Shown: positions 1-64,000 of the stretch, piece after piece
Layout of the letters: each line of letters starts with the position of its first letter
Position numbering within the stretch: position 1 is the first letter of the stretch
Assembly: GCA_050246315.1 (NCBI GenBank)
Contig: JBFWWG010000014.1
Span: 30,911 to 94,910, forward strand
Reading direction: 5' to 3'
Source of the DNA: Nitrospiraceae bacterium
Lineage (GTDB): Bacteria > Nitrospirota > Nitrospiria > Nitrospirales > Nitrospiraceae
Length of the DNA: 64,000 nucleotides
Position numbers and translations under genes: made by a program
The notes under the pieces: generated by a model
What the model was told of the DNA's origin: nothing
The model's input: the letters and a program-made list of their open reading frames with translations, nothing else
Database searches by the model: none

Positions 1-860
1 AACAGGTCCTTCGCCGCCCCATCGGTTGCGATATTGCCGGCAACCACCTGCAAGCCGGAATATTTCTTCTTCAGCATCCGGACGCGGTCGAGCACCGCTT
101 GGGAATGGCCATGGGCCGTGTCCACCACCACCAGATCCACCCCGGCCTTGGCGAGCAACTCTACCCGCTGATCCGTATCCGGCCCGACACCAATGGCCGC
201 TCCGACGCGAAGCCGTCCATGCTCGTCCTTGCATGCATTCGGGTACTTGATGCGCTTTTCAATGTCCTTGATCGTGATCAGGCCCTTCAGCTCGAATTGT
301 TTGTTGACGACCGGCAGTTTCTCAATCCGGTGCTCGTGCAGAATCTCCCTGGCCTTCTCCAGCGTCGTGCCTTCCGGCGCCGTCACAAGCTTCTCCCGTT
401 TCATGACCTGCGAGACCTTCAACTCCATCCGTGTCTCGAACCGGAGATCGCGGTTGGTGAGAATGCCGACCAGCTTCCCGTGCTTCGTCACCGGAATGCC
501 GGAAATGCGGTAGCGGGTCATCAGCTCATGGGCATCTCTGATGGTCTGATCCGGCGAGATCGTCACGGGATCGAGGATCATCCCGCTTTCCGACTTCTTT
601 ACACGATCCACCTCGGCCGCCTGGTCAACCGGCGAGAGGACGCGGTGGACGATTCCGATCCCTCCTTCGCGGGCCATGGCGATCGCGAGGCGGGCTTCCG
701 TAACCGTATCCATCGCCGCGCTCATGATCGGGATGTGTACCCCGACGGTTCTCGTCACCATCGTGCCCGTTTCGACTTCATTGGGCAACACGTTCGACCG
801 TGCCGGCACCAGCACCACGTCATCAAACGTCAGACCGACGGGAGTATTGTCATCCAGCAT
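1..860 (-). CDS. guaB: IMP dehydrogenase (5' part; runs off the left edge)
   Basis: Not in the ORF track. Manual translation from ATG 860 gives MLDDNTPVGLTFDDVVLVPARS...SAAMDTVTEARLAIAMAREGGIGIVH, the IMPDH N-terminus, followed by a CBS region. Confidence 0.95.
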   Translation of the reverse strand, partial: MLDDNTPVGLTFDDVVLVPARSNVLPNEVETGTMVTRTVGVHIPIMSAAMDTVTEARLAIAMAREGGIGIVHRVLSPVDQAAEVDRVKKSESGMILDPVTISPDQTIRDAHELMTRYRISGIPVTKHGKLVGILTNRDLRFETRMELKVSQVMKREKLVTAPEGTTLEKAREILHEHRIEKLPVVNKQFELKGLITIKDIEKRIKYPNACKDEHGRLRVGAAIGVGPDTDQRVELLAKAGVDLVVVDTAHGHSQAVLDRVRMLKKKYSGLQVVAGNIATDGAAKDL

Positions 861-1272
861 GAGTCACCTGTGGGAGCATGCGCCTCGGCGGCGCATCGAC
901 CTGTACCCCTGAATCCGCAGACCTCAGATCGAATGGAAACACGAAACTCCGGACCGGCCTGCCGTCAGCCGGACATTCAGGAACGCGACGCGCCGGCCGG
1001 TTAACCCGCATTGTTCACAAGAATTCGCGACGCAACAGCGGAGATCCCACGCGTTGGCCCCACGGTATGGAGAGGAACCATGAGCACTCCCACAGGAACC
1101 GCAAGGAAGGGAGGCAGACTTGCCGCAGTCTGTTGACCGACCGAGCGGCGAGTCCGCCCGGTTGGCCGCCCCGAAGTCGCGGCCCGCCTTGTCGCCGCCG
1201 GAGCACCCGTTGCTCCTTGGCGGCAACGGGTCGCACGGCGGTTGCAGTGAAAGACATCGTGACTAGTGCGAG

Positions 1273-4233
1273 TTAGGACGGTTGAACGGTTCGCGGATCG
1301 CTCAACGCCGCGGTCGCCTCCGCCTCCTCCCGCAGCCGCTCCTCCCCTTCTTCGGCCGGCATGAACTGTTGAATTCTGGAGTTGGCGCTGTCCACGACAA
1401 AAATGCTGCCGCGCGGGCCGACCGCAATCCCGTATGGGAAATTGAATTGTCCGTCGCCGTTGCCGAAGCCGCCCCATTGCGTGATGAAATTGCCCTCCCG
1501 ATCGAACTTTTCGATCCGGTGGTTGCCGGCGTCGGACACATAGACATCCGCGTTGGCATCAATCGCGATCCCCCATGGATTTCGAAGCTGTCCTGCCTCG
1601 AACGCGGTCACACTGCTGGCATGGCCGGCGTCGACGCTGCCGCCCCACTTGGTCAACAATTGGGGCAAGACGTTGGTGCTGGTATCGAACTTCTGGATGC
1701 GGTGGTTGCCCATGTCCACGACGTAGACGGAGCCATCGGATTCATCGACGCAGATGCCGCGCGGGAAATAAAACTGCCCGTCGTGGTTCCCGAAGCTACC
1801 CCAGGCCATGATGAACTCGCCCGTGAGGTCGAACTTCTGCACGCGGAAATTCGCGCTGTCCACCACGTATACGTATCCTCGCACCCGATCGACGGCAATT
1901 CCCCATGGCGCGTTGAATTGCCCCTCGCCGTTGCCCCGCGATCCGAATTTCATGAGGTAGCCGCCCAGCTTGCCGTCAAATTTCTGCACACGATGGTTGT
2001 TCGTATCCACGACCCAGACGTCGCCCTTCGCGTCGCAGGCAATCCCCGTCGGATTGTGAAAGCTCCCGTTGGCCGATCCGAACGATCCCCAGAGAATGAT
2101 GAAATTGCCCGCGCTGTCGAATTTCTGGACGCGATTGTTGCCGTTGTCCACCACGAACACGCCGCCTTGCTGATCGACGGTCAGTCCGTACATCGGCGGC
2201 ATGAACTCGCCGCCATGTAATAAGGACGCCCCACGTCCCGGCTTGCCCCACTTCGACACGCACAGGTACCCCGACGTATTGACCAGGATCGTGGCGCTGG
2301 CCGGGACCGAAATGTTCTGTCCCACATCCTTGAACCACACATAGATGGTCTTCTGTCCGTCCCCCGGGGAGAGCACGAACGGAATCGTCGCCCCGAACTT
2401 CATGGCCGGCTCGACCTCGACCCATCCGGGGCTGCCCGCCATCGGGGCCATCGGATTTTCCGAAATGTAGTAGGCCCCAACGCCCGAATCCACATCGTTG
2501 GCCGAAATCGTCACGATGACTTCCGGCGTATTCGTCATGAATGCGCCGTGGTTGAGCACGGCAAAGGGGGTCTGCGGCGCAGTGATGTCGATCAGCACCG
2601 GGGTCTCCGTCACTTCCGCGGAGAGTCCGCTCTCAAGCTCGCCGTCATAGACGGCCGTCAACGCGTAGTAATAGGTCGTATCGTTGCTCAATCCGCTATG
2701 GACGTAGGGATTCTCCACTCCCTCGATCTTGGTGGCCCCCTCCTTCGTGAAGCCAGAATTGGTGCTGAAGTAGAGATTGTAGGAGACGGCGCCCGGCATC
2801 TCCATCCAGCTCACGGTGACCTCCGTATCACCGGCCTTGGCCACGACGCCGCGAGGCGTCTTGTCGTCGGCGGTTTCTTCCCGTTTTGCCTGGAGTGTCC
2901 GGTTCAGTTCTTCCTCCGTCGGCACGTACTTGATGATGCGATTGTTGCCGCTGTCCACCACGAACACATGGCCTTCCTTGTCGATGGCAATGCCGGACGG
3001 AAAATTGAGCTGCCCCTCGCTCAGGCCGCGATTGCCCCAGGAGCAGAGAAAGGTCCCGTTGCCGTCGAACTTCTGGATGCGGTGATTCTCCTGATCCACG
3101 ACGTAGACATTCCCCATGGCGTCGCAGGCCACGCCCCAGGGACGTTTGAATTGCCCCGGGCCGCTCCCCTCGCGTCCCCACTTCGTCAGAAAGCTGCCGC
3201 GGGCGTCGAATTTCTGAATGCGGTGGTTTCCTTCTTCCGACACATAAATATTGCCGACGAAATCAACCGTGATACCGCGGGGGTAGAAAAATGCGCCGTC
3301 ATAGCTGCCGTCGCGTCCCCACTTGAGAAGCGGCGTGCCGTCGTGAGTGAACTTCTGAATCCTGGCGTTGCTCGTGTCCGATACGTACAGGTTGCCTTCA
3401 CGGTCGGTGGCCACGCCCCAGGGCACGTCGAAACGTCCGATATCGGCCCCGCGCCAGGCAAATCCGAATTTGCCCCAGGTGTGCATGTAGTTGCCGTCCC
3501 CATCGAACTTCTGAATGCGGTTGTTGCCGCTGTCTGCCACATACACTTCGCCGGCGGAGCCGACGGCCACACCCCGCGGATAGTAAAATTCCCCCTCAGC
3601 GGCCCCCGCACTACCGCCCCACCGAGCGAGAAACCTTCCCGTCTTGTCGAATTTTTGAATGGAATGATTGTCGGTGTCGCCCACGTAGATGTAGCCGTCC
3701 TTGTCAAGAGCAACCCCGGTTGGGGAGTTGAATTCGCCGTCATCAACTCCTTCGCAGCCGATGATCTGGGCCACGAGGTACGGCGAAGGAATCGTCATGA
3801 CTTCTTGCGACTCCGGGCTCTCCCCTTTCTGCGTCACCACCGTCACGACGTAGTGATAGCAGGTACCGTTGGCGAGGTCCTCATGCAGGTAGGGTGAGGA
3901 GGGTCCTTCGATGCAAGTCCCTTTTTCTTTCGTCACGCCGATTTTGGTCTTGAAGTCCTGAGGGCCCGCAATCGGCCGCGTCAATTCCGAAAACTTGATC
4001 TGCACGCCCTTGGTCGTCATGTAGTAGACGTTGTAGTACATGGCGTCTGCAACAGAATCCCAGGTCAACAACACACGACCGTTCCCAGGCTGGGCCTTGA
4101 GGTTCATCGGCGCCGGTGGAAGTTCGTCTTCCGCCGTCACTTCGCCCGTCCCCCACTCCTCCGAGCTGGACTGGACGGAGAGTCGTAAACGGGATCGGTG
4201 GTCTTCTTCCTCAAAAAGCCAGCTGAGCCTCAT
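1273..4233 (-). CDS. Large NHL-repeat (beta-propeller) protein with FN3-like domains
   Basis: 986 aa with two blocks of F.PxGIAVD.GxVYV.DxGNxRIQKFD repeats, each preceded by an FN3-like segment (VxLxW...YNxY...YYYxVT). Confidence 0.85.
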   Translation of the reverse strand: MRLSWLFEEEDHRSRLRLSVQSSSEEWGTGEVTAEDELPPAPMNLKAQPGNGRVLLTWDSVADAMYYNVYYMTTKGVQIKFSELTRPIAGPQDFKTKIGVTKEKGTCIEGPSSPYLHEDLANGTCYHYVVTVVTQKGESPESQEVMTIPSPYLVAQIIGCEGVDDGEFNSPTGVALDKDGYIYVGDTDNHSIQKFDKTGRFLARWGGSAGAAEGEFYYPRGVAVGSAGEVYVADSGNNRIQKFDGDGNYMHTWGKFGFAWRGADIGRFDVPWGVATDREGNLYVSDTSNARIQKFTHDGTPLLKWGRDGSYDGAFFYPRGITVDFVGNIYVSEEGNHRIQKFDARGSFLTKWGREGSGPGQFKRPWGVACDAMGNVYVVDQENHRIQKFDGNGTFLCSWGNRGLSEGQLNFPSGIAIDKEGHVFVVDSGNNRIIKYVPTEEELNRTLQAKREETADDKTPRGVVAKAGDTEVTVSWMEMPGAVSYNLYFSTNSGFTKEGATKIEGVENPYVHSGLSNDTTYYYALTAVYDGELESGLSAEVTETPVLIDITAPQTPFAVLNHGAFMTNTPEVIVTISANDVDSGVGAYYISENPMAPMAGSPGWVEVEPAMKFGATIPFVLSPGDGQKTIYVWFKDVGQNISVPASATILVNTSGYLCVSKWGKPGRGASLLHGGEFMPPMYGLTVDQQGGVFVVDNGNNRVQKFDSAGNFIILWGSFGSANGSFHNPTGIACDAKGDVWVVDTNNHRVQKFDGKLGGYLMKFGSRGNGEGQFNAPWGIAVDRVRGYVYVVDSANFRVQKFDLTGEFIMAWGSFGNHDGQFYFPRGICVDESDGSVYVVDMGNHRIQKFDTSTNVLPQLLTKWGGSVDAGHASSVTAFEAGQLRNPWGIAIDANADVYVSDAGNHRIEKFDREGNFITQWGGFGNGDGQFNFPYGIAVGPRGSIFVVDSANSRIQQFMPAEEGEERLREEAEATAALSDPRTVQPS

Positions 4234-4476
4234 AGGATTGCCTCGTTCCTTTGTTCAGGATTTCAACTGCTTAGCTTGCCGCTCCAGCCATGATGCTGGT
4301 AAGACCTGGGAGTCTAGCAAAGGCTTAAGAATGGCGTCAAGGCAAGGGCCTGAGGGGTGGCTGGAGAGACTAGGAGGCTTGTCATGCCAAGGCATGAAGC
4401 CCTCTTCCGGCCACACATGATGTCGGCCCGTGAAGACCGGTTTCGAAGGCTGGGAGACTCCGCGACGGCGGAACGA

Positions 4477-5418
4477 TCAGGCGGTTGCCGACTCCGGGAC
4501 CAAATCCGGCATGGCCTCCGCTTCAACCGTCGCCTCGACTCGATCGCCGGATTCGTCCATTGTAAGGGGAGTCCCATCATGCAGGTCCGCCGTCAGCGAA
4601 GACGATGGGGCTATCCCCGTCGAATCCTCGGCCATCGCATCGGACAAACCCGGGTCGGGAGTGCGTTCGTCGTTCGTTCCATCCAACGCCGCTTCGCTCA
4701 AGAGCGACACTTGATCGCCTTCGCCGAGTTCTTTGAACTCGCGGAGCGGCGGAAGATCGGCCAAACTCTTGAGACCGAAATGTTCCAGGAAGTGCTTCGT
4801 CGTGCCGTACATGATCGGTCGACCCGGCTCTTCCTTGCGTCCGACCATCCGGACCAACTTGCGTTCCAACAGGGTCCGCAGCACACCGGACGTTTCCACG
4901 CCGCGGATCTTTTCGATCTCTCCCCGGACGATCGGCTGGCGGTAGGCAATGATCGCCAACGATTCCACAGCCGACCGGGAGAGCTTCGCCGGCGTCTTCG
5001 CTTTCTCCAGACGTCTAATCCAGGGAGCAAACTGTTCTTTGGTCGCAAGTCGATATCCGCCGGCCACCTGTACGACCTGGAGTGCGCGTCCGTCGCGCAG
5101 GTAGTCTTGCTGGAGTTCACGAAGCGCCGTCACCACTTGGCTCTTGGTCACCTGCCCCAAGATCGTGGTGCACCGCTCGACCGAGAGCGGCTCACCCGCG
5201 ACGAAGAGCAGCGCTTCCAGCACCGCCTTGACCTCCGCATCGACCGGCTCCACGTCATCCCGCTCTCCGGTCGCCTCCCGGTCGGTTTCCACATCTGGAT
5301 CAGGAGCCTTCATGACGCTCAGGTCGTCCATCGCAACAGCTTGCGCGCCTTCCTCATGTGATGCGATCTGTTCCGACAACGCCATCGGTTCGGTCATCGG
5401 CTCGATCAGGTCACTCAT
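4477..5418 (-). CDS. scpB: SMC-Scp complex subunit ScpB
   Basis: LEALLFVAGEPL, LSRSAVESLAIIAYRQPI, GRPIMYGTTKHFLEHFGL; adjacent to scpA. Confidence 0.95.
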   Translation of the reverse strand: MSDLIEPMTEPMALSEQIASHEEGAQAVAMDDLSVMKAPDPDVETDREATGERDDVEPVDAEVKAVLEALLFVAGEPLSVERCTTILGQVTKSQVVTALRELQQDYLRDGRALQVVQVAGGYRLATKEQFAPWIRRLEKAKTPAKLSRSAVESLAIIAYRQPIVRGEIEKIRGVETSGVLRTLLERKLVRMVGRKEEPGRPIMYGTTKHFLEHFGLKSLADLPPLREFKELGEGDQVSLLSEAALDGTNDERTPDPGLSDAMAEDSTGIAPSSSLTADLHDGTPLTMDESGDRVEATVEAEAMPDLVPESATA

Positions 5419-5439
5419 CGCCCCACCTCCTCATCCTGC

Positions 5440-6207
5440 TCAACTCTCCTCGACCAGGTCTTCGACATCCGACATGGCCGTAAAGGCCCGTGAAATCAAG
5501 ATCGTGCCGAACAGCTCGGCTTGATACGCTCGGATAATTCGCAACCGGATCAATTCGAGCAAGGCCAGGAACGTCACGATGACCGTCACCCGCGTGACCG
5601 GCCCCTCGAACAACTCGCCGAACGTCGCGGATTCCTGTGCCTCCAGACGCTCCACGATCACATTCATTTGATTCCGCACCGTCAGGTGATCCGGCACAAT
5701 GTCCATCACGGTCGCGGCCGGCGTACGGGCCAGGATGTCGTGCAACGCATCGACCAGCTCAAACAGAGACACATCCTCTGCGAGATAGTCTTGGGGGTCG
5801 TTGGTGGGCAGCGGCTCAGGCGCCCTGGTGAAGACGTTCCGCCACCGCCGCGACTGATCTTCCAATTCAGTTGCCGCCTCTTTGAACTGCTTGTACTCCA
5901 AGAGACGACGGACCAATTCTTCGCGCGGATCGGGCCCGTCCTCGTCATCAAGGGCGCGCTCCTCCACCGGAAGCAACATGCGGGATTTGATCTGCAACAG
6001 CGTCGCAGCCATGACAAGAAATTCTCCTGCCACGGCCAGATTCAACGACCGCATACTTTCCAGATAGTCGAGATACTGCTGGGCAATCAGCGCAATCGGG
6101 ATATCGTAGATATTGATCTGATTCTGCCGGATGAGATGCAGCAACAGATCGAGCGGACCTTCAAACTTCTCAAGTCGCACCTGATAAGGAAGTTCGACCT
6201 GCTCCAC
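5440..6207 (-). CDS. scpA: Segregation and condensation protein ScpA
   Basis: FEGPLDLLLHLI...FLVMAATLLQIKSRMLLP...TFLALLEL. Start moved to GTG 6207, which follows AAGGA. Confidence 0.93.
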   Translation of the reverse strand: MEQVELPYQVRLEKFEGPLDLLLHLIRQNQINIYDIPIALIAQQYLDYLESMRSLNLAVAGEFLVMAATLLQIKSRMLLPVEERALDDEDGPDPREELVRRLLEYKQFKEAATELEDQSRRWRNVFTRAPEPLPTNDPQDYLAEDVSLFELVDALHDILARTPAATVMDIVPDHLTVRNQMNVIVERLEAQESATFGELFEGPVTRVTVIVTFLALLELIRLRIIRAYQAELFGTILISRAFTAMSDVEDLVEES

Positions 6208-6319
6208 AGTGTCCTTGGGCTTGATGGCTGAACGTTCGCGTGCAAGGCGGGACAATGGTGCTCTTATAGCAGCTTATTGGGGGTACCGGCAAGCCAAAAC
6301 TCTATATGTGGTAGGTTTT

Positions 6320-7417
6320 TCAGCCGCTTCCGCGGGAGCGGCTTCTCGGACGATAGGTCTGCGCAAGAATCAAGAGTGTGAAAATGACGGCGACCGTGGC
6401 CACGAGAAAGATCGGCCACAAGACGGATTTGCCGGCGGGCAACCGTCGCTCCCCCTTGAATGTCGTTCTGCTGAATCCGGGCGCCTGCCCAAACTCGGCC
6501 GTGGAAAAATCGCCCGTCCCGTTGAAGACCGCATCCGCATAATCATTCACAGAACGGAAGACGGCTCCACGAAACAAGGCCGGTTGATCAAAGACCGTGA
6601 AGAGGAAATAGACCTCCCGTTCGAAGCGGCTCCGCGAGAAATCGGCGCCCGCTTGAAAATGGCTTCCGGAGAAGCCCGAACCCTGCCTGAATTGGACGCC
6701 GGTGAAATTCGCCGGCCCACGGAAGGTCACTTCCAACAATTCCGCCAATCCGTTGAACGTCGCCTCGCGGAAGGACGCCGCCTCCTGAAAGACCGTCCGG
6801 TGAAATCGTGAGAGGACGTTGAACGTCGTCCGATCGAACAAGACGTCCCGCACGAACCTATCCTGAACAAAGAACCCTTCACGTGAAAAGACGGCTCCGG
6901 ACCAGTCTACGGGGCCGAGAAAGATGACACGCGACCAGTCTTGGAACCCCTCGAACCTCGTTCCGGTCATGGTCACGGCACCCTCGATCACCAGATACCC
7001 ATGCCGGCTGCGGTGAGTCATCGATCCGCGCACCGTGGAATCCCGGATCGTGATCCCGCCCTTCACGATGCGGATCTCCTCCGCGTCCTTCTGGGCGAGC
7101 CACTCGCGCACCAACACGGGTAGTTTCTGCCGCTCGCCGTCTAACGCAATCGGCAAGGCATCCAGGGTCAGGTCGCCGATCACCACAATTCCTTGGAGAT
7201 CGAGCCCCTGCCCGTCCGTGAGCGCCTGCAGGAGATCTTGTGCGGCAACCGCCTGTTGCTGCCGCTCTTGCGGGGAACAGTCGGCACCAAGATGTCTGAC
7301 AAAGACAGAGCGCTGTGATTCGAGGCCGACCGAGCGATCACAGGCCAGGGTTGGGCCGACGCCGCCCAGACCACCCAGCCAGACGATCACAACACTGGCG
7401 AGTTGCAGGCCCCTCAT
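6320..7417 (-). CDS. Pentapeptide-repeat-containing exported/membrane protein
   Basis: Signal-like N-terminus (MRGLQLASVVIVW), A.F..A.F repeats (ASFREATF, ADFSRSRF, ALFRGAVF) and a C-terminal TM helix. Start uncertain. Confidence 0.7.
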   Translation of the reverse strand: MRGLQLASVVIVWLGGLGGVGPTLACDRSVGLESQRSVFVRHLGADCSPQERQQQAVAAQDLLQALTDGQGLDLQGIVVIGDLTLDALPIALDGERQKLPVLVREWLAQKDAEEIRIVKGGITIRDSTVRGSMTHRSRHGYLVIEGAVTMTGTRFEGFQDWSRVIFLGPVDWSGAVFSREGFFVQDRFVRDVLFDRTTFNVLSRFHRTVFQEAASFREATFNGLAELLEVTFRGPANFTGVQFRQGSGFSGSHFQAGADFSRSRFEREVYFLFTVFDQPALFRGAVFRSVNDYADAVFNGTGDFSTAEFGQAPGFSRTTFKGERRLPAGKSVLWPIFLVATVAVIFTLLILAQTYRPRSRSRGSG

Positions 7418-7594
7418 GATTGGGCCATGGAAACTCCGACGAGGCTCCTCCCACGTCGGCGGTTGCTCGACCGGCGACGGTCGCGGACGTTTCCCATTTC
7501 TTCGAGATCGATTCACGGAATCTGCCCCACCGGCTACACTATGGCCATGATGCCCTTCAGCCGCAAGCGGCTCTCCGGCATCGCGCAGACCGAA

Positions 7595-8488
7595 ATGCCG
7601 AATGCGCGTCCGCACGCCGCCTGGATGCCACCTGCCATTGTCCTGTCCCTGGTCCTCGCCTTGGCCTCGCCGACCGACGCACAGGTCGAATCGGCGGTCG
7701 AAATTCCGCTGCTCGCTGCCTACCACGGCAACGACCGAGGGGTTCTGGAAATAGTGCTCATCCATTGGGACAGGAAGCCCTCGCCCAACCCGATCGCCCT
7801 CCGATGGATCGCACGGGATGTGGTCTATGGCCCGACTCACCTTCAGGCGATGGAAGCGGCGTTTCGGTATGCGATCCGGCGGACCTCTGCCTCGGCACGC
7901 GGCGCCCAGACCGGAACAGTTTCCGTGCGCGGCGATTCATACCTCCCCACGACCAGCGATGGCCCGAGCGCCGGGGCCGTGATGGCAGTGGGATTTCTTG
8001 CGTTGTTACGGGGAGACCCCATTCAACGGGGCATCGCCTTGACCGGCACGGTCGATTCGGATGGGCGGATTGGGCCGGTCGGGAACATTCCAGATAAGAT
8101 CCGCGCCGCTGCCCGTGAGGGATTTCGGACGATTCTCATTCCAGGAGACCAGTACTATGATCCCCATTGGAATCTGGATCACTTAAGTGTGGAGTTGGGC
8201 GTCGCGATCCGGGAAGTGGCCACGATCGAAGAGGCCTACCATCTGATGACCGGCCGGCGTTTGTCGTCGACGGATCGGCCACCGGAAGCCTTGCTGAACG
8301 ACGCCCTAGTCATCCTCTCGACTGAATTTCCTCCGCAGGAGCACTGCGGCGGTTTCGCCCCACCAAGGTGGACGGATGATCTGAGGGAAACACGGAAGGA
8401 AACGTCTTGTCTCATGCCCGGGGCAGGCGCTGATCCATGGATCGGACAGCGGGTGGTACGAACAAGGGCTTCCTATCGCTCGTCGTAA
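7595..8488 (+). CDS. Lon-type S16 Ser-Lys peptidase domain protein, probably exported
   Basis: DGPSAG catalytic Ser motif, ALTGTVDSDGRIGPVGNIPDKIRAA (catalytic Lys) and a hydrophobic N-terminus. Start uncertain. Confidence 0.8.
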   Translation: MPNARPHAAWMPPAIVLSLVLALASPTDAQVESAVEIPLLAAYHGNDRGVLEIVLIHWDRKPSPNPIALRWIARDVVYGPTHLQAMEAAFRYAIRRTSASARGAQTGTVSVRGDSYLPTTSDGPSAGAVMAVGFLALLRGDPIQRGIALTGTVDSDGRIGPVGNIPDKIRAAAREGFRTILIPGDQYYDPHWNLDHLSVELGVAIREVATIEEAYHLMTGRRLSSTDRPPEALLNDALVILSTEFPPQEHCGGFAPPRWTDDLRETRKETSCLMPGAGADPWIGQRVVRTRASYRSS

Positions 8489-8970
8489 TCGTCTCCCGAA
8501 TTTCCGAGAAGATCGTCCGATTTATCGAGATAGTCCACATCCTCGTCTTCGTCGTCCAGGGCAAGGTCCTCGGACATGTCATCTTCCAGCGGTTCTTCCC
8601 CGAGGTCGATCTCCTCCTCTCCCAGTTCCTCGTCCATCTCCTCCATTTCATCCGGTTCGAGAGGAGGGAGCGGTTTCCCCGTTGAAGCCGTCTTCTTTTC
8701 GGCCGGTGCTACGGCTTTCCCGGCCGCAACCGCCCTCTGTTCCGATTTGGATTCAGCCTTGCCCGGGCTTTTCTTTGCGGCAGACTTCTTGACAAACTTG
8801 GCCGACATTTTCGAGGGACCCTTTTTCGCCTTCTTCGTTGCAGGCCCAGCTTGACGTGCCGACGCTGTCTTTGCGGCTTTCTTTTTCATCGGCTTCTTGG
8901 CAGAGCTTGCGGCAGGCTTGCTGGTAGGTTTTTTCCCAGACTTCTTTCCGCCCTTCTTCGCAGGGGCCAT
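8473..8970 (-). CDS. Lys/Ala-rich basic N-terminus with acidic C-terminus, hypothetical protein
   Basis: 165 aa; GAGGGAGG RBS; MAPAKKGGKK... followed by a D/E-rich tail. Confidence 0.75.
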   Translation of the reverse strand: MAPAKKGGKKSGKKPTSKPAASSAKKPMKKKAAKTASARQAGPATKKAKKGPSKMSAKFVKKSAAKKSPGKAESKSEQRAVAAGKAVAPAEKKTASTGKPLPPLEPDEMEEMDEELGEEEIDLGEEPLEDDMSEDLALDDEDEDVDYLDKSDDLLGNSGDDYDER

Positions 8971-9333
8971 CGTTTGCGTTCCTCCCTCTTCACAAGCGAT
9001 CGACGGTGATCACGAGGGCACCATCTAGCACGAATGAATAGCGGGTTTCAACCGCAGAATCATGCAGCCCTTATGCGGGCATCGTGCCCAACGGGAGCAC
9101 CGCGTGCACGGTCAAACCGGTCGTCGTCTCACCCGTCCGATCTAAGCGCATGTCTCTCACCCGCCCAACTCCGGTGCGGCGGGACACCTCGGTCTACGGG
9201 CGAGGTCGCGGCGAGCAGGAGCATGAATATCTGTCATTCGTCAAAAGTATTGGAGCGGCAACGCATCTCACCTTATCCATCTCATCGCAGTTCGATTGAC
9301 AGGTGACAGTTGACGCATGACGGTCAAGCCCAT

Positions 9334-9375
9334 CGGCGAGAACGAAGCTGGCAGGCCTTTTCGATAGCCTGTCAG
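9334..9375 (-). repeat. Partial end of the small inverted-repeat element also at 25981-26090
   Basis: Minus strand ctgacaggctatcgaaaaggcctgccagcttcgttctcg resembles ctgacacgaggttgaaaaagtccgccagctttgttttcg at about 25972-26010. Confidence 0.45.
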
Positions 9376-9567
9376 CTCCGACAGCGCAGCGGCGGGGCCG
9401 TCGGCCTGGCCGACCGGCCCCGATCGCCTCACCTAGGCCCTCTCTTCAACCTCCCCGATTTGTCGGGAGGCCGGGAAACAGGCTCATGGACACCCGCTGC
9501 CTCACCCGGCCTGTCCGTGAATAGACCGGCTCTGGGCCGGTGCCATCCACTGAGCCGTGCGGGTGGA

Positions 9568-9687
9568 CTGGATCAGACGGAAGCCGATGATGTTGTTCCG
9601 GTAGTTGGCATCGCCCCAGCTCCGGTCTGACGTCCGCAGGTTCTCCGGTTTGTTGTTCCAGGACCCTCACCGGATCAGGCACCGGCC
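9568..9687 (-). mobile_element. DGR template repeat (TR)-like sequence, degenerate
   Basis: Gap-free 120-nt alignment to 10878-10997 (85/120). AAC-rich, reads R*GSWNNKPENLR...NYRNNIIGFRL. 20 of its 28 adenines differ in the partner versus 15 of 92 other bases. Confidence 0.8.
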
Positions 9688-9825
9688 GACTCTTGGCATG
9701 CCCTCCCATTGAACAGCGTAGACCGTTAGGCTGCCAGACCATCTGGTGCATCAGGGGCACCTGGACCAGATAGCATCCTCTGGCTACCATGCGGTCTGCG
9801 AAGCGTTTGAGGGAGGACGTCTCCC

Positions 9826-10037
9826 ATGTTAAAGGCAAGGCGAACAACAAGACCGTCGGGATCTCACGTGGAGTATGGGAGGGGGCGAGGACTAATCCGA
9901 GATACGACACTCTTATGGAGGAACTGGAAGACCTTGAGGATCTCCACCGGGAGAAGGCCAAGAAGGAGAAAGGATCTCCATTGGAGGAAGTGCTGAAGGA
10001 ATATGAAGTGCCTCACCACGTCCAGCTTGATCGGTGA
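9826..10037 (+). pseudogene. Degenerate type II antitoxin upstream of the RelE-like toxin
   Basis: The RBS-preceded ATG 9826 is out of frame with the antitoxin-like C-terminus YDTLMEELEDLEDL...PLEEVLKE, whose stop overlaps the toxin start (TGATG). Confidence 0.5.
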
Positions 10038-10192
10038 TGGCTTACGAGGTCATCTTCACCCCTCGTACCAGACGAACGTTCCTTCACCTCCCGACGACTA
10101 TTGCTCGCAAAATCGCACAAGCCCTTCAGACACTTGCGGACAATCCGAGATCACATCTGTCGATCAAATTGTCCGGCGGAGAAGGATACCGT
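10037..10192 (+). pseudogene. Truncated RelE/ParE-family toxin
   Basis: MAYEVIFTPRTRRTFLHLP...ALQTLADNPR...IKLSGGEGYR, then similarity stops at the end of the antisense brnA-like gene; the expected RVGDYRI part is missing. Confidence 0.7.
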
Positions 10193-10471
10193 TCAGGCAA
10201 CCATGATCCGTTTCATTCTCTTGACCTCCTGCTCCAGTCGATTCAGACGGGACTCCATCGTGGCTCGCCTGTGTTGGCCTGTTATCAAGAGGCGGCCCAG
10301 CAAGGTCTCATATGGCACACCGGTCTGCCGAGCAGCCTGTCTCAGGCCTCGGAAGCTGCTAGAATCGATATTGATTGTGATTCGTACAGCCTTCTGCCGC
10401 GCAAATGCAGCCCGCAGCTTGGCCGTGCCCGCCTCATCCACCTTCAGGCGTTCGAGCTTTGGTTCTCTCAT
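10193..10471 (-). CDS. BrnA/CopG-like antitoxin
   Basis: VRITINID...ARQTGVPYETLL ribbon-helix-helix-like motif; GGAGG RBS; overlaps the BrnT 3' end. Confidence 0.75.
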   Translation of the reverse strand: MREPKLERLKVDEAGTAKLRAAFARQKAVRITINIDSSSFRGLRQAARQTGVPYETLLGRLLITGQHRRATMESRLNRLEQEVKRMKRIMVA

Positions 10472-10730
10472 CGTACAACCTCCGAAACCTTCGCCATTCG
10501 GCTGATCCAATGATACGAATCTTGCTGCCCCTCATGGTAAACCGTGTGGTGAGGACCCGCCCCGTCGAGGTTTGCCCCAGCCAGAAAAACCGATTCTCTT
10601 TCAGAGAATGCTTCGCGTCAACGAGCTGAACCCCCTTCTGATCGAAGAACGATTCCACCGCCTCTGAAAATGTCACGCCGTGTTTGCGGATATTTATCAG
10701 CTCCTTTGATATATCCCACTCGAATTCCAT
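10434..10730 (-). CDS. BrnT-family toxin
   Basis: MEFEWD..K..INIRKHGVTFSEA...F.D...HS..ENRF...G......VL...FT.RG.KIRII. Confidence 0.9.
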   Translation of the reverse strand: MEFEWDISKELINIRKHGVTFSEAVESFFDQKGVQLVDAKHSLKENRFFWLGQTSTGRVLTTRFTMRGSKIRIIGSAEWRRFRRLYDERTKARTPEGG

Positions 10731-10828
10731 CTACGCAGCCATACTCGATTGGCATGGATCATACCATAGGCCACAGTGCCTCCGTCCTTCTTGTTCTCCT
10801 GAGAAATGGGCGGGGCAATTTCTTTCGG

Positions 10829-10862
10829 AAGGGTAAAGGGTAAAAGGACAAAGGGTAAAGGG
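10829..10862 (-). repeat. Pyrimidine-rich short tandem repeat immediately after the VR-bearing gene
   Basis: ccctttaccctttgtccttttaccctttaccctt directly after the TAG on the minus strand. Confidence 0.7.
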
Positions 10863-12275
10863 CTAGGGCTCAAGGTCCTGGACAAGACGGAATCCCAGGT
10901 TGAGGAACCGGTTGCCGGCACCGTCCCTGCTCCGGATCGACGCACGGAGGCCCTCCGGTACGTCGAACCAGGACCCGCCGCGGATCACACGCCGGCCGCA
11001 ATCGCCTTTGCCCCCCTCGAGCCAAGCTGAGCCATCAGTCGGCGCCCCCTGATAACTGTTGTGCCAGCAATCCTCCACCCATTCCCAGACATTGCCACTC
11101 ATGTCATAGAGGCCGACGCTGTTGGGCTTTTTGCTCCCAGCCGGCGACGAGCGATCTGCCCTGAACACCGCATAGTCCGGCAGTAACTTTTCATCCGAGG
11201 TCCCAGCCCAGGTTTCTGCCTTGCCTCCGCTTCGCGCCGCATATTCCCATTCCGCTTCCGTCGGCAATCGATAGCGCTTGCCTGTCTGTTGCGACAACCA
11301 CCCGCCATAAGCCTTGGCATCCTCCCACAACACATTGATCACAGGCCGTCGACCGCGGCCCCAAGCCTCATCGTGCGGCAGGGACCGCTTGGTCTCCTCG
11401 GCGAATCGGTCATACTCCTCAAACGTGACCTCGCAGGTACCAATGGCAAACGGTTTGACATTGACAGTGTGAACCGGTTGCTCATCAGTACTGGCGCTCC
11501 CTGCGTCGGGCCCCATTTGAAATTCTCCGCCTTCTACCAGAATCATTTCCGGCTCGAACCCCGGAAGAGTTCCACAAGCTGAAGAATGGCGTGTCACAGT
11601 CGCCGACGCACTCAATTCATCCAGTCCCCACCGCGCCAATCCCCATGCGCCGAGCACAAGGATGATCAGCACCATCGCCAATGTGCCAAACCTGACACCT
11701 CGGCCAATCCCCGTGCGCCAAGGGAGCCCTTTTTCGCCAGCCAGCAGAGCCGGCCCTGTTTCTTCGGCGCGGGCCGCATGCTGCGGCTTTGGAGTTTTCA
11801 GAGCCGGCTCCGGCTTATCCGACTCTTCTTGTAGTTGCGATGCAGTATGTGCTTCACGTCCTACCGAACGATCACGAATAGCTTGAAAGAGCTTCTGAAT
11901 CGCCATGTCATCATCGAGACCGCTGCGCAGATCCACCCACTGGTAGATAGGAGAGCCGAACGGTTTCTCAGCGCCTGGCAGCAATACTGAAATGATGGGA
12001 AAGCGTTGGGCACCTCGGTTAGCCGCGTGATGCTGCAGCGCCAGATATAGTGCGACCTGCCGTGAGCCCATCTCTACCCGCCCAATGCAGAGAGCCACCA
12101 CTCGGTATTGGGCCAGCATCTCCTCCAATTCCTGGGGCCAGGGCTTCCATGGCTCCCGACGCTCGGAAAGCACCACCTTGAGCCTCCGTGTACGCAACTG
12201 CCAGCCGAGTGCCTCTACCTGTGCACGATCGTACGGGTGGTAGCTCAGAAGGACATCGACCTGATCAGCCTCCAC
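10863..12275 (-). CDS. TIR-domain, TM and FGE-sulfatase (CLec-fold) protein; DGR target-type gene
   Basis: N-terminal TIR-like region (DVLLSY...VEAL..QL...W..ELE...WVDLR), TM LAMVLIILVLGAWGLA, FGE motifs RLPTEAEWEYAAR, GLYDMSGNVWEW and RGGSW...GFRL. Confidence 0.9.
   Translation of the reverse strand: MEADQVDVLLSYHPYDRAQVEALGWQLRTRRLKVVLSERREPWKPWPQELEEMLAQYRVVALCIGRVEMGSRQVALYLALQHHAANRGAQRFPIISVLLPGAEKPFGSPIYQWVDLRSGLDDDMAIQKLFQAIRDRSVGREAHTASQLQEESDKPEPALKTPKPQHAARAEETGPALLAGEKGLPWRTGIGRGVRFGTLAMVLIILVLGAWGLARWGLDELSASATVTRHSSACGTLPGFEPEMILVEGGEFQMGPDAGSASTDEQPVHTVNVKPFAIGTCEVTFEEYDRFAEETKRSLPHDEAWGRGRRPVINVLWEDAKAYGGWLSQQTGKRYRLPTEAEWEYAARSGGKAETWAGTSDEKLLPDYAVFRADRSSPAGSKKPNSVGLYDMSGNVWEWVEDCWHNSYQGAPTDGSAWLEGGKGDCGRRVIRGGSWFDVPEGLRASIRSRDGAGNRFLNLGFRLVQDLEP
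10878..10997 (-). repeat. DGR variable repeat (VR) at the 3' end of the FGE gene
   Basis: Aligns to TR 9568-9687, with AAC codons replaced by TTC, GAC, GGC and CTC. Confidence 0.8.
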
Positions 12276-12447
12276 GTGTTTTCTACCAGTTCAATCCGGT
12301 CTGAAGATGATCGAAATTGGCACAAGGCTACTTTTTAGGCAAGGTCATCTCAACTAGCAGGTCCGTGGAAATACCAGTATTTAGCGGAGCTTCGGCGAAT
12401 AGAAGGGATTGAATGGCCTTACCTGCTCAAGGCCTCTAGCAGGCTGC

Positions 12448-12620
12448 GGGAAAACCTTCCGTTCATCTTTCGAGAGCCTCAGGACGATTGGAGCGGTCGT
12501 TGAATGCACTGGGGTTTTCCGATCCTGCTGCGACCTGTCGAACCCTGCGGTGAGCTCAGTCGAACCGCATGAACGGAACTCCTGGAAAGTGGGCGCCCTT
12601 CGATACGCTCAGGGCGAACG
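12448..12620. repeat. Cluster of REP-like palindromic units
   Basis: Related units tttcgagagcctcaggacga and cttcgatacgctcagggcgaacgg, plus inverted partners (gcgacctgtcgaa, gagctcagtcgaa), in an intergenic gap. Confidence 0.5.
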
Positions 12621-12650
12621 GATGATTACCGGAACTTTCGGGATGCAACA

Positions 12651-13637
12651 CTACGGCTCGACCCAAATATTGAGATAGGCCGGCAGACTATCGGCCCCCT
12701 TTACCGTATCGGGACCGATCATGTCAGTCACTTGCAATCGGAAACGGATTAGTCGCTTCGCGGCGACCTTGGGGGCGATGAACGACGCCTTGGCTTCATT
12801 TGGTCCGGTCAGATCGACCTTGAGGCCGCGAACCTGGCTCCACTCGTACCGCAGGGGATCGCCGTCTGGGTCTACGCTCTGGACCCCGCTCAACACGACC
12901 CGAGCCCCGCCTTTCACCGTCTGGTCTTCACCCGGGTTGGCCGAAGGGGGTCGGTTTGGTTCGTCGTCGCCGATCGCCTGAATATCGAGCGTTCCGACCT
13001 TGCCGCGGTTGACAACCTGCAGCGAGGCCCGGCCTGGCCTCTCGACTCGAATCCATCCGTCATCGAGCACTCTCGCGATATTCGGATCGCTCGACTGAAA
13101 TTGGCTGCCGGCCGACGGGGAATCGATCGACCGCACCAGTCCGTCCTGGAATAACCCCACTGCCGGCACCCGCGTGAGCTTGCCGATGGGTTGGACTATC
13201 CAGGGTTTCTCGGCTTCAAATTCGATGGTCTCAATCGGAGCGGGGGGCTCCACCTGCACGACGACCTCATCAAAGTCGGGCCTGGTCCCCAATCGTCCCT
13301 GTGTCACCTCCGCCACGGCCAGCAGGCGCATCCGCCCGGCCGCGACCAACGGCACAGTCAGATTGCCTCCGAACGGCGGCGTGGCGGACATATCGGCCAC
13401 CAGCGCCGCTTCGGCCAGTTGCGGCGGAAGCGGCTCCTCCTCAGCTCGATACCAGTAATAGGTGATCTTGCGAATCCCCGCCTCGCGCTCGACCTTGACC
13501 GTGACGGGGATGGATTGCCCTCCGGTCACCACCGCCGATGAGCGCGGGGCGGTTAACTCAAAGGCACCGGTTGTGGCCACGTTCAGGCCGAAGGCGCCCA
13601 ACCAGAACAGACCCCAGTAGACCAGCCGGAGTCGCAT
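12651..13637 (-). CDS. Secreted Ig-like/PKD-domain protein
   Basis: Signal peptide, then NRPPSANPGEDQTV...LSGVQSVDPDGDPLRYEWSQV (PKD/K319L-like). Start uncertain. Confidence 0.75.
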   Translation of the reverse strand: MRLRLVYWGLFWLGAFGLNVATTGAFELTAPRSSAVVTGGQSIPVTVKVEREAGIRKITYYWYRAEEEPLPPQLAEAALVADMSATPPFGGNLTVPLVAAGRMRLLAVAEVTQGRLGTRPDFDEVVVQVEPPAPIETIEFEAEKPWIVQPIGKLTRVPAVGLFQDGLVRSIDSPSAGSQFQSSDPNIARVLDDGWIRVERPGRASLQVVNRGKVGTLDIQAIGDDEPNRPPSANPGEDQTVKGGARVVLSGVQSVDPDGDPLRYEWSQVRGLKVDLTGPNEAKASFIAPKVAAKRLIRFRLQVTDMIGPDTVKGADSLPAYLNIWVEP

Positions 13638-13701
13638 GTGCGAGGACGATTCCCCCGGTCGTCGTGGGGGTGCTTCACGCTGGTGCGGGCCGAAGGGTGT
13701 G

Positions 13702-14889
13702 TCAGAGACCGGCGCCCGACGGCGCCACGAAGGAGAGAAACCGCTCGATGGCATAGGTTGTCACCTGGCCGCATGGACCATGGAAGTTACTGTCGCACCC
13801 ATGCGTGGCCCAGGGCAGTTTGACATAGACATGCGGAACCCGCAATTGATGCAGCCGCTCGGCCAGCCGGTCGCTCTGGGTCGCCGGCACCACCGGATCG
13901 CGGAGGCCGTGAATCAGCAACGTCGGAAGGGCTCCATCGGCGAACGTGCGTGGTGAGGCGCTTTCATAGAGGGCGCCGGCCCCGACCATCTCATAAGAAA
14001 CACCGAGATGACTCTGAAGCACTCTCCTGGCATCCACCACGGCCTGGTTCCCCGGATTCAGATACCAATAACCCAGGTCGGTAGGAGGAGACATGGCAAT
14101 CACCCCGACGATCGCAGGATCGAGTCGTCGATAGGCCGCCAACAGCGCCAGTTGGGCGCCGCTTCCCCGTCCCAGGAGAATGATCCGCCGCGCATCGAAT
14201 CCCGTATTGAGCGCCATGTTCTTGAGGTATTGGATCGCCTCAGACAGATCGTCGAGCGCCGCAGGATAGGGAGCGGAGGGGCCCTGTCGGTAGTCGACCG
14301 CGGCGACCACATACCCATGGTTGGTCAGATACACGTTCAGGTTCATCTGCTCGGTGCGGGAGCCGGATTCCCAGTTACCGTCATGCAGCACCACGACCAA
14401 GGGACGCCTGATCGGCGTCCCTGAGCCGGGAGCGTTGGTCGGAGGACTGTAGAGGTCCACCTCCAAGACAATGTCTTCTCCGCGCTTCGCATAGCTCAGT
14501 GCGTAGGACTCGACCTGCGGCAAGCTGACGCCTTGGAACAAGTCCTGCCAGACGAGCGGGGCGCGGCGCGCCGGGTGCTCGCCGTTGGCGCGCGGGGTGA
14601 CGTGGCCCATTACGACAGCCATATCTGCATCTAAGACCTTCCCATAGGCCCAGGCCTTTAAGACCGGGGCGCTCAGCAGCACCAGCGCGAAGAGTCCCAA
14701 ACAGGCTCCCATCCGGCCCGCCGCGCTGCCCCGCCATCCTGGCAGCCAGAGCAGCAGAACCGGGATCAGAAACCAATACCCCCATTCCATCCCGACCAAT
14801 GAGACGAACCACAGGGGGCGGTTGGGCGGGGGGACCAGTGTGAGGACTCCGATCCCGACCAAGAGCAGTCCCCAAACTAAGCGTCCCAT
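13702..14889 (-). CDS. Membrane-anchored alpha/beta hydrolase-fold protein
   Basis: Three N-terminal TM helices; VVLHDGNW, VDYR, PTLLIHGLRDPVVP and WATHGCD motifs. Confidence 0.8.
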   Translation of the reverse strand: MGRLVWGLLLVGIGVLTLVPPPNRPLWFVSLVGMEWGYWFLIPVLLLWLPGWRGSAAGRMGACLGLFALVLLSAPVLKAWAYGKVLDADMAVVMGHVTPRANGEHPARRAPLVWQDLFQGVSLPQVESYALSYAKRGEDIVLEVDLYSPPTNAPGSGTPIRRPLVVVLHDGNWESGSRTEQMNLNVYLTNHGYVVAAVDYRQGPSAPYPAALDDLSEAIQYLKNMALNTGFDARRIILLGRGSGAQLALLAAYRRLDPAIVGVIAMSPPTDLGYWYLNPGNQAVVDARRVLQSHLGVSYEMVGAGALYESASPRTFADGALPTLLIHGLRDPVVPATQSDRLAERLHQLRVPHVYVKLPWATHGCDSNFHGPCGQVTTYAIERFLSFVAPSGAGL

Positions 14890-14965
14890 CGAAAGAATCC
14901 TTCTCCTCAGCGAGGTCTCTCATGTAGTAGAATAGCATGTGGTCGAAGGAGGCCAAGGAGATTTC

Positions 14966-15349
14966 ATGAAATCACGGATCGTCCCGAGTTGTGTGTTGGC
15001 CATGAGCGTGATGGGCTTGGTTGGATATTCCTTGGAGGCCGGCATGCCGCCGCTCCACATCACGATCGACAGCGGAGCGCCATATTTCGTACCTGTTTCG
15101 GCCAATGTGCCATCGGGAACCGCAATCCATTGGAGCAATCCGACCGCCTCTCCCCATACGATCACCCATATGGCCTGTGTGGACGAGGAAGGCCGGTGCA
15201 TGTTCGACTCCGGGACCATCCTACCGGATGGGCAATTCACTGTTCCGGCCCTGCCTCCCGGGCGCTACCCCTACTACTGCCAACTTCATCCCATCATGCG
15301 CGGTGTGCTCATCGTGACCGATTCCCAATCCGGATCGTCGGAAACGTAA
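14966..15349 (+). CDS. Secreted cupredoxin (plastocyanin-like) protein
   Basis: AAGGAG RBS, signal peptide, W.N....PHTI and YPYYCQLHPIMRG type-1 copper ligands. Confidence 0.85.
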   Translation: MKSRIVPSCVLAMSVMGLVGYSLEAGMPPLHITIDSGAPYFVPVSANVPSGTAIHWSNPTASPHTITHMACVDEEGRCMFDSGTILPDGQFTVPALPPGRYPYYCQLHPIMRGVLIVTDSQSGSSET

Positions 15350-15485
15350 TCATCTGTCCATAGCCTCCCGCCTGTTCGCCTCATGCCTACCGAGTTTGTT
15401 CTACCAACTCGGCTTGCGCCGATAAAACGTCATCGTGTAGGCTGGCTCCGCTCGCGAGCATCCATAAGACCTGACGCACGGCACG

Positions 15486-16976
15486 ATGAAACCATCCGTC
15501 GTTCTCCACGATCCGCTCACCTTTACGGATGACATCCTCGTCCAACGGGCCTGGCGCATCCCCGACCTAGTGATCTACCAACAGGGAGAGGACGAATGGT
15601 GGGTCGCGCCCCTCGACGATAACCTTCCGCTGGTCCGCCTGAATCGGGTCGGCATGGAAATGCTTGGCTCGATGACCGGCCATATCACGGTTGCCGCCTT
15701 GGTAGAGAAATACGCGAAATGGATCTGCGGACCGGACGGCCAGCCGGGCCTCTGGCATCTCCAGCGTTGGGCCCTACCTAACTACTCCCTCTGCTACTTC
15801 GGCACGGAACCGCCCGGCGGCCATCGGCACAAGGCCAAGTGGGATGTCCTCTTACAGCAGATCCGGGAAGGTTGGTCCGGCCAAGAGGGATTCGAAGGGG
15901 AAGCGCACCTCGCCGATTTCCATGTGGAGGAGCTCAAGGAAGCGGCCGAGGACGACGGCCATTTCGACCTCATCGAGACCACCGTCTCCCACCTGTTTCG
16001 CGAACCGAGCGAGGCGCTGGCGGGGCTGACCTACGGCCGGTTGTTGATCAAGCAACTGCGCCGGCTCGGGTGGTTCACGCCGAAGCCCAAAGTCATCCTC
16101 GAAGTCGGCGGCGGGCTTGGCTATGTCGCCCGGGAAATGGGCAAGGATCTGTTGCCCTTCGAGAAGCAAGGCATCCAGTATCTGTCGCTCGATGTGACAA
16201 GGCCCTTCCTCTCGTTGCAGCAGCGACGTGCAAAGGAAGGCGGGTGGGCCTGCACCGGAACCCAGGCCAACGGGGAGTTCCTTCCGTTGAAGGACCACTC
16301 GGTCGATCTCGTGATTGACAACGAGAACATGGCCGATATGACGCCCGCGAAACTGTCGCGACAGGAACTCCTGACCGGAATAGGTGAGACGCCGTTGCAT
16401 CAGGAGGCGCTGGACTGGATTCGCCGGCTGAGGCTGCCGATCGAAGCCGATCCGCCCGAAGAGGTCATCTTCAACCTTGGGCCATTCCGATTTGTTGCGG
16501 AACTCTGGCGGGTCCTCAAGCCGGGGGGACGGGCGTTTCTGACCGAGTTCGGCATCGAGGAAGGTTGGCCGGCTCCAGTCAAACTCCCCGGCCATACGGA
16601 ATATGAAGTGCAATACACCCATTTGCGGCAGGCCGTGCGATGGCTAGGTTTTCAGGAACGGTATCTGCCGCTGCCGCCATTCCTCGGCATCAAACCGGAT
16701 ACCAAGGTACTCTGCACGGGCGCGGCCTATACGATTCAACGGTTTTGCCAGGCCTTAGGGAAACCCTTTGCAGTCCGAGCCTACACTGAACAAGAGCTTG
16801 CCGCCACGATCAAAGACATGCTGCCGAAGGTCATCGGCTGCCATTACCACGACATCGCCGACCCGGCCTGGTTCGGCCTGATCGATTTCAAGGTCCTGCT
16901 GCTGGAAAAGCCCGGCGGCGCGCCGCGTCCCGCCTATCAGAACGCCTCAGGCTATCGGTGGTATTCGCAGAAATAG
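15486..16976 (+). CDS. Class I SAM-dependent methyltransferase-domain protein
   Basis: ILEVGGGLG, LPLKDHSVDLV and ELWRVLKPGGRAFLTE motifs. Confidence 0.8.
   Translation: MKPSVVLHDPLTFTDDILVQRAWRIPDLVIYQQGEDEWWVAPLDDNLPLVRLNRVGMEMLGSMTGHITVAALVEKYAKWICGPDGQPGLWHLQRWALPNYSLCYFGTEPPGGHRHKAKWDVLLQQIREGWSGQEGFEGEAHLADFHVEELKEAAEDDGHFDLIETTVSHLFREPSEALAGLTYGRLLIKQLRRLGWFTPKPKVILEVGGGLGYVAREMGKDLLPFEKQGIQYLSLDVTRPFLSLQQRRAKEGGWACTGTQANGEFLPLKDHSVDLVIDNENMADMTPAKLSRQELLTGIGETPLHQEALDWIRRLRLPIEADPPEEVIFNLGPFRFVAELWRVLKPGGRAFLTEFGIEEGWPAPVKLPGHTEYEVQYTHLRQAVRWLGFQERYLPLPPFLGIKPDTKVLCTGAAYTIQRFCQALGKPFAVRAYTEQELAATIKDMLPKVIGCHYHDIADPAWFGLIDFKVLLLEKPGGAPRPAYQNASGYRWYSQK
16870..16972 (+). repeat. 103-bp direct repeat, copy 1 (3' end of the methyltransferase gene)
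   Basis: 101/103 identical to 17975-18077. Confidence 0.95.
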
Positions 16977-17415
16977 AAAGATTGAACCAGCACCCATGCT
17001 GGTCCCCTGCTCCCGGAGCGCGCGCCCTCAGAAGGGCGCCGGGGGACCCGATGCGCTTTCGTATATGCAACGGGTCGTAACGGCCGCAATAGGACCACCA
17101 TGGGTGTGGTCCACAGAGGGGACAATCACCAAGCGCGGAAGAAGCATTTTATCGTCCAAGGCAGGTACGCCGAGCAGGTCAACCCGAACCACCCTTCGTG
17201 CTCGCGCAACGTGCATACCTCAGAAGGATGCAACAGGAGACGCCAGACTATCCTTCTTTCTCGCAGAACGTGGAAGATAGAACGGCAGGTCACCACGTGT
17301 GTGAAGGGAGTGGATCAGATTGACAGCCTTTTGATCGACGGAGATAATGCGTTCAATAATTTGAGAATGGCCGAGCTATGATTCGTCGCTCCCATCGCAG
17401 TGCGCAAGGTTATGC

Positions 17416-17601
17416 GTGAAGTTTTCCGAGGTGGTGAGGTTGTTGGAACACAATGGGTTCACCCTGATCAAGGAAAAGGGTTCCATTCGTTACTACGGCA
17501 AGCCAGGTATCGACCGGTTGGTGCGGATTGATTATCATGGTTCCAAGGAAGTGCCGACGGGGACCTGCCACGCCATCCTGAAAGCAGCAGGGATCAAATA
17601 G
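17416..17601 (+). CDS. hicA: HicA-family toxin
   Basis: MKFSEVVRLLEHNGF....KGS...Y.KP....V.I..H.SKEVPTGT..AILKAAGI. Confidence 0.85.
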   Translation: MKFSEVVRLLEHNGFTLIKEKGSIRYYGKPGIDRLVRIDYHGSKEVPTGTCHAILKAAGIK

Positions 17602-17614
17602 CGGGAGGCGTCAC

Positions 17615-17863
17615 ATGATCAACCTCAAATACTCTCTCGTCATCGAGGCGACGGATGATCCCACCTTCTTTGGTTTTTACTCCCCCGACCTCCAAGGATT
17701 TACGGGAATTGGCCATTCCATCGAGGATTGCCTGTACCAGGCCAGGTGGGGGATGGAGGAACACCTGGCGCTTCTAAAGGAAAAAGCGCTGCCTGTTCCT
17801 GCGCCGAGTACCAATCCCACCATCGTGATTCAAAACGAAAAACGAGTCGGCCAAGCGGTGTAA
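17615..17863 (+). CDS. hicB: HicB-family antitoxin (short form)
   Basis: YSLVIE.....FFGFYSPDLQGFTGIGHSIEDC; GGAGG RBS; follows hicA. Confidence 0.85.
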   Translation: MINLKYSLVIEATDDPTFFGFYSPDLQGFTGIGHSIEDCLYQARWGMEEHLALLKEKALPVPAPSTNPTIVIQNEKRVGQAV

Positions 17864-17974
17864 TAATAGTTGCGTCGGATCGCGGTTTCTTGGCTGCCGG
17901 CCGACAAGCTTCAACACGATTCCTGTTCCTGCCGACATTCGACATTTCCTCCGAGTCATCTGCCCACCGCCCCC

Positions 17975-18077
17975 GGTTCGGCCTGATCGACTTCAAGGTC
18001 CTGCTGCTGGAAAAACCCGGCGGCGCGCCGCGTCCCGCCTATCAGAACGCCTCAGGCTATCGGTGGTATTCGCAGAA
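17975..18077 (+). repeat. 103-bp direct repeat, copy 2 (orphan gene 3' end)
   Basis: Encodes the same FGLIDFKVLLLEKPGGAPRPAYQNASGYRWYSQK; two synonymous differences within the repeat. Confidence 0.95.
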
Positions 18078-18242
18078 GTGAAGCAGGAGGCCGGGCTCGC
18101 CGGCTTCCTTGCTCCCGGAACCCGCACGATCAGAATGTGCTCGTTCGACGGCCGCAGTTGAAGCCAGCGAGTCCGGCCCCAAAATAGTGCCAGGAAGAAA
18201 AGATGTGGACTCCTGGACGCTCGCACTCAAGTGCGGCTCGCT

Positions 18243-18407
18243 TTATGCGGCGAACTCCACACGTACCTCGCGCCCAAGTCTCGCTTGAAGCGTGATGAGC
18301 ATTTCCAGGCTGAACTTGTCCCATTTGCCGCGCATGAGATCGGACACTTGGGATTGTGCGATACCCAGGCGCTCGGCTGCCTCAAACTGGCCGAGCCTGT
18401 AAGTCAA
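18243..18407 (-). pseudogene. N-terminally truncated XRE/HigA-like HTH antitoxin
   Basis: Manual translation: GQFEAAERLGIAQSQVSDLMRGKWDKFSLEMLITLQARLGREVRVEFAA*. The usual N-terminal half and a toxin partner are absent. Confidence 0.7.
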
Positions 18408-18447
18408 TACTCATGCCAGACCCCATCTCTCGACTTAATCCATCAAT

Positions 18448-19302
18448 TCACTTGCACCTCCACAGTTCAGGAAAGATCTCATAAGCCTCCTGTTCAAACG
18501 GCAGTGTATTACCGAGGTAAACCTTATCGAATGGGAGCTGCCGCCTCCGGGAGCACGCTCCCACTATCCCACTGGCTAACTTCGCAACATCTTGGAAGCG
18601 AGAGGTTATTTCATCCATGAAGGGTGCATTATAGGTCAAGGCATCGGCTCCATAATGAATTAGCAGCGATACCGGCTGCCTCACAATATTCCCATAGTGG
18701 CCGGCCTTCTTGAGAATGATGGTTTGAAGTGCCGCTCTCGCCGATTCCCCCGAATAGGAGCCTCCTCTCGATTTGACATTTATCCATGGCATCCCTGGCC
18801 CTTTGGGTTGCCTGGTGACCATGCCTTTGACTCTGGAGATGAAGCGGACTTTTCCCAAGTATTTTCCCAGCGTCGGCAAGCCTGAAAAATCCTTATCGTG
18901 TCGCTCCGTTGGCCAATGACTGTCCGTCTCTTCGATCAATTTAAGTAGTTCTTCTCGGAAACTTTGGCGATCGTGCCCATCGCACCTTGTGCACTCCTTC
19001 TTAGGTGCGAGTAGAACACTATGGATATGCTTCGTCTTATTATCGGATTGCTGACCAATTGTTTCCCTAATACTTGAATCAAGCTGCTCCTGCCGCTTTC
19101 CCTGCGCTATCTCATCCTCGACCAGCCATTCCCCAAGCTCAAAACCGATCTTGCTACCGTCCTTCAACGTTGCAAGTACATCAGGAAATGCCCCTGCTTC
19201 GTCCTGGACATTCCAGTGACCTGCTATGTCGCTGGCAAGGGAAGGGTATGCCCGAAGGAATGCCTCAAACGCCTCACGTTCTTTCTCCTTCTGAGGATCC
19301 AT
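18448..19302 (-). CDS. Hypothetical protein, possible PD-(D/E)xK nuclease fold
   Basis: 284-aa ORF with lower GC than its neighbours; FPDV.......IGFELGEW motif. Confidence 0.6.
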   Translation of the reverse strand: MDPQKEKEREAFEAFLRAYPSLASDIAGHWNVQDEAGAFPDVLATLKDGSKIGFELGEWLVEDEIAQGKRQEQLDSSIRETIGQQSDNKTKHIHSVLLAPKKECTRCDGHDRQSFREELLKLIEETDSHWPTERHDKDFSGLPTLGKYLGKVRFISRVKGMVTRQPKGPGMPWINVKSRGGSYSGESARAALQTIILKKAGHYGNIVRQPVSLLIHYGADALTYNAPFMDEITSRFQDVAKLASGIVGACSRRRQLPFDKVYLGNTLPFEQEAYEIFPELWRCK

Positions 19303-19344
19303 ATTTCACTTGGCTCCAATCTTTCAAGCTCAAGACATCATTGA

Positions 19345-20301
19345 TCACTTCATCATCCGGACTGCCAAGTCAATCAACACGCCTTCGCGCAAGCCCAGGT
19401 CGCTCACCAGAACGCTCGGCATCCCCAGAGTCTCCATGATGGTTCGGAGCATGATCGTGCCGGAGACGATGACGTCCTCGCGGCCACGTTCGAGGCCGGG
19501 CAGCCCCACTCGCTGCGCTTTGATGCGACTAAGCAGCATCTGCTCGATCTGCTGGACGGTGGCGAGCGTCAACCGATAATTGTGAATCCTCGCCGGTTCA
19601 TAGGCAGGCAGTTGCTGGGCCATGGCCGCAAGCGACGTGATCGTGCCGGCCGTACCGACGAACGTGAGGTCGGATGGTCTCGGCATACCAGCGACAACTC
19701 CCTCCATTTCTTTCCGAATCCACTCTCCCGCCCGCTCCACTTCCTCGACCGTCGGCGGATCATGGTGCAACAGCCGCTCGGAGAGACGCACCACCCCGAT
19801 ATCGATCGAGCGGACGATCGGCTGTCGCCCCGGCCGGTCGAGAATGAACTCTGTACTCCCACCCCCGATGTCGAGCGCCAGCATGTCCGCCACGCCGGGC
19901 GGCAAACCCGATCGAATGCCCAACATGGTCCGGCGGGCTTCTTCCTCTCCCGAGATCAACTCGACTTCGAAGCCGGCCTCTTTCTTGGCCAGATCCAGAA
20001 ACTCGTCTCGATTGGCGGCATCCCTCACGGCGCTGGTCGCCACAGCCGTCACCGCGTCCGGCCGGTACATCTCGACGACTCTGCTCCATTCCTTCAAGGT
20101 CTCGACGACTCTGGCCATCGCCTCCGCCGCCAGCCTTCGAGTCTCATCCACTCCCTGGCCGAGACGAAGAATCCGGCGGTCCGAACGTAGCTCGTGCAAC
20201 TTCCCCTGTTCGTCCAACCGCGCAACCAAGAGCCGGCAGGTCAACGTGCCGATATCAACACCGGCAAGGATTCGTTCTGTCCTCTTGCGCTGATCGTTCA
20301 T
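19345..20301 (-). CDS. ppx: Ppx/GppA phosphatase
   Basis: AGVDIGT, VATSAVRDAANR, ISGEEEAR, DIGGGSTE and GLREG motifs. Confidence 0.93.
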   Translation of the reverse strand: MNDQRKRTERILAGVDIGTLTCRLLVARLDEQGKLHELRSDRRILRLGQGVDETRRLAAEAMARVVETLKEWSRVVEMYRPDAVTAVATSAVRDAANRDEFLDLAKKEAGFEVELISGEEEARRTMLGIRSGLPPGVADMLALDIGGGSTEFILDRPGRQPIVRSIDIGVVRLSERLLHHDPPTVEEVERAGEWIRKEMEGVVAGMPRPSDLTFVGTAGTITSLAAMAQQLPAYEPARIHNYRLTLATVQQIEQMLLSRIKAQRVGLPGLERGREDVIVSGTIMLRTIMETLGMPSVLVSDLGLREGVLIDLAVRMMK

Positions 20302-20621
20302 CTCATATTCCGAATGCTGTCCATGTCCGCCTCGATCCGCGCCCGTTCGTCGTGCATCTTGCGGACCTGATTGATCCATGCGGAAATCTCTCGATCCATC
20401 TTGATCGCACCCAGCGTGCTCCCTTGCTCGACCAAGCGGACGGTGCGTTCCCCGATGTCTTCATGTATCTGATCCAGTTGATCTTGAATCTTTCGCAGTT
20501 CCAGTCGCAGCTTGAGCAACTCGGACTCTTCCATCGCACGGTTCGCGGCCTCAGCCGTTCCCTGCCGGAGCGTCGCCCATCCTGCCTTGAGATCTAACTT
20601 GAGACGTTGCAACAGACCCAT
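20298..20621 (-). CDS. Hypothetical coiled-coil protein
   Basis: 107 aa, AAGGA RBS, translationally coupled to ppx (ATGA overlap). Confidence 0.75.
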   Translation of the reverse strand: MGLLQRLKLDLKAGWATLRQGTAEAANRAMEESELLKLRLELRKIQDQLDQIHEDIGERTVRLVEQGSTLGAIKMDREISAWINQVRKMHDERARIEADMDSIRNMR

Positions 20622-20665
20622 CGCCGTTCCTTCTTCGCTGTCACCCCGTTATCCCAGCTCCTTCG

Positions 20666-23245
20666 TCAACCGACATCCCCGAGCGCCAGTTTCGCCTGCC
20701 ATCGTCGCATCATGGCATCTCGCAACGCTTGATGCTCCGGCGCCGACAACCTCGGATCCTGCTGCAACAGCGCAAAAGCCTCCTTGCGCGCCTGCTCCAA
20801 CAAGGCTGCGTCGCGCACGAGGTTGGCGACGCGAAAATCCGGAAGCCCCCATTGGCGTGTGCCGAACAGTTCGCCCGGCCCGCGAATCCGAAGATCTTCC
20901 TCCGCGATCACAAACCCGTCGGTCGAGCGGAGCAACGCGTCCAGCCGCTGGCGCGCCGGTGAAACCTGGTCACGCGGTTGCGGTGCGTCACTCCGGCCGC
21001 CCATGTGGGCTCCTGCAGCCCCACTGAGGAGCAGGCAATAGGATTGTTGTGCGCCTCGACCTACTCGGCCGCGCAGTTGATGCAATTGGGCCAGCCCGAA
21101 GCGCTCGGCATGTTCGATCACCATCACCGAGGCGTTCGGTACATCCACCCCCACTTCAATGACGGTTGTCGCCACTAATACCTGGATTTGCCCGGCCTTG
21201 AACGCTGCCATGGTCGCGGTCCGCTCCTCTGCCTTCAATCGGCCATGGACCAGGCCCACGCGATGGTCTGCAAATTCCTCTTGTTGCAGACGATCGGCCG
21301 CTTGTATCGCGGCCTCCAGATCGAGCTTTTCGGATTCCTCGACCAAGGGATACACCACATAGGCCTGGCGACCCGCCTTGATCTCATCTCGAACCACCTG
21401 ATAGGCCCGGCGCCGGTGGGATTGATGAAAGGCCAAGGTCCGAATGGGTTTGCGTCCCGGCGGCAAGCTGTCGATGACCGAGACATCCAAGTCACCGTAA
21501 ACGGTCATCGCGAGAGTCCGAGGAATCGGCGTGGCCGTCAAGACCAGCACGTCCGGTTGATAGCCCTTCTCGGTCAAAGTTTTTCGCTGTAACACCCCGA
21601 ACCGATGCTGCTCATCGATCACGACGAGCCCCAATCGCGAGAACCGGACATGGGATTGGACCAGCGCGTGTGTCCCGATGACGACCTGCGCCCCGCCGTC
21701 GGCAACCTGTGCAAGGCGCTCCTTCCGCAATTGCCCTCGCTCCTTGCCGCATAGGAGGACGGAGGACAGCCCGAGGCGATCGAGCAACCCTCGTAAATTC
21801 AGATAGTGCTGTTCGGCCAGCAGTTCGGTCGGCACCATCAGAGCCGCCTGGTGACCCGACGCACAGGCGGCCACCAGGGCATGCAATGCCACGACCGTCT
21901 TCCCGCTGCCGACATCGCCTTGGAGCAGCCGATTCATGGGCTGGGGTGAAGCCATGTCTGCAAGAATGTCACGAATCACCCGCTCCTGCGCGGTCGTCAG
22001 TCGGAAGGGCAGGATGGCTCGCAGACGTTGCAGGATCGCAGGAGCCTCCTGGCTGCGCAGCAGCTTCTCCTCCCGCCGTACCTCTTGATGCCGATCGGCA
22101 AGCGCCAATTCCAGCAGGAAAAGTTCCTCGAACGCCAACCGCCGATGGGCTGGACTGATGCCTCGATCCAGTTCCTCCAGCCGCAGCGGCTCCACCGGAC
22201 GGTGCACCCATTGGAGCGCATCGGGCATCCTCATGAGCTTCTGTCTGGCTTCGATTGCGCGCGGAAGAATGTTGATAACATCCGCCAGACTGGCGTGAAG
22301 CACCTGATCGATCAGCGCCCGCATCTGGCGCGAACTCCAGCCGCGGGTCTCGTGGTAGATGGGTACGACACGGCCGATATGGAGAGTGGCGGGACTCGTC
22401 GGCAGGCTCATGTGATCGATCGGCCCAGTTGGATTGACCGATTCGATCCGCTCGTACTCCTCTACTTCCATACGGAGATCCAGCCAACCTCGCCTCCCGA
22501 TCACAACCCGGCCGAGCAACAACACAGGAGTACCGGCGGCCAACTGCTCTTCCAGATAGGGTTGATTGAAGAAAAGGGCGATGAGCTGACCGGTCGCGTC
22601 CTCGACTGAGACTTCCAAAATCGACAATCGCCGGTGGGGGATTTTCTTGAGGTGGGTCCCTCGAACCGTTCCGCAAATGATCCCGCGCGTACCGGGCGTC
22701 AGCCGGTTGATGCGGGTCAGCCGAGACCGGTCTTCATACCTCCAAGGGAGAGACCAGCACAGGTCCTCCACGGTGACGATGCCCAAGCGACTCAGCACGC
22801 TGGCTCGCTTGGGACCCACCCCCTTGAGAAATTGTACGGCCCGTTCCCAGAGGGAACGTCGGGGCCCTGACACCTCGTCGGAAGAGTTCGCGACGGTCAC
22901 CGGAGGCAAGGCAGTGCCTTCCAGAGCCACCTCATCCCGTCCCGATCTCAACTGACGTACTAAGAGCCGCCCCTGTTGGACTCGTCGTTTGCGCTCTTCA
23001 GAATCGGCCGTTTGATCGAAATCCTCGAAGAGTTGCCTGAGGACCAAGAGCTTGATCTCCACCGGCACGGCATGCGGTCCTTTCGCCAACGCCTGCAAGA
23101 CCTGCTCGCAGACAAAAGGCCCAAGGCTCTTGACTCCGTGAACATGTGCGTAATTATCGCGCGCCGCAAACTCGATCGGCCGAGTCAACCGGTGGAGAAT
23201 CTCATTTAGCTCTGTTGCGGACGCTGGAGATGTGGGCGGCTGCAC
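20666..23245 (-). CDS. recG: ATP-dependent DNA helicase RecG
   Basis: RLLQGDVGSGKT, DEQHRFGV, TATPIPRTL, QLHQLRGRVGRG and DLRIRGPGE motifs. Confidence 0.97.
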   Translation of the reverse strand: MQPPTSPASATELNEILHRLTRPIEFAARDNYAHVHGVKSLGPFVCEQVLQALAKGPHAVPVEIKLLVLRQLFEDFDQTADSEERKRRVQQGRLLVRQLRSGRDEVALEGTALPPVTVANSSDEVSGPRRSLWERAVQFLKGVGPKRASVLSRLGIVTVEDLCWSLPWRYEDRSRLTRINRLTPGTRGIICGTVRGTHLKKIPHRRLSILEVSVEDATGQLIALFFNQPYLEEQLAAGTPVLLLGRVVIGRRGWLDLRMEVEEYERIESVNPTGPIDHMSLPTSPATLHIGRVVPIYHETRGWSSRQMRALIDQVLHASLADVINILPRAIEARQKLMRMPDALQWVHRPVEPLRLEELDRGISPAHRRLAFEELFLLELALADRHQEVRREEKLLRSQEAPAILQRLRAILPFRLTTAQERVIRDILADMASPQPMNRLLQGDVGSGKTVVALHALVAACASGHQAALMVPTELLAEQHYLNLRGLLDRLGLSSVLLCGKERGQLRKERLAQVADGGAQVVIGTHALVQSHVRFSRLGLVVIDEQHRFGVLQRKTLTEKGYQPDVLVLTATPIPRTLAMTVYGDLDVSVIDSLPPGRKPIRTLAFHQSHRRRAYQVVRDEIKAGRQAYVVYPLVEESEKLDLEAAIQAADRLQQEEFADHRVGLVHGRLKAEERTATMAAFKAGQIQVLVATTVIEVGVDVPNASVMVIEHAERFGLAQLHQLRGRVGRGAQQSYCLLLSGAAGAHMGGRSDAPQPRDQVSPARQRLDALLRSTDGFVIAEEDLRIRGPGELFGTRQWGLPDFRVANLVRDAALLEQARKEAFALLQQDPRLSAPEHQALRDAMMRRWQAKLALGDVG

Positions 23246-23454
23246 CGGGTGCTTCCAGGAGCGTGAGCCTCAACCATCTTGGTTGGGACCGCATCGTAGC
23301 ATAGGGTCGGAGGCTGTACAACGAGACCGTCCGCCAGGCGCCAGAGGAGGATGGAAGATTGCGTATGAGGCCGGGCGTGCATCCTCATTTCGGAGATTTG
23401 TTCGACAGGTGCAGAAACATTGCTACACTACGGCACAGATCAGTAGGAGTCCTC

Positions 23455-24918
23455 ATGTATCGACGGAATATTTCACACATCCTCAGTTCAGTGGGGATCG
23501 TCTTGGTTCTGTTCGTCGTGTATCATGCGTGGGTCAAGCCGGTCTATCTTCCTCCATCCGAACCGACTCCCGCTCCGCCGTCGGCAAGCGACAAGCCGGA
23601 GACGGATTCGCCCCCTCCTCCTTCCTCGATCGAGCAGGATCAGGTCCGCGAACAACGGAGACAGATGCGTCTGCTCGCTCCCGGCAATCCGCCGGCCAAT
23701 CACCAGTACGCCGAGCTCTTACAAGAAGCGCAGGAGGAGTTGGAGAAGCGTCAGGCTCGCAGCGCACAGACCAAACTAATGACATTGCCGCCGACGGCCT
23801 TGGCGGAGGCCAAGGTCGCGCGGTATGCGGCGGCACTCTGGAATAACCTCGGCCTGGAGCATGAGCGGACCGGGAATATGAAGGCAGCGGCACAGGCCTA
23901 CGCCAAGGCCGTCTCGATCGAACCGGCCAACCGAATAGCCCTGCTCAATCTGGCCCATGCCTATTGGGTCCAACGAGACCCACAGCTCACACGCGAATTG
24001 CTCGATCGCATCATCGCCCTCGCTCCGGATGAGCCCTTCCCACACATGGCCCTGGCGGACCTGTTGCAGGAACAGGACCGGCTTGCAGAGGCGGCTGAAC
24101 ATTTGGATCAGGCCGCCAAGCGAGCGCACCAGGACCCCGGCTTACACTCCTATCTGAAAGCGGTGACCGCCAAGGTGAACCGGACAGTACAGGTCGAACA
24201 GCCGTTCGCGACTCAGTCGTCCACCCACTTCACCGTGAAATGGGATGGAGAGGAAGACCAGACCACCTGGATGGCGGTGCTGGATATTCTCGAAGAGGCC
24301 TATCGGGAGATCGGGCAACGTCTGGGCTATTTCCCTCAGAAGCCGATCCTCGTCGTGCTCCACACCAAAGCCACCTTTCAAGCGGCCACGGGCAGTCCGG
24401 CCTGGGCGGACGGACTCTTTGACCCTACTCTAGGGCGCATTCAGATCCCCACTCGAGGGGCACTGATGGACCGACCCTGGCTGACGCGGGTGGTGAGGCA
24501 CGAGTTTGTCCATGCGTTGCTGCACGAACGGTTGGGCCCGGAAGCCGGCGGTCTCCCGACCTGGCTGAATGAAGGCCTGGCGATGCAGCTCGCTGGCGAC
24601 CCCTGGCCCGATCTCGATCAGGTGCTGAGCGGCGTCGCCGCCGGCGAGATTAAGCTGATCCCGTTGAACATGCTGGAGGGGGGCTGGAGCCGTTTTCCGG
24701 GAGAACTGGCACTTGTCGCCTACCTGGAAGCTAACTCAGCAACCGGCTACCTGATTGACCGCTTTGGAATGGAAAAGGTCCGAGAGTTACTCGCGGTCCT
24801 CAAATCACACCAAGGTTTCTCAGGTGCAATCGAGGATCGCCTCTACCTTCCCTACGATCAGTTCCAACGCCAATGGGTTGATTCAATCAACGCACGGATA
24901 GGCAAAGCCAACGGGTAG
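23455..24918 (+). CDS. Membrane-anchored TPR plus peptidase MA (gluzincin-like) protein
   Basis: AGGAG RBS, N-terminal TM, TPR-like helices, HEFVH...PTWLNEGLA. Confidence 0.85.
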   Translation: MYRRNISHILSSVGIVLVLFVVYHAWVKPVYLPPSEPTPAPPSASDKPETDSPPPPSSIEQDQVREQRRQMRLLAPGNPPANHQYAELLQEAQEELEKRQARSAQTKLMTLPPTALAEAKVARYAAALWNNLGLEHERTGNMKAAAQAYAKAVSIEPANRIALLNLAHAYWVQRDPQLTRELLDRIIALAPDEPFPHMALADLLQEQDRLAEAAEHLDQAAKRAHQDPGLHSYLKAVTAKVNRTVQVEQPFATQSSTHFTVKWDGEEDQTTWMAVLDILEEAYREIGQRLGYFPQKPILVVLHTKATFQAATGSPAWADGLFDPTLGRIQIPTRGALMDRPWLTRVVRHEFVHALLHERLGPEAGGLPTWLNEGLAMQLAGDPWPDLDQVLSGVAAGEIKLIPLNMLEGGWSRFPGELALVAYLEANSATGYLIDRFGMEKVRELLAVLKSHQGFSGAIEDRLYLPYDQFQRQWVDSINARIGKANG

Positions 24919-25792
24919 GTCGCTCGCAAGCCGCACCGCGATGATCATCCATAACGCCGATATTCCATGCCCACAATTTACCTGGACGGGACTGCCGAAC
25001 CGGCCAACCAGGGATGAGTTGCGCACGCTCCGGCTCATCCGCAGCCACCCCCTCCACCTCATCGCGGGTAGACAGCCTATCCGTCCAGATCAGCTCCTCC
25101 GTTTCTCGATCATAAGATCGGACGATCACCTCATAATCTCGATTATCTGATTCCGTCTCATTTCGATCCGTTTGCGACTCCGACGCCACGCGTTCCGACT
25201 GGTCCTTCCTCGGCGTGAACGTCTGGCGCCACACCGGCTGACCACTGAGGCGATCCACGGCCTGGACGATCAGGCTCGATTCCACTGTTGAGAGGGACGC
25301 ATCCCTGATCAGTCTCAACCGGCGGCTTGGCCTCAGACCGCCGGCCCCGGTTTGTTGGCGAGGATCGCCGCTGCCCGGTGTGACAAAGTTGAGATTGCCT
25401 TGCCAAAGATAGCCTCCGCTGCGCGCGTCATACACCCGCATCGGAAACTCCGAGATCGTCTGCGAATCCAAGTAGGCCGCCCCGGCAAAGACCCTGTCGC
25501 CGCTCGTGTCGCTCTTCTTGGGATCTTCCCCCACGACATTCAGCTCGAACCGTTCCTCCGAAAGCGGATCCCCGGTCCCTGCATCGTACGTACGGATTCG
25601 GATCAGAGATGTACTCCCCTGCTGATACCCGAATCCTACAGCGACGACACGGGCCGGCATCGCTCCCTCGTGCACGGATTCTGATTTCGTCTGGGTCGCA
25701 AGAGCCGGAGCAAGCGTTGGTCCCGCCCACGCGGGAGCGGTGAGCAGCACCAGGACCGGCAGGATCCGAAAGACTGTGAGCCAGTTTCGCAT
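24887..25792 (-). CDS. Hypothetical secreted protein
   Basis: Signal peptide ending APAWA; repeated YD..TG..LW beta-propeller-like units. Confidence 0.65.
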   Translation of the reverse strand: MRNWLTVFRILPVLVLLTAPAWAGPTLAPALATQTKSESVHEGAMPARVVAVGFGYQQGSTSLIRIRTYDAGTGDPLSEERFELNVVGEDPKKSDTSGDRVFAGAAYLDSQTISEFPMRVYDARSGGYLWQGNLNFVTPGSGDPRQQTGAGGLRPSRRLRLIRDASLSTVESSLIVQAVDRLSGQPVWRQTFTPRKDQSERVASESQTDRNETESDNRDYEVIVRSYDRETEELIWTDRLSTRDEVEGVAADEPERAQLIPGWPVRQSRPGKLWAWNIGVMDDHRGAACERPTRWLCLSVR

Positions 25793-25980
25793 GGCCGAAG
25801 CCTTTCTGTTTGGAGTTGTCCCAAAGGTCATGGCGTCTACCGCGCCTCTCACTGAATGGGAATAAGGCTCAGTGTGCCCGGACGCGCACCACAGGGTAAA
25901 TTCCACCGAGGTACGTTCTCCACCTAGAAAGGGCTATGCGTCGGCAGTCAGACCGAAGGTGGATGGAACACCTGACACGA

Positions 25981-26090
25981 GGTTGAAAAAGTCCGCCAGC
26001 TTTGTTTTCGGATCACTCTGAGGCTCAACGTACGAAGAGTGTGCCTCGTCTCCTCACTCGCTGCTGCCTCGTTGGACGGACTTTTTGACC
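25981..26090. repeat. Small MITE-like element with ~20-bp terminal inverted repeats
   Basis: ggttgaaaaagtccgccagc ... gttggacggactttttgacc; intergenic. Confidence 0.65.
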
Positions 26091-26245
26091 ATCCTGCAGG
26101 GGGATTTCTGAGGTCGCCCGTGGTCGCTCGCCGTACCGGCCTTCACAGGTGCTCGGAAGGCATTTCAACAGCCTACAAGATCGGCATTCTTGGAAATTCC
26201 TCAAAAGTACGGGGTGGCAGACGCGAATGCTGGGATCGAGTCGCG

Positions 26246-26647
26246 TCAGGCCGAACTGGGGGGCTTCACAGCACCAAACCAACGGTATCGGTGGCGAGCC
26301 AGCAGACGATAGGCCATCAGGGCGAGCCTTCGGATCGGGCGGAGTCTCAGCACCTGGGAGAGGAATCGACCATTCTGAAGATGCGGGAGCAATTCGACAA
26401 ACGCATCAAGACCTTGATGAACGGTACCATCTCCAGCGATGAACAAGGCGACCTCTGGACGGGCGCGCCCTACTAAATCGCCCAACAGGATCCCCGCATC
26501 TCGGCCCTGGTAGGGAAGATAGACAATGCGGCGCCCATCCCTCTTGCGCCAGCCTTCGAGATGAGTCTTCGCGGCGACACACATGCGGCATTCGCCGTCA
26601 TAGATCAAGACGCATGTCTGGGAGTGATCCGGCAGGTCGGAGGGCAT
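26246..26647 (-). CDS. DCC1-like thiol-disulfide oxidoreductase (DUF393)
   Basis: LIYDGECRMC and Y.LLARHRYRWFG motifs. Confidence 0.85.
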   Translation of the reverse strand: MPSDLPDHSQTCVLIYDGECRMCVAAKTHLEGWRKRDGRRIVYLPYQGRDAGILLGDLVGRARPEVALFIAGDGTVHQGLDAFVELLPHLQNGRFLSQVLRLRPIRRLALMAYRLLARHRYRWFGAVKPPSSA

Positions 26648-26759
26648 GTGTCAGCATGACAGACCGGTTCATCGACCCGCAAGACTTGGGAACGAGCCGC
26701 TGGTTGATCGAGACGCCGATGCCTTGCGGTACGCGGGCCCTCCCCGGTAGCATGCGTCC

Positions 26760-27170
26760 ATGACTACCAGGCATGTCGTGATGGCTGTTCTGGCGGCATT
26801 GATGGCAACGGCCGGCCTAGTGCGATTCAGTGCTCCCGTCCCAGCCGGGCAGGCTCCGATCGTACTGACAATGTGGAATATGTTCCTCTTCGGCATCCCG
26901 ACTCTCTTGATCGGGGCCCTGTTGGCGCGGCAACGGTGGGCGTTGATGGCCGCTGTGATCTATGGAACGGTGGGATTGGCCCTGGATATCTCCACCCTCG
27001 TGTATGTGCTGACCCACGAGACGGAAGGCCAGTTCTACGGTTTGGCGGTCAGCCTCTCCGCACTCCTGAATTTCCTGTTGATCGCCTACGGCGGCAAGGG
27101 ATTCCTCTCCGTCATCGACTCAGGGACGCTTCCAAGAGACCGCCCTCCCAGTCACCCGTCCCCCTTTTGA
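26760..27170 (+). CDS. Hypothetical membrane protein (about 4 TM)
   Basis: 136 aa, mostly hydrophobic helices. Confidence 0.65.
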   Translation: MTTRHVVMAVLAALMATAGLVRFSAPVPAGQAPIVLTMWNMFLFGIPTLLIGALLARQRWALMAAVIYGTVGLALDISTLVYVLTHETEGQFYGLAVSLSALLNFLLIAYGGKGFLSVIDSGTLPRDRPPSHPSPF

Positions 27171-28131
27171 CGTTGATCGATTTGATCCGTCTGAATCCGG
27201 CCTGTCGCAACCATCCCGCCGTCTCCGACAACGAGTAGGTATCGCCCTGCTCGGTGCAGAGCAACATCGTCCCGGCAAACAGATTGGCCTCCGTCGGGCG
27301 CAGTCCTTCTCGATCCAACAAAAACGCGTCCTGAATAATCAGACGACCACCAGGATTCAGAGCCGGCACCAATCGCTTGAACAGGGCCTGATTCTCTTCG
27401 GGCGAATAGATGTGCAACACATTCGAATACCAGATGACGTCGTATTGCCCCGGCACCTCGGCCTCCATGAAGTTCAACGGCAGGTAGGAGAGCCGAGCGC
27501 CACCCTTGTGTGTGGCGGCAATCTCCCTGGCGACCTCCAAGGCCGGAGCCCGATCGCAGAGGGTAGCGCGCAAGCGAGCCTGACGTGCAAGGAACTCCAG
27601 GGCATACGTGCCGGGACCTCCACCCAGATCCAGCAGGGTCTTGACTCCTTTCAACGGCACGTGGGCAGCCACCCGCGGAGCGGTGTCCACCGATCGATAA
27701 TGCATGGCCCAAGTGAACTGCCGGCGATAGACCGGATCGTCCGGACTCGTATCCGGATCGACCTCCCGGCCGGTTCTGACCGCTTCCGTCAATCGAGACC
27801 AGGTCGCCCATCCCTCGCGAAGCAATTCGAGATAGGCCTGCCGGTACTGTGGGCTCTTCGCGTTGAGCTCGACGGCCCCCACACGGCTGTTGCGATAGCG
27901 GTCCCCTTTCTTGATCAAGAGTCCGGCGCTGGCCAGGTTTCGGCACAGGATGCGCAGGCCCCGTTCGCTTGCCGACACCTGTTTCGCCAACTCCGGGATC
28001 GACCAGATCCCCGTTCCAATGTGGGTAAACAGGTCCAATTCGAGCGCCGTCAGAATCAGGCGAGGCAGACGATATTCGGTGACGGCAACGCGAAAATCCT
28101 CGAACGTCCGAATACCGGGCTCATGTTTCAT
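27112..28131 (-). CDS. O-methyltransferase (dimerisation plus Methyltransf_2 domains)
   Basis: TALELDLFT, LLDLGGGPG, SNVLH and ALNPGGRLII motifs. Confidence 0.88.
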   Translation of the reverse strand: MKHEPGIRTFEDFRVAVTEYRLPRLILTALELDLFTHIGTGIWSIPELAKQVSASERGLRILCRNLASAGLLIKKGDRYRNSRVGAVELNAKSPQYRQAYLELLREGWATWSRLTEAVRTGREVDPDTSPDDPVYRRQFTWAMHYRSVDTAPRVAAHVPLKGVKTLLDLGGGPGTYALEFLARQARLRATLCDRAPALEVAREIAATHKGGARLSYLPLNFMEAEVPGQYDVIWYSNVLHIYSPEENQALFKRLVPALNPGGRLIIQDAFLLDREGLRPTEANLFAGTMLLCTEQGDTYSLSETAGWLRQAGFRRIKSINVKRGTGDWEGGLLEASLSR

Positions 28132-28216
28132 GTGCATCCTCACAAATCCGTCCACTATTACAAGGCGTCTGCGATCGAAAGGCGGGAGCTATCTTGAGTC
28201 GTGGGCTCAAGGGCAT

Positions 28217-28654
28217 TCATGCGCGGAGTTGTTGGCGGCACCAGCGAAGCAGATCGAACACCGCCTCCGGCTTCTGGAAATCGACGGAGCGGGAGAACTG
28301 CACCGCGACAAAATGTTCGTTGATCTCCGTCCGCTCAGCGAATCCCGATTGCAGCAGCAGCGCACGATACTTCGAGACCGTGCGATTCATCAAGGTCTTG
28401 GCCTGCTTGGCCAGCTCGTCGGTCGGGAGATCCTCACAGGTGCCTTCCGAGAGCAGACTTTTCAGGTCATCCAAATCCATACCGGTTTGGCAGATGAGCT
28501 GCCCGTCCGGCAATAGTTCAAGCATCCATCCTTCGGCGTTCAAGTCCAGAGCCAGCGCGCCGTCGGGCCCCAGTTCATACACAGCCGGTTCGGCCTGCAC
28601 CAACCTCGTCCGCACGTGTTCCCAATCTACTGCATGAGCAGACTCGTGGCTCAT
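28217..28654 (-). CDS. Hypothetical protein
   Basis: 145 aa, translationally coupled to the upstream TPR gene. Confidence 0.7.
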   Translation of the reverse strand: MSHESAHAVDWEHVRTRLVQAEPAVYELGPDGALALDLNAEGWMLELLPDGQLICQTGMDLDDLKSLLSEGTCEDLPTDELAKQAKTLMNRTVSKYRALLLQSGFAERTEINEHFVAVQFSRSVDFQKPEAVFDLLRWCRQQLRA

Positions 28655-29472
28655 GCCAAAGACCCTGTGCCCGACTGGTGTGGTTCGACGGATGACTCGG
28701 CCAATCGCTGTCGGAGCGCATGCAATCGCCGCGTGTTTTCATCCAGTTTGGGCAAACGATATTTCCGGTCCATGGCGACGACCTGCTCCAGCAGCTCTGC
28801 GGCCTCCCGCAGATGGCCTCGCTCCTCTTGACACTGCGCCATCACATATCGGGCGCCGCCCGCGCGCAATTCATCGCGATGACGCTCCGCCATCGCGAGA
28901 CTCGTCCGGCAACAAGCCAGGGCGTCCTCGTAGCGACGTTGAGCCAGATAGGTCCGCCCCTTCATCCGCCAGACATCAGCGATCCCGCCGAAATTCCCCA
29001 TGCGCTGCATCAACGCCAGCGATTGCTCATAGTAGTCGAGGGCGCCGATCATGTCGCCGGTTTCTCTGGCAACCAGCCCCAAGTCGGACAGCAGAACCGC
29101 TTTCGCTGCGTAATCCTGGGTCCGATTCATGATATCCAGCGCTTCCAGATAATAGGCGCGTGCACGATCCCACTCCCCTGCATCCGCGCGCAGGTTGCCC
29201 AGATTAGCTAAGGTCGTGCCAATCCCCCGCTCGTCCCCGAGAATCTTTTGTAGCTCCAAGACCTCTTGATAATACGCCTGCGCCGGATCCCGCCGCCCGC
29301 TCACCGCGCAAATGTTTCCAAGATTCCCGAGCGTGGCGACCAACGAACGCCGGTCTCCCGTCAGGCGATGAGACTCCAACGCCTTGATGTAACAAGTGTA
29401 GGCCTCGGTATAACGACCCGCGGCGAAGTACTCGTTCCCTCGTCGATTTAGCTCTTCAGATCCCGTGTGCAT
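28651..29472 (-). CDS. Tetratricopeptide repeat protein
   Basis: Repeats such as ATLGNLGNI...A..YYQE.LE and TTLANLGNL...A..YYLEAL. Confidence 0.88.
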   Translation of the reverse strand: MHTGSEELNRRGNEYFAAGRYTEAYTCYIKALESHRLTGDRRSLVATLGNLGNICAVSGRRDPAQAYYQEVLELQKILGDERGIGTTLANLGNLRADAGEWDRARAYYLEALDIMNRTQDYAAKAVLLSDLGLVARETGDMIGALDYYEQSLALMQRMGNFGGIADVWRMKGRTYLAQRRYEDALACCRTSLAMAERHRDELRAGGARYVMAQCQEERGHLREAAELLEQVVAMDRKYRLPKLDENTRRLHALRQRLAESSVEPHQSGTGSLA

Positions 29473-29484
29473 GGAGACCGCCGT

Positions 29485-30084
29485 TCAGGCGTTGAGGCAG
29501 GTTTCCACGGCCGTTTTGGCTCCGGTCATGAGCGACATGCCGTCACCGACGAGGATCGTCTCAAATTGGTACTTCAACAGACGCCGCAATCCCTCTTTCG
29601 CCAAATTGGGATCGGCATATTTCTCGGTCGGAAGCATGGATAACGACCCGGGCGGCCTCCCAATCAAGGCATCGCCGACGATCATGATCCCCGCGTGCTG
29701 TTGAATAAACAGAGCGCACTCCCCGGGGGATTTCTGATCCCGAAGATGCACGGCCCAGATGCCTCCCGGCAAGAGCTCGCCGTCTTTGTATGTCCGAGTC
29801 GGTGTCACATCCATCTGAGACGCATCGAGTTCCGGCACATACAAATGGCATTGCCAGTCCCTCTGGTAAGCCACGGCCTCGCGAAGATGGTCGCGGTTGG
29901 TCACGACGATGTAGTCGATTCGGCCACCGCGCCGCACTTGGCCGCCCTCCTCAGGAGCGAGAGGAGGCGGATCCACCACAACACGATGTTCTCCGACAGC
30001 GAGCAGCAGGCCGTTGAAATCGAGCTGCTTCTCCGGCGAAAACCAGGACCACTGCCACACGTTCGGAAGAATCGGTTTCAACAT
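29485..30084 (-). CDS. MBL-fold hydrolase-like protein
   Basis: VVVDPP, IVVTNRDH, SPGE, IVGDAL and ILVGDG (atypical metal ligands). Confidence 0.75.
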   Translation of the reverse strand: MLKPILPNVWQWSWFSPEKQLDFNGLLLAVGEHRVVVDPPPLAPEEGGQVRRGGRIDYIVVTNRDHLREAVAYQRDWQCHLYVPELDASQMDVTPTRTYKDGELLPGGIWAVHLRDQKSPGECALFIQQHAGIMIVGDALIGRPPGSLSMLPTEKYADPNLAKEGLRRLLKYQFETILVGDGMSLMTGAKTAVETCLNA

Positions 30085-30101
30085 GGCATGATGTCGGTCG
30101 C

Positions 30102-30344
30102 TTACCCCAGTGTGGCCACGGCGTCCCGCACCATCTTCGTCACCTTGGCGCGGATGTCCTGTTCCGCTGCCAGATCGATGATGTCGTCCTCCGGCACCGT
30201 GATGAATTTGCGCGAAGTTCCCTTGGTGAGAGAGATCAAGAACAGGCTGTTTGACGAAGTCGTCGGAATCACAACCTGAACCCCCGCATCGACATCCCGC
30301 ACAAGCTCAAGAAACTGTTGTTTCCCCTCATCCATCTCGCTCAT
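30102..30344 (-). CDS. Hypothetical protein
   Basis: 80 aa from ATG 30344 after AAAGGA; within the operon. Confidence 0.7.
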   Translation of the reverse strand: MSEMDEGKQQFLELVRDVDAGVQVVIPTTSSNSLFLISLTKGTSRKFITVPEDDIIDLAAEQDIRAKVTKMVRDAVATLG

Positions 30345-30390
30345 GCAGTTCCTTTCGCTCCGGTCGGTCGAGGGTACCTCACCACGATAC

Positions 30391-30918
30391 TCAGACTCCA
30401 CCACCGGCCAACAGCTTCTCGACCTCCTGGAGAATCACATCGGCGCCGGCCAAATCCATATTTCCCACACGTTGCCAGCGAATCACTCCTTGCGGATCAA
30501 TGACGTAAACGTTGGGGATGAACTTGCCTCCCCCGTACAGCTTGTCCGTGACCTTCTTGGGATCGAGCAAATAGGGGTAGGTGACCTTGACAGGAAACTG
30601 GGTCAGGAACTCCGCCACATCATTCTTGGAGTTTCCCGAGGAGTTCACCCCGATCACGGCGACGTTCTTGCCATTGGTCGCCTCATGGACCTTCTGTAGA
30701 TTCGTGCCCTGCATCAAGCAGGGTTCGCAGATATGAAACAGACCCAGCACGACGACTTTTCCCTTGAGCGCATCCAAACTCACCGCCTCGCCAGTGATCG
30801 AGGTAAGTGAAAACGCCGGGGCCTTCTCGCCGACCTTGAACAATCCGGCGGCTAACAACGGATGCGCGGCAACGATCGAGAATAGAACCACGCTCAGTAT
30901 GAGGGCGATACGTCTCAT
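30391..30918 (-). CDS. Secreted redoxin (TlpA/AhpC-TSA family)
   Basis: Signal peptide, VGEKAPAFSL, CEPC motif, YVIDPQGVIR. Confidence 0.88.
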   Translation of the reverse strand: MRRIALILSVVLFSIVAAHPLLAAGLFKVGEKAPAFSLTSITGEAVSLDALKGKVVVLGLFHICEPCLMQGTNLQKVHEATNGKNVAVIGVNSSGNSKNDVAEFLTQFPVKVTYPYLLDPKKVTDKLYGGGKFIPNVYVIDPQGVIRWQRVGNMDLAGADVILQEVEKLLAGGGV

Positions 30919-31098
30919 GGCAGCCTCCGATCTGAAGAAGTGATGAGTTCTGCAGGCTGGAGCCTTCCAACTCAACACTCACACCTCCACGCTCGGCACT
31001 CCGATGAGGGCTATCCTACCATGCAGTTTTTTTCCGGAGCAATGGCGACAGGGCGGGGCGGAGCAGGCGCTGCCGCAAGAAAAGGGAATGATCGGTTA

Positions 31099-32373
31099 TC
31101 AGTCGGCTTGTATCCATCGTCCGATCGCACGACGGACGGCTGGTAGCGGCATGCACGTGCAGATCACGGCTCGCAGGAATCGAATTGCTCGGTTCAGCCG
31201 CCGCAAGTGCGGCTTCCAGCGAAACCACGAAGGTGGTCGGGCAACAACTGGATGATCAGCATGGCACAGCGCCAATCCATACCGCCACCGATCCCACCAA
31301 TCGTCCTTCAGTGTGAAATAGAGCGCCGCTCCATCGTGCTCATCAATACCGTGTTGTGTCTGGGCCAGCAGACTCTTCGGCATGCGTTCCGCCAACTCCG
31401 GGATTTCAAATTCCGAAGAGACTGCGCTCACAATTTCGGATGGCAGGGAGATGCTCATCACCCGATGAGCAAGACTCAACCCAAGCAGAAGCATCCTGCG
31501 ACAGTTCCACTTCTCTGCCGTGGCGAAGACGCGCGCCCAATCCAATCGTTTCGCGCGGACCAGTTCGGCAACGTCAACGATCCACTTGAGACGCTCCCAG
31601 GCATGCTTCGAACCATGCACGCACAAAATATTCAACAATTCCTCAGGGGCGAGGGTCTCAACCTGTTGACCATCGATCGGGACGCGAATACGCCGATCCC
31701 ATACATCCGCCCGGTCCAGACGAAATGAAAAGTGTTGGTGTGCCATGACCCATTGCAAATCGACGAGTATGCGGCTCTTTTCGCCCAAAAACAGATGATA
31801 CGGCTGATCAAAGTCTGACACCTGACATTCGTCTTGCGAGGGATTCAGTGGGCGGTACCCCTGCGACAGCAAGACATCTCTGGCATCCGACAACCGGGAC
31901 TGCGGCACGATAAAATCCAGATCATCGAAGTCCCTCAGATTCCTATCCTCGTAGGCCATGATTCCCAAGGTCACGCCTTTGAAAGACACGACCGGCACCC
32001 CACTCTCGTTAAAGGCTCGGCAGAGTCGCACCAGCTCTTGCGCCAACACGCGATTCAACAGCGTGCCCACCAAAGTGGACCGGCGCAGCGCACCGAGCGA
32101 CGCCTGGGGTACCAGGTCGTCGCAGACCGTACCGATCGTCCGAGACACCAGCGGTCCTACCCCGTGGTAGCGGGCGAGATCCAGCACGAACGGCCAGTCC
32201 ATCGGCTGTTGCGCCGCTTCTCGGATACGACGCCCCACCGCCTCACTCACGGTCGTACGTGCGCACAAGATGACGAACCGGGCTTCCGGAAACCATGTCG
32301 GCGGCAGACGGGTTCCCTTGTCGAATATCGGGACCTCGCTAGGCATGACCGACATGGCTTGTGCGCGCATCAT
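31099..32373 (-). CDS. Nucleotidyltransferase (NTP_transf_5-like, lasso-cluster type)
   Basis: FKG..L....Y....LRDFDDLDFIV, VDLQW, LCVHGSKHAWERLKWIVDV motifs. Confidence 0.85.
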   Translation of the reverse strand: MMRAQAMSVMPSEVPIFDKGTRLPPTWFPEARFVILCARTTVSEAVGRRIREAAQQPMDWPFVLDLARYHGVGPLVSRTIGTVCDDLVPQASLGALRRSTLVGTLLNRVLAQELVRLCRAFNESGVPVVSFKGVTLGIMAYEDRNLRDFDDLDFIVPQSRLSDARDVLLSQGYRPLNPSQDECQVSDFDQPYHLFLGEKSRILVDLQWVMAHQHFSFRLDRADVWDRRIRVPIDGQQVETLAPEELLNILCVHGSKHAWERLKWIVDVAELVRAKRLDWARVFATAEKWNCRRMLLLGLSLAHRVMSISLPSEIVSAVSSEFEIPELAERMPKSLLAQTQHGIDEHDGAALYFTLKDDWWDRWRYGLALCHADHPVVARPPSWFRWKPHLRRLNRAIRFLRAVICTCMPLPAVRRAIGRWIQAD

Positions 32374-33407
32374 CCTTTCCTTTCGAGCGGCATCGTGACG
32401 GCTCCGAAGGCTTCCACGAAAGGACGGAAATACAGGTGGCTCACCTTCCTGAACTCACGAGCCACAGGTTCCTGCAGCCCGACTCGAAGAGGTTCCCGGA
32501 CTTGGGGTACGTACAGGGTCCCGAACAACACATCCCACACGGCCAGTTTGACGCCAAAATTCCTGTTCACGTGTTGAGGATCGACACTGTGGTGGATCTG
32601 ATGCATGACGGGACTGATAAACAAGCGGCTGACGACGGGGCCAAACGACACCCAGAGGTGTGAGTGATGCCAATGATGACCCAAGAATCCCAGTGCAAAG
32701 GTGATCACGCTGATGCCGAAGACCATGGTCAATTCCATGTCGTGGGGGACGAGGTTTTGGGAGAAGACGGAGGCCATCCCGAGGAACGGAGCCTGCAAGA
32801 CGGCCGGCAGCAGGAGTTCCACCGGATGCGCCCGATAGGCGGTGATGGGAGTCAACACTTCGGCCGAGTGATGCACTCGGTGGAACGCCCATAGCACGGG
32901 AATCTTGTGAAACAAGACATGTGTCAGATAGTTCACGAGATCGTAGACGACAAAGAACCCCGCCGCGACGGCAAACAGCGCAGTGGGCGGCAGGGTTCGG
33001 GGAGGTTCCCATGCGAAGTACCCGATCATCACAGCCGTCATCGCTTTGTAGCCGACCATGCCGACCCCGCCCATGACAGGGATGAGGAGCAAATACTTCA
33101 GGAACACGTTCACCACATAGAACTTGTAATCGAGGACAGCCGATGGGTGACCATACACGTGGCGCGGAAAGAGAAAACCCCCGAACGACTGAGACGGCGC
33201 GATGTTCTTCATTCTCGCCAGGATAAACGTCATACCTCCGATCAACAGACTCGCGAGCAGATACGGCCACGCCATCCCGCTTTCCAGATCCGTAAACGTC
33301 CCGGCGACCTTTCCGATTGCGGCGGTCACGCTATCCCAAGATCGGAACGAGGACAGCGAGTACTCCGATGTCTTCTGTACGACCCAAAGGGCCCATTCGA
33401 TGAGCAT
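32370..33407 (-). CDS. Sterol desaturase/fatty acid hydroxylase family membrane di-iron enzyme
   Basis: His boxes HVLFH, HRVHHS, HHSH and HQIHHS; NFG...WD.LFGT. Confidence 0.9.
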   Translation of the reverse strand: MLIEWALWVVQKTSEYSLSSFRSWDSVTAAIGKVAGTFTDLESGMAWPYLLASLLIGGMTFILARMKNIAPSQSFGGFLFPRHVYGHPSAVLDYKFYVVNVFLKYLLLIPVMGGVGMVGYKAMTAVMIGYFAWEPPRTLPPTALFAVAAGFFVVYDLVNYLTHVLFHKIPVLWAFHRVHHSAEVLTPITAYRAHPVELLLPAVLQAPFLGMASVFSQNLVPHDMELTMVFGISVITFALGFLGHHWHHSHLWVSFGPVVSRLFISPVMHQIHHSVDPQHVNRNFGVKLAVWDVLFGTLYVPQVREPLRVGLQEPVAREFRKVSHLYFRPFVEAFGAVTMPLERKG

Positions 33408-33413
33408 GGTTCA

Positions 33414-34448
33414 CTACGCGCTCCTACGCATTTCCAACAGCGGCGTGATCAATTTCGGCAGGTCGAGAATATCCCTCCCGAAATGGAGACGATAGCAATC
33501 CACTTGTCGTACCAGCTTGGACAGCGCCTGGAACTCTTGTCGTGCGACGGTCTGATCGTACACCAGCAGGCCCTGCGGCATGATGGCTTCCAGGGCGCGA
33601 CTCTTGCTCACAAGCTCAAGGGAGCTGTGCGGAATATCCATCACCTGCGGAAAGACGATCATGGCGGGGATGCAGGCATTTCCCAGGGATCCCGGATAGA
33701 GGTCCTCAGGTTGGAAAAACTTCTTGCAGATCCCCTGTTGCAGGAGACCTGGTGCGGCGTTCCGCAATTCAGGGAAAAAGTCAACGCTGCGATCGGTCAC
33801 ATCGATCTTCATGGGGAATGCGAGCAATTCCATGTGCGTTCCGCGATCGCGAAGAAGCGGATAGTCGTCGGACAGATAGCGGAATCCGGCGCGCAGCAGC
33901 GAGAGAAACGCCGTCGTTTTTCCCTGACCGCTGTAGCCGGGAATCAAGACGCCGCGTCCACAGTATTCCAGAGCGGTCGCATGGACGGTGAAGAGATCTC
34001 TCCGCTTGAGCAGTTCCGTCAAGGCGAAGTGAAAAAAACTCGTACAGACGTCCGGATGCATGGCATCGGGATTGATGAGGTAGCCCTCTGCCACTCCTTG
34101 TGTTCCGTCGATGACCAGCACCCCCTGTTCGTGGAAATTGGCGATGAGACGCGGCCCATCCTGTTTTACCTCGCAGCGCCAGATCGACCGCAACGAATCG
34201 CCCATGGCCGGCCTTGTTCCCGAAAACAGCGTTTTCGCGGAATCAGGGATCTTCACGGGCACAGCCGCACGACCGGCCACCTCCTCAAAGCGAATCGTCA
34301 GAGTCGGCTTTCCGGTTAGGGCATCCGCACGAAAATGACGGAGAAACCCGAGCACCGGCGCCACCATTGTGGCAATTGATGTTTGGTAGCGAAGTCCCAC
34401 GCCGTGTACGGAAAAGAGATACCCTCGCATCGCTCTCTCTTGGCTCAT
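33414..34448 (-). CDS. HPr-kinase-like P-loop kinase (lasso-cluster type)
   Basis: VHATALEYCGRGVLIPGYSGQGKTT...GFRYLSDD. Confidence 0.8.
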   Translation of the reverse strand: MSQERAMRGYLFSVHGVGLRYQTSIATMVAPVLGFLRHFRADALTGKPTLTIRFEEVAGRAAVPVKIPDSAKTLFSGTRPAMGDSLRSIWRCEVKQDGPRLIANFHEQGVLVIDGTQGVAEGYLINPDAMHPDVCTSFFHFALTELLKRRDLFTVHATALEYCGRGVLIPGYSGQGKTTAFLSLLRAGFRYLSDDYPLLRDRGTHMELLAFPMKIDVTDRSVDFFPELRNAAPGLLQQGICKKFFQPEDLYPGSLGNACIPAMIVFPQVMDIPHSSLELVSKSRALEAIMPQGLLVYDQTVARQEFQALSKLVRQVDCYRLHFGRDILDLPKLITPLLEMRRSA

Positions 34449-34491
34449 TTCCAGCCTCATGTCGTCAAGACACGGTCACCATCCCAGCGAC

Positions 34492-34523
34492 CGGCTGACC
34501 GGTCCAAAGGAACCGGCCAGCCG
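34492..34523 (-). terminator. Stem-loop just downstream of the precursor peptide gene
   Basis: 12-bp stem cggctggccggt/accggtcagccg with one G-U pair on the minus strand; no long U tract, so more likely a stabiliser or attenuator. Confidence 0.55.
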
Positions 34524-34554
34524 TGCGACTAAGCACGCTCAACCCAGGTCCGGC

Positions 34555-34689
34555 TCAACTCTCGCTGCCGGCCTTGTCGTTGACCTTGTCGCTCGTCTTT
34601 TCTCGATACTTCTGCCCGGTAATGTCGCGCAGCAATTCGTGCGTCATCAGCACGGGCTCCGCATAGGATTCTTTCTGCTGTGACTCCAT
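34555..34689 (-). CDS. RiPP precursor peptide, 44 aa: MESQQKESYAEPVLMTHELLRDITG-QKYREKTSDKVNDKAGSES
   Basis: Manual translation (below the ORF-track cutoff). Strong AAGGAGGTG RBS, YxxPxL leader motif, Thr at -2, directly after the RRE gene. Confidence 0.88.
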   Translation of the reverse strand: MESQQKESYAEPVLMTHELLRDITGQKYREKTSDKVNDKAGSES

Positions 34690-34695
34690 CCTGCC

Positions 34696-35154
34696 TCACC
34701 TCCTTTCCAACGTTAAGAGTCCCTCATGGCCCAGTTGGATCACGAGGGCGAACAGGTCGTCGGCGATTCGTTCCGCCGACGCCTCGAATCGGTTGCAAAG
34801 CGCGACATGAATCTGGTGTAACGATTGCAAACCGGTACACTGGTCCCAAATCGCGCTTCCAACTCGATTGAGTGTGTAATAGCGACCCGTACTGAGATTG
34901 AGCAGCACGGTCTCACCGTCCAAACTCGTCCCCTGCACGTCGGGATTTGGCTGGGGGATGGTTTGCATCAATTGCTGGCGCTGGCCATGGCTCCCTCGTT
35001 CGACCTGCCGCCGTTCCTCCTCGCTCAATACCGCCATGGCCGCCTCGGCTAACTGTTCCGTCGTGGCACGACCGTTGATCGCAGGTTGATCGTGGTCTGA
35101 TTGCACCGTGAGATCCGGCCTCAACTCGGCTGTAATAAACGGCTGTCGACTCAT
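34696..35154 (-). CDS. PqqD-family RiPP recognition element (B1-like) with N-terminal extension
   Basis: LDGETVLLNLSTGRYYTLNRVGSAIW...F.....I..DL..LV.QL..EGLL; AAGGAGG RBS. Confidence 0.92.
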   Translation of the reverse strand: MSRQPFITAELRPDLTVQSDHDQPAINGRATTEQLAEAAMAVLSEEERRQVERGSHGQRQQLMQTIPQPNPDVQGTSLDGETVLLNLSTGRYYTLNRVGSAIWDQCTGLQSLHQIHVALCNRFEASAERIADDLFALVIQLGHEGLLTLERR

Positions 35155-35195
35155 GATCGCAATCCCTCCTTTTGCACCTCGTGCGCATCCCATCG

Positions 35196-36095
35196 TCACG
35201 CTCTCCCCGCACAGAGTAGGTCGGCCAGGGCATCGCCGATTCGCTGGCCCGTGTGGTTTTCGAAAAACGTAAACCCAGGGCTTGTATTGACCTCGAAACA
35301 GTAATAGGCCCCGTCCGGTGTCCGGCGCAGGTCGATCCCGCTGAGACTCAATCCGAGACTCTTCGCCAAATGGAGACAACGAGTCTGCAGGTCCTGATCC
35401 AAATCGACCGCCCGCATGCTCCGCTGTTTGTTGTCACGCTCGACATAGCGATAGTCCGTGCCGTCCGACCGGACTTCGGTTGCAAAAAGTCGATCGCCCA
35501 CCGTATGGACGCGCAGATCGACTCCTGGAATCATTTCTTGGAGCTGCACGGGGCAGTAGCGGATCTGCTCTAATCGGTGGAAATCATCCGGTGTCAGCGG
35601 TTTGACGATGGACCGTTCCGCACTGATCGACTTGTACACCACGCGCCCATCGCACGACTCGTAAAAGGCACGGGCTTCCTCCGGCACCATCGTCACCAGG
35701 GTGTTGGGGACCCGAAACCCGTGCTGTGCGATCAGCCGCTGCTGGTGCGGCTTCGACATATTCGTGTGCGACGCCTGCCGGCGATTGACGACCAGCATGG
35801 GCAGGCTCTCAACGAGTTCCCAGAGAGACGCTGACGCCATACGTTCTCTCGTCGTCGAGACGGCACGACTCGCCATCGCCCGCAGGTAGACGGAAGCGAG
35901 ATCGGCCACGTGAATCACTCGGCTTTCAATCCGAAGACGATCTTGGACGATGCCCGTTTCCGTGGACCATGCGACGTCCCAATCCATCCAATCCGACTCG
36001 GGATGGACGAGCATGAGTTCCGCGTTCCGGGCCGCGAGCCTAGCGCAGACGTTCGCGAGCACCGGATCGGCCATCGGCCCCACTAAGAGAATCAT
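35196..36095 (-). CDS. ATP-grasp ligase (RimK/MvdD-like)
   Basis: NMSKPHQ, GFRVPNTLVT, VVYKSIS, LQEMIPGVDLRVH, DYRY, GIDL and YCFEVNTSPGF motifs. Confidence 0.9.
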   Translation of the reverse strand: MILLVGPMADPVLANVCARLAARNAELMLVHPESDWMDWDVAWSTETGIVQDRLRIESRVIHVADLASVYLRAMASRAVSTTRERMASASLWELVESLPMLVVNRRQASHTNMSKPHQQRLIAQHGFRVPNTLVTMVPEEARAFYESCDGRVVYKSISAERSIVKPLTPDDFHRLEQIRYCPVQLQEMIPGVDLRVHTVGDRLFATEVRSDGTDYRYVERDNKQRSMRAVDLDQDLQTRCLHLAKSLGLSLSGIDLRRTPDGAYYCFEVNTSPGFTFFENHTGQRIGDALADLLCAGRA

Positions 36096-37059
36096 GAAAC
36101 GTAAGACTCCTCATCTCGGACAGGTAGCCAACCAGCCGACGAACGATTTCCTGCTGCAACTCCTGCGGACAATGCCAATAGCTGGGCCTTGGACTGACAT
36201 CGAGACAATAGACGGCGCCTTCAGCCGTCAGAACGCATTGGCACTCCGCAAAGGACAGTCCAAGCCGGCGAACCAGATCGAGGCATGGCCGGTTGAGGAG
36301 GGACGGAACCTCGGTCTCCGTTCCTTGCCGTTCATTGCATCGCACCACGGACGCCGCCACATCGTGCCCCGCGACATACACCGTCATTCGCCGTCCGTCC
36401 GGAACCGCTTGCATCGAGATGGCACTCGTCTCCATGACTCGACGGATCTGTTCGATGCCGCCCTGAGCGGAGAGATACAACCCTGGCTCCTCCGACCCTA
36501 GCCGTTTCACATAGACCCGCTCTCGCCAAGTCGAAAACTGCAAAGTGGCATCAGCCGGATTGGACGTGCACCGAGAGGACGGAAGGCGAATGCCCTGTTC
36601 TTCGGCGAGTCGGCTCAGGAACGGACTTCCTGACAAGACCACAGGACGGCCGCCGAGAACGGGACGATTGACCACCGCGCAGGGCAAGGCATTCAGAATG
36701 GCCAACCATGCGGCCGTGGATTCTTTGACGACGTAATCCCGATCTTCTGGAGAAAGCTCACCGAGTTGGAGGGGGAGCGGCAGCGTCAGGCGAGAAAAGA
36801 CTCCGGTGAGATCACTGAGCGGAATGATTGTATCGTCGATCGCCAGCGAGCCGCGCACGATTACCGATTCGGCCTCAACCGGCCAGTTCAGCACCACTCG
36901 ATCCAACAGGTGCGCAGGCTCGACCCAACGGACCTCCGCGCCGCTTCGCCGCGCTTCTCGATAGATCAGGATCGCCCAGGGATCGGTGGAATCGGCAAGA
37001 ATCAGAATCACGGGGTGTGACCCTTCTCCGACACACTTCACGAGCAGGTCTTTCGACAC
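36040..37059 (-). CDS. Divergent ATP-grasp-fold protein
   Basis: Colinear with the neighbouring ligase (LPCAVVNR, GIRLP, VYVK, LGLSFA) but with YCLDVSPRP in place of YCFEVNTSP. Confidence 0.7.
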   Translation of the reverse strand: MSKDLLVKCVGEGSHPVILILADSTDPWAILIYREARRSGAEVRWVEPAHLLDRVVLNWPVEAESVIVRGSLAIDDTIIPLSDLTGVFSRLTLPLPLQLGELSPEDRDYVVKESTAAWLAILNALPCAVVNRPVLGGRPVVLSGSPFLSRLAEEQGIRLPSSRCTSNPADATLQFSTWRERVYVKRLGSEEPGLYLSAQGGIEQIRRVMETSAISMQAVPDGRRMTVYVAGHDVAASVVRCNERQGTETEVPSLLNRPCLDLVRRLGLSFAECQCVLTAEGAVYCLDVSPRPSYWHCPQELQQEIVRRLVGYLSEMRSLTFHDSLSGADGRSGARERLR

Positions 37060-37434
37060 TGCCCCCCAAGAGACTGCACCATGATTGATGTGCTGGAGAG
37101 TAATTGGGCCGTGAGCCCCTGCCTAGTTCACTAGAAGGAGGACCAGCCCCTACTTTATGCGGTTCTTCAGGCTTTTGTGTGGGGAGCGGGGATAGCCCTT
37201 ATCGCCTCGGCTGACGAAGGCCGGGCGCCTCCGGGCCTTGCCCGGATGCGATGGTGTCGCCGCCCTCTTCTCATGTCGTCCTGGTGGTCGCCGCGCCGCT
37301 GAGGCCGCGCCGGAGCGCGAAGCCGGCGCGGCGACCCCCGAGCCCGGCACCTGACTGGCTTGCGCCCGCCCGGGCCGCGGCCCTCCGCGCGCCGCCCTCC
37401 CAGCCTCGCCGCACGCCTGTCCCGGGGAGCAGAG

Positions 37435-37617
37435 CGAGGGAGGCCCGGTCGCATTGCCGGAGGATCGGGGCCCCACCGAGGGCACGGCAGGAAGGAAAGC
37501 TGGACCTGGCCGATGCCCCACGGTCGCCAGACCGTGGCGGAGCGAATTCCAGAAGGGTTCCGCCTGCGGAGCCCCGGAAGGGTCGATCCGGGAGGTGCGA
37601 GAGCGGGCATCCCCTCG
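37435..37617 (-). ncRNA. Rod-like structured element, copy A (unknown family)
   Basis: Long imperfect inverted repeat; core 37456-37595 is homologous to 45425-45545 with compensatory changes. Confidence 0.55.
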
Positions 37618-37768
37618 TCCGCGCCGAGGGTGTGAGTTTTACAAGCAACCCACCCGATTTCCGGAAGAGCCCTTTATGCTATAGGTGCGATGAGGCCGCA
37701 CACGAAAGCGGACCGCTGGTTGGGCACTGACAGGCAGACGAGTTGAAAGCTTCCGATCGGAGGCGAGG

Positions 37769-39637
37769 TTAAACGGCCTGCTGATAGTGCTGAGCCTGGG
37801 TCAGGAAGAGCGTGGCGTACAATCCGCGCTGACGTAGGAGGTCGTCGTGAGTGCCTTGCTCGACGATCTGCCCCTGCTCCACGACATAGATCCGGTCGGC
37901 CATCTTGACCGTCGAGAGTCGATGACTGATCAGAATCGCCATTCGGCCCTTGGCCAATTCGTGAAACCGCTCGAACAGCTCTGCCTCCGCCTTGGCATCC
38001 ATGGCGCTGGTTGGCTCATCAAGAATCAGGATCTGCGAGTCCCGCAGCACGGCTCTGGCGAGGGCCACTTTCTGCCATTCGCCGATGCTCAATTCATGGC
38101 CGCCATCGAACAATTTGCCAAGCACCGAGTCATACTGCTGGGGCAGTCGTTCGATGGTCGCGTGAACCCCCGCTTGTTTGGCCGCTTGCGTCACGGCGGC
38201 AAGGTCTCCGCCGGCCGACGGCACGCCGAGAGCGATATTGTCTTTCGCCGACATCTGAAACTTGACGAAGTCTTGAAAGATCCCGCTGGCGGCGCCGCGC
38301 ACATCGCTGATCCGATAGTCGCGCAGATCCACCCCGTCGATCGTAATACGTCCGCCCGTGGGATCGTAGAGACGGCACAGCAACTTGACCAACGTGGTTT
38401 TGCCTGCGCCATTGGCTCCAACGAAGGCGACGTGCTCTCCAGGCTTGATCGCAAAGGTGAAATCGTGGATCGCGACGCGGGCCTCGTCGGGATAGCGAAA
38501 GGTGACGCGCTCGAAGGCGATGCCTTGAGTCATCGGCTTCGGGAACGGCTTCGGGTGCGCGGAAACCGGCAGACGAGACCGGATGCACAAGAATTCATCG
38601 AGCGTCGTGAGGAAAAGACTGCTCTCATAGAGACTCGAGACGCTCCAACCCAATCCCTCCAGGAATGCGGCCGCCCGTTGGATAGCTTGGAAATACATCA
38701 CGAGGTCTCCCACGGTCAGTACCCCGTGCACCGTACGCGCCGTCACCAAGCTATAGACTCCGAACACTCCAGCCACTCCCACAATCTGCGCCGCAAGACC
38801 GGCAAGTGCCCACCGCCGCTCCAGGGAGATGCGTTCCTTTCGCAGTAGCGCCCGCGTGTCCTGGAATGCCCGCCGCAGCCCAGCGCCCAGATCAAACAGC
38901 CGCACTTCCTTCGCCGCCGTGCCCTGTGTCAGGAGCCAATTGAGATACCAGGCTTTCCGTTCAAGCGGCGTTCGTTCACGCTCCCAGGCGAACAGACTAT
39001 TGGATTGTTGCAAACGAACCAAGAAGTACGGGGCGGCGGTCAGCACCAGGATCGGGATGACCGACCAATGCAGCCACCAGAGAATCGCGGCCATCGCCAA
39101 CAAGGAGATTCCGTCTTGCCCGAGCTGTAGGAGCGAGTTGAGGATCGCCGTCGGTCGGTGCGGCGCTTCCTGTTGCGCACGATGCAGCGTGTCTTGATAC
39201 CGGGCGTTCTCGTAGTACTCCAGGTCCACCTCAACAGACTTCGCCTGGAGGATCGCGTGCATGTGGTCCGTGACCACTTGTGCCTGAATGCGGGAAATCA
39301 GCGAGGCCACGACGGTGAGCAGCGCGCTCGCGACAGCGACGCCGGCCAGCATGCTGAGAATCATGGTAATCGAGGTCGGCATCGATCGGCTCGACGGTTC
39401 CGTGATTCCCTGCGTAACGGCATCAATCAGCAGCTTTGTCAAATAGAGCACCGCGAGAGGCAGGAGGCCCTGGACCACACGTACGGCGATACTACCCAGA
39501 GCCCATGTGGGACTGCTCTGCCAGACAAAAGAGAGCGCAAGGCGAAGGGTTGCGAGGAAGGGTCTCAGACGTTCCCAGGACTTGTACAACACAGACTTGG
39601 ACGCGGGCGGTTGCGACGATGGGCTCACGCTAGCCAT
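37769..39637 (-). CDS. ABC exporter (fused TMD and NBD)
   Basis: GANGAGKTT, LSIGEWQKVALAR, LILDEPT and ISHRLST motifs; no C39 peptidase domain. Confidence 0.93.
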   Translation of the reverse strand: MASVSPSSQPPASKSVLYKSWERLRPFLATLRLALSFVWQSSPTWALGSIAVRVVQGLLPLAVLYLTKLLIDAVTQGITEPSSRSMPTSITMILSMLAGVAVASALLTVVASLISRIQAQVVTDHMHAILQAKSVEVDLEYYENARYQDTLHRAQQEAPHRPTAILNSLLQLGQDGISLLAMAAILWWLHWSVIPILVLTAAPYFLVRLQQSNSLFAWERERTPLERKAWYLNWLLTQGTAAKEVRLFDLGAGLRRAFQDTRALLRKERISLERRWALAGLAAQIVGVAGVFGVYSLVTARTVHGVLTVGDLVMYFQAIQRAAAFLEGLGWSVSSLYESSLFLTTLDEFLCIRSRLPVSAHPKPFPKPMTQGIAFERVTFRYPDEARVAIHDFTFAIKPGEHVAFVGANGAGKTTLVKLLCRLYDPTGGRITIDGVDLRDYRISDVRGAASGIFQDFVKFQMSAKDNIALGVPSAGGDLAAVTQAAKQAGVHATIERLPQQYDSVLGKLFDGGHELSIGEWQKVALARAVLRDSQILILDEPTSAMDAKAEAELFERFHELAKGRMAILISHRLSTVKMADRIYVVEQGQIVEQGTHDDLLRQRGLYATLFLTQAQHYQQAV

Positions 39638-40079
39638 GAGCCGGTTTCTCGATTGCCTTCTCCCGGTAAGGATCGAACGGATAGGAAAAGGTCACGGTAT
39701 ATTGTTGCCATTGGCGTGAGGGCTCTTGAAACGGATGGCCATCGAGCGTGAGCCAGGCATGTCCGTCCAATGTTCCCTCCTCCCTCCTCACGCCGCAATG
39801 AAGTCGGACGGGTAACCCCGCTTGTCTGGCACCTCGATACAGGACCACGGAGCGAGGAAAACAACTGCCCTTCGTATTGTAGGGAAAGAGGAGGAGCCAA
39901 CGGTCGACGTAGTGGACAAGATCCTCGACCGGTGTGTGCGCGCCTTCCGTCAAACCGGGTTGAGGCTCCAACAGGCTCAGCACCGTTGGCAGACTCAGAA
40001 AGCGCAACAAGATCCGAACCCAAAGGACGAGCAGACCCACACGGCATACCGTCCAATACTTGGACACCCATCGCGTCAT
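39630..40079 (-). CDS. Lasso peptide B2-type leader peptidase (transglutaminase-like)
   Basis: SCFPRS..LY......G.PV.LHCGV......LDGHAWL (Cys/His catalytic residues). Confidence 0.9.
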   Translation of the reverse strand: MTRWVSKYWTVCRVGLLVLWVRILLRFLSLPTVLSLLEPQPGLTEGAHTPVEDLVHYVDRWLLLFPYNTKGSCFPRSVVLYRGARQAGLPVRLHCGVRREEGTLDGHAWLTLDGHPFQEPSRQWQQYTVTFSYPFDPYREKAIEKPAHG

Positions 40080-40156
40080 GGTTTGCTCAGTGTATCAAGC
40101 CACCATGGGAAATCCAGTTTTCGCGCGTTCTGTTAGGGGAATGACCGGGCCAGCGG

Positions 40157-41584
40157 CTAGGAGGATTCGAACAGCCCCAGCTGCATCTCTTCGGCTTTGG
40201 TGAAGGGAATCGGATAGCGGTCCGTGAAGCAGGCCGAACAGTACCGTTCCGCCGAGCCCGGCGCAGCCTTGAGCATTCCGTCCAAGCTCAAGTAGGCGAC
40301 ACTGTCGGCCGTCACATACTTGCGGATCTCTTCGACCGTGTGGCTGGAGCCGATCAGTTCTCGCTTGGTCGGCGTATCGATTCCATAGAAACAGGGCGCG
40401 ACAATCGGCGGCGAGCTGATCCGCATGTGGACTTCCTTCGCGCCGGCGCTCCGGAGCATCTTGACGATCTTGCGGCTGGTCGTCCCCCGGACGATGGAAT
40501 CATCCACGACGACTACGCGCTTTCCCTCCAACACCTCCGGAATGGCGTTGAGCTTCACCTTCACCCCGAAGTGCCGGATGGATTGTTCCGGCTCGATGAA
40601 CGTCCGTCCGACATAGTGGTTCCGCATCAGCCCGGTTTCGAACGGAACACCCGATCCTTCCGAATACCCGAGCGCGGCCGGCACGCCGGAATCCGGAACC
40701 GGTATCACCAGATCCGCCGCGACCCAGGCTTCCTGCGCCAGTTGCCGGCCGAGGGCCTTTCGTATCTGATAGACCGCATGCCCGCCCCCGAAAATCCTGC
40801 TGTCCGGCCTGGCGAAGTAGACGTATTCGAAGACACACATTGCCGAATTCGATGGGGCGAACGGACGATAGCTGGCGACCTTCTTCTCGTTGATCACAAC
40901 CAGTTCACCGGGCTCGATCTCCCGAACATACTCGGCGTCCAACAGATCGAAGGCGCAACTCTCGGAGGCCACGATCCAACTATCTCGTACCTGCCCCAAG
41001 CAGAGCGGCCGAAATCCGTGGGGATCGCGCACTGCCATCAACCCTTCGTCTGTCATGAGCACGAGCGAGTAGGCGCCCCGCACCTGGCTCAAGGCATCCA
41101 CCACTCGCGCGAGCAGCGTATCCGCCCGCGAATGGGCGATCAGGTGGATGATGACTTCCGTGTCGGAGGTGGATTGAAAGATCGCGCCGTAGGCCTCCAG
41201 CTCATTGCGCAACATCTGCGCGTTGATCAGATTGCCGTTGTGGGCAAGCGCCAGATTGCCCAGGGCGAAATTCACCGTGAGGGGCTGAACATTCTTGAAA
41301 TCGCTGCCGCCGGCAGTCGAGTACCGGTTGTGCCCGATCGCCACGTGGCCGGGAAGCTGAGCCAATACCGATTTGGAATAAATATCCGCGACGAGCCCCA
41401 TCCCCTTTTGCAGATAGAAATGCTGCCCGTCCGAGGACACGATGCCGGAGGCTTCCTGTCCACGATGTTGCAGTGCGTACAGCCCGAGATAGGCCAGATT
41501 GGACGCCTCGGGATGATTGAACACACCAATGACGGCGCACTCGTCGTGAAATTTGTCGGGCGTGACGATCGGTAAGTCTTTCAT
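40157..41584 (-). CDS. purF: Amidophosphoribosyltransferase
   Basis: [31 protein letters not shown] and CFYGIDTP motifs. Confidence 0.97.
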
Positions 41585-41585
41585 A

Positions 41586-43838
41586 TCACTGTGGGGCGAG
41601 CGCCCGTTCGACCGCATGGGCCCAGGCGTCATGCAACGCCTCGACCGGAAGATCGATCCGGCAAGGCACCGATGAATCGACCGGAAGCTCGATCACAAGG
41701 CGGTTGCCTCCGACCTTCCCGATCACGGCTGCCGGGACCCCGGCCTCCTCAGCGGTGTGCATCACGAGATCGCGATGCTCCGGCGTGACGGAGAGGACAA
41801 CACGAGACTGGCTCTCGCCGAACAATTGAGCGTCTCGTCTGATGAATTGGGAGCGAGGCAATTGTATCACAGCACCCAACCGAACCCCAGGGGAGGAAAT
41901 GCAGCACTCCGAGAGGGTCACGGCGAGACCTCCGTCCGAACAGTCGTGAGCGGACCGAATCAATCCCCCCCGAATCAACCCGAGCAGGCAAGTCTGCAGC
42001 GCCCGCTCCTTGTCGAGATGGAGCACAGGCGGGCTCCCCTGCTCACGCGCATGCGCCACTTTCAGATACTCGGTCCCTCCCAGGTCCTCGCCGGTCTCGC
42101 CGAGCAGAATGATGTCGTCGTCCACCTGCTTGAACCATTGCGTGACAGCCTGTTCAGCCCGGTCGATCAGCCCCACCATGCCGATCATGGGCGTCGGATA
42201 AATCGAGAGTCCGTTCGTTTCGTTGTAGAGGCTCACGTTGCCGCTGACCACCGGGACGTTGAATGCCTCGCAGGCGTCCTTGATGCCTTCGATACCGAGC
42301 ACCAACTGCCACATGATGTCCGGCCGCTCAGGGTTGCCGTAGTTCAAACAATCGGTGACGCCGATCGGTTCGGCCCCGGAACAGACGAGATTCCGCGCGC
42401 ACTCGGCTACGGCAATCTTCGCACCTTCATAGGGATTCAGCACGCAATAACGGCTGTTGCAGTCCACCGAGGCAGCCAGGGCCTTCTCCGTTCCCTTCAC
42501 CCTGACGACCGCCGCATCCGACCCGGGCCGCACCTGCGTGTTCGTCCGCACCATATGATCGTATTGTTCGTAGACCCAACGCTTGCTGGCGATGGTGGGC
42601 GAGGAGAGTAGGTCCAGCAGGACTTTGTTGGGATCGGTCACATCACGGATCGCATCCCAATTCACCATCTGGAGCATGTCCTGATAGGGAGGTTGGGCCC
42701 GAGGACGATCATAACGCGGCCCTTCGTCGGCCAGGGCCTTGGCGGGGATATCCGCCACGACCGTGTCGTTGTCCTTGACCACGACGCGCCCGCTGTCCGT
42801 TACCTTCCCGATCACCGCAACGTCCAATTCCCATTTCTTACAGATCCGGATGACATCGTCTTCGCGGCCAGCCTTGGCCACCATTAACATGCGCTCTTGC
42901 GATTCCGACAACATGATTTCGTAAGGCGTCATGCCAGGCTCACGGCGCGGAACATGGACCAGCTCGATCTCCACCCCGGTCCCCTCCCGCGACGCCATTT
43001 CGCAGGACGAGCTGGTGAGGCCCGCCGCCCCCATGTCCTGGATGCCCACCAAGAGGTCCTCGCCCATGATTTCCAGGCAAGCTTCAAGCAACAGCTTTTC
43101 GGTGAAGGGGTCACCCACCTGCACAGTGGGGCGCTTCTGCTGGGCCTGGTCGTCAAACGAGTCCGACGCCATTGTGGCGCCGTGAATGCCGTCCCGCCCG
43201 GTCTTCGATCCGACGTAGATCAACGGATTGCCGACGCCGGCCGCCTTGCCGAGAAAGATCCGATCTTTTCGAGCGATCCCCAGGCAGAACACGTTGACGA
43301 GCGGATTGAGCGTGTAGATGTCGTTGAAGACCACCTCGCCGCCCACCGTCGGCACGCCCATACAATTACCGTATCCTGCGATCCCTGAAACGACCCCCTT
43401 CAGGAGGTGACGATTCTTCGAATTGTCCAATCCCCCGAACCGCAGCGAATCCAACAGGGCGACCGGCCTCGCACCCATCGTAAAGATGTCGCGCAGGATG
43501 CCGCCCACCCCTGTCGCAGCCCCCTGATACGGTTCGATAAAGGAGGGATGGTTGTGCGACTCCATCTTGAAGACCGCGCAGAGCCCGTCGCCAATATCCA
43601 CCGCACCGGCGTTCTCCCCGGGTCCTTGCACCACCCGCGGTCCCGTCGTGGGGAGCTTCTTCAGATGGATGCGCGAGCTCTTGTACGAGCAATGTTCCGA
43701 CCACATGGCCGAGAACATGCCGAGCTCGGTGAGATTCGGCTCCCGTCCGAGGATCTCGACGATCTTCTTGTACTCCTCCTCCGTCAGCTTATGCTGCACG
43801 AGAAGGTCTTTGGTGATACTCGGCGTATCCGTTTTCAT
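41586..43838 (-). CDS. purL: FGAM synthase subunit PurL
   Basis: [17 protein letters not shown] and DMGAAGL motifs. Confidence 0.97.
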
Positions 43839-43844
43839 AAGATC

Positions 43845-44165
43845 CTACACATCACACTGACAACGTTTGCTCCTCAAAATCCAGACCTGCTTTCTCGGCG
43901 AATCCACATAGACCTCCTGCCGCGCACCGCCCGTCGCCTGCCTCTTCGCCAACGGGCTTCCATGTCGATAGCCTCGCTCTGTCATCTCCTTCACCAGCGC
44001 CTCATGCCGACCGAACAGCGCTTTCAACTTCCCTTTCCTCTGCAACGTTTCGGGATGCTACGAGTAGCCCTTCTTCCCACCCGCCCAAATCGCGTGCAAC
44101 TCCCGATGCTCACCCAGCAAGTGATTCCGACAGAGCCGCTTCGGCGAAAGATCCCAGATGCGCAT
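43845..44165 (-). pseudogene. Pyrimidine dimer DNA glycosylase/endonuclease V-like gene with in-frame TAG
   Basis: MRIWDLSPKRLCRNHLLGEHRELHAIW...GYS*HPET...GKLKAL..RHEALVKEM..RGY.H; TAG at 44058-44060. Confidence 0.8.
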
Positions 44166-44277
44166 GAGGCATCGCTCGTCAGATCATACTGTGTGAGAAG
44201 CTCTTCACTGCGATAGTCACGAAAATTAGTTCCATTACTTCTACGCTAGCGGCAATCCCAAGAAGAGAGAACAGGAT

Positions 44278-45378
44278 CTACTGGTCCAGCTTTGCTTCAA
44301 TTATCGGCACAACTCGAATGCAGAAGGATTCCAGCTTTTCAAAAGTAGAAATCATGTCGTTCAATCCCTTGACCAATTCTCGAGTGGAGACATTCAAATC
44401 CCTACTGATGCTTTGATTTCTCAAAGCAAGGGCGGCATCCCTCATAGCAGCGACTCCCGCGATCCCTTTCTTGATTCCATCGGCTAGAACAGTCATCACT
44501 TCCTTCAGATTTCCTAATTGCGCACGATGTTGGTCGACACTGGGTTGCATCCAGGTCACATATTGCGGGAAAGCATCTGTCAGAATCTCAACTTGTTTAT
44601 CTAGCGATGGGAGTTTATCGAGAATCCTCGAAGTAAGAACCTTCATATCCTTCGAGGCTGTCAATGCAACTTTATGCGCTTGAGCCGCAGTACCAGGGTT
44701 CGGATTAGATGTTAGAGCTTGGATCCGATTCCCATTCTCAGTGAGTCGCCTATTATAATCACTAACACCTTGGACCATATCGCCGAGGAATTTGGTTATT
44801 TCCTCACCAGCAGCATTGATACCCACTATCCAGTCGAGAAACCCGGTTTCCTCCTCGGTCAACGTCCCATGGAGTCGCTGCGCTGCCTGTGCATCTTGGG
44901 AAACTGGGACCTGAGCCCCTTGCGCAGTAGCAACTTGCAGAAAATCCGTTACAGGGCTTTCAAACGCTATCGCCTGTCTCTGATGTCTCTCACCTATTTC
45001 CCTTAACGCATCTTTGAGCTTGTGGACCTCGTCATATTGCGTGGAATAGCTAATGACTCTATAGGACCGAAGATCGAACGGAACCTCTTCCATGGACTGC
45101 GCAATCAGCACAGTCGGTATGCGAAGTCCATGACAGAGGCCCAACTCATAGAAAACATTTGGATTTACAGCTGTGAGATCTGCTACCACCAACCTAGCTT
45201 CTGAAATCCCTCTTACAACGTCTCGTAATATGTTCCTCTGATCCATGAAACTATCTGCGCGTTCTACCTCGTATCCTGCACTTTCCAGAGCTGGCTTAAT
45301 CAAGTCTTCATAGATTCGTTTGAACTCTTGATGGAATGGCATTAATACAAATGCCCTGGGAGTTGAACCCTCTGGCAT
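44278..45378 (-). CDS. Nucleoside 2-deoxyribosyltransferase/TIR-like domain plus helical C-terminus
   Basis: AFVLMPF...Y..LIKPAL...RAD...LVVADLT..NPNVFYELG...VPFDL; low GC; AAAGGAGG RBS. Confidence 0.8.
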   Translation of the reverse strand: MPEGSTPRAFVLMPFHQEFKRIYEDLIKPALESAGYEVERADSFMDQRNILRDVVRGISEARLVVADLTAVNPNVFYELGLCHGLRIPTVLIAQSMEEVPFDLRSYRVISYSTQYDEVHKLKDALREIGERHQRQAIAFESPVTDFLQVATAQGAQVPVSQDAQAAQRLHGTLTEEETGFLDWIVGINAAGEEITKFLGDMVQGVSDYNRRLTENGNRIQALTSNPNPGTAAQAHKVALTASKDMKVLTSRILDKLPSLDKQVEILTDAFPQYVTWMQPSVDQHRAQLGNLKEVMTVLADGIKKGIAGVAAMRDAALALRNQSISRDLNVSTRELVKGLNDMISTFEKLESFCIRVVPIIEAKLDQ

Positions 45379-45396
45379 ACTGCTACCTCCTTTCCA

Positions 45397-45573
45397 CGGA
45401 GCCATGCTGCGGTGAGCGAATTTGGCCGGAGGAGCGGGGCACCCACCGAGGCTCGGGCCGGCAGGAAAGCGGAAACTGACCGAGTCTGCGAGGGAATTTC
45501 CGAAGGCTTCCGCCGGCCTGAGCCCGAAAGGGTCGCTCCGAGAGGCCCTAAAGCGAACGCCAGCATGGCTCCG
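45397..45573 (-). ncRNA. Rod-like structured element, copy B (unknown family)
   Basis: Perfect 13-bp closing stem cggagccatgctg/cagcatggctccg, an internal bubble and a long imperfect stem; homologous to copy A. Confidence 0.55.
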
Positions 45574-45650
45574 ATCTTTTCCGTGACAAAGTGCGCAATG
45601 GGTACCCGCCAAGGCGTGAAAGCCATCGGCCACGTCCTTACTCCTGCCTT

Positions 45651-45851
45651 TCAAAGCGCTACCTCCAACGGTTCCTTCCCGAGCGCACTGACCTTCAACA
45701 CAGAGAAGCCCAACACATTTCCTGCCTCGTCCACTTTTTCCATCACTTGATCACTGGAGGTTTCACGGAAATAGCCTGGCTTCTGGTCGAAGATCACTTC
45801 AAGATAGTCTCCCTCCGGGTCGTACCAGAGTTTCACTCGTTTTTCGGCCAT
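45651..45851 (-). CDS. DUF2283-like small protein
   Basis: VKLWYDPEGDYLEV.F...GNVLGFSVL; GAGGAG RBS. Confidence 0.75.
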   Translation of the reverse strand: MAEKRVKLWYDPEGDYLEVIFDQKPGYFRETSSDQVMEKVDEAGNVLGFSVLKVSALGKEPLEVAL

Positions 45852-45883
45852 ATATGCGCTCCTCACTCGTTGCTCTGCCAGTG

Positions 45884-46084
45884 TGACTGCCGGAGTCTGC
45901 GTCGCGAATCACACGCTGGCTCGGGCCACCGCACTCGCCGATCAGATGCGTCCGCCAAGCGGCGGCGAGGACTGCCTGCAGGTCGCTTCACGCGTCGCGT
46001 CGAAGCGACCAAGTTCCGCAGCCGAGCGAATGGAGGCATCGTGCGGTCGAGCCGGCGTGTTGAGCAGGCAGACTCCGGCCGTCA
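45884..46084. repeat. 201-bp nested inverted-repeat element abutting the purQ stop
   Basis: tgactgccggagtctgc/gcagactccggccgtca (16/17), inner cacgctggctcg/cgagccggcgtg, and ggtcgcttc/gaagcgacc. Confidence 0.7.
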
Positions 46085-46783
46085 CATACCCACCTTCTTC
46101 ATCGCCTCCAGCATCGACAGGAAAATCAGCCTCCCGTCCTCGTTGCCCAGCAGTTCCTCGGACGCCCGTTCCGGATGCGGCATCATGCCGAGCACGTTGC
46201 CCGCCGCGTTCCTGATGCCGGCGATGTTGTCGAGCGAACCATTGGGGTTCGCCTCCGGCGCCACCTTGCCGTCTGCCGTGCAGTAGCGCAAGACGATCTG
46301 TGCGTTCGCTTGAAGCCCGGCCAAGGTCACCGGATCGGTGTAGTAATTACCGTCCGCATGGGCGATGGGGAGCTTCAGGACTTGACCGGGCTCGCAACGG
46401 CCGGTAAAGGGTGTGGCCGCGTTCTCGACCCGAACGGAGACATCTCTGCAAATAAAGTTCAGCGAGCGGTTGCGCAGCATCACGCCGGGGAGCAACCCGG
46501 CTTCGAGCAGAATCTGAAAGCCGTTGCAGATGCCGAGGACCAGCCTGCCAGCCTTGGCAAACTCCTTCACGGCGCCCATGACCGGCGAGAACCGCGCGAT
46601 CGCCCCCGTGCGGAGGTAGTCGCCGTAGGAGAACCCGCCCGGCAGGACAACGGCGTCGAGGCCGGTCAGGGACGTGTCCCTGTGCCAGACCATCCGCACC
46701 GATTGCCCGAGCAGGTTCTTGAAAACATGCTCGCAATCGTGATCACAATTGCTTCCGGGAAAAACAATGACGCCGATGTTCAT
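46082..46783 (-). CDS. purQ: FGAM synthase glutaminase subunit PurQ
   Basis: [25 protein letters not shown] and MMPHPER motifs. Confidence 0.97.
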
Positions 46784-46826
46784 CTTTCTTCTCTTCCTCT
46801 ATCCCCTGCACTCTCCAAACAAAAGG

Positions 46827-46928
46827 AGCCGGGCGTGGCTCTATTGCGCGCATCGGCCGCGCGCCGCCCGCTCCGAAATTATCAAGGATCTTGGCGCGCG
46901 GCCTGCAAGCACGGAGATAGGCCCGGCT
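46827..46928. repeat. Intergenic inverted repeat between purS and purQ
   Basis: agccgggc/gcccggct outer arms and ggccgcgcgcc/ggcgcgcggcc inner arms. Confidence 0.6.
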
Positions 46929-46936
46929 GCCGTTGT

Positions 46937-47176
46937 TCACCCCAGCTCGTAACGATATTCTTCAACGACCGTGTTCGCCAGCAGCGTCTCGCACATCTGT
47001 TTGACTTGCGCCTCCGCCTTGGCTCGGTCCTGTTCCTGGACGTCCACCTCCATATATTTGCCGACTCTGACATGGCCCGCGTTCTTGAAACCCAGCGACT
47101 CCAAGGCATGTTCGATGGCCTTCCCTTGCGGATCCAGAATCCCCTGCTTCAACGTGACATGAATTTTAGCCTTCAC
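46937..47176 (-). CDS. purS: FGAM synthase subunit PurS
   Basis: GTG start after AGGAG; VTLKQGILDPQGKAI...LLAN.V.E.Y. Confidence 0.93.
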   Translation of the reverse strand: MKAKIHVTLKQGILDPQGKAIEHALESLGFKNAGHVRVGKYMEVDVQEQDRAKAEAQVKQMCETLLANTVVEEYRYELG

Positions 47177-47424
47177 GGTCGTTTCTCCTGCGAGGATGTT
47201 TGGGACAGCGTGTTGATATAGCGCCTGATCCGAACGATCACGTAGACGGTTGCCACGCCGGCAATCGAGAGGGAAGCGAAGACCCAGCGCCACGGGCTAT
47301 CCGGAAGGTTGATGGCCATCAGGCCGACGGCACCGGCCCACACAAGGATGGCCGCCATCAGCCCATAGTCCATCAATCGTTGGGCGGCCGTCGGTTTCGG
47401 AGAAGGTGGATCAGGCGCAGACAC
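47173..47424 (-). CDS. Small 2-TM hypothetical protein between purC and purS
   Basis: 83 aa with two hydrophobic helices; overlaps both neighbours by a few bases. Confidence 0.6.
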   Translation of the reverse strand: MSAPDPPSPKPTAAQRLMDYGLMAAILVWAGAVGLMAINLPDSPWRWVFASLSIAGVATVYVIVRIRRYINTLSQTSSQEKRP

Positions 47425-48127
47425 GCTTCAGCACCTCTTGATAGGCCTCCTCGATCTTGCCGAGGTCCTTCCGGAAGCGGTCCTTGTCCATGGATTCCTT
47501 GGTCGTCTGGTCCCAAAAACGACAGGTATCGGGAGAAATCTCGTCCGCCAGCAGGAGCCGCCCGTCGTCGAACCCGAACTCCAGCTTGAAATCGACCAGG
47601 ATCATCTTGCGCTCCAGAAAGAAGGGTCGAAACAACTGATTGATCCGCAGAGCTAACCGCTTGATCTCGGCGAGTTGCTCCGGGGTCGCCAGTTTGAGCA
47701 GCCGCACATGTTCGTCCGCAAGCAACGGATCACCCAACGCGTCGTGTTTGTAATACCACTCGACCACAGGCGGTTCGATCGGCTCCCCTTCCTTCAATCC
47801 CAGTCGCTTAGCCAAGCTTCCCGCAACGACGTTGCGCACCACCACTTCCACCGGCACGATGGTGACTTTCTTCGTCAGCATCTCGCGGTCGTTGAGCCGC
47901 TCGAGAAAATGCGTCGGCACGCCGCCCTGCTCCAGCAGGCGGAAGAGCCGTTCGGACACCTTGTTGTTGACCACGCCCTTCTCGACGATCGTCCCGCGCT
48001 TCTGCGCATTAAAGGCCGTGGCGTCGTCCTTGAAATACTGGATCACCTGGTCCGGCCGGTCCGTGGCGAAGATCTGCTTCGCCTTGCCCTCGTACAACAT
48101 CGGCCCCTTGGCTATCGCGCCCATCAT
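47411..48127 (-). CDS. purC: SAICAR synthetase
   Basis: LYEGKAK, LVDFKLEFG and ADEISPDTCRFWD motifs. Confidence 0.97.
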   Translation of the reverse strand: MMGAIAKGPMLYEGKAKQIFATDRPDQVIQYFKDDATAFNAQKRGTIVEKGVVNNKVSERLFRLLEQGGVPTHFLERLNDREMLTKKVTIVPVEVVVRNVVAGSLAKRLGLKEGEPIEPPVVEWYYKHDALGDPLLADEHVRLLKLATPEQLAEIKRLALRINQLFRPFFLERKMILVDFKLEFGFDDGRLLLADEISPDTCRFWDQTTKESMDKDRFRKDLGKIEEAYQEVLKRVCA

Positions 48128-48133
48128 CAGCCT

Positions 48134-49465
48134 CTACTTAGGTTTCACCGCTCGTTGCTTGCCGACCGGAGAAGCGCCAAAGACGCGCCGGTAGATCTTG
48201 CCGAGATGGCGAAGATAGTACATCGGGTCGAAGCACCGCGCGATCTCCTGCCGGCTCAGATGTGTAGTGATAAAGGGGTCCTTCCCCGCCCCCTCTTCCA
48301 GCGGCGGTCCGCCTTTCCACGCCGCCATGGCATTGCGCTGCACGGCTTCATAGGCCTCTTTCCGCTGTGCGCCCTTCTCGATCAGCGCCAACAACAGCCG
48401 CTGCGAATAGACCAACCCACCGGTCAGCTCCAGATTGCGCTTCATGGTTTCGGGGTACACCAGGAGGTTCTTCACCAGGTCGGTGATCCGGACGAGCATG
48501 TAATCGATCAGGATCGTGCTGTCCGGCATGATGATGCGTTCGACTGACGAATGGCTGATATCGCGCTCGTGCCAGAGCGACACATTTTCCATGGCCGCCA
48601 GGCTGTTTGCGCGCACCACCCGGGCCAAGCCGCACAAATTCTCCGAGGCGATCGGGTTCCGCTTGTGCGGCATGGCAGAGGAGCCCTTTTGCCCTTCCGA
48701 GAAAAACTCCTCGGCCTCTAGCACCTCCGTCCGCTGAAGATGCCGGATTTCCGTCGCGATCTTCTCGATGCTCGCCGCGAGCAGCGCCAGCGCCGACTGA
48801 TACGCCGCATGGCGATCGCGCTGGACGACCTGGCTCGACACCGGATCGGGTACCAGACCCAGCTTCTGGCAGACGTACTCCTCGACCTCCGGCCCCTGAT
48901 GGGCGAATGTCCCCATCGCGCCGGAGAGCTTCCCCACTGCGACCTCGGCCCGCACCGCCTTGAGTCTGGCCTGGTGACGTTTCATTTCTTCGAACCAGAT
49001 CGCCAGCTTGAAGCCGAATGAGATGGGCTCGCCGTGGATACCGTGCGAACGGCCGACCATGGCCGTGTCGCGATGCTCCAAGGCTTTGGCCTTGAGCACG
49101 GCCAGCAACGATTCGACGTCGTTCAGAATGATGTCGAGCGCCTGCGTCATTTGCACCGCGAGCGACGTATCGACGATGTCCGAGGACGTCAGCCCCTTGT
49201 GCAAGTGGCGGGCGTCGGGCCCCACCGATTCGGTCAGCGATTCCAGAAACGCGATCACGTCATGCTTCGTGACCAGCTCGATCTCCGCGATCCGCTCCGG
49301 ATCGATCCGCGCCTTCCTGCGGATACGTTTGGCCGTGCCCTTCGGCACCTCCCCGTTGCGCTCGCAGGCCTCGCACGCCGCCAGCTCGACTTCGAGCCAG
49401 ATCTCGTACTTGCGCCGGAGGTCCCAGATGGCCTTCATGCGCGGAAGAGTATAGCGGTCAATCAT
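48134..49465 (-). CDS. purB: Adenylosuccinate lyase
   Basis: MIDRY, GRSHGIH and GSSAMPHKRNP motifs. Confidence 0.97.
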   Translation of the reverse strand: MIDRYTLPRMKAIWDLRRKYEIWLEVELAACEACERNGEVPKGTAKRIRRKARIDPERIAEIELVTKHDVIAFLESLTESVGPDARHLHKGLTSSDIVDTSLAVQMTQALDIILNDVESLLAVLKAKALEHRDTAMVGRSHGIHGEPISFGFKLAIWFEEMKRHQARLKAVRAEVAVGKLSGAMGTFAHQGPEVEEYVCQKLGLVPDPVSSQVVQRDRHAAYQSALALLAASIEKIATEIRHLQRTEVLEAEEFFSEGQKGSSAMPHKRNPIASENLCGLARVVRANSLAAMENVSLWHERDISHSSVERIIMPDSTILIDYMLVRITDLVKNLLVYPETMKRNLELTGGLVYSQRLLLALIEKGAQRKEAYEAVQRNAMAAWKGGPPLEEGAGKDPFITTHLSRQEIARCFDPMYYLRHLGKIYRRVFGASPVGKQRAVKPK

Positions 49466-49511
49466 GGATGCGCTCGCTGATGAAAACCGTGTTGCGCTCG
49501 GACGGGTCCGC

Positions 49512-49964
49512 TCAATTGGTTGAGAGAATCTCGGCCCGCTTAGCGGCTAACCGCGGTTCGGCATTGAGAATCTTGTCGAGCACGCCGTTGACGAAGCCGC
49601 GGGCTTCTTCATCCGCGAAGTCGCGGGCCAGCTCCAACGCCTCGTTGATGCTCACCTTGGCAGGCAGCTCCGGCATCCAGAGCAGTTCATACAGGCTCAG
49701 TCGCAGGATGTTGCGATCCACGATCGGCATCCGGCTGACTTTCCAATTCGTGGCGTAGCGGCCGAGGACCCCGTCCAGGTCCGGCAGGTGCTTGCGGACA
49801 CCGGCCACGAGCCCCGTCGCGAATTCCTTCGCCTCCTCTTCCAGCGGAAACTGCTCCCAAAAATCTTGCTCCCAGGGTCCGCCCTGCTCGTGGATGTCCC
49901 ACTGGAACAACATCTGGAGCGCACGCTCCCGAGCCTCATGTCTGGTCGATGGACGGCGGGTCAT
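49512..49964 (-). CDS. nusB: Transcription antitermination factor NusB
   Basis: [25 protein letters not shown] and FVNGVLD motifs. Confidence 0.95.
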
Positions 49965-50500
49965 GTGGGTTTTTTCCGCGGCCGAGGCCGGCGCAGGGGT
50001 TTCGATTGTCCCTTGACTCCGGCGGCAGCATCTCCGGCGCGCAACTGCTTCATCACGTGAGCCATTTCAATGGCGGTCTTGGCCGCCTCCGCGCCCCGGT
50101 TGTATTTTTGCGGATCGGCTCGCTCAATCGCCTGCGCGACGGTCTCGGTGGTGAGCAGACCGAACACAACCGGCACCTCGGAATCCAACGATGCCTGCGC
50201 AATCCCCCGGCTGGCTTCCGCGCTGATATGTTCGAAATGCGGAGTATCCCCGCGGATCACCGCCCCCAGGCATATCACCGCATCGAAGCGGCCCGATCGC
50301 GCCATGGTCCGGGCGACCAAGGGAATTTCAAACGCGCCCGGCACCCGCACCACCTCGATCTCGTCCTCGCCGGCTCCGGCCTTGATGAGCGTCTCCATCG
50401 CGCTGCTCAGGAGCCGGCTCGTCACAAACTTGTTGAACCGGCTGACCACGATGCCGAACCGCAGTCCCGACGCGTCCGAGGAGCCTTTGATCGCCTTCAT
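49961..50500 (-). CDS. ribH: 6,7-dimethyl-8-ribityllumazine synthase
   Basis: [15 protein letters not shown] and [12 protein letters not shown] motifs. Confidence 0.96.
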
Positions 50501-50530
50501 AGGTTCATGGATTGACTGTGCTGAATCGGC

Positions 50531-51739
50531 TCACACCTTCCGGAGCAGGTGCCCTAATTTCGTTTTCTTGGTCTTGAGATATTTGACGTTCGCGTCCCGC
50601 GGCGCGATCTCGATGGGCACCCGCTCTACCACGCGCAACCCGTACCCTTCGATCCCGACGATTTTGCGAGGGTTGTTGGTAATGAGCTTGATCTGATGCA
50701 GGCCCAAATCAGCCAGGATCTGCGCCCCCACGCCATAATCGCGGAGATCGGCCTTGAAGCCCAGTTTCAAGTTCGCCTCCACCGTGTCGCTGCCCTGGTC
50801 CTGCAAGCCATAGGCGCGGATCTTGTTGAGGAGGCCGATGCCTCGTCCTTCCTGGTTGAGATAGAGCAACACGCCCCGGCCTTCCTTTTGAATGATCTCC
50901 ATCGCGCGATGGAGCTGATCCCGGCAGTCGCAACGGAGCGAACCCAGCGCATCGGCAGTGAGACAACCCGAGTGCACGCGCACGAGCGTCGGTTCGCCGC
51001 TATCCACCCGGCCCTTGACCAACGCAATGTGCGTCGCCCCGTCGATCTCGTTCTCGAACGCCACGGCCTCGAACTCCCCGAAGGTCGTCGGCAGATGGGC
51101 GCCGGCGATCCGCTTGATGAAGGTCTCGCGCCTCATGCGATATTCGATGAGTGCTTTGATCGAGATGATCTTCAGCTTGTGGCCCCGCGCAAACTTCATC
51201 AGCTCCGACACCCGCGCCATCGTCCCGTCCTCATTCATAATCTCGCAGATGACACCGGCCGGATAGAGCCCGGCCAGCCGCGCGAGATCGACGGAGCCTT
51301 CGGTCTGACCTGCGCGCTTCAACACCCCGCCCTTTTGCGCCTTCAGCGGAAAAATATGTCCGGGTCTCGCCAGGTCGGATGGTTTGGACTGTTGGTCGAT
51401 CGCCACATGGATCGTTGTCGCGCGATCTGCGGCGGAAATGCCGGTCGTCACGCCCCGGCGCGCATCGATCGAGACCGTGAAGGCCGTGCCGAACGAGGCC
51501 GTGTTTTCCACCGCCTGCTGAGGCAGTTGCAGCTCCTCCACCCGCTCCGGAGTCAGCGCCAGGCAGATCAGCCCACGGGCATGTTTGGCCATGAAGTTCA
51601 CGGCCTGTGGGGTGATCTTCTCCGCCGCGATCACCAGATCGCCCTCGTTCTCGCGATCCTCGTCGTCGACCAAGATAATGAATCGCCCTTTCTTGATATC
51701 TCTGACGGCGTCCTCGATCCGGTCGAATTTCGCGTTCAT
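50531..51739 (-). CDS. ribBA: Bifunctional DHBP synthase/GTP cyclohydrolase II
   Basis: [18 protein letters not shown]...SLRCDC and QEGRGIGL motifs. Confidence 0.97.
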
Positions 51740-51900
51740 GGCCTGTCACACGCTCCCGGCTTCGCCGAAATCCACATCATCACGTGACGGCGTCACTCTT
51801 AAAGGGTTGCCCGCCGGGAGTCAATGGAGAACCGTACCGCCGCCGTAACCATCTCTCCCATCGCGACCATGCTACTCATCCCGCCTACGCCACTCACGGC

Positions 51901-53157
51901 TCACGTGACCGGTAGATCGCCCGCATACCGAGGCTGTTCCCTCAAGTGTCTGGCCCCGAGCAGGCCACAGCCGGCGCAGGCAGCAAACAGCCAGAAGCCG
52001 AACGAGAAGGTACCGGTCACGTCCTTAAGCCAGCCCAAACCGAGTGGGAGAAGAAAGCCACCCAGGCCGCCAGCAGCCCCGACCACCCCGGACACCATTC
52101 CCATCTGTTTGGCAAATCGGCCCGAAGCCACTTGAAACACCACGCCGTTTCCAAATCCCATCACCGCTACGGCCGAGAGGATCAACCCCACGGCCCAGGG
52201 GAGGGCCGGCAAGCCTCCGATGAAGGCGAGCAACAGGGTGATGGCTCCCAGCACAGTCGGCAGCACTGTCAGACCGCCGACCCGGTCAGCGACATACCCG
52301 CCCAACGGACGGATCAGGCTGCCGACCAGCCCGCAGAGGGCGGTCAGCGACCCGGCCGCAACCACGCCCAATCCATAGTGATCGTGCAGGAAGAACGGGA
52401 GCGAACTGCAGAGCCCGACGAACCCGCCGAACGTGATCGCGTACAGGCCGCAGAGCCAAACAATGAGTCGCTCTCGCCCGACATCTGTCAGAGCCGGTCG
52501 CCACGAGATTGCTCCCGTCCGTCCCAGCCACCGGTCACCCTGCACCAGACCGGCGAATAACACTGTCGTCGCCAGCACCGGACAGGCCATCACGCCGAAC
52601 GCCCCTTGCCATCCGGTTGACTCCGCGATGCGCGGTGCAAACCACATCGCCAGGACGGTCCCGCTGTTGGCCGACGCCGCAATCCCCATAGCCAACCCCT
52701 GGTGGGCAGGTGGATAGACACGGCTGGCCAGAGGAAGTGCCACCGCAAAGCTGGCACCGGCGACTCCGAGCAGCAACCCGATCACGAGCAGGTGGTGATA
52801 GGTCGACGCACCAAGCCAGGCCCAGCCCAGGCCGACCAGCTCGCAGAGCAGAATGGCCAATCCCGTGCGTTTGGCTCCGATACGGTCGCTGCTGATCCCC
52901 GCCGGAATTCGGAGGAGCGCTCCACTGAGCAGGGGCACCGCTACGAGCAGGCCCTTTTGCGTGGCGCTCAATCCCAGCTCGGATGCGATCGCAACGCTCA
53001 GGGCTCCAACCAGCAGCCAGACCATGAAGCTGACCTCGAAGTGCAGCCAAGCCCCGAGGAGCGTGGGCCAATGGCCTGACCGAAATGCCCGTACGATCTG
53101 CGACAGCGTCCCCCACCGTCCTACCCTGCTGCCGCTCGTCCGCATGCAGTCAACCAT
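51901..53157 (-). CDS. NarK/NasA-family nitrate/nitrite MFS transporter
   Basis: LLGVAGASFAVA, TFGGFVG, RPLGGYVADR, GFGNG.VFQ and GAAGGLGGF motifs. Confidence 0.88.
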   Translation of the reverse strand: MVDCMRTSGSRVGRWGTLSQIVRAFRSGHWPTLLGAWLHFEVSFMVWLLVGALSVAIASELGLSATQKGLLVAVPLLSGALLRIPAGISSDRIGAKRTGLAILLCELVGLGWAWLGASTYHHLLVIGLLLGVAGASFAVALPLASRVYPPAHQGLAMGIAASANSGTVLAMWFAPRIAESTGWQGAFGVMACPVLATTVLFAGLVQGDRWLGRTGAISWRPALTDVGRERLIVWLCGLYAITFGGFVGLCSSLPFFLHDHYGLGVVAAGSLTALCGLVGSLIRPLGGYVADRVGGLTVLPTVLGAITLLLAFIGGLPALPWAVGLILSAVAVMGFGNGVVFQVASGRFAKQMGMVSGVVGAAGGLGGFLLPLGLGWLKDVTGTFSFGFWLFAACAGCGLLGARHLREQPRYAGDLPVT

Positions 53158-53275
53158 CCTCAGACACCCCTTCGCTCCATATCGTCACCACTATAGGGGA
53201 CCGCTCGGGCTCGCAGCAAGCTGCGGGCGGTACGAGCGCGAGAACGAGTGACGCAGGCATACGGCCAAATCGGAT

Positions 53276-53305
53276 TTGGTCCCGCCCGGCCGTTCTGTTT
53301 ATAAT
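53276..53305 (+). promoter_or_regulatory. Possible sigma70 promoter for rpoH
   Basis: Perfect TATAAT at 53300-53305 with a weak TTGGTC 18 bp upstream. Confidence 0.35.
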
Positions 53306-53396
53306 GAGCTTCTCAATCGACCGGCACTCAGCCTTGCAGATCAGACGTCCTATCGCGCATGCCTACTCGATCGTCAGCAACGATGGCCCCAGACTC

Positions 53397-54401
53397 ATGA
53401 ACGATCCGGATCTCCCCTTGCAGGACTCCCCCGAAACGGTGGACGAGGCGGACGAGCCGACCGAGGCGGACCTGGCGGAATCACCGATTCCCGACGAGAC
53501 CCGGCCGGCCGCCGAGGACACGCTCGAACCGGCCCGTGAGAGCGACACCTCGCTCGCGCCGGTGTCCTCGCTTCAGTTGTACCTGACCGAGGTGCGGAGA
53601 TATCCGTACCTCTCCAAGGAAGAAGAGCTGGAGCTCTTCCATCAATATCGGGTGCTCGGCAGCCGGGATGCCGCCGTCAGGCTCATCCTGGCGAATTTGC
53701 GCGTGTCCGTCGCCGTGGCCTCCGAATATTTTCACACCGGTTTCGACCAGATGGACCTGATTCAGGAGGGGAACGTCGGCCTCATGCAGGCGATCAAGAA
53801 ATTCGACGTGACCAAGAATGTGCGGTTCCATGCCTACGCCGCTTGGTGGGCCAGGGCCTATATCCTTCGCTATCTGCTCAATAACTTCCGCCTCGTCAAG
53901 ATCGGAACGACGCAGGATCAACGGAAGTTGTTTTACAACCTGAGAAAGGAAAAGGCGAAACTGGAACGGGAAGGCTATGCTCCGGACACCAAGCTCCTGG
54001 CGGATCGGCTCCAGGTCCGTGAGCGGGATGTGATCGAGATGGATCAACGGCTCGGCAACTGGGAATTGTCATTGGACCAGCCGCTCAGCGAGGACTCGGA
54101 CGGCACCCTCTTGGACATCCTCCCGGCCGCCGAGGCCGGCCACGACGAACGGTTCGCCCAGGAGGAACTGCGGTCTCTCTTCCGGAAGAAGTTGGCCGAG
54201 TTTACGAAAACCCTCGATGAGCGCGAAGAGGATATCCTCCGCAACCGTCTCCTCTCGGAGACCCCCGTCACGCTTGAGGATCTCGGACGGAAGTACGACA
54301 TTACCAAGGAGCGGACCAGACAATTGGAAGCACGCATCATCAAACGGCTCCGCGAGTACCTGAAAAAGGAGGTCAAAGACTTCGAGTTCCTGCGTTCGTA
54401 A
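53397..54401 (+). CDS. rpoH: RNA polymerase sigma-32 factor
   Basis: DLIQEGNVGLMQA, RpoH box VKIGTTQDQRKLFYNLR, ITKERTRQLE. Confidence 0.88.
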   Translation: MNDPDLPLQDSPETVDEADEPTEADLAESPIPDETRPAAEDTLEPARESDTSLAPVSSLQLYLTEVRRYPYLSKEEELELFHQYRVLGSRDAAVRLILANLRVSVAVASEYFHTGFDQMDLIQEGNVGLMQAIKKFDVTKNVRFHAYAAWWARAYILRYLLNNFRLVKIGTTQDQRKLFYNLRKEKAKLEREGYAPDTKLLADRLQVRERDVIEMDQRLGNWELSLDQPLSEDSDGTLLDILPAAEAGHDERFAQEELRSLFRKKLAEFTKTLDEREEDILRNRLLSETPVTLEDLGRKYDITKERTRQLEARIIKRLREYLKKEVKDFEFLRS

Positions 54402-54496
54402 CCAAGCCAAGTACAGATTTTTCTGACTATCTTTCGCGATGTTACGACTCTAGCCAGTGGGAACCACCCAATCAAAAAGATTTTTCCCCCTCGCCC

Positions 54497-54525
54497 CTTG
54501 ACTCAACCGGCTTCATCACTATCTA
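54497..54525 (+). promoter_or_regulatory. Possible groESL promoter
   Basis: CTTGACT...TACTCT about 120 bp upstream of groES; sigma factor uncertain. Confidence 0.35.
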
Positions 54526-54643
54526 TAGGGGCGATCCCGAGAGACAGGGATCTACCCGGTTCGGCGTCATCGACGATCAACTCACAGGTTTCGCTCAACC
54601 GTCCACATCACAGCAGGCTCTGACCCTAACAGGAGGTTTTGGC

Positions 54644-54958
54644 ATGGCTACGGAGACGAAGGAGAAGAAGGAAGAGAAGACCGGAAGCGCCTACAAGAAT
54701 TTCCAGCCTCTCGGCGATCGCGTGTTCATCACCTACACGGAGGAAATGGAACGGACGGCCGGCGGAATCTATGTGCCGGAAACGGCCAAGGAAAAGCCTC
54801 AGCGCGGGGCCGTGCAGGCGATCGGCGACAAAGTCGAGAAGTTGAAAGTCGGCGACCAGGTGCTCTTCGACAAATACTCCGGCACGAAGCTCAAGATCGA
54901 CGATACGGACTGCCTGATCCTCAAGGAAGAGGATGTGTTGGGCAAATTCACGAAGTAA
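54644..54958 (+). CDS. groES: Co-chaperonin GroES
   Basis: FQPLGDRV, TAGGIYVPETAKEKP and ILKEEDVLG motifs; AGGAGG RBS. Confidence 0.95.
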   Translation: MATETKEKKEEKTGSAYKNFQPLGDRVFITYTEEMERTAGGIYVPETAKEKPQRGAVQAIGDKVEKLKVGDQVLFDKYSGTKLKIDDTDCLILKEEDVLGKFTK

Positions 54959-55011
54959 CCACTCTGACCAGGTTTTCATCACACGCACACCACTTGTTGA
55001 CGACGATTTAA

Positions 55012-56658
<1,647 letters not shown>

Positions 56659-56687
56659 GCCGTACGAACAGCGCAGCGGCAGTGTCT

Positions 56688-56731
56688 GCACGGGCCGGGC
56701 GGGGAACATCCCCGCCCGGCCCGTGCGTTTT
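56688..56731 (+). terminator. Rho-independent terminator after groEL
   Basis: gcacgggccgggcgggga-aca-tccccgcccggcccgtgc followed by gtttt. Confidence 0.85.
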
Positions 56732-56790
56732 GATGGTGCGGCCATTGTGGATCTCACCGCCATCACACACGAAGGGGGCACCCTCATCGG

Positions 56791-58512
56791 TCAGTTGTGG
56801 CCCGTGGCCACCCGTTTCAAAACTCGACGCAACGTCGAAGATTGTTCCGGGTTCACAAAGAACATGCGGAATAATCCGTTCACATAGTCCGTATGACTTC
56901 GATGGTCGGCGAGGAAGCGCGCCATCGCCTCGCACCGATTCGCGGCATCATACCCGAGCCGAACGGCACAGCGAGTCAGCTCCTGTGTGTCTTCGGAGAG
57001 CGCGTGAGTTTGCAGGTCATGCACCATCTGAAGCTTATGTTCCACATCGCGCAGAAACACATAGGCGCTGGAGAGCGCCTTGACTTCGCCTCGCGCCAGC
57101 AGCCCAGCCTCTTGAAAGCGTTCCAAGGATGCCTCCGTGCCTCGCTGCCAGATTGTCGGGATTTGCCGCGCCCCGAGCAATTGAATGCTCTGGACCAGGA
57201 ACTCGATCTCGCGAATGCCGCCGGTCCCAAGCTTGACGTTGCGTGATCCCTGCCCGCGCTTCGCAACCTTCCGGTCGATCATCTCTTTCACCCCCCGGAC
57301 CTCCAGCAGGAGGCGGCGGCTATCGCTCTTGGTCGGATGTCCGTGACCGAGGATGAACGGCCTCATGCGCCGAAGGAACGCCCGCCCCACCTGCTGGTCG
57401 CCGGCCACCGGTGCCGCTTTCAGGAGCGCCATTCGTTCCCACGTTTGGCCGCGGGTCGCATAATACTGCTCGTAACTCCGCAGCGAGCGACACAACTGCC
57501 CCACCGTGCCCTCCGCCCGTAGGCGCAGATCCACCCGGAAGACGGTCCCCTCCGCGGTCACGTCGGTCAACGCATGGGTCAATTCCCTGGCAAGATGTTC
57601 AAAATATTCCTCATTGGTGATGCCGCGCGTTGTTGGTGATGCCCGCTGCCCTTGGTCCTCCGGACCGGTGGTGAGACCATCGTCCGAATAGACGTAGATG
57701 AGATCCACGTCCGAGCTGTAGTTGAGCTCCCGCCCTCCCAACTTGCCCATGCCGATCACGACGAACCCGCTGTCTACCCAGACACCACGGCGATTCCGTT
57801 GCTGTGGGCGGCCATAGACCTGCCGTAGATCCGCCACCACGATCCCATAGGCCGCGTGAATCAGCACGGAGGCCAGGTCTGAGAGGACGGTCGTCGTCTC
57901 CGGCACGGAAGCCAATCGCAGGAGATCGCGCATCCCGATCCGTAGCATCTCCCGCCTCTTGAATCGGCGCAGGGCATCGAGTTGCAGTTCCTTGACCGTG
58001 ACATTCCCGAGCATGGCATCAAGGGCCGTACGCAACGAGTGCCTCGTCGGGGCCTGATCCAGCACTCCCGGGCTGGACAACCAATACACGAGGGTCGGAT
58101 CGCGAATCAGCGTATCCGCCATTGCCGGACTGTTTCCGAAGATCACGCAGAGGTAATGGAGCAGCCGCGGCGATCCGCGCAAATAGTCATACAACGTACC
58201 TCGGTTGAGAGTCGCCTGTACGTAGCGGTCCCAGTGGACCAGAGCGCGGTCTGGATCGGCGGTGTCGGCAATACCGGCCAGCAGATCGGACAGGATGGCT
58301 CCCAATTTTTGGCGGGTCAGCGGGTCGCCCGCCAGCGATTGAATATTGGCATCCGCCTCCCGCCAGTCGGTCACACCGTAAGGACGAAGCAGCCGTTCGA
58401 CCTCCTGCGGATCGAGCCCGGCGGCAAAGAGCAACGGCGTCGGGTCCGGCCGGTTGTGCTGCGTTGGGGCGGACACAGGCGCGCGAACGAGGGATCGATG
58501 TTTACTTCGCAT
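56791..58512 (-). CDS. glnE: Single-repeat GlnE-like glutamine synthetase adenylyltransferase half
   Basis: GMGKLGGRELNYSSDVDL, RVDLRLRAEG, WERMALLK and NVKLGTGGIREIEF motifs. Confidence 0.85.
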   Translation of the reverse strand: MRSKHRSLVRAPVSAPTQHNRPDPTPLLFAAGLDPQEVERLLRPYGVTDWREADANIQSLAGDPLTRQKLGAILSDLLAGIADTADPDRALVHWDRYVQATLNRGTLYDYLRGSPRLLHYLCVIFGNSPAMADTLIRDPTLVYWLSSPGVLDQAPTRHSLRTALDAMLGNVTVKELQLDALRRFKRREMLRIGMRDLLRLASVPETTTVLSDLASVLIHAAYGIVVADLRQVYGRPQQRNRRGVWVDSGFVVIGMGKLGGRELNYSSDVDLIYVYSDDGLTTGPEDQGQRASPTTRGITNEEYFEHLARELTHALTDVTAEGTVFRVDLRLRAEGTVGQLCRSLRSYEQYYATRGQTWERMALLKAAPVAGDQQVGRAFLRRMRPFILGHGHPTKSDSRRLLLEVRGVKEMIDRKVAKRGQGSRNVKLGTGGIREIEFLVQSIQLLGARQIPTIWQRGTEASLERFQEAGLLARGEVKALSSAYVFLRDVEHKLQMVHDLQTHALSEDTQELTRCAVRLGYDAANRCEAMARFLADHRSHTDYVNGLFRMFFVNPEQSSTLRRVLKRVATGHN

Positions 58513-58589
58513 CGGGATGGATTATACTGGCAGGACTCCTCAAGGACAATGAACCCTGAATCCACCAGTGTGACCGCACTCCCGAAAAC

Positions 58590-60878
58590 ATGAGACAGGC
58601 GACTGCATCTGAGGGCAGCCGTTCAGAGATGATCGAGCGCCTTCAATCCCGTTGTCCGCAGATCGATACTGCGGTCATCCGCGACTTCATCATGCGGATG
58701 GACGAGGACTATCTCCGGCAGCAACCGATCAACATGGTGGCGACACACCTCACGCTTGCCGATCGCCTGACGCCGCTGGAGCCCTGCCACGCGCAGATCT
58801 CGCCCGACGCGGATGGCCTGCTCGCCATCTCGATTGTCGCCTACGATTACTTTTCGGAGTTTGCCGCCATCTGCGGCCTGCTCTCCGCCTTTGGGTTGGA
58901 CATCCGCGAAGGGCTGATTTACACGTTTGAGGAGGCCGCTGAATCCCCAGTCCCGCCGGTGCGCCGCAGGGTCGGAGGCCACCGCCCGACTCGGCCAGGG
59001 CTGAGCCGCAAGAAAATCGTTGACCTTTTCCGCGTCCGGCCGCTCGACTGCGTCAGCTTCGGGCCGCAGGAGCAACAACACCTGATCGAAGAATTGGGCG
59101 TCCTGATCCGCTTGTTGGACGAATCCCGCCTTGAGGAAGTCCGGCGTCGGGTGAACCGTCGTCTGGTAGAAATGCTTAGCCGCCGCCGAGGGGCCTTCAC
59201 GCCGCTGCTTGAGCCGGTGGAGATCCGATTCGATAACCAGACCTCCGCGACCGACACGATCATGGTCATACAATCGACCGACACGCCGGCCTTTCTTTAT
59301 GCCCTGGCGAACGCGCTGGCCATGCGGAACATTTACATCCACAAGGCGCGTGTCGAGAATCGCGGGCTGCTCGTCCATGACGAGTTTCACGTACGCAACC
59401 GGCAAGGTCAGAAGCTCTCGGACCAGGCGGAACAGCAGGAACTCCAGCTCACCGCCACCTTGATCAAGCAGTTCACCCACGCCCTGACCTTCGCTCCGGA
59501 CCCGGCTAAAGCCATTACACATTTCGATCTCTTTCTCGACGAACTGTTGGACACGGAAGGCGGCATGCGCGCAGGGAGCAGACGACGGGCCGGGCGTTCC
59601 CGGATCATCCAGAAGAAGACCTTGCCGCTCCTCGCCCAACTGCTCGGGGCCAGCGATTTTCTCTGGGAGGATTTTCTGCGCCGCCAGCACGCGAACCTGC
59701 TGCCGATGCTCGAAGACTACCAATCGCTCCCTATGCGAGTGTCGAAAGCCACGCTGGCGCAATCGCTGAAGAGACGTCTGTCTCGCTGCCGCACCGAGCT
59801 GCAATGCCGGCAGGCATTGAATCGCTTCAAGGATCAGGAACTCTTTCGGATAGACTTGAAGCACCTGCTGGAAAGCGATTCCGGATTGCCGGAGTTCTCC
59901 CTGGCCCTGACCGAGTTGGCCGAGGTGATCCTGGCCCAGGCGATGGAGAACTGCCTCAAGAAACTCACCAGGCTCTTCGGCGCCCCCCGCCTGGCCGGCG
60001 GAGGCCCTTGTCCGGCCGTGCTGCTCGGCGCGGGCAAACTCGGAGGGCGCGAGTTGGGGTACGCCTCCGATATCGAGATCATGCTGGTCTATGAGGGGTC
60101 CGGCCGCACGGCCGGCTCCTCCAAAATGGCCAACAGCGAGTTTTTTGAGCGGCTGGGCCAGGAACTCTTGCAATGGATTGAGGCGAAACAGGAAGGCATC
60201 TTCCGTGTCGATGTTCGCTTGCGGCCGCACGGGACCAAGGGCTCACTCGCCAATACGCTGGACGAGTTCAGGCAGTATTACAGCGCCAAAGGATCGGCCG
60301 CGCCCTTCGAACGACAGGCCTTGATCAAGTTACGCGTCATCGCCGGAGATGAAGAGCTTGGCCGGCAGGTCGAGCGTCACCGCGACCGTTTCGTCTACAG
60401 CGGCGCACCTTGGGATCTGGCGATCGCGCTCGATCTCCGGCAGCGGCAAGTGACGGAGTTGATCGAGCCGGGACGGTTCAACGTGAAGTACAGTCGCGGG
60501 GGGCTCATCGATATCGAATATGCCATCCAATACCTGCAACTCATGCACGGACATCAACATGCGACGCTTCGCACGCCCAATACGTTGACTGCGCTCGGCG
60601 CGCTCGTCTCCTGTGACATCCTGCCGGCCGAGGTCGCGGAACAGCTCCGCGAGGCCTATCTCTTCTTTCGCCGGCTGATCGATGGCTTGCGTATGGTCCG
60701 GGGCAACACCAGGGATCTCTTACTCCCGCCGACGGACTCGGACGATTTCGTTTTTCTTGCGAGACGAATCGGTTACGGGCGCGAGGACTGGGCCGCCGGG
60801 GCGCGCCAGTTCCAGGCCGATCTCGCCCGCCATTCGGCAACCGCCCGCGGCTTCTTTGATCGGTCGTTCGGGGCGTGA
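58590..60878 (+). CDS. ACT-like domains plus single GlnE-like adenylyltransferase repeat
   Basis: GlnD-ACT-like segments (IVAYDYFSEFAAICGLLSAFGLDI; IQSTDTPAFLYALANAL), then GKLGGRELGYASDIE, VDVRLRPHG and FERQALIK. Confidence 0.82.
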   Translation: MRQATASEGSRSEMIERLQSRCPQIDTAVIRDFIMRMDEDYLRQQPINMVATHLTLADRLTPLEPCHAQISPDADGLLAISIVAYDYFSEFAAICGLLSAFGLDIREGLIYTFEEAAESPVPPVRRRVGGHRPTRPGLSRKKIVDLFRVRPLDCVSFGPQEQQHLIEELGVLIRLLDESRLEEVRRRVNRRLVEMLSRRRGAFTPLLEPVEIRFDNQTSATDTIMVIQSTDTPAFLYALANALAMRNIYIHKARVENRGLLVHDEFHVRNRQGQKLSDQAEQQELQLTATLIKQFTHALTFAPDPAKAITHFDLFLDELLDTEGGMRAGSRRRAGRSRIIQKKTLPLLAQLLGASDFLWEDFLRRQHANLLPMLEDYQSLPMRVSKATLAQSLKRRLSRCRTELQCRQALNRFKDQELFRIDLKHLLESDSGLPEFSLALTELAEVILAQAMENCLKKLTRLFGAPRLAGGGPCPAVLLGAGKLGGRELGYASDIEIMLVYEGSGRTAGSSKMANSEFFERLGQELLQWIEAKQEGIFRVDVRLRPHGTKGSLANTLDEFRQYYSAKGSAAPFERQALIKLRVIAGDEELGRQVERHRDRFVYSGAPWDLAIALDLRQRQVTELIEPGRFNVKYSRGGLIDIEYAIQYLQLMHGHQHATLRTPNTLTALGALVSCDILPAEVAEQLREAYLFFRRLIDGLRMVRGNTRDLLLPPTDSDDFVFLARRIGYGREDWAAGARQFQADLARHSATARGFFDRSFGA

Positions 60879-61052
60879 GGCAAAGGAGCATCCAGATGCT
60901 GGATGCCAAATTCACCTATTTCAGACACTCCTCATTGCCATTACCCACTCAGGAAACCAGCCTGTCCCCAGTTCACCGAGGAGTAGAGCGCGCGCCTTCG
61001 TAAGAACAATGAAGGATAGTCTCGTATCAGGTGAGACTTCGCAACCAGCACG

Positions 61053-62732
61053 TCAGACGATGAGTAGGAAAATCAGTGAGAGTACGGTAACTGTGGCACT
61101 CAAGACCACCGTCAGCCAGGCGGCAAGACAGGCGGTAGCTACCTTGAAATATAGGTAACCGAGCACCCCAACGATAATGAGCAGAATGACCCTGAACACC
61201 CACAACAGTTTCGAAATCGGAAGCGCAGTTCCTGCCGCTGGCTCTGCCGAGAGGGCCGGATCCTTATCGGAGGGCAACAAGAACTTGGCGATCTCCTCGT
61301 GATAACGCGCATTGAGGGCGACCGAATGGCCACCGGCTCGCCAATTGTTTATCAGGAACGTGACGTTGCTTGAATTCACAAATGAACCTTTAAAGCCGTA
61401 AACTCCGCTTGTCCCCAATCGCCGCCAGTAAACCATCCGTAGGAACCAGCAAATGGCTCCGACCGGCCAGTCCTGCGTGGCGCATTCGTTGCGGACTCTT
61501 GTCTTCTCACTCCTCTCTCCAAGTAGCCTCGACCAATTAAATTTCCGATAGAGCACACTGCCGGCAAGTAGTATACGTGATATCTCGACAGCCTGGTTCT
61601 GTTCCATGGCACAGGTCAGTGCGAAGGTTCCATTGCTATGGGCCACCACAGAAAACCTTGCCTCCGGCTTGCGTGCGTAACACTGGACGTACCGGTCGAG
61701 AAACGCTCTCGCACACCGGCGCCGAGCCAGTGGAATCAAGAATTGGAGCGCAGAAAAATAGCCGTAGCTGATAGGTTCCACTTCGACGGTTTGCAGATTG
61801 CCGTACGCCACCTTCCTAATGGTCTCCGCCAAATCTTCGTGCCATTCCGCAAAATCGCGAATCCCATGGATAAGAAACACGACGTGATGAGGCTGAGAAT
61901 GAGACGGTTCGGGGGTCGCCTTCCCGGCATCTATCGCTTCTCTTGCTGCGGTAATTGTTTTTTCCAGCGGAGTCGAGACGGCTGCCAGATTGTTCCTATT
62001 CAGGAGCGCCAGGTCTTTATGTCCCACGCCGGTAATAACGAGTTCTGCAGACTTAGGAGAGAGGGTCACGTCAAGACTATCATGCGGTCCGACAAGAGAA
62101 TCCTTCGTCCCTCGAATCTGCACAGTGAAGGGAACTGTATCCCTGCGCTTGATCCAGGTCATCCTTAGCACGGTCACCCAATTGGAACCACGAAGTCCCT
62201 TTAATGCAAGTTGCCCCATAGCCCATGGAGAGGGAAGAAACTGGAACAGACGGGCGACCGCAGCAGCACTCTTCCACAAGACATTGTATGGGAGGAATCC
62301 GCGATTCGCCCCGCCAAGTAAAATGGCCCCATTGACGCGCCTGTGCCAACGTGCCTTCTCTTCTTTCTCCATATCGTTCAAGATCGCTCGACGGAGTAGA
62401 AGGGCCCCATAGCTATGGCCGACAAGATACAGGCAGGGGACGCTCTTGTTCTCGACCGCTCGAGCAATAGTGGACTCAAGATCCGCCGCAAGCACATCAG
62501 GATCTTGTCCTGACCAATAGGATCCCCAATACTTATAGCTCACCAGGTCACAACCGGGGATGCATTTTTTGAGAAGTTCTTCCATCGGTCCATAATCCGA
62601 TACCCATGGAACCGGGTGGAGCCCATGGACAAAGACAATCAATCCAGTAGTCGATGTGGATTCTGAATCAGAAGTGGCCACAGCCTGCCTCTCGTTTGGA
62701 AGCTTATAATGGACATCGCCGATGCATTTCAA
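61053..62732 (-). CDS. Tandem alpha/beta hydrolase domains with C-terminal TM helices
   Basis: VFVHGL...LVGHSYG and FLIHGI...VAHSNG; low GC. Confidence 0.75.
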   Translation of the reverse strand: MKCIGDVHYKLPNERQAVATSDSESTSTTGLIVFVHGLHPVPWVSDYGPMEELLKKCIPGCDLVSYKYWGSYWSGQDPDVLAADLESTIARAVENKSVPCLYLVGHSYGALLLRRAILNDMEKEEKARWHRRVNGAILLGGANRGFLPYNVLWKSAAAVARLFQFLPSPWAMGQLALKGLRGSNWVTVLRMTWIKRRDTVPFTVQIRGTKDSLVGPHDSLDVTLSPKSAELVITGVGHKDLALLNRNNLAAVSTPLEKTITAAREAIDAGKATPEPSHSQPHHVVFLIHGIRDFAEWHEDLAETIRKVAYGNLQTVEVEPISYGYFSALQFLIPLARRRCARAFLDRYVQCYARKPEARFSVVAHSNGTFALTCAMEQNQAVEISRILLAGSVLYRKFNWSRLLGERSEKTRVRNECATQDWPVGAICWFLRMVYWRRLGTSGVYGFKGSFVNSSNVTFLINNWRAGGHSVALNARYHEEIAKFLLPSDKDPALSAEPAAGTALPISKLLWVFRVILLIIVGVLGYLYFKVATACLAAWLTVVLSATVTVLSLIFLLIV

Positions 62733-62809
62733 GATCGTCTGATTAATTCACGCTAGTAGGGTCTTCACGCTAGTAGCTAGTTTGAGGGTCATTAGCTCGA
62801 GGGTCAGCT

Positions 62810-62899
62810 TGAGATGGCCCTGATTTGACAGACACCTTTGAATGGGGACACGATCCCCGAGGAGGTGTCCGATGGGTGCACGCACACAGTTCACGCCCG
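62810..62899 (+). mobile_element. Isolated IS3-family left-end remnant
   Basis: Near-identical to 63830-63919, covering the TG-starting end, RBS and first nine codons of orfA. Confidence 0.85.
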
Positions 62900-63042
62900 C
62901 CCAAGGAACCAAGTGTCAGGCCTGAGTATTGACTATTTGGCGCTCCGCTCTCTCCCTATCGTTTTCTTGGGTAAAGGGGCGGCACATTGTGAACATCTCC
63001 CTTGACAAGGGAGGCGAAATCCGCAATCGTCCTGCCAAACTT

Positions 63043-63399
63043 ATGGACATCCAGATTATCCGTCAGCCCATCACCAGGCAGGCCTTGCACGAGATAGCCG
63101 GACAGCAATTCGGCGACATGGTCAAGGCGGTCGTGGATGTGGAACAGCGCATCATGGCCGTCGGCGGCGAGTTACATTCAGACGAGGAAAGCGTCCTATT
63201 GGATCAGGGCTCCCGCCAGAACAACCTGTGGGGGATTAATCTGTATCTCGATCAGCCCCACCCGAATTGGATCGAATTTGATTCCATGATCAACGTCCGC
63301 CCATCGCAAGGCAATCGATCGCGATCAGTCGAACGTCCCGACCTGAGAGAAGCCATCATCGCGATTGTCCACCAACTGGTCGAGGGAGCGACAGCATGA
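63043..63399 (+). CDS. DUF5674-like protein
   Basis: FGDMVKAVVDVE...GGELHSDEE..LL..GS.Q.NLWG.NLY...IEFDSMINVRPSQGNRSR. Confidence 0.75.
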   Translation: MDIQIIRQPITRQALHEIAGQQFGDMVKAVVDVEQRIMAVGGELHSDEESVLLDQGSRQNNLWGINLYLDQPHPNWIEFDSMINVRPSQGNRSRSVERPDLREAIIAIVHQLVEGATA

Positions 63400-63725
63400 G
63401 CCACCAACATCGAGAGTTGGCGGCTGGGCGGTGGCAGACCATGCCGCTCGTGGAGCAACTGGCCAACGTAGGAAGCGACGTCGGCCGGGCGGCACGATGG
63501 CAGGGGAAGGACCTCGCCCGCTGTCAGCAGGCCTTTGATCGCGCCTTGGAGCTACTGGATCTGACGCTTGCCGACCCGCGCTGGACGGGACGACGAAAGG
63601 AACTCGGTCGTGCGCGCGAACTTTTGTGCGATGCGATGCTGGGCGGCTCGATGTATGGTAGCGACCTCGCCGCTCTTGACCGCTACTTTTTGCCCTTCGC
63701 CGTCGCAGCAAGGGCCAGGCGCTGA
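63396..63725 (+). CDS. Helical hypothetical protein coupled to the DUF5674-like gene
   Basis: ATGA overlap; GRW..M.L.EQLANVGSDV.RA...RALELLDLT. Confidence 0.75.
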   Translation: MSHQHRELAAGRWQTMPLVEQLANVGSDVGRAARWQGKDLARCQQAFDRALELLDLTLADPRWTGRRKELGRARELLCDAMLGGSMYGSDLAALDRYFLPFAVAARARR

Positions 63726-63829
63726 CAGACGCGGCCTCGACGCCAGTCAGAGGCATGGCCTGACATGAATATTGACTTTTGATGGTTCAAGGGTGAGTGG
63801 TTGGAGGGGCAGTGGTTGGAGGGTCAGAT

Positions 63830-64000
63830 TGAGATGGCCCTGATTTGACAGACACCTTTGAATGGGGACACGATCCCCGAGGAGGTGTCCGATGGGTACA
63901 CGCACACCGTTCACACCCGAGTTTAAGCGCGAAGCGGTCCAGTTGCTCGAGAGCGGGAGTCGTCCTGCCTCGGCGATTGCTCGCGAATTGGGGATCGCCC
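63830..64000 (+). mobile_element. IS3-family element left end and orfA start (ATG 63892; runs off the right edge)
   Basis: TG-starting end, GAGGAGG RBS, MGTRTPFTPEFKREAVQLLESGSRPASAIARELGI (HTH_Tnp_1-like). Confidence 0.88.

Follow-up and report, generated by a model that had tools for sequence, protein, structure and literature searches.

The window analysed here, a stretch of 64,000 nucleotides from a Nitrospiraceae bacterium, holds a gene cluster in which the leader-handling machinery of lasso peptides stands beside two ATP-grasp proteins and no lasso cyclase. The question raised by this locus is what chemistry closes the product, and how an enzyme of one peptide class would be brought to a precursor with the leader of another. 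The reading that we favor, with moderate confidence, is that a graspetide pathway is run here on lasso-peptide logistics by way of an adaptor RRE.

The gene order proposed in the earlier note was confirmed by the open reading frames of the window and by profile searches: nine genes follow purF (40157-41632), all of them real and co-oriented on the minus strand, with motifs intact in all but ATP-grasp 1. The first encodes a lasso-type B2 leader peptidase, a transglutaminase-like cysteine protease (39630..40079; PF13471, E 7e-19), which at 46.5 bits lies above the NF033537 cut-off of 33, is the genome's single PF13471 gene, and keeps Cys73 in 36/36 and His107 and Glu119 each in 35/36 aligned homologues. 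It is followed by an ABC exporter (37769..39637; PF00664 and PF00005) in which Pfam profiles found no C39 peptidase domain; some related clusters (for example, L026, L036, L135, and L146) have no exporter gene. Beyond a gap lie ATP-grasp 1 (36040..37059), a divergent protein with no Pfam match and a TIGR04187 match at E 5.5e-12, and ATP-grasp 2 (35196..36095; RimK, E 1.6e-10; TIGR04187, E 3e-38, below its cut-off), whose reading frames overlap. The RRE gene (34696..35154; PF05402, E 1.9e-15; NF033536, E 1.7e-12, below cut-off) has an ATG start and a GGAGG ribosome site and encodes a PqqD/B1 protein of 152 residues, including an N-terminal extension of ~70 residues that was missing from the earlier account. 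Next come the 44-residue precursor (34555..34689), recognized by its sequence, AGGAGG ribosome site, and homologues; an HPr-kinase-like, lasso-type peptide kinase (33414..34460; PF07475, E 2e-6; TIGR04352, E 3e-15); an enzyme of the membrane di-iron hydroxylase/desaturase family (FA_hydroxylase, 32370..33407; PF04116, E 2e-23); and a PsmN/BsfN-like nucleotidyltransferase (NTP_transf_5, 31099..32373; PF14907, E 1e-57).

The bulk of the gap is a noncoding miniature mobile element of 512 bp (37161..37672), with terminal inverted repeats of ~11 bp and a 7-bp target duplication, and it stands outside the pathway. Near-full copies occur in six other places at 89-97% identity, eight left and nine right ends are present across the genome, and among the related loci the element was found only in L007, whose ATP-grasp 2 is 96% identical to that of the window. 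Neither the element nor any other part of 30000-41000 matched Rfam. A lost gene was considered as the source of the gap and rejected, as a six-frame check found no remnant of a nucleotidyltransferase, kinase, hydroxylase, or RRE, and the score for B2 was insignificant (E 0.05). A scan of promoters and terminators gave one promoter-like match versus 2.5 expected and 11 terminator-like matches versus 7.3 expected. Eight RNA-library runs contained at least half of the words of 34400-36100, and contigs from four runs spanned stretches of it, among them 34592-34933, where the precursor lies, although such contigs can neither show transcription nor rank genes; run X6 resembles DNA.

Because the ATP-grasp-RRE core recurs in Nitrospira, which accounts for 22 of 26 genome loci, the arrangement is not due to chance. 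When RRE loci were viewed with wide flanks (n = 27), B2 was present in 26, the kinase in 27, the hydroxylase in 24, the nucleotidyltransferase in 26, and a cyclase in none; all five were absent from the RRE-free loci (n = 19). The hydroxylase was exchanged for a pair of GMC oxidoreductases in L051, L138, and L142. Co-occurrence of homologues of 35196-36095 with B2 and RRE, and without a cyclase, had been put forward in the earlier note as a check and was what we observed: a phmmer search with one cyclase query, supplemented in 27 loci by looking through the long frames left unexplained, found a lasso cyclase in 0 of 119 distinct related loci. The statement that no asparagine-synthetase-like cyclase lies nearby also stood, PF00733 having no match on the entire contig, and these counts together with the fold of ATP-grasp 2 support the proposal of an RRE- and B2-dependent, graspetide-like RiPP lacking a dedicated cyclase. 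The A2 profile collected 887 representatives at E 1e-30, a figure that includes active paralogues and is thus not the size of the family. A plasmid collection gave seven distant matches at 27-35% identity.

The two ATP-grasp proteins are related to each other (HHalign probability 100), and only one of them is predicted to be active. The model of ATP-grasp 2 (pLDDT 88.7) gave its best Foldseek matches with PsnB, AMdnB, MdnC, PruB, and CdnC (E 1e-24 to 2e-23; RimK/LysX, 1e-16), and its homologues keep K115, K155, Q186, R195, D214, and R216 in 51/51 and D255, E268, and N270 in 50/51. With catalytic residues and D-x-R loop intact, it is predicted to be an active graspetide synthetase of the RODEO group 39 clade, scoring under the cut-offs of TIGR04184/5/7. 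The model of ATP-grasp 1 shows a full-length fold (pLDDT 86.9; nearest structure, MdnC); the D-x-R loop or E-x-N was kept in 0/54 sequences and both in 0/146 independent representatives, and the only invariant columns are the Tyr and Glu of its conserved D-x2-Y-x3-E helix (ORF residues 106-113). We predict that it is a catalytically dead partner subunit with a graspetide-synthetase fold. The comparison with microviridin MvdC/D in the earlier note therefore does not extend to a pair in which both ligases are active; the core differs from TxKxPSD, and scores with the microviridin profiles TIGR04184/5 were far below cut-off. ATP-grasp 1 and 2 are fused in 5 of 7 long homologues, some of which could be assembly frameshifts given the overlap of the two genes. 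Residue loss, adjacency, fusions, and modeling suggest that the dead ATP-grasp 1 and the active ATP-grasp 2 would form a heterodimeric synthetase.

The precursor leader has the spacing of canonical lasso leaders, with Y(-17), P(-14), L(-12), and T(-2) provided by Y9, P12, L14, and T24 ahead of G25, and from this spacing cleavage by B2 after Gly25 is predicted, as the earlier note had supposed. The core of 19 residues contains three K-x-x-D/E units (K2-E5, K6-D9, and K10-D13) and one K-x3-E unit (K14-E18), so that the precursor adjoining the synthetase bears the patterned Lys/Ser/Thr donors and Asp/Glu acceptors of a graspetide. Among 72 cores, a lysine with Asp or Glu at +3 was observed 150 times versus 36.6 in shuffles; for 24 cores paired with untagged RREs the figure was 2 versus 3.0 expected. 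The unit is absent from 7/72 cores, spacings of -1, +7, and +8 are also enriched in short cores, and the repeat precursors of relatives have a period of 3 (K-D-x or E-K-x), the ring register not being constant across the family. Because tandem K-x-x-D/E cores match the lactams of the myxomiditides, in which ATP-grasps make K1-E4 and K5-E8 (Li et al. 2026, PMC12848669), side-chain stapling appears to fit better than a lasso ring, and the operon probably staples a small peptide by way of lysine-to-acid rings. On the basis of spacing and this precedent, ATP-grasp 2 would form Lys-to-Asp/Glu lactams, likeliest at K2-E5, K6-D9, and K10-D13, and perhaps at K14-E18.

It is unlikely, in our judgment, that the pair instead activates Asp or Glu for RimK-like tailing with an amino acid or free amine, or for linkage to a lysine of another chain, yielding branched or cross-linked products. 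RimK is the Pfam match of ATP-grasp 2, but structure and the D-Y-R loop place this protein with the macrocyclases and not with RimK/LysX; precursor types do differ in repeat period, but the constant K-x-x-D/E spacing is that expected of rings and not of tailing, and no C-terminal acid is conserved among the cores. Inter-chain cross-links are plausible in the RRE-free relatives, where long K/D repeats with a coiled-coil-like final segment, tagged proteases, and phage-tail-like proteins adjoin the pair.

Lysine-to-acid stapling by this pair leaves the question of how the synthetase would recognize a precursor with a lasso-type leader. Sequence comparison showed that the RRE begins with a tag, PFI-x3-L-RPDL (residues 4-15, P-F-I-x3-L-R-P-D-L; 35110..35145, minus strand), which is new here. 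In a graspetide the Phh-type recognition sequence is expected in the leader of the precursor itself; in this locus the tag is on the RRE, and in RRE-free relatives the same tag heads K/D-repeat precursors or closes cargo proteins beside the ATP-grasp pair, making three placements known around one pair: RRE, repeat precursor, and cargo protein. In cargo-type loci, M6 and S8 peptidases bear the tag at the C-terminus. The tag adjoins the pair in 56/61 loci and was not found in the other 5/61, versus 1/61 on the opposite strand, and in RRE-free loci only the figures are 21/26 versus 1/26, counts that come from many close kin and are not independent events, and for which the tag pattern and distance windows were chosen after the data were seen. 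With a held-out matrix from 19 RRE-free precursor leaders, the RRE tag ranked first of 6.12 million genome positions (32.6 versus 21.9). Each of the 54 RRE loci has one tagged RRE; no tag was found in the RREs of the upstream Cys-peptide modules (n = 23, one cut by a contig end). Where the RRE is joined to ATP-grasp 2 (P0099, P0108, and P0111), the tag is retained in the linker of all three fusions; untethered RREs have none. A rapid IQ-TREE analysis with 64 rows gave SH-aLRT values of 97, 96, and 69 for the repeat-type, cargo-type, and RRE-type clades, the branching order not being fixed.

In the model of the complex, the tag docked across both ATP-grasps, contacting residues 154-183 of ATP-grasp 2 and the D-Y-E helix of ATP-grasp 1, with a score of 0.74 versus 0.00 for the best of three controls, one of which had ATP-grasp 1 replaced (0.00). 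The mark used was passed by 116/157 solved pairs and by 2/215 mismatched pairs. Runs shared at least 40% of contacts with partner pLDDT of 46-48, and the pass may reflect memory of the solved MdnC/PsnB/CdnC leader complexes, the tag's own fold being uncertain (pLDDT < 50). From its association with the pair and the modeled binding, the synthetase would recognize a short portable tag, F-I-x4-R-P-D/E-L. The RRE thus appears to be an adaptor that carries the synthetase's docking signal and delivers the peptide to it: its domain would bind the YxxPxL leader, as is established for lasso peptides, and its tag would occupy the leader site of the synthetase, activating the enzyme and tethering the core, so that the graspetide signal acts in trans. 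No description of a tag-bearing adaptor RRE was found in the literature searched; the word "grasp" does not occur in a survey of daptide RREs, and in a structure-based survey of RREs ATP-grasp appears solely as a filter.

An improbable alternative is that the tag merely activates the synthetase or is vestigial, the precursor arriving unaided and the RRE serving only B2 and the kinase. Leaders supplied in trans can switch on RiPP enzymes without tethering (PMC13003496), and the linker that separates the tag from the RRE domain varies. Retention of a tagged RRE in 54/54 RRE loci and in the fusions speaks against a vestige, and the cores paired with untagged RREs do not show the K-x-x-D/E pattern.

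A B1 RRE, a B2 protease, and a leader with YxxPxL and T(-2), all features of a lasso pathway, are present here. The earlier note held that ATP-grasp chemistry replaces lasso cyclization; this was right in that no cyclase is in the cluster, but the ring predicted is not the same one. Taken literally, after B2 cleavage an ATP-grasp would form a lariat or lasso-like ring between Asp9 and the amine of the newly exposed N-terminus. B2 would liberate an N-terminus, the window's core does have Asp9, and an acid occurs at position 9 in 34/72 cores and at 7-9 in 42/72, but an acid every fourth residue makes a match at 7-9 expected by chance, and 30/72 cores have none there. The K-Y-x-E-K motif is also offset by three residues relative to the cleavage site in L051, L138, and L142, Gln is the commonest first residue (27/72), and the same enzyme pair occurs in relatives without B2, and we regard this ring as very unlikely.

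A genome-wide search for Asn-synthase genes, as suggested in the earlier note, found none in the cluster but did find a probable lasso cyclase in a separate cluster on another contig (G000 C2:500819-502702), the best lasso-cyclase-like gene, which at 373 + 89 bits stays under the NF033535 cut-off of 525. A true lasso peptide closed by this C2 gene in trans, with the ATP-grasps tailoring or unrelated, is highly improbable: the C2 cluster lacks B2 and the genome's sole B2 is in the window, but the gene comes with its own RRE and precursor, five 99%-complete genomes bearing the ATP-grasp-RRE cluster have no orthologue of it (best identity, 28-38%) and nothing above the NF033535 cut-off, none of their PqqD matches has an Asn-synthase match in its vicinity, and in G136 the sole PqqD and the sole B2 both lie inside the cluster.

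Returning to the stapling pathway, the remaining genes would tailor and release the lactam peptide. Among 59 kinase homologues, 57-59 retain the His, the Asp-Asp, and the P-loop Lys. Core residue 3 is Ser or Tyr in 61/72 cores (Tyr in 37/72), with a C-terminal Ser in 7/72, and we hypothesize that the kinase acts on core residue 3, Tyr in the window's core; the nucleotidyltransferase may then decorate the phosphate. BsfK acts on core residue 3, and its S3Y variant substrate is not phosphorylated (PMC10368454). In sequence the kinase context resembles the bsf type more than paeninodin, where the site is a C-terminal Ser; the earlier note had assigned B1/B2, kinase, and nucleotidyltransferase to the paeninodin/pseudomycoidin architecture. 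The di-iron enzyme, whose His boxes are kept in 42-45 of 45 and whose OlsE match (E 3e-17) is weak and far below cut-off, may hydroxylate or desaturate the product at some site. On lasso precedent, RRE and B2 would cleave after Gly25 and the ABC transporter would export the 19-mer.

A broader reading, which we offer tentatively and hold to be somewhat short of an even chance, is that the dead/active pair is a general, tag-directed module for writing isopeptides, a tag of ~12 residues selecting K/D-repeat precursors, folded proteins, or, by way of a tagged RRE, whichever peptides have a lasso-type leader that matches it. Tagged folded proteins include M6 and S8 peptidases, a lectin, and phage-tail-associated proteins, among them a second locus in this genome. 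If that is so, the window would hold the first natural example in which an RRE bears a leader mimic that recruits a RiPP enzyme, and the product would be a multi-lactam peptide, possibly phosphotyrosine-nucleotidylated. The adaptor reading, if true, would mean that two RiPP classes were joined by grafting a recognition sequence onto the binding protein of the other class, not by an enzyme swap, and portable tag and RRE adaptor would provide a handle for placing multiple lactam staples on chosen peptides.

The earlier note allowed for a prior listing in a genome-mining survey, and the gene family is in fact already listed, uncharacterized, as RODEO graspetide group 39. The supplement of Carter et al. 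(2026, PMC13097080) has at least 31 group-39 rows, including Nitrospira precursors of the window's type, one of which differs from the window's by a single residue; most rows give two adjacent synthetases, and hosts include the cultured Nitrospira japonica and Nostoc sp. UCD121. Its main text notes a transglutaminase-fold protein in groups 33 and 39 and nothing further on group 39, and the available parts of that account mention no lasso-type leader, no dead partner, and no tag on the RRE; our reading predicts that dead partner and tagged RRE are both needed to reconstitute the group. As proposed here, the rosaritide and corallotide synthetases of that study depend on a partner protein; corallotide receives KxxxD lactams followed by Lys hydroxylation, and MirC contains a domain that weakly resembles an RRE. 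The partner there is either SurA-like or a 2OG oxygenase, whereas here the partners would be a pseudo-ATP-grasp and a tagged RRE, and the oxidase belongs to the membrane di-iron enzymes. The myxomiditide enzymes MyxF/MyxD1/MyxD2 are alike in making tandem K-x-x-E lactams with cooperating ATP-grasp paralogues, but they act on a microviridin precursor with its own PFF-type leader, the available text of PMC12848669 mentions neither RRE nor B2, and MyxD2 is catalytic but without the residues for leader binding, whereas in ATP-grasp 1 it is the catalytic residues that are missing.

The phosphorylated lasso clusters bsf (PMC10368454) and pseudomycoidin/paeninodin (PMC9266682) share with the window discrete B1 and B2, an HPr-type kinase, a nucleotidyltransferase, an ABC exporter, and the YxxPxL and T(-2) leader; the window's family differs in having no cyclase C, in often missing the acid at 7-9, and in having Tyr3 in 37/72 cores. 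Makarova et al. (2022, PMC8939145) describe their ATP-grasp branch 8 as loci where an inactive, truncated ATP-grasp occurs with unrelated peptidases and no precursor was found; this description matches our cargo-type loci with their C-terminally tagged M6/S8 peptidases, but ATP-grasp 1 in the window has a full-length fold, and "Nitrospira" is absent from the supplements as searched (32/48 branch 8 member rows). If our reading is correct, it would offer an answer to the puzzle of an inactive-partner synthetase branch with no recognizable precursor, since the substrate may be the adjoining tagged protein. Finally, Johnson et al. (2026, PMC13003496) report in the available text that the graspetide recognition sequence is movable, engineered graspetide leaders functioning as followers as well as in cis or in trans, and cite leaders fused to the enzyme or supplied in trans; their chimeras were engineered and used a lasso cyclase, whereas the arrangement that we propose is a natural one, with the tag on the RRE.

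The nine minus-strand genes lay in the order given by the earlier note, the first of them 78 bases after purF. The precursor (34555-34689) carried Tyr9, Pro12, Leu14, Thr24, and Gly25 at lasso positions −17, −14, −12, −2, and −1, and the core following Gly25 was QKYREKTSDKVNDKAGSES. In local alignments of each, the catalytic motifs of the lasso-type leader peptidase B2 (39630..40079), the kinase, the hydroxylase, and the nucleotidyltransferase were intact and conserved. Most of the gap between the ABC exporter and ATP-grasp 1 was taken up by a repeated element of 512 bp whose ends are inverted; this miniature mobile element (37161-37672, just upstream of ATP-grasp 1) was present in about nine copies with 7-bp target duplications, has ends possibly similar to those of ISL3, and had no autonomous copy sharing those ends that we could see. 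Upstream of purL, the ORF 44278-45654 had a low GC content (about 50%), a long helical tail, and an N-terminal weak match that was nucleoside 2-deoxyribosyltransferase-like (E 0.02); it may be a sensor or defence gene gained by horizontal transfer.

The modelled fold of ATP-grasp 2 (35196..36095, minus strand; pLDDT 88.7) was nearest to those of the macrocyclases PsnB, AMdnB, MdnC, PruB, and CdnC, with RimK and LysX well behind; its ATP- and metal-binding residues and its D-Y-R loop were essentially invariant among 51 sequences, and it is predicted to be an active graspetide synthetase. The closest named relative was a Nitrospiraceae MAG (96% identity in ATP-grasp 2), and the family was patchy: of the phylum's 401 genomes, 17 matched the ATP-grasp 2 profile, this one included. 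ATP-grasp 1 (36040..37059, minus strand) had the same fold but lacked the first Lys, the loop, and E-x-N, and is predicted to be dead. None of 54 aligned homologues had a D-x-R-type loop or E-x-N, and among 146 representatives found independently none had both; the only invariant residues lay in a D-x2-Y-x3-E helix, a motif present in 123 of the 146. Five of seven long homologues were ATP-grasp 1-2 fusions, some of which may be assembly errors because the two genes overlap.

The RRE (34696-35154, minus strand) begins about 70 residues ahead of its PqqD domain, and near its N-terminus lies P-F-I-T-A-E-L-R-P-D-L, a tag whose motif was found beside this ATP-grasp pair in three placements. In type I, at loci without RRE or B2, the tag forms the N-terminal leader of precursors that consist of K-D-x or E-K-x repeats and are 140-230 residues long; in type II, it lies at the RRE N-terminus, as in the window, or in the linker of ATP-grasp 2-RRE fusions of Nostoc and Gloeotrichia; in type III, it forms the C-terminal end of a cargo protein whose gene immediately precedes the pair, the cargo being M6 and S8 peptidases, B-lectin, Kelch, and hydrolase proteins, and a DUF6519 protein. 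With a tag pattern and distance windows chosen after seeing the data, the tag was present in adjoining windows at 56 of 61 loci with enough flank and on the opposite strand at one of the 61 (RRE-free loci only, 21 of 26 and one of 26); the five tag-less loci included the four most distant ATP-grasps. A held-out matrix derived solely from 19 type I leaders ranked the window's RRE tag first of 6.12 million six-frame positions in the genome (score 32.6, next 21.9), and a second, derived from 12 type III tags, placed it first and the tag on another contig, C11, second. Among 79 RRE matches, 54 were tagged, one per RRE locus; the 25 untagged were 23 from an upstream module (one cut short), the second RRE of locus L074, and the RRE of a lasso-like cluster on contig C2. 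The three placements correspond to three ATP-grasp 2 clades in a tree that supports the type II clade weakly and sets the clades in no firm order.

Several observations adjoin these. The C11 tag belongs to the second dead/active pair of this genome (G000:C11:129400-134000; L134 5919-10529), which follows a phage-tail-like gene and, adjoining it, the 966-aa DUF6519 cargo with the tag at its end. A 1653-aa protein, P0126, joins IPT/TIG-domain cargo, tag, ATP-grasp 1, and ATP-grasp 2 in a single chain; represented by one sequence, it may reflect misassembly. RRE-free long-repeat precursors with a C-terminal coiled-coil-like segment occurred at L061, L066, L073, L089, L103, and other loci, and the one K-D-x/E-K-x repeat precursor tested had no Pfam match. 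The window's RRE has no lysine in 152 aa, which may be chance since close homologues have a few. The upstream module (L013 2657-6923, L019, L020, L023, L136, L150, L151) comprises untagged RREs, Cys-rich precursors with Ser3, and a second kinase and nucleotidyltransferase; two RRE-leader pairs differ at a few leader positions, no cross-linking enzyme was evident for it, and it apparently shares the cluster's one B2 and ABC exporter. It is lost in the window's lineage.

Among 72 distinct cores of the window's RRE type, Lys was followed by Asp or Glu at +3 in 150 instances versus 36.6 after shuffling. Spacings of −1, +7, and +8 were enriched as well, matching expectation for tandem units; related cores are not independent, so that the z-scores for spacing overstate significance. 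The 24 Cys-rich upstream-module cores, which have a different leader, gave no +3 excess (2 versus 3.0). In myxomiditide, ATP-grasps close two lactams, K1-E4 and K5-E8, within a KxxEKxxE stretch (PMC12848669), and we infer lactam formation, and the ring register, for the window's core. Beside the +3 excess and the macrocyclase fold, some other ligation chemistry by the pair seems unlikely. Extra precursors with K-x-x-D within Cys-x7-Cys (L009 5557, L013 14123, L016 13124, L024 10817) mostly sat just upstream of a copy of the hydroxylase gene.

Three control models, one of them with ATP-grasp 1 replaced, reached at most 0.00, whereas ATP-grasp 2 modelled jointly with ATP-grasp 1 and RRE residues 1-35 reached 0.74. 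The latter mark was attained by most solved complexes (116 of 157) and by few mismatched pairs (2 of 215), a rough guide for a three-chain job. The runs agreed in at least 40% of contacts, with a tag pLDDT of 46-48, and placed tag residues 3-14 against residues 154-183 of ATP-grasp 2 and against the D-Y-E helix that is the invariant part of ATP-grasp 1. In microviridin synthetases, it is the middle subdomain that binds the leader (PMC8939145); as leader-bound structures are solved for MdnC, PsnB, and CdnC, the model may partly reproduce them. The model supports binding of the tag across the ATP-grasp pair. We propose that the RRE binds the precursor leader and that the tagged RRE would both tether the precursor to the synthetase and activate the synthetase; the core would also be phosphorylated, cleaved off after Gly25, and then exported. 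This adaptor mechanism as a whole is probably correct, though with considerable room for doubt; a tag that activates the synthetase without tethering the precursor is quite improbable.

An acid at core positions 7-9 was absent in 30 of the 72 cores, which excludes a lasso ring as the common product of the family and speaks against the earlier note's idea that ATP-grasp chemistry replaces lasso cyclisation, taken as a common lasso ring; an N-terminal ring made by the ATP-grasp is very unlikely. That note had also seen no Asn-synthetase-like cyclase in the window, and rightly, PF00733 having no match on the window's contig. The genome-wide search was clean for this contig only: four strong PF00733 matches lay elsewhere, and one of them, the C2 gene, was the genome's top match to the lasso cyclase model, yet below its cut-off. 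It sits in the separate lasso-like cluster (G000:C2:500442-506300; L033 10400-16290) with an RRE, a Met-rich precursor, a PRMT-like methyltransferase, a kinase, and a nucleotidyltransferase. This cluster had no B2, and the window's B2, the only one in the genome, may therefore serve both. The expected co-occurrence held: a cyclase match was absent from all 119 distinct loci with ATP-grasp 2 (one phmmer query and inspection of long frames), and 26 of 27 wide-flank RRE loci had B2 (kinase 27, hydroxylase 24, nucleotidyltransferase 26). Five genomes of 99% completeness with the cluster each had one B2, located inside it, and no orthologue of the C2 cyclase-like gene; together with the cyclase-free loci, they argue that this gene would be dispensable for the window's pathway. 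A cyclase acting in trans, which the C2 model match and the lack of a C2 B2 would favour, is thus most improbable, the more so as the C2 cluster has its own RRE and precursor.

Core residue 3 was Ser in all 24 upstream-module cores, and Tyr in 37 and Ser in 24 of the other 72. BsfK, whose lasso cluster shares kinase and nucleotidyltransferase types with the window's, phosphorylates core Ser3 in a strictly position-dependent manner and refuses S3Y (PMC10368454). In a tally by hand, which left out loci without a full kinase or cores as well as L051 and L138, where the Tyr lies further in, a Tyr3 core accompanied 24 of the 28 kinases that share 69% identity or more with that of the window; eight Nitrospira loci with only kinases below 60% had none. 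This hints that the window's kinase may be Tyr-specific. PsmN puts a hexose or nucleotide on the phosphoserine of pseudomycoidin (PMC9266682). The isopeptide Lys of corallotide is hydroxylated, but by an enzyme class different from the window's hydroxylase (PMC13097080). At L051, L138, and L142, which lack exporter and hydroxylase, a GMC oxidoreductase and gluconate-dehydrogenase subunit 3 pair lies between B2 and the ATP-grasps. Protease inhibition is common among graspetides (PMC8939145); by analogy, we would guess the same role for this product.

The reserve that genome-mining surveys might list such a locus was justified: the family is RODEO group 39, to which the main text gives one sentence, on a transglutaminase-fold protein (PMC13097080). 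Makarova branch 8, described as having an inactive truncated ATP-grasp and peptidases and no precursor, probably corresponds to our type III loci, matched by description (PMC8939145). The literature searched, whose coverage leaves out most subscription journals, did not describe any RRE that bears a graspetide recognition sequence; engineered relocation of a leader was demonstrated by Johnson 2026 (PMC13003496). The locus is thus real, conserved, and catalogued, yet uncharacterised, and the adaptor mechanism, absent from the earlier reading, is specific and cheap to test. The window's cluster differs from lasso systems in having no cyclase and from the usual graspetide in carrying the recognition sequence on the RRE instead of the precursor; it would function like a graspetide pathway and is catalogued as such.

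Follow-up and report, generated by a model that had tools for sequence, protein, structure and literature searches.

Which modification awaits a short peptide whose leader is of the lasso type, whose core repeats lysines and acids at regular spacing, and whose gene neighbours two ATP-grasp genes? The question arises from a gene on the minus strand of a 64,000-nucleotide stretch of DNA, the whole of which is hereafter called the window, from a Nitrospiraceae bacterium (assembly GCA_050246315.1, contig JBFWWG010000014.1). The initial annotation had read it as an unannotated precursor with a lasso-type leader and a core of periodic (D/E)K units, open to lactam formation by ATP-grasp ligases. We propose that the core is better described as a tandem of KxxD/E units, that the adjacent ATP-grasp ligase probably lactamises it, and that the neighbouring RRE probably serves as a two-ended adapter.

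A conserved precursor gene and its cluster

The cluster, all on the minus strand, comprises genes for a B2 peptidase, an ABC exporter, a divergent ATP-grasp-like protein, an ATP-grasp protein, an RRE, the precursor, an HprK-related kinase, a hydroxylase and an NTP_transf_5 protein. Its features are the following.

39630..40079, minus strand: lasso B2-type leader peptidase (NF033537, 46.5 bits, cut-off 33; sole PF13471 match in the genome)
37769..39637, minus strand: ABC exporter (profile match)
36040..37059, minus strand: ATP-grasp-like protein 1 (profile match to ligase 2, prob 99.8; TIGR04187, 5.5e-12)
35196..36095, minus strand: ATP-grasp ligase 2, with catalytic residues and leader-pocket acids present (RimK, 1.6e-10; TIGR04187, 3e-38, below cut-off)
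34696..35154, minus strand: RRE (PqqD/B1-type, residues 81-147) with an N-terminal extension of about 70 residues (PF05402, 5e-16; structure model)
35116..35142, minus strand: PF[IV]xxxxRP arm (RRE residues 5-13), proposed ligase-activating leader (motif distribution; putative role)
34696..34704, minus strand: Shine-Dalgarno-like AGGAGG overlapping the RRE stop codon (sequence)
34555..34689, minus strand: precursor peptide gene, 44 codons and stop (translation matching the earlier one; homologues; synonymous bias)
34615..34689, minus strand: lasso-type leader, residues 1-25, with Y-17, P-14, L-12, E-8 and T-2 (sequence and profile of 63 leaders; predicted cut site)
34558..34614, minus strand: predicted core of 19 residues, three tandem KxxE/D units (K2-E5, K6-D9, K10-D13) and K14..E18 (putative rings)
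34455..34560, minus strand: run of hairpins 3' of the precursor gene (-52.9 kcal/mol, z -3.5; 1 of 200 shuffles as stable; candidate role only)
33414..34460, minus strand: HprK-related kinase (TIGR04352, 3e-15, below cut-off)
32370..33407, minus strand: enzyme of the fatty acid hydroxylase family (PF04116, 2e-23; OlsE-like, 3e-17, below cut-off)
31099..32373, minus strand: NTP_transf_5 nucleotidyltransferase (PF14907, 1e-57)

At 34704-34696, AGGAGGTGA holds both a Shine-Dalgarno-like site and the stop codon of the upstream RRE gene. Translation of the minus strand confirmed the ORF as first described, with its leader spacing, Glu in place of Gly, the Lys positions, the acids preceding them and four Ser/Thr. 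From the leader spacing we infer a cut after T24-G25; numbered from there, Tyr lies at -17, Pro at -14, Leu at -12, Glu at -8 and Thr at -2, and the core has Lys at 2, 6, 10 and 14, acids at 5, 9, 13 and 18, and Ser/Thr at 7, 8, 17 and 19.

Homologues of the precursor were found in 21 of 26 related loci, and the codon differences from 12 relatives over codons 9-34 are synonymous in 93 cases and non-synonymous in 51. Leaders were selected by a motif with Y, P and T fixed; in the 63 distinct ones obtained, positions left free by the motif are conserved as well (H in 59, L in 62, R in 61, D in 56), beyond what chance would give. Y, P, L and T stand at the lasso positions in the window precursor, and position -8 is Glu in 48 of the 63 and Gly in 2. 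Both the ORF and its K/D/E pattern, whose loss from homologous clusters was to have told against the first reading, are conserved there. Judged by this conservation and by the codon differences, the 44-residue ORF is a conserved RiPP precursor gene with a lasso-type leader.

Calling the gene unannotated overstated its novelty, because a near-identical precursor is already listed in a predicted, uncharacterised graspetide group, group 39 of Carter et al. 2026 (PMC13097080); the supplement gives it in a row for MEX5212544.1, one residue away from the window's peptide. The cluster of locus L001, 95-98% identical to the window, matches a listed group 39 precursor, and the paired occurrence of a listed precursor with its ligase, as well as the transglutaminase-fold neighbour, are found here. 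Further group 39 rows are from Nitrospirota, Chloroflexota, Cyanobacteria, Alphaproteobacteria and Armatimonadota, and the main text states that a transglutaminase-fold protein accompanies groups 33 and 39, with nothing further on them in its available passages (PMC13097080).

The closest named loci are from Nitrospira and Nitrospiraceae. At E 1e-40, ligase matches occur in 14 of 401 genomes of the phylum, nine of which, at 47-78% identity, carry this type of cluster; in an Acidobacteriota sample, one of 401 genomes has a match at E 1e-55. In two more distant relatives (L038:6032-8323 and L039:12387-14678), the place of the ABC exporter, between B2 and ligase 1, is taken by a pair of genes that, judged by sequence, look like oxidoreductases.

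Is the product a lasso peptide?

Lasso cores have a small first residue with an acid at positions 7-9. The cluster contains the leader, the B1-type RRE and the B2 peptidase of a lasso pathway; no lasso cyclase (Asn-synthetase-like) was found among its genes, a gene content that relatives maintain, and the core shows neither a small first residue nor a fixed acid at 7-9. The core had been judged atypical because of Gln1, and rightly so: residue 1 is variable.

A true lasso, with Gln1 joined to Asp9 by a cyclase whose gene lies elsewhere in the genome, on contig C2, is extremely improbable. Asp9 would suit a ring of 7-9 residues (PMC8498205), and the genome does hold an RRE and a lasso-cyclase-like gene (NF033535, 464 bits, cut-off 525) for only one B2. 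However, the C2 cassette has a canonical precursor of its own, with Gly at -8. The best matches to the C2 cyclase are only 28-37% identical in all five complete or near-complete relatives that carry the cluster, and no match to it was found in the related loci surveyed. Twelve different amino acids occur at core residue 1, and G, S, C or A at this position combined with an acid at 7-9 is seen in only 16 of 76 cores. Lasso cyclisation in trans was rejected on these grounds, the cyclase having no close match in the five relatives and the first residue and ring acid not being fixed.

The core repeats KxxD/E

To describe the core, precursors were collected by the leader motif, and cores of 8-70 residues were kept when their leader end passed a second filter; two frameshifted L022 cores are included. 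Kin are not independent, so the following comparisons with 1000 shuffles show a pattern rather than significance: KxxD/E is present in 68 of 76 distinct cores downstream of a ligase (mean 29, maximum 40; 8 cores lack it) and in tandem in 36 (maximum 4), and an acid stands 155 times at +3 from Lys (mean 37.6, maximum 54) and 112 times at -1 (mean 41.8, maximum 59). In a 73-core subset, 79 Lys have a nearby acid only at +3, 38 only at -1, and 70 at both. The +3 acid thus dominates, and as far as these sequences tell, the conserved unit of the core is KxxD/E rather than the (D/E)K first proposed. In the ligase-free neighbouring cassette, whose leader is near-identical, KxxD/E occurs in just 1 of 20 cores. 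Ser and Thr, which had been counted as part of the pattern, change position from core to core.

A precedent exists for rings on such units, since MyxF forms Lys1-Glu4 and Lys5-Glu8 lactams on KxxEKxxE (PMC12848669). Taken with the core statistics, it leads us to predict K2-E5, K6-D9 and K10-D13 as the likely rings of the window peptide. ATP-grasp lactams, the chemistry anticipated by the initial annotation, are supported by the conserved K/D/E pattern and by the cluster; the conserved spacing favours tandem i,i+3 rings over the stacked or ladder-like staples that had been derived from an i+4 periodicity. In a sister clade of ligases described below the register differs. Ring size is therefore not taken over from the proteins of that clade, and for the i,i+3 assignment we depend on MyxF, which belongs to a different ligase clade.

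It is also conceivable, if quite unlikely, that the adapter exists as proposed and the rings are others: longer or overlapping lactams (Lys to the acid at +7, or acid to the Lys at +5), lactones on Ser/Thr, or a ladder. Besides the different register in the sister clade, an enrichment at offset +7 (69, shuffle maximum 44), and at -1 too, would fit such rings, but periodicity forces both; offset +4 is marginal (52, shuffle maximum 51). Against them, cores in which two Cys flank a single Lys-x-x-Asp retain only the +3 pair, 60 of 149 acids at +3 have no subsequent Lys, and MyxF offers its precedent for Lys(i)-Glu(i+3) (PMC12848669).

The cores with two Cys form a third core type (L003, L007, L010, L013, L017, L018 and others), in which one KxxD lies between the Cys and the precursor gene precedes a hydroxylase gene. 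A lactam inside a disulfide loop is possible there.

The ATP-grasp pair

The best PDB matches of ligase 2 (7drm, 5ig9, 7mgv) are peptide-maturase structures. In an alignment of 66 homologues, K115, K155, R195, D255, E268 and N270 are invariant, and D171 is kept in at least 90%. D170/D171 align with E191/D192 of 5ig9 (MdnC), which have been named as leader-recognition residues (PMC12848669). The score of ligase 2 is below every curated maturase cut-off. Ligase 1 can be aligned to it along its length, yet lacks K115, R195, DYRY, D255 and N270; because most of the catalytic residues are not retained, it is likely a catalytically dead partner.

That the peptide acquires no intramolecular ring, the ligase adding amino acids to side chains of Lys or acids or cross-linking chains as RimK-like enzymes do, or the product being a linear phospho-glycosylated peptide while the ligases act elsewhere, seems very unlikely. 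Pfam does label the enzyme RimK-like, and the ligase-free cassette indicates that no ligase is needed for leader, RRE, kinase, NTP transferase and B2 to work. Yet peptide-maturase models and structures score far above RimK, and fixed donor-acceptor spacing is confined to the ligase cassette.

More distant ligase pairs, of 36-46% identity, were also noticed (G000:C11:133228-133983, which is L043, and L023, L024 and L040-L045). They sit beside ORFs that look like peptidases or phage-tail proteins, and no RRE, arm or recognisable precursor was found alongside.

An arm on the RRE

The model of the C-terminal domain of the RRE matches TbiB1-leader complexes (E 2e-6, rmsd 1.4). The N-terminal extension of the RRE, on which the initial annotation is silent, begins with the arm, PF[IV]xxxxRP, present in 31 of 31 ligase-adjacent RREs and in 0 of 13 others; 12 of these 13 are close paralogues in ligase-free cassettes, and the contrast may reflect a single evolutionary event. 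P5, F6, R12 and P13 are invariant in 13 aligned rows. Further ligase-linked RREs from metagenomes, more distant, have the arm or FIxxxxRP variants of it, and two loci hold one plain and one armed RRE. The general signature of activating leaders is Phhx(1,2)h (PMC8939145); in this clade the PF motif is located on the RRE and not on the precursor, whose lasso leader has a loose Phh stretch.

The arm has a confidence of 57-65 when the RRE is modelled alone. A predicted complex of both ligases with the RRE arm scored 0.71, but a control in which ligase 1 was replaced still reached 0.59, and the prediction was counted neither for nor against the model. A profile search with the arm returned only 18 matches, which include RRE proteins as well as two long proteins resembling precursors; the motif is too short, and therefore unsuitable for a survey of this kind.

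Motif distribution, the sister-clade proteins and fusions described below, the leader-pocket acids and literature precedents, taken together, make it likely that the arm is this ligase clade's activating leader, relocated onto the RRE, where it would bind the ligase.

Alternatively, the ligase could read the precursor's own leader. The RRE would then serve B2 and the tailoring enzymes alone, and its arm would be a mere tether or the remnant of an ancestral fused precursor; we regard this as unlikely. A Pro followed by two hydrophobic residues in the precursor leader fits the loose graspetide signature (PMC8939145), so that direct reading is conceivable, and leaders of ligase cassettes differ from those of ligase-free cassettes at -15 to -10. 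On the other side, F, I, L, R and P of the arm are invariant in 32 RREs that are 32-74% identical to the window's, the arm is kept in fusions, where a tether is unnecessary, and HELLRD[IV]T also occurs in the leaders of ligase-free cassettes.

Sister clade, fusions and tree

A sister clade of ligases was found among 80 metagenome loci and other genomes. There, PF[IV]xxxxRP opens 18 distinct long proteins, rich in K/D/E and encoded beside the ligases. They are 140-230 residues long, with K/D/E repeats after the motif and, mostly, a likely coiled-coil end. Many of these loci are short contigs, so the absence of RRE and B2 from the clade (0 of 19 loci with a match) is unproven; the lasso leader was found in 0 of the 18 proteins. 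We predict that the long proteins are precursors, and two of them are group 39 rows in the supplement of PMC13097080. Their acids lie at +1, +4 and -2 from Lys, and at +3 for just 19 of 547 Lys.

In a quick tree of 88 rows, with close Nitrospira rows thinned to ten, the ligase clade without RRE (SH-aLRT 99) is sister to the RRE-linked clade (91), their union having 99. The midpoint root serves for drawing only and gives no direction of change. Six proteins, of which the two named ones are cyanobacterial, fuse ligase and RRE, and the PF motif is retained in the linker of all three fusions examined in full. AlphaFold2 modelled the ligase of a natural fusion well, but the arm and RRE with a low confidence of 36-63 on only 6 alignment rows in that part, too little to inform the model proposed here.

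At L046, L059-L083, L098-L102 and L119, K-D-x or E-K-x triplets number as many as about 25 in the long proteins adjoining the ligase pair, whose C-terminal end is coiled-coil-like. These proteins could be heavily cross-linked peptides or structural proteins.

A proposed pathway

Gene content, conservation, motif distribution, fusions and the tree form the part of the model that is directly observed. From there, the pathway might run as follows. The RRE domain would grip the YxxPxL leader, as its fold and the lasso B1 proteins suggest. Its arm would dock in the leader pocket of the ligase and activate it in trans, as the counterpart of the PFFARFL-type leaders that act in cis. Ligase 2, probably together with the dead ligase 1, would join Lys(i) to Asp/Glu(i+3), closing up to three small rings. 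Kinase, nucleotidyltransferase and hydroxylase might perhaps decorate the core, and finally B2 would cleave after Thr-Gly and the ABC transporter export the core.

The site of the kinase can be guessed at. In 34 loci extending 4.4 kb or more downstream, the cassette kinase is present wherever the core has Lys-Tyr, as it does in 26 loci; of the 8 without such a core, 5 lack it and 3 have it. This co-occurrence makes Tyr3 a candidate phosphorylation site, if a tentative one. The known site of a lasso kinase is the C-terminal Ser (PMC8498205). Phosphorylation of a C-terminal Ser as a rule of the family was rejected, such a residue ending only 6 of 73 cores. As for the hydroxylase, corallotide has, according to its abstract, a hydroxylated isopeptide Lys; the analogy is loose, and that residue is made by another enzyme family.

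Relation to known systems

Two sets of traits meet in this cluster. On the graspetide side, there is a maturase-type ATP-grasp ligase with its catalytic residues (below the curated cut-offs) and a conserved pattern of donors and acceptors in the core. On the lasso side, split B1/B2 clusters such as those of paeninodin and pseudomycoidin (PMC8498205) share with it the leader spacing, the B1-type RRE, B2, an HPr-kinase homologue, a nucleotidyltransferase and an ABC exporter; they differ in that the window system lacks a cyclase and fixes neither the core start nor the ring acid.

The myxomiditides made by MyxF (PMC12848669) are alike in their ATP-grasp Lys(i)-Glu(i+3) lactams on tandem KxxE and in their cooperating ligases, one of which is inactive alone. 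Unlike here, their leader is in cis, of the microviridin PFFxRF type, and their product is a tricyclic cage; the available passages mention no RRE or B2, and they have Glu where the window system often has Asp. Of the class 3 microviridin motifs (PMC12848669), neither (KxxE)n followed by TxKxPSDx(D/E)(D/E) nor the PFFxRF leader was found in the window precursor.

Leaders fused to the enzyme (in cis) or added in trans activate engineered graspetide systems (PMC13003496). These resemble our model in that the activating leader is split from the core and placed on or beside the enzyme; here, however, the arrangement would be natural, the leader being borne by the RRE that is proposed to deliver the substrate. 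Closer in kind may be LPL-family auxiliaries of grasp-with-SPASM loci (Makarova et al. 2022, PMC8939145), helpers with a leader-like motif suggested to contact the ligase where precursors lack the motif. They are from another branch and are other proteins, the suggestion is made in passing, and no RRE fusion, lasso leader or B2 appears in the available passages. As for group 39 itself, the lasso-type leader, the RRE arm and the two architectures reported here are absent from the available passages of PMC13097080, whose supplementary description may mention an RRE. In the literature covered, which includes PMC9576775, PMC10885120 and PMC12710340 in part and few subscription papers, we found no description of a graspetide pathway that depends on an RRE and has a lasso leader or an arm of this kind. 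The precursor is real and belongs to a group already catalogued, if uncharacterised; the proposed adapter mechanism is apparently undescribed.

We lean, if only slightly, towards regarding these clusters as a natural hybrid class of RiPPs. The RRE would bear the activating leader of the ligase and act as a plug-in adapter that brings any peptide with a lasso-type leader to ligase, kinase, hydroxylase and lasso peptidase, yielding libraries of KxxD/E-stapled, decorated peptides. If so, this would be a natural leader-in-trans graspetide synthetase, with the cyanobacterial fusions as its natural leader-fused form, and two RiPP classes would have recombined, the leader of one shifting onto the recognition protein of the other and the core becoming free to diversify. 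Core diversity is indeed visible: there are three types of core, a cassette may hold up to three precursors, and a ligase-free cassette shares B2 and exporter. The system offers a testable case of natural trans activation and, for tandem Lys-Asp/Glu stapling in which leader removal is built in, a candidate enzyme with a portable leader, and it indicates an unstudied peptide product in nitrite-oxidising Nitrospira.

Other cassettes, transcripts and a repeat

Just upstream, many Nitrospira carry another cassette, whose RRE, kinase and nucleotidyltransferase are paralogous; it has no ligase, and its precursors have a near-identical leader. In such ligase-free cassettes upstream of B2 (L007:314-3367, L031:15044-17999 and similar loci), the RRE has no arm, the precursors have Cys-containing cores, and no cyclase match was found in the stretches examined. 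Another lasso-type cassette, at G000:C2:500394-506287 (L030), is the one considered above: it holds an RRE, the cyclase-like gene, a precursor at C2:502734, ORFs resembling a methyltransferase and a kinase, and a nucleotidyltransferase, without B2. Its canonical precursor is the only other match among 4199 short SD-led ORFs scanned in the genome. Since the sole B2 of the genome is the window's, the C2 cassette may borrow it.

Searches around the precursor ORF gave no sigma-70 promoter and no Rfam match, and no terminator was called behind it on the minus strand. In four of four RNA-library runs from 2 studies, a short exact-match contig covers most or all of the ORF (the whole of it in 2), at a depth of 127-359 against 4-42 for neighbours, and two other RNA runs show no such peak; these contigs, which carry neither strand nor level, give a hint only.

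Between the ABC and ligase 1 genes, at 37161-37672, lies an element of 512 bp and 72% GC, for which no Rfam or plasmid match was found. It looks like a non-autonomous mobile repeat, and six further near-full copies, 89-97% identical, are present in the genome.
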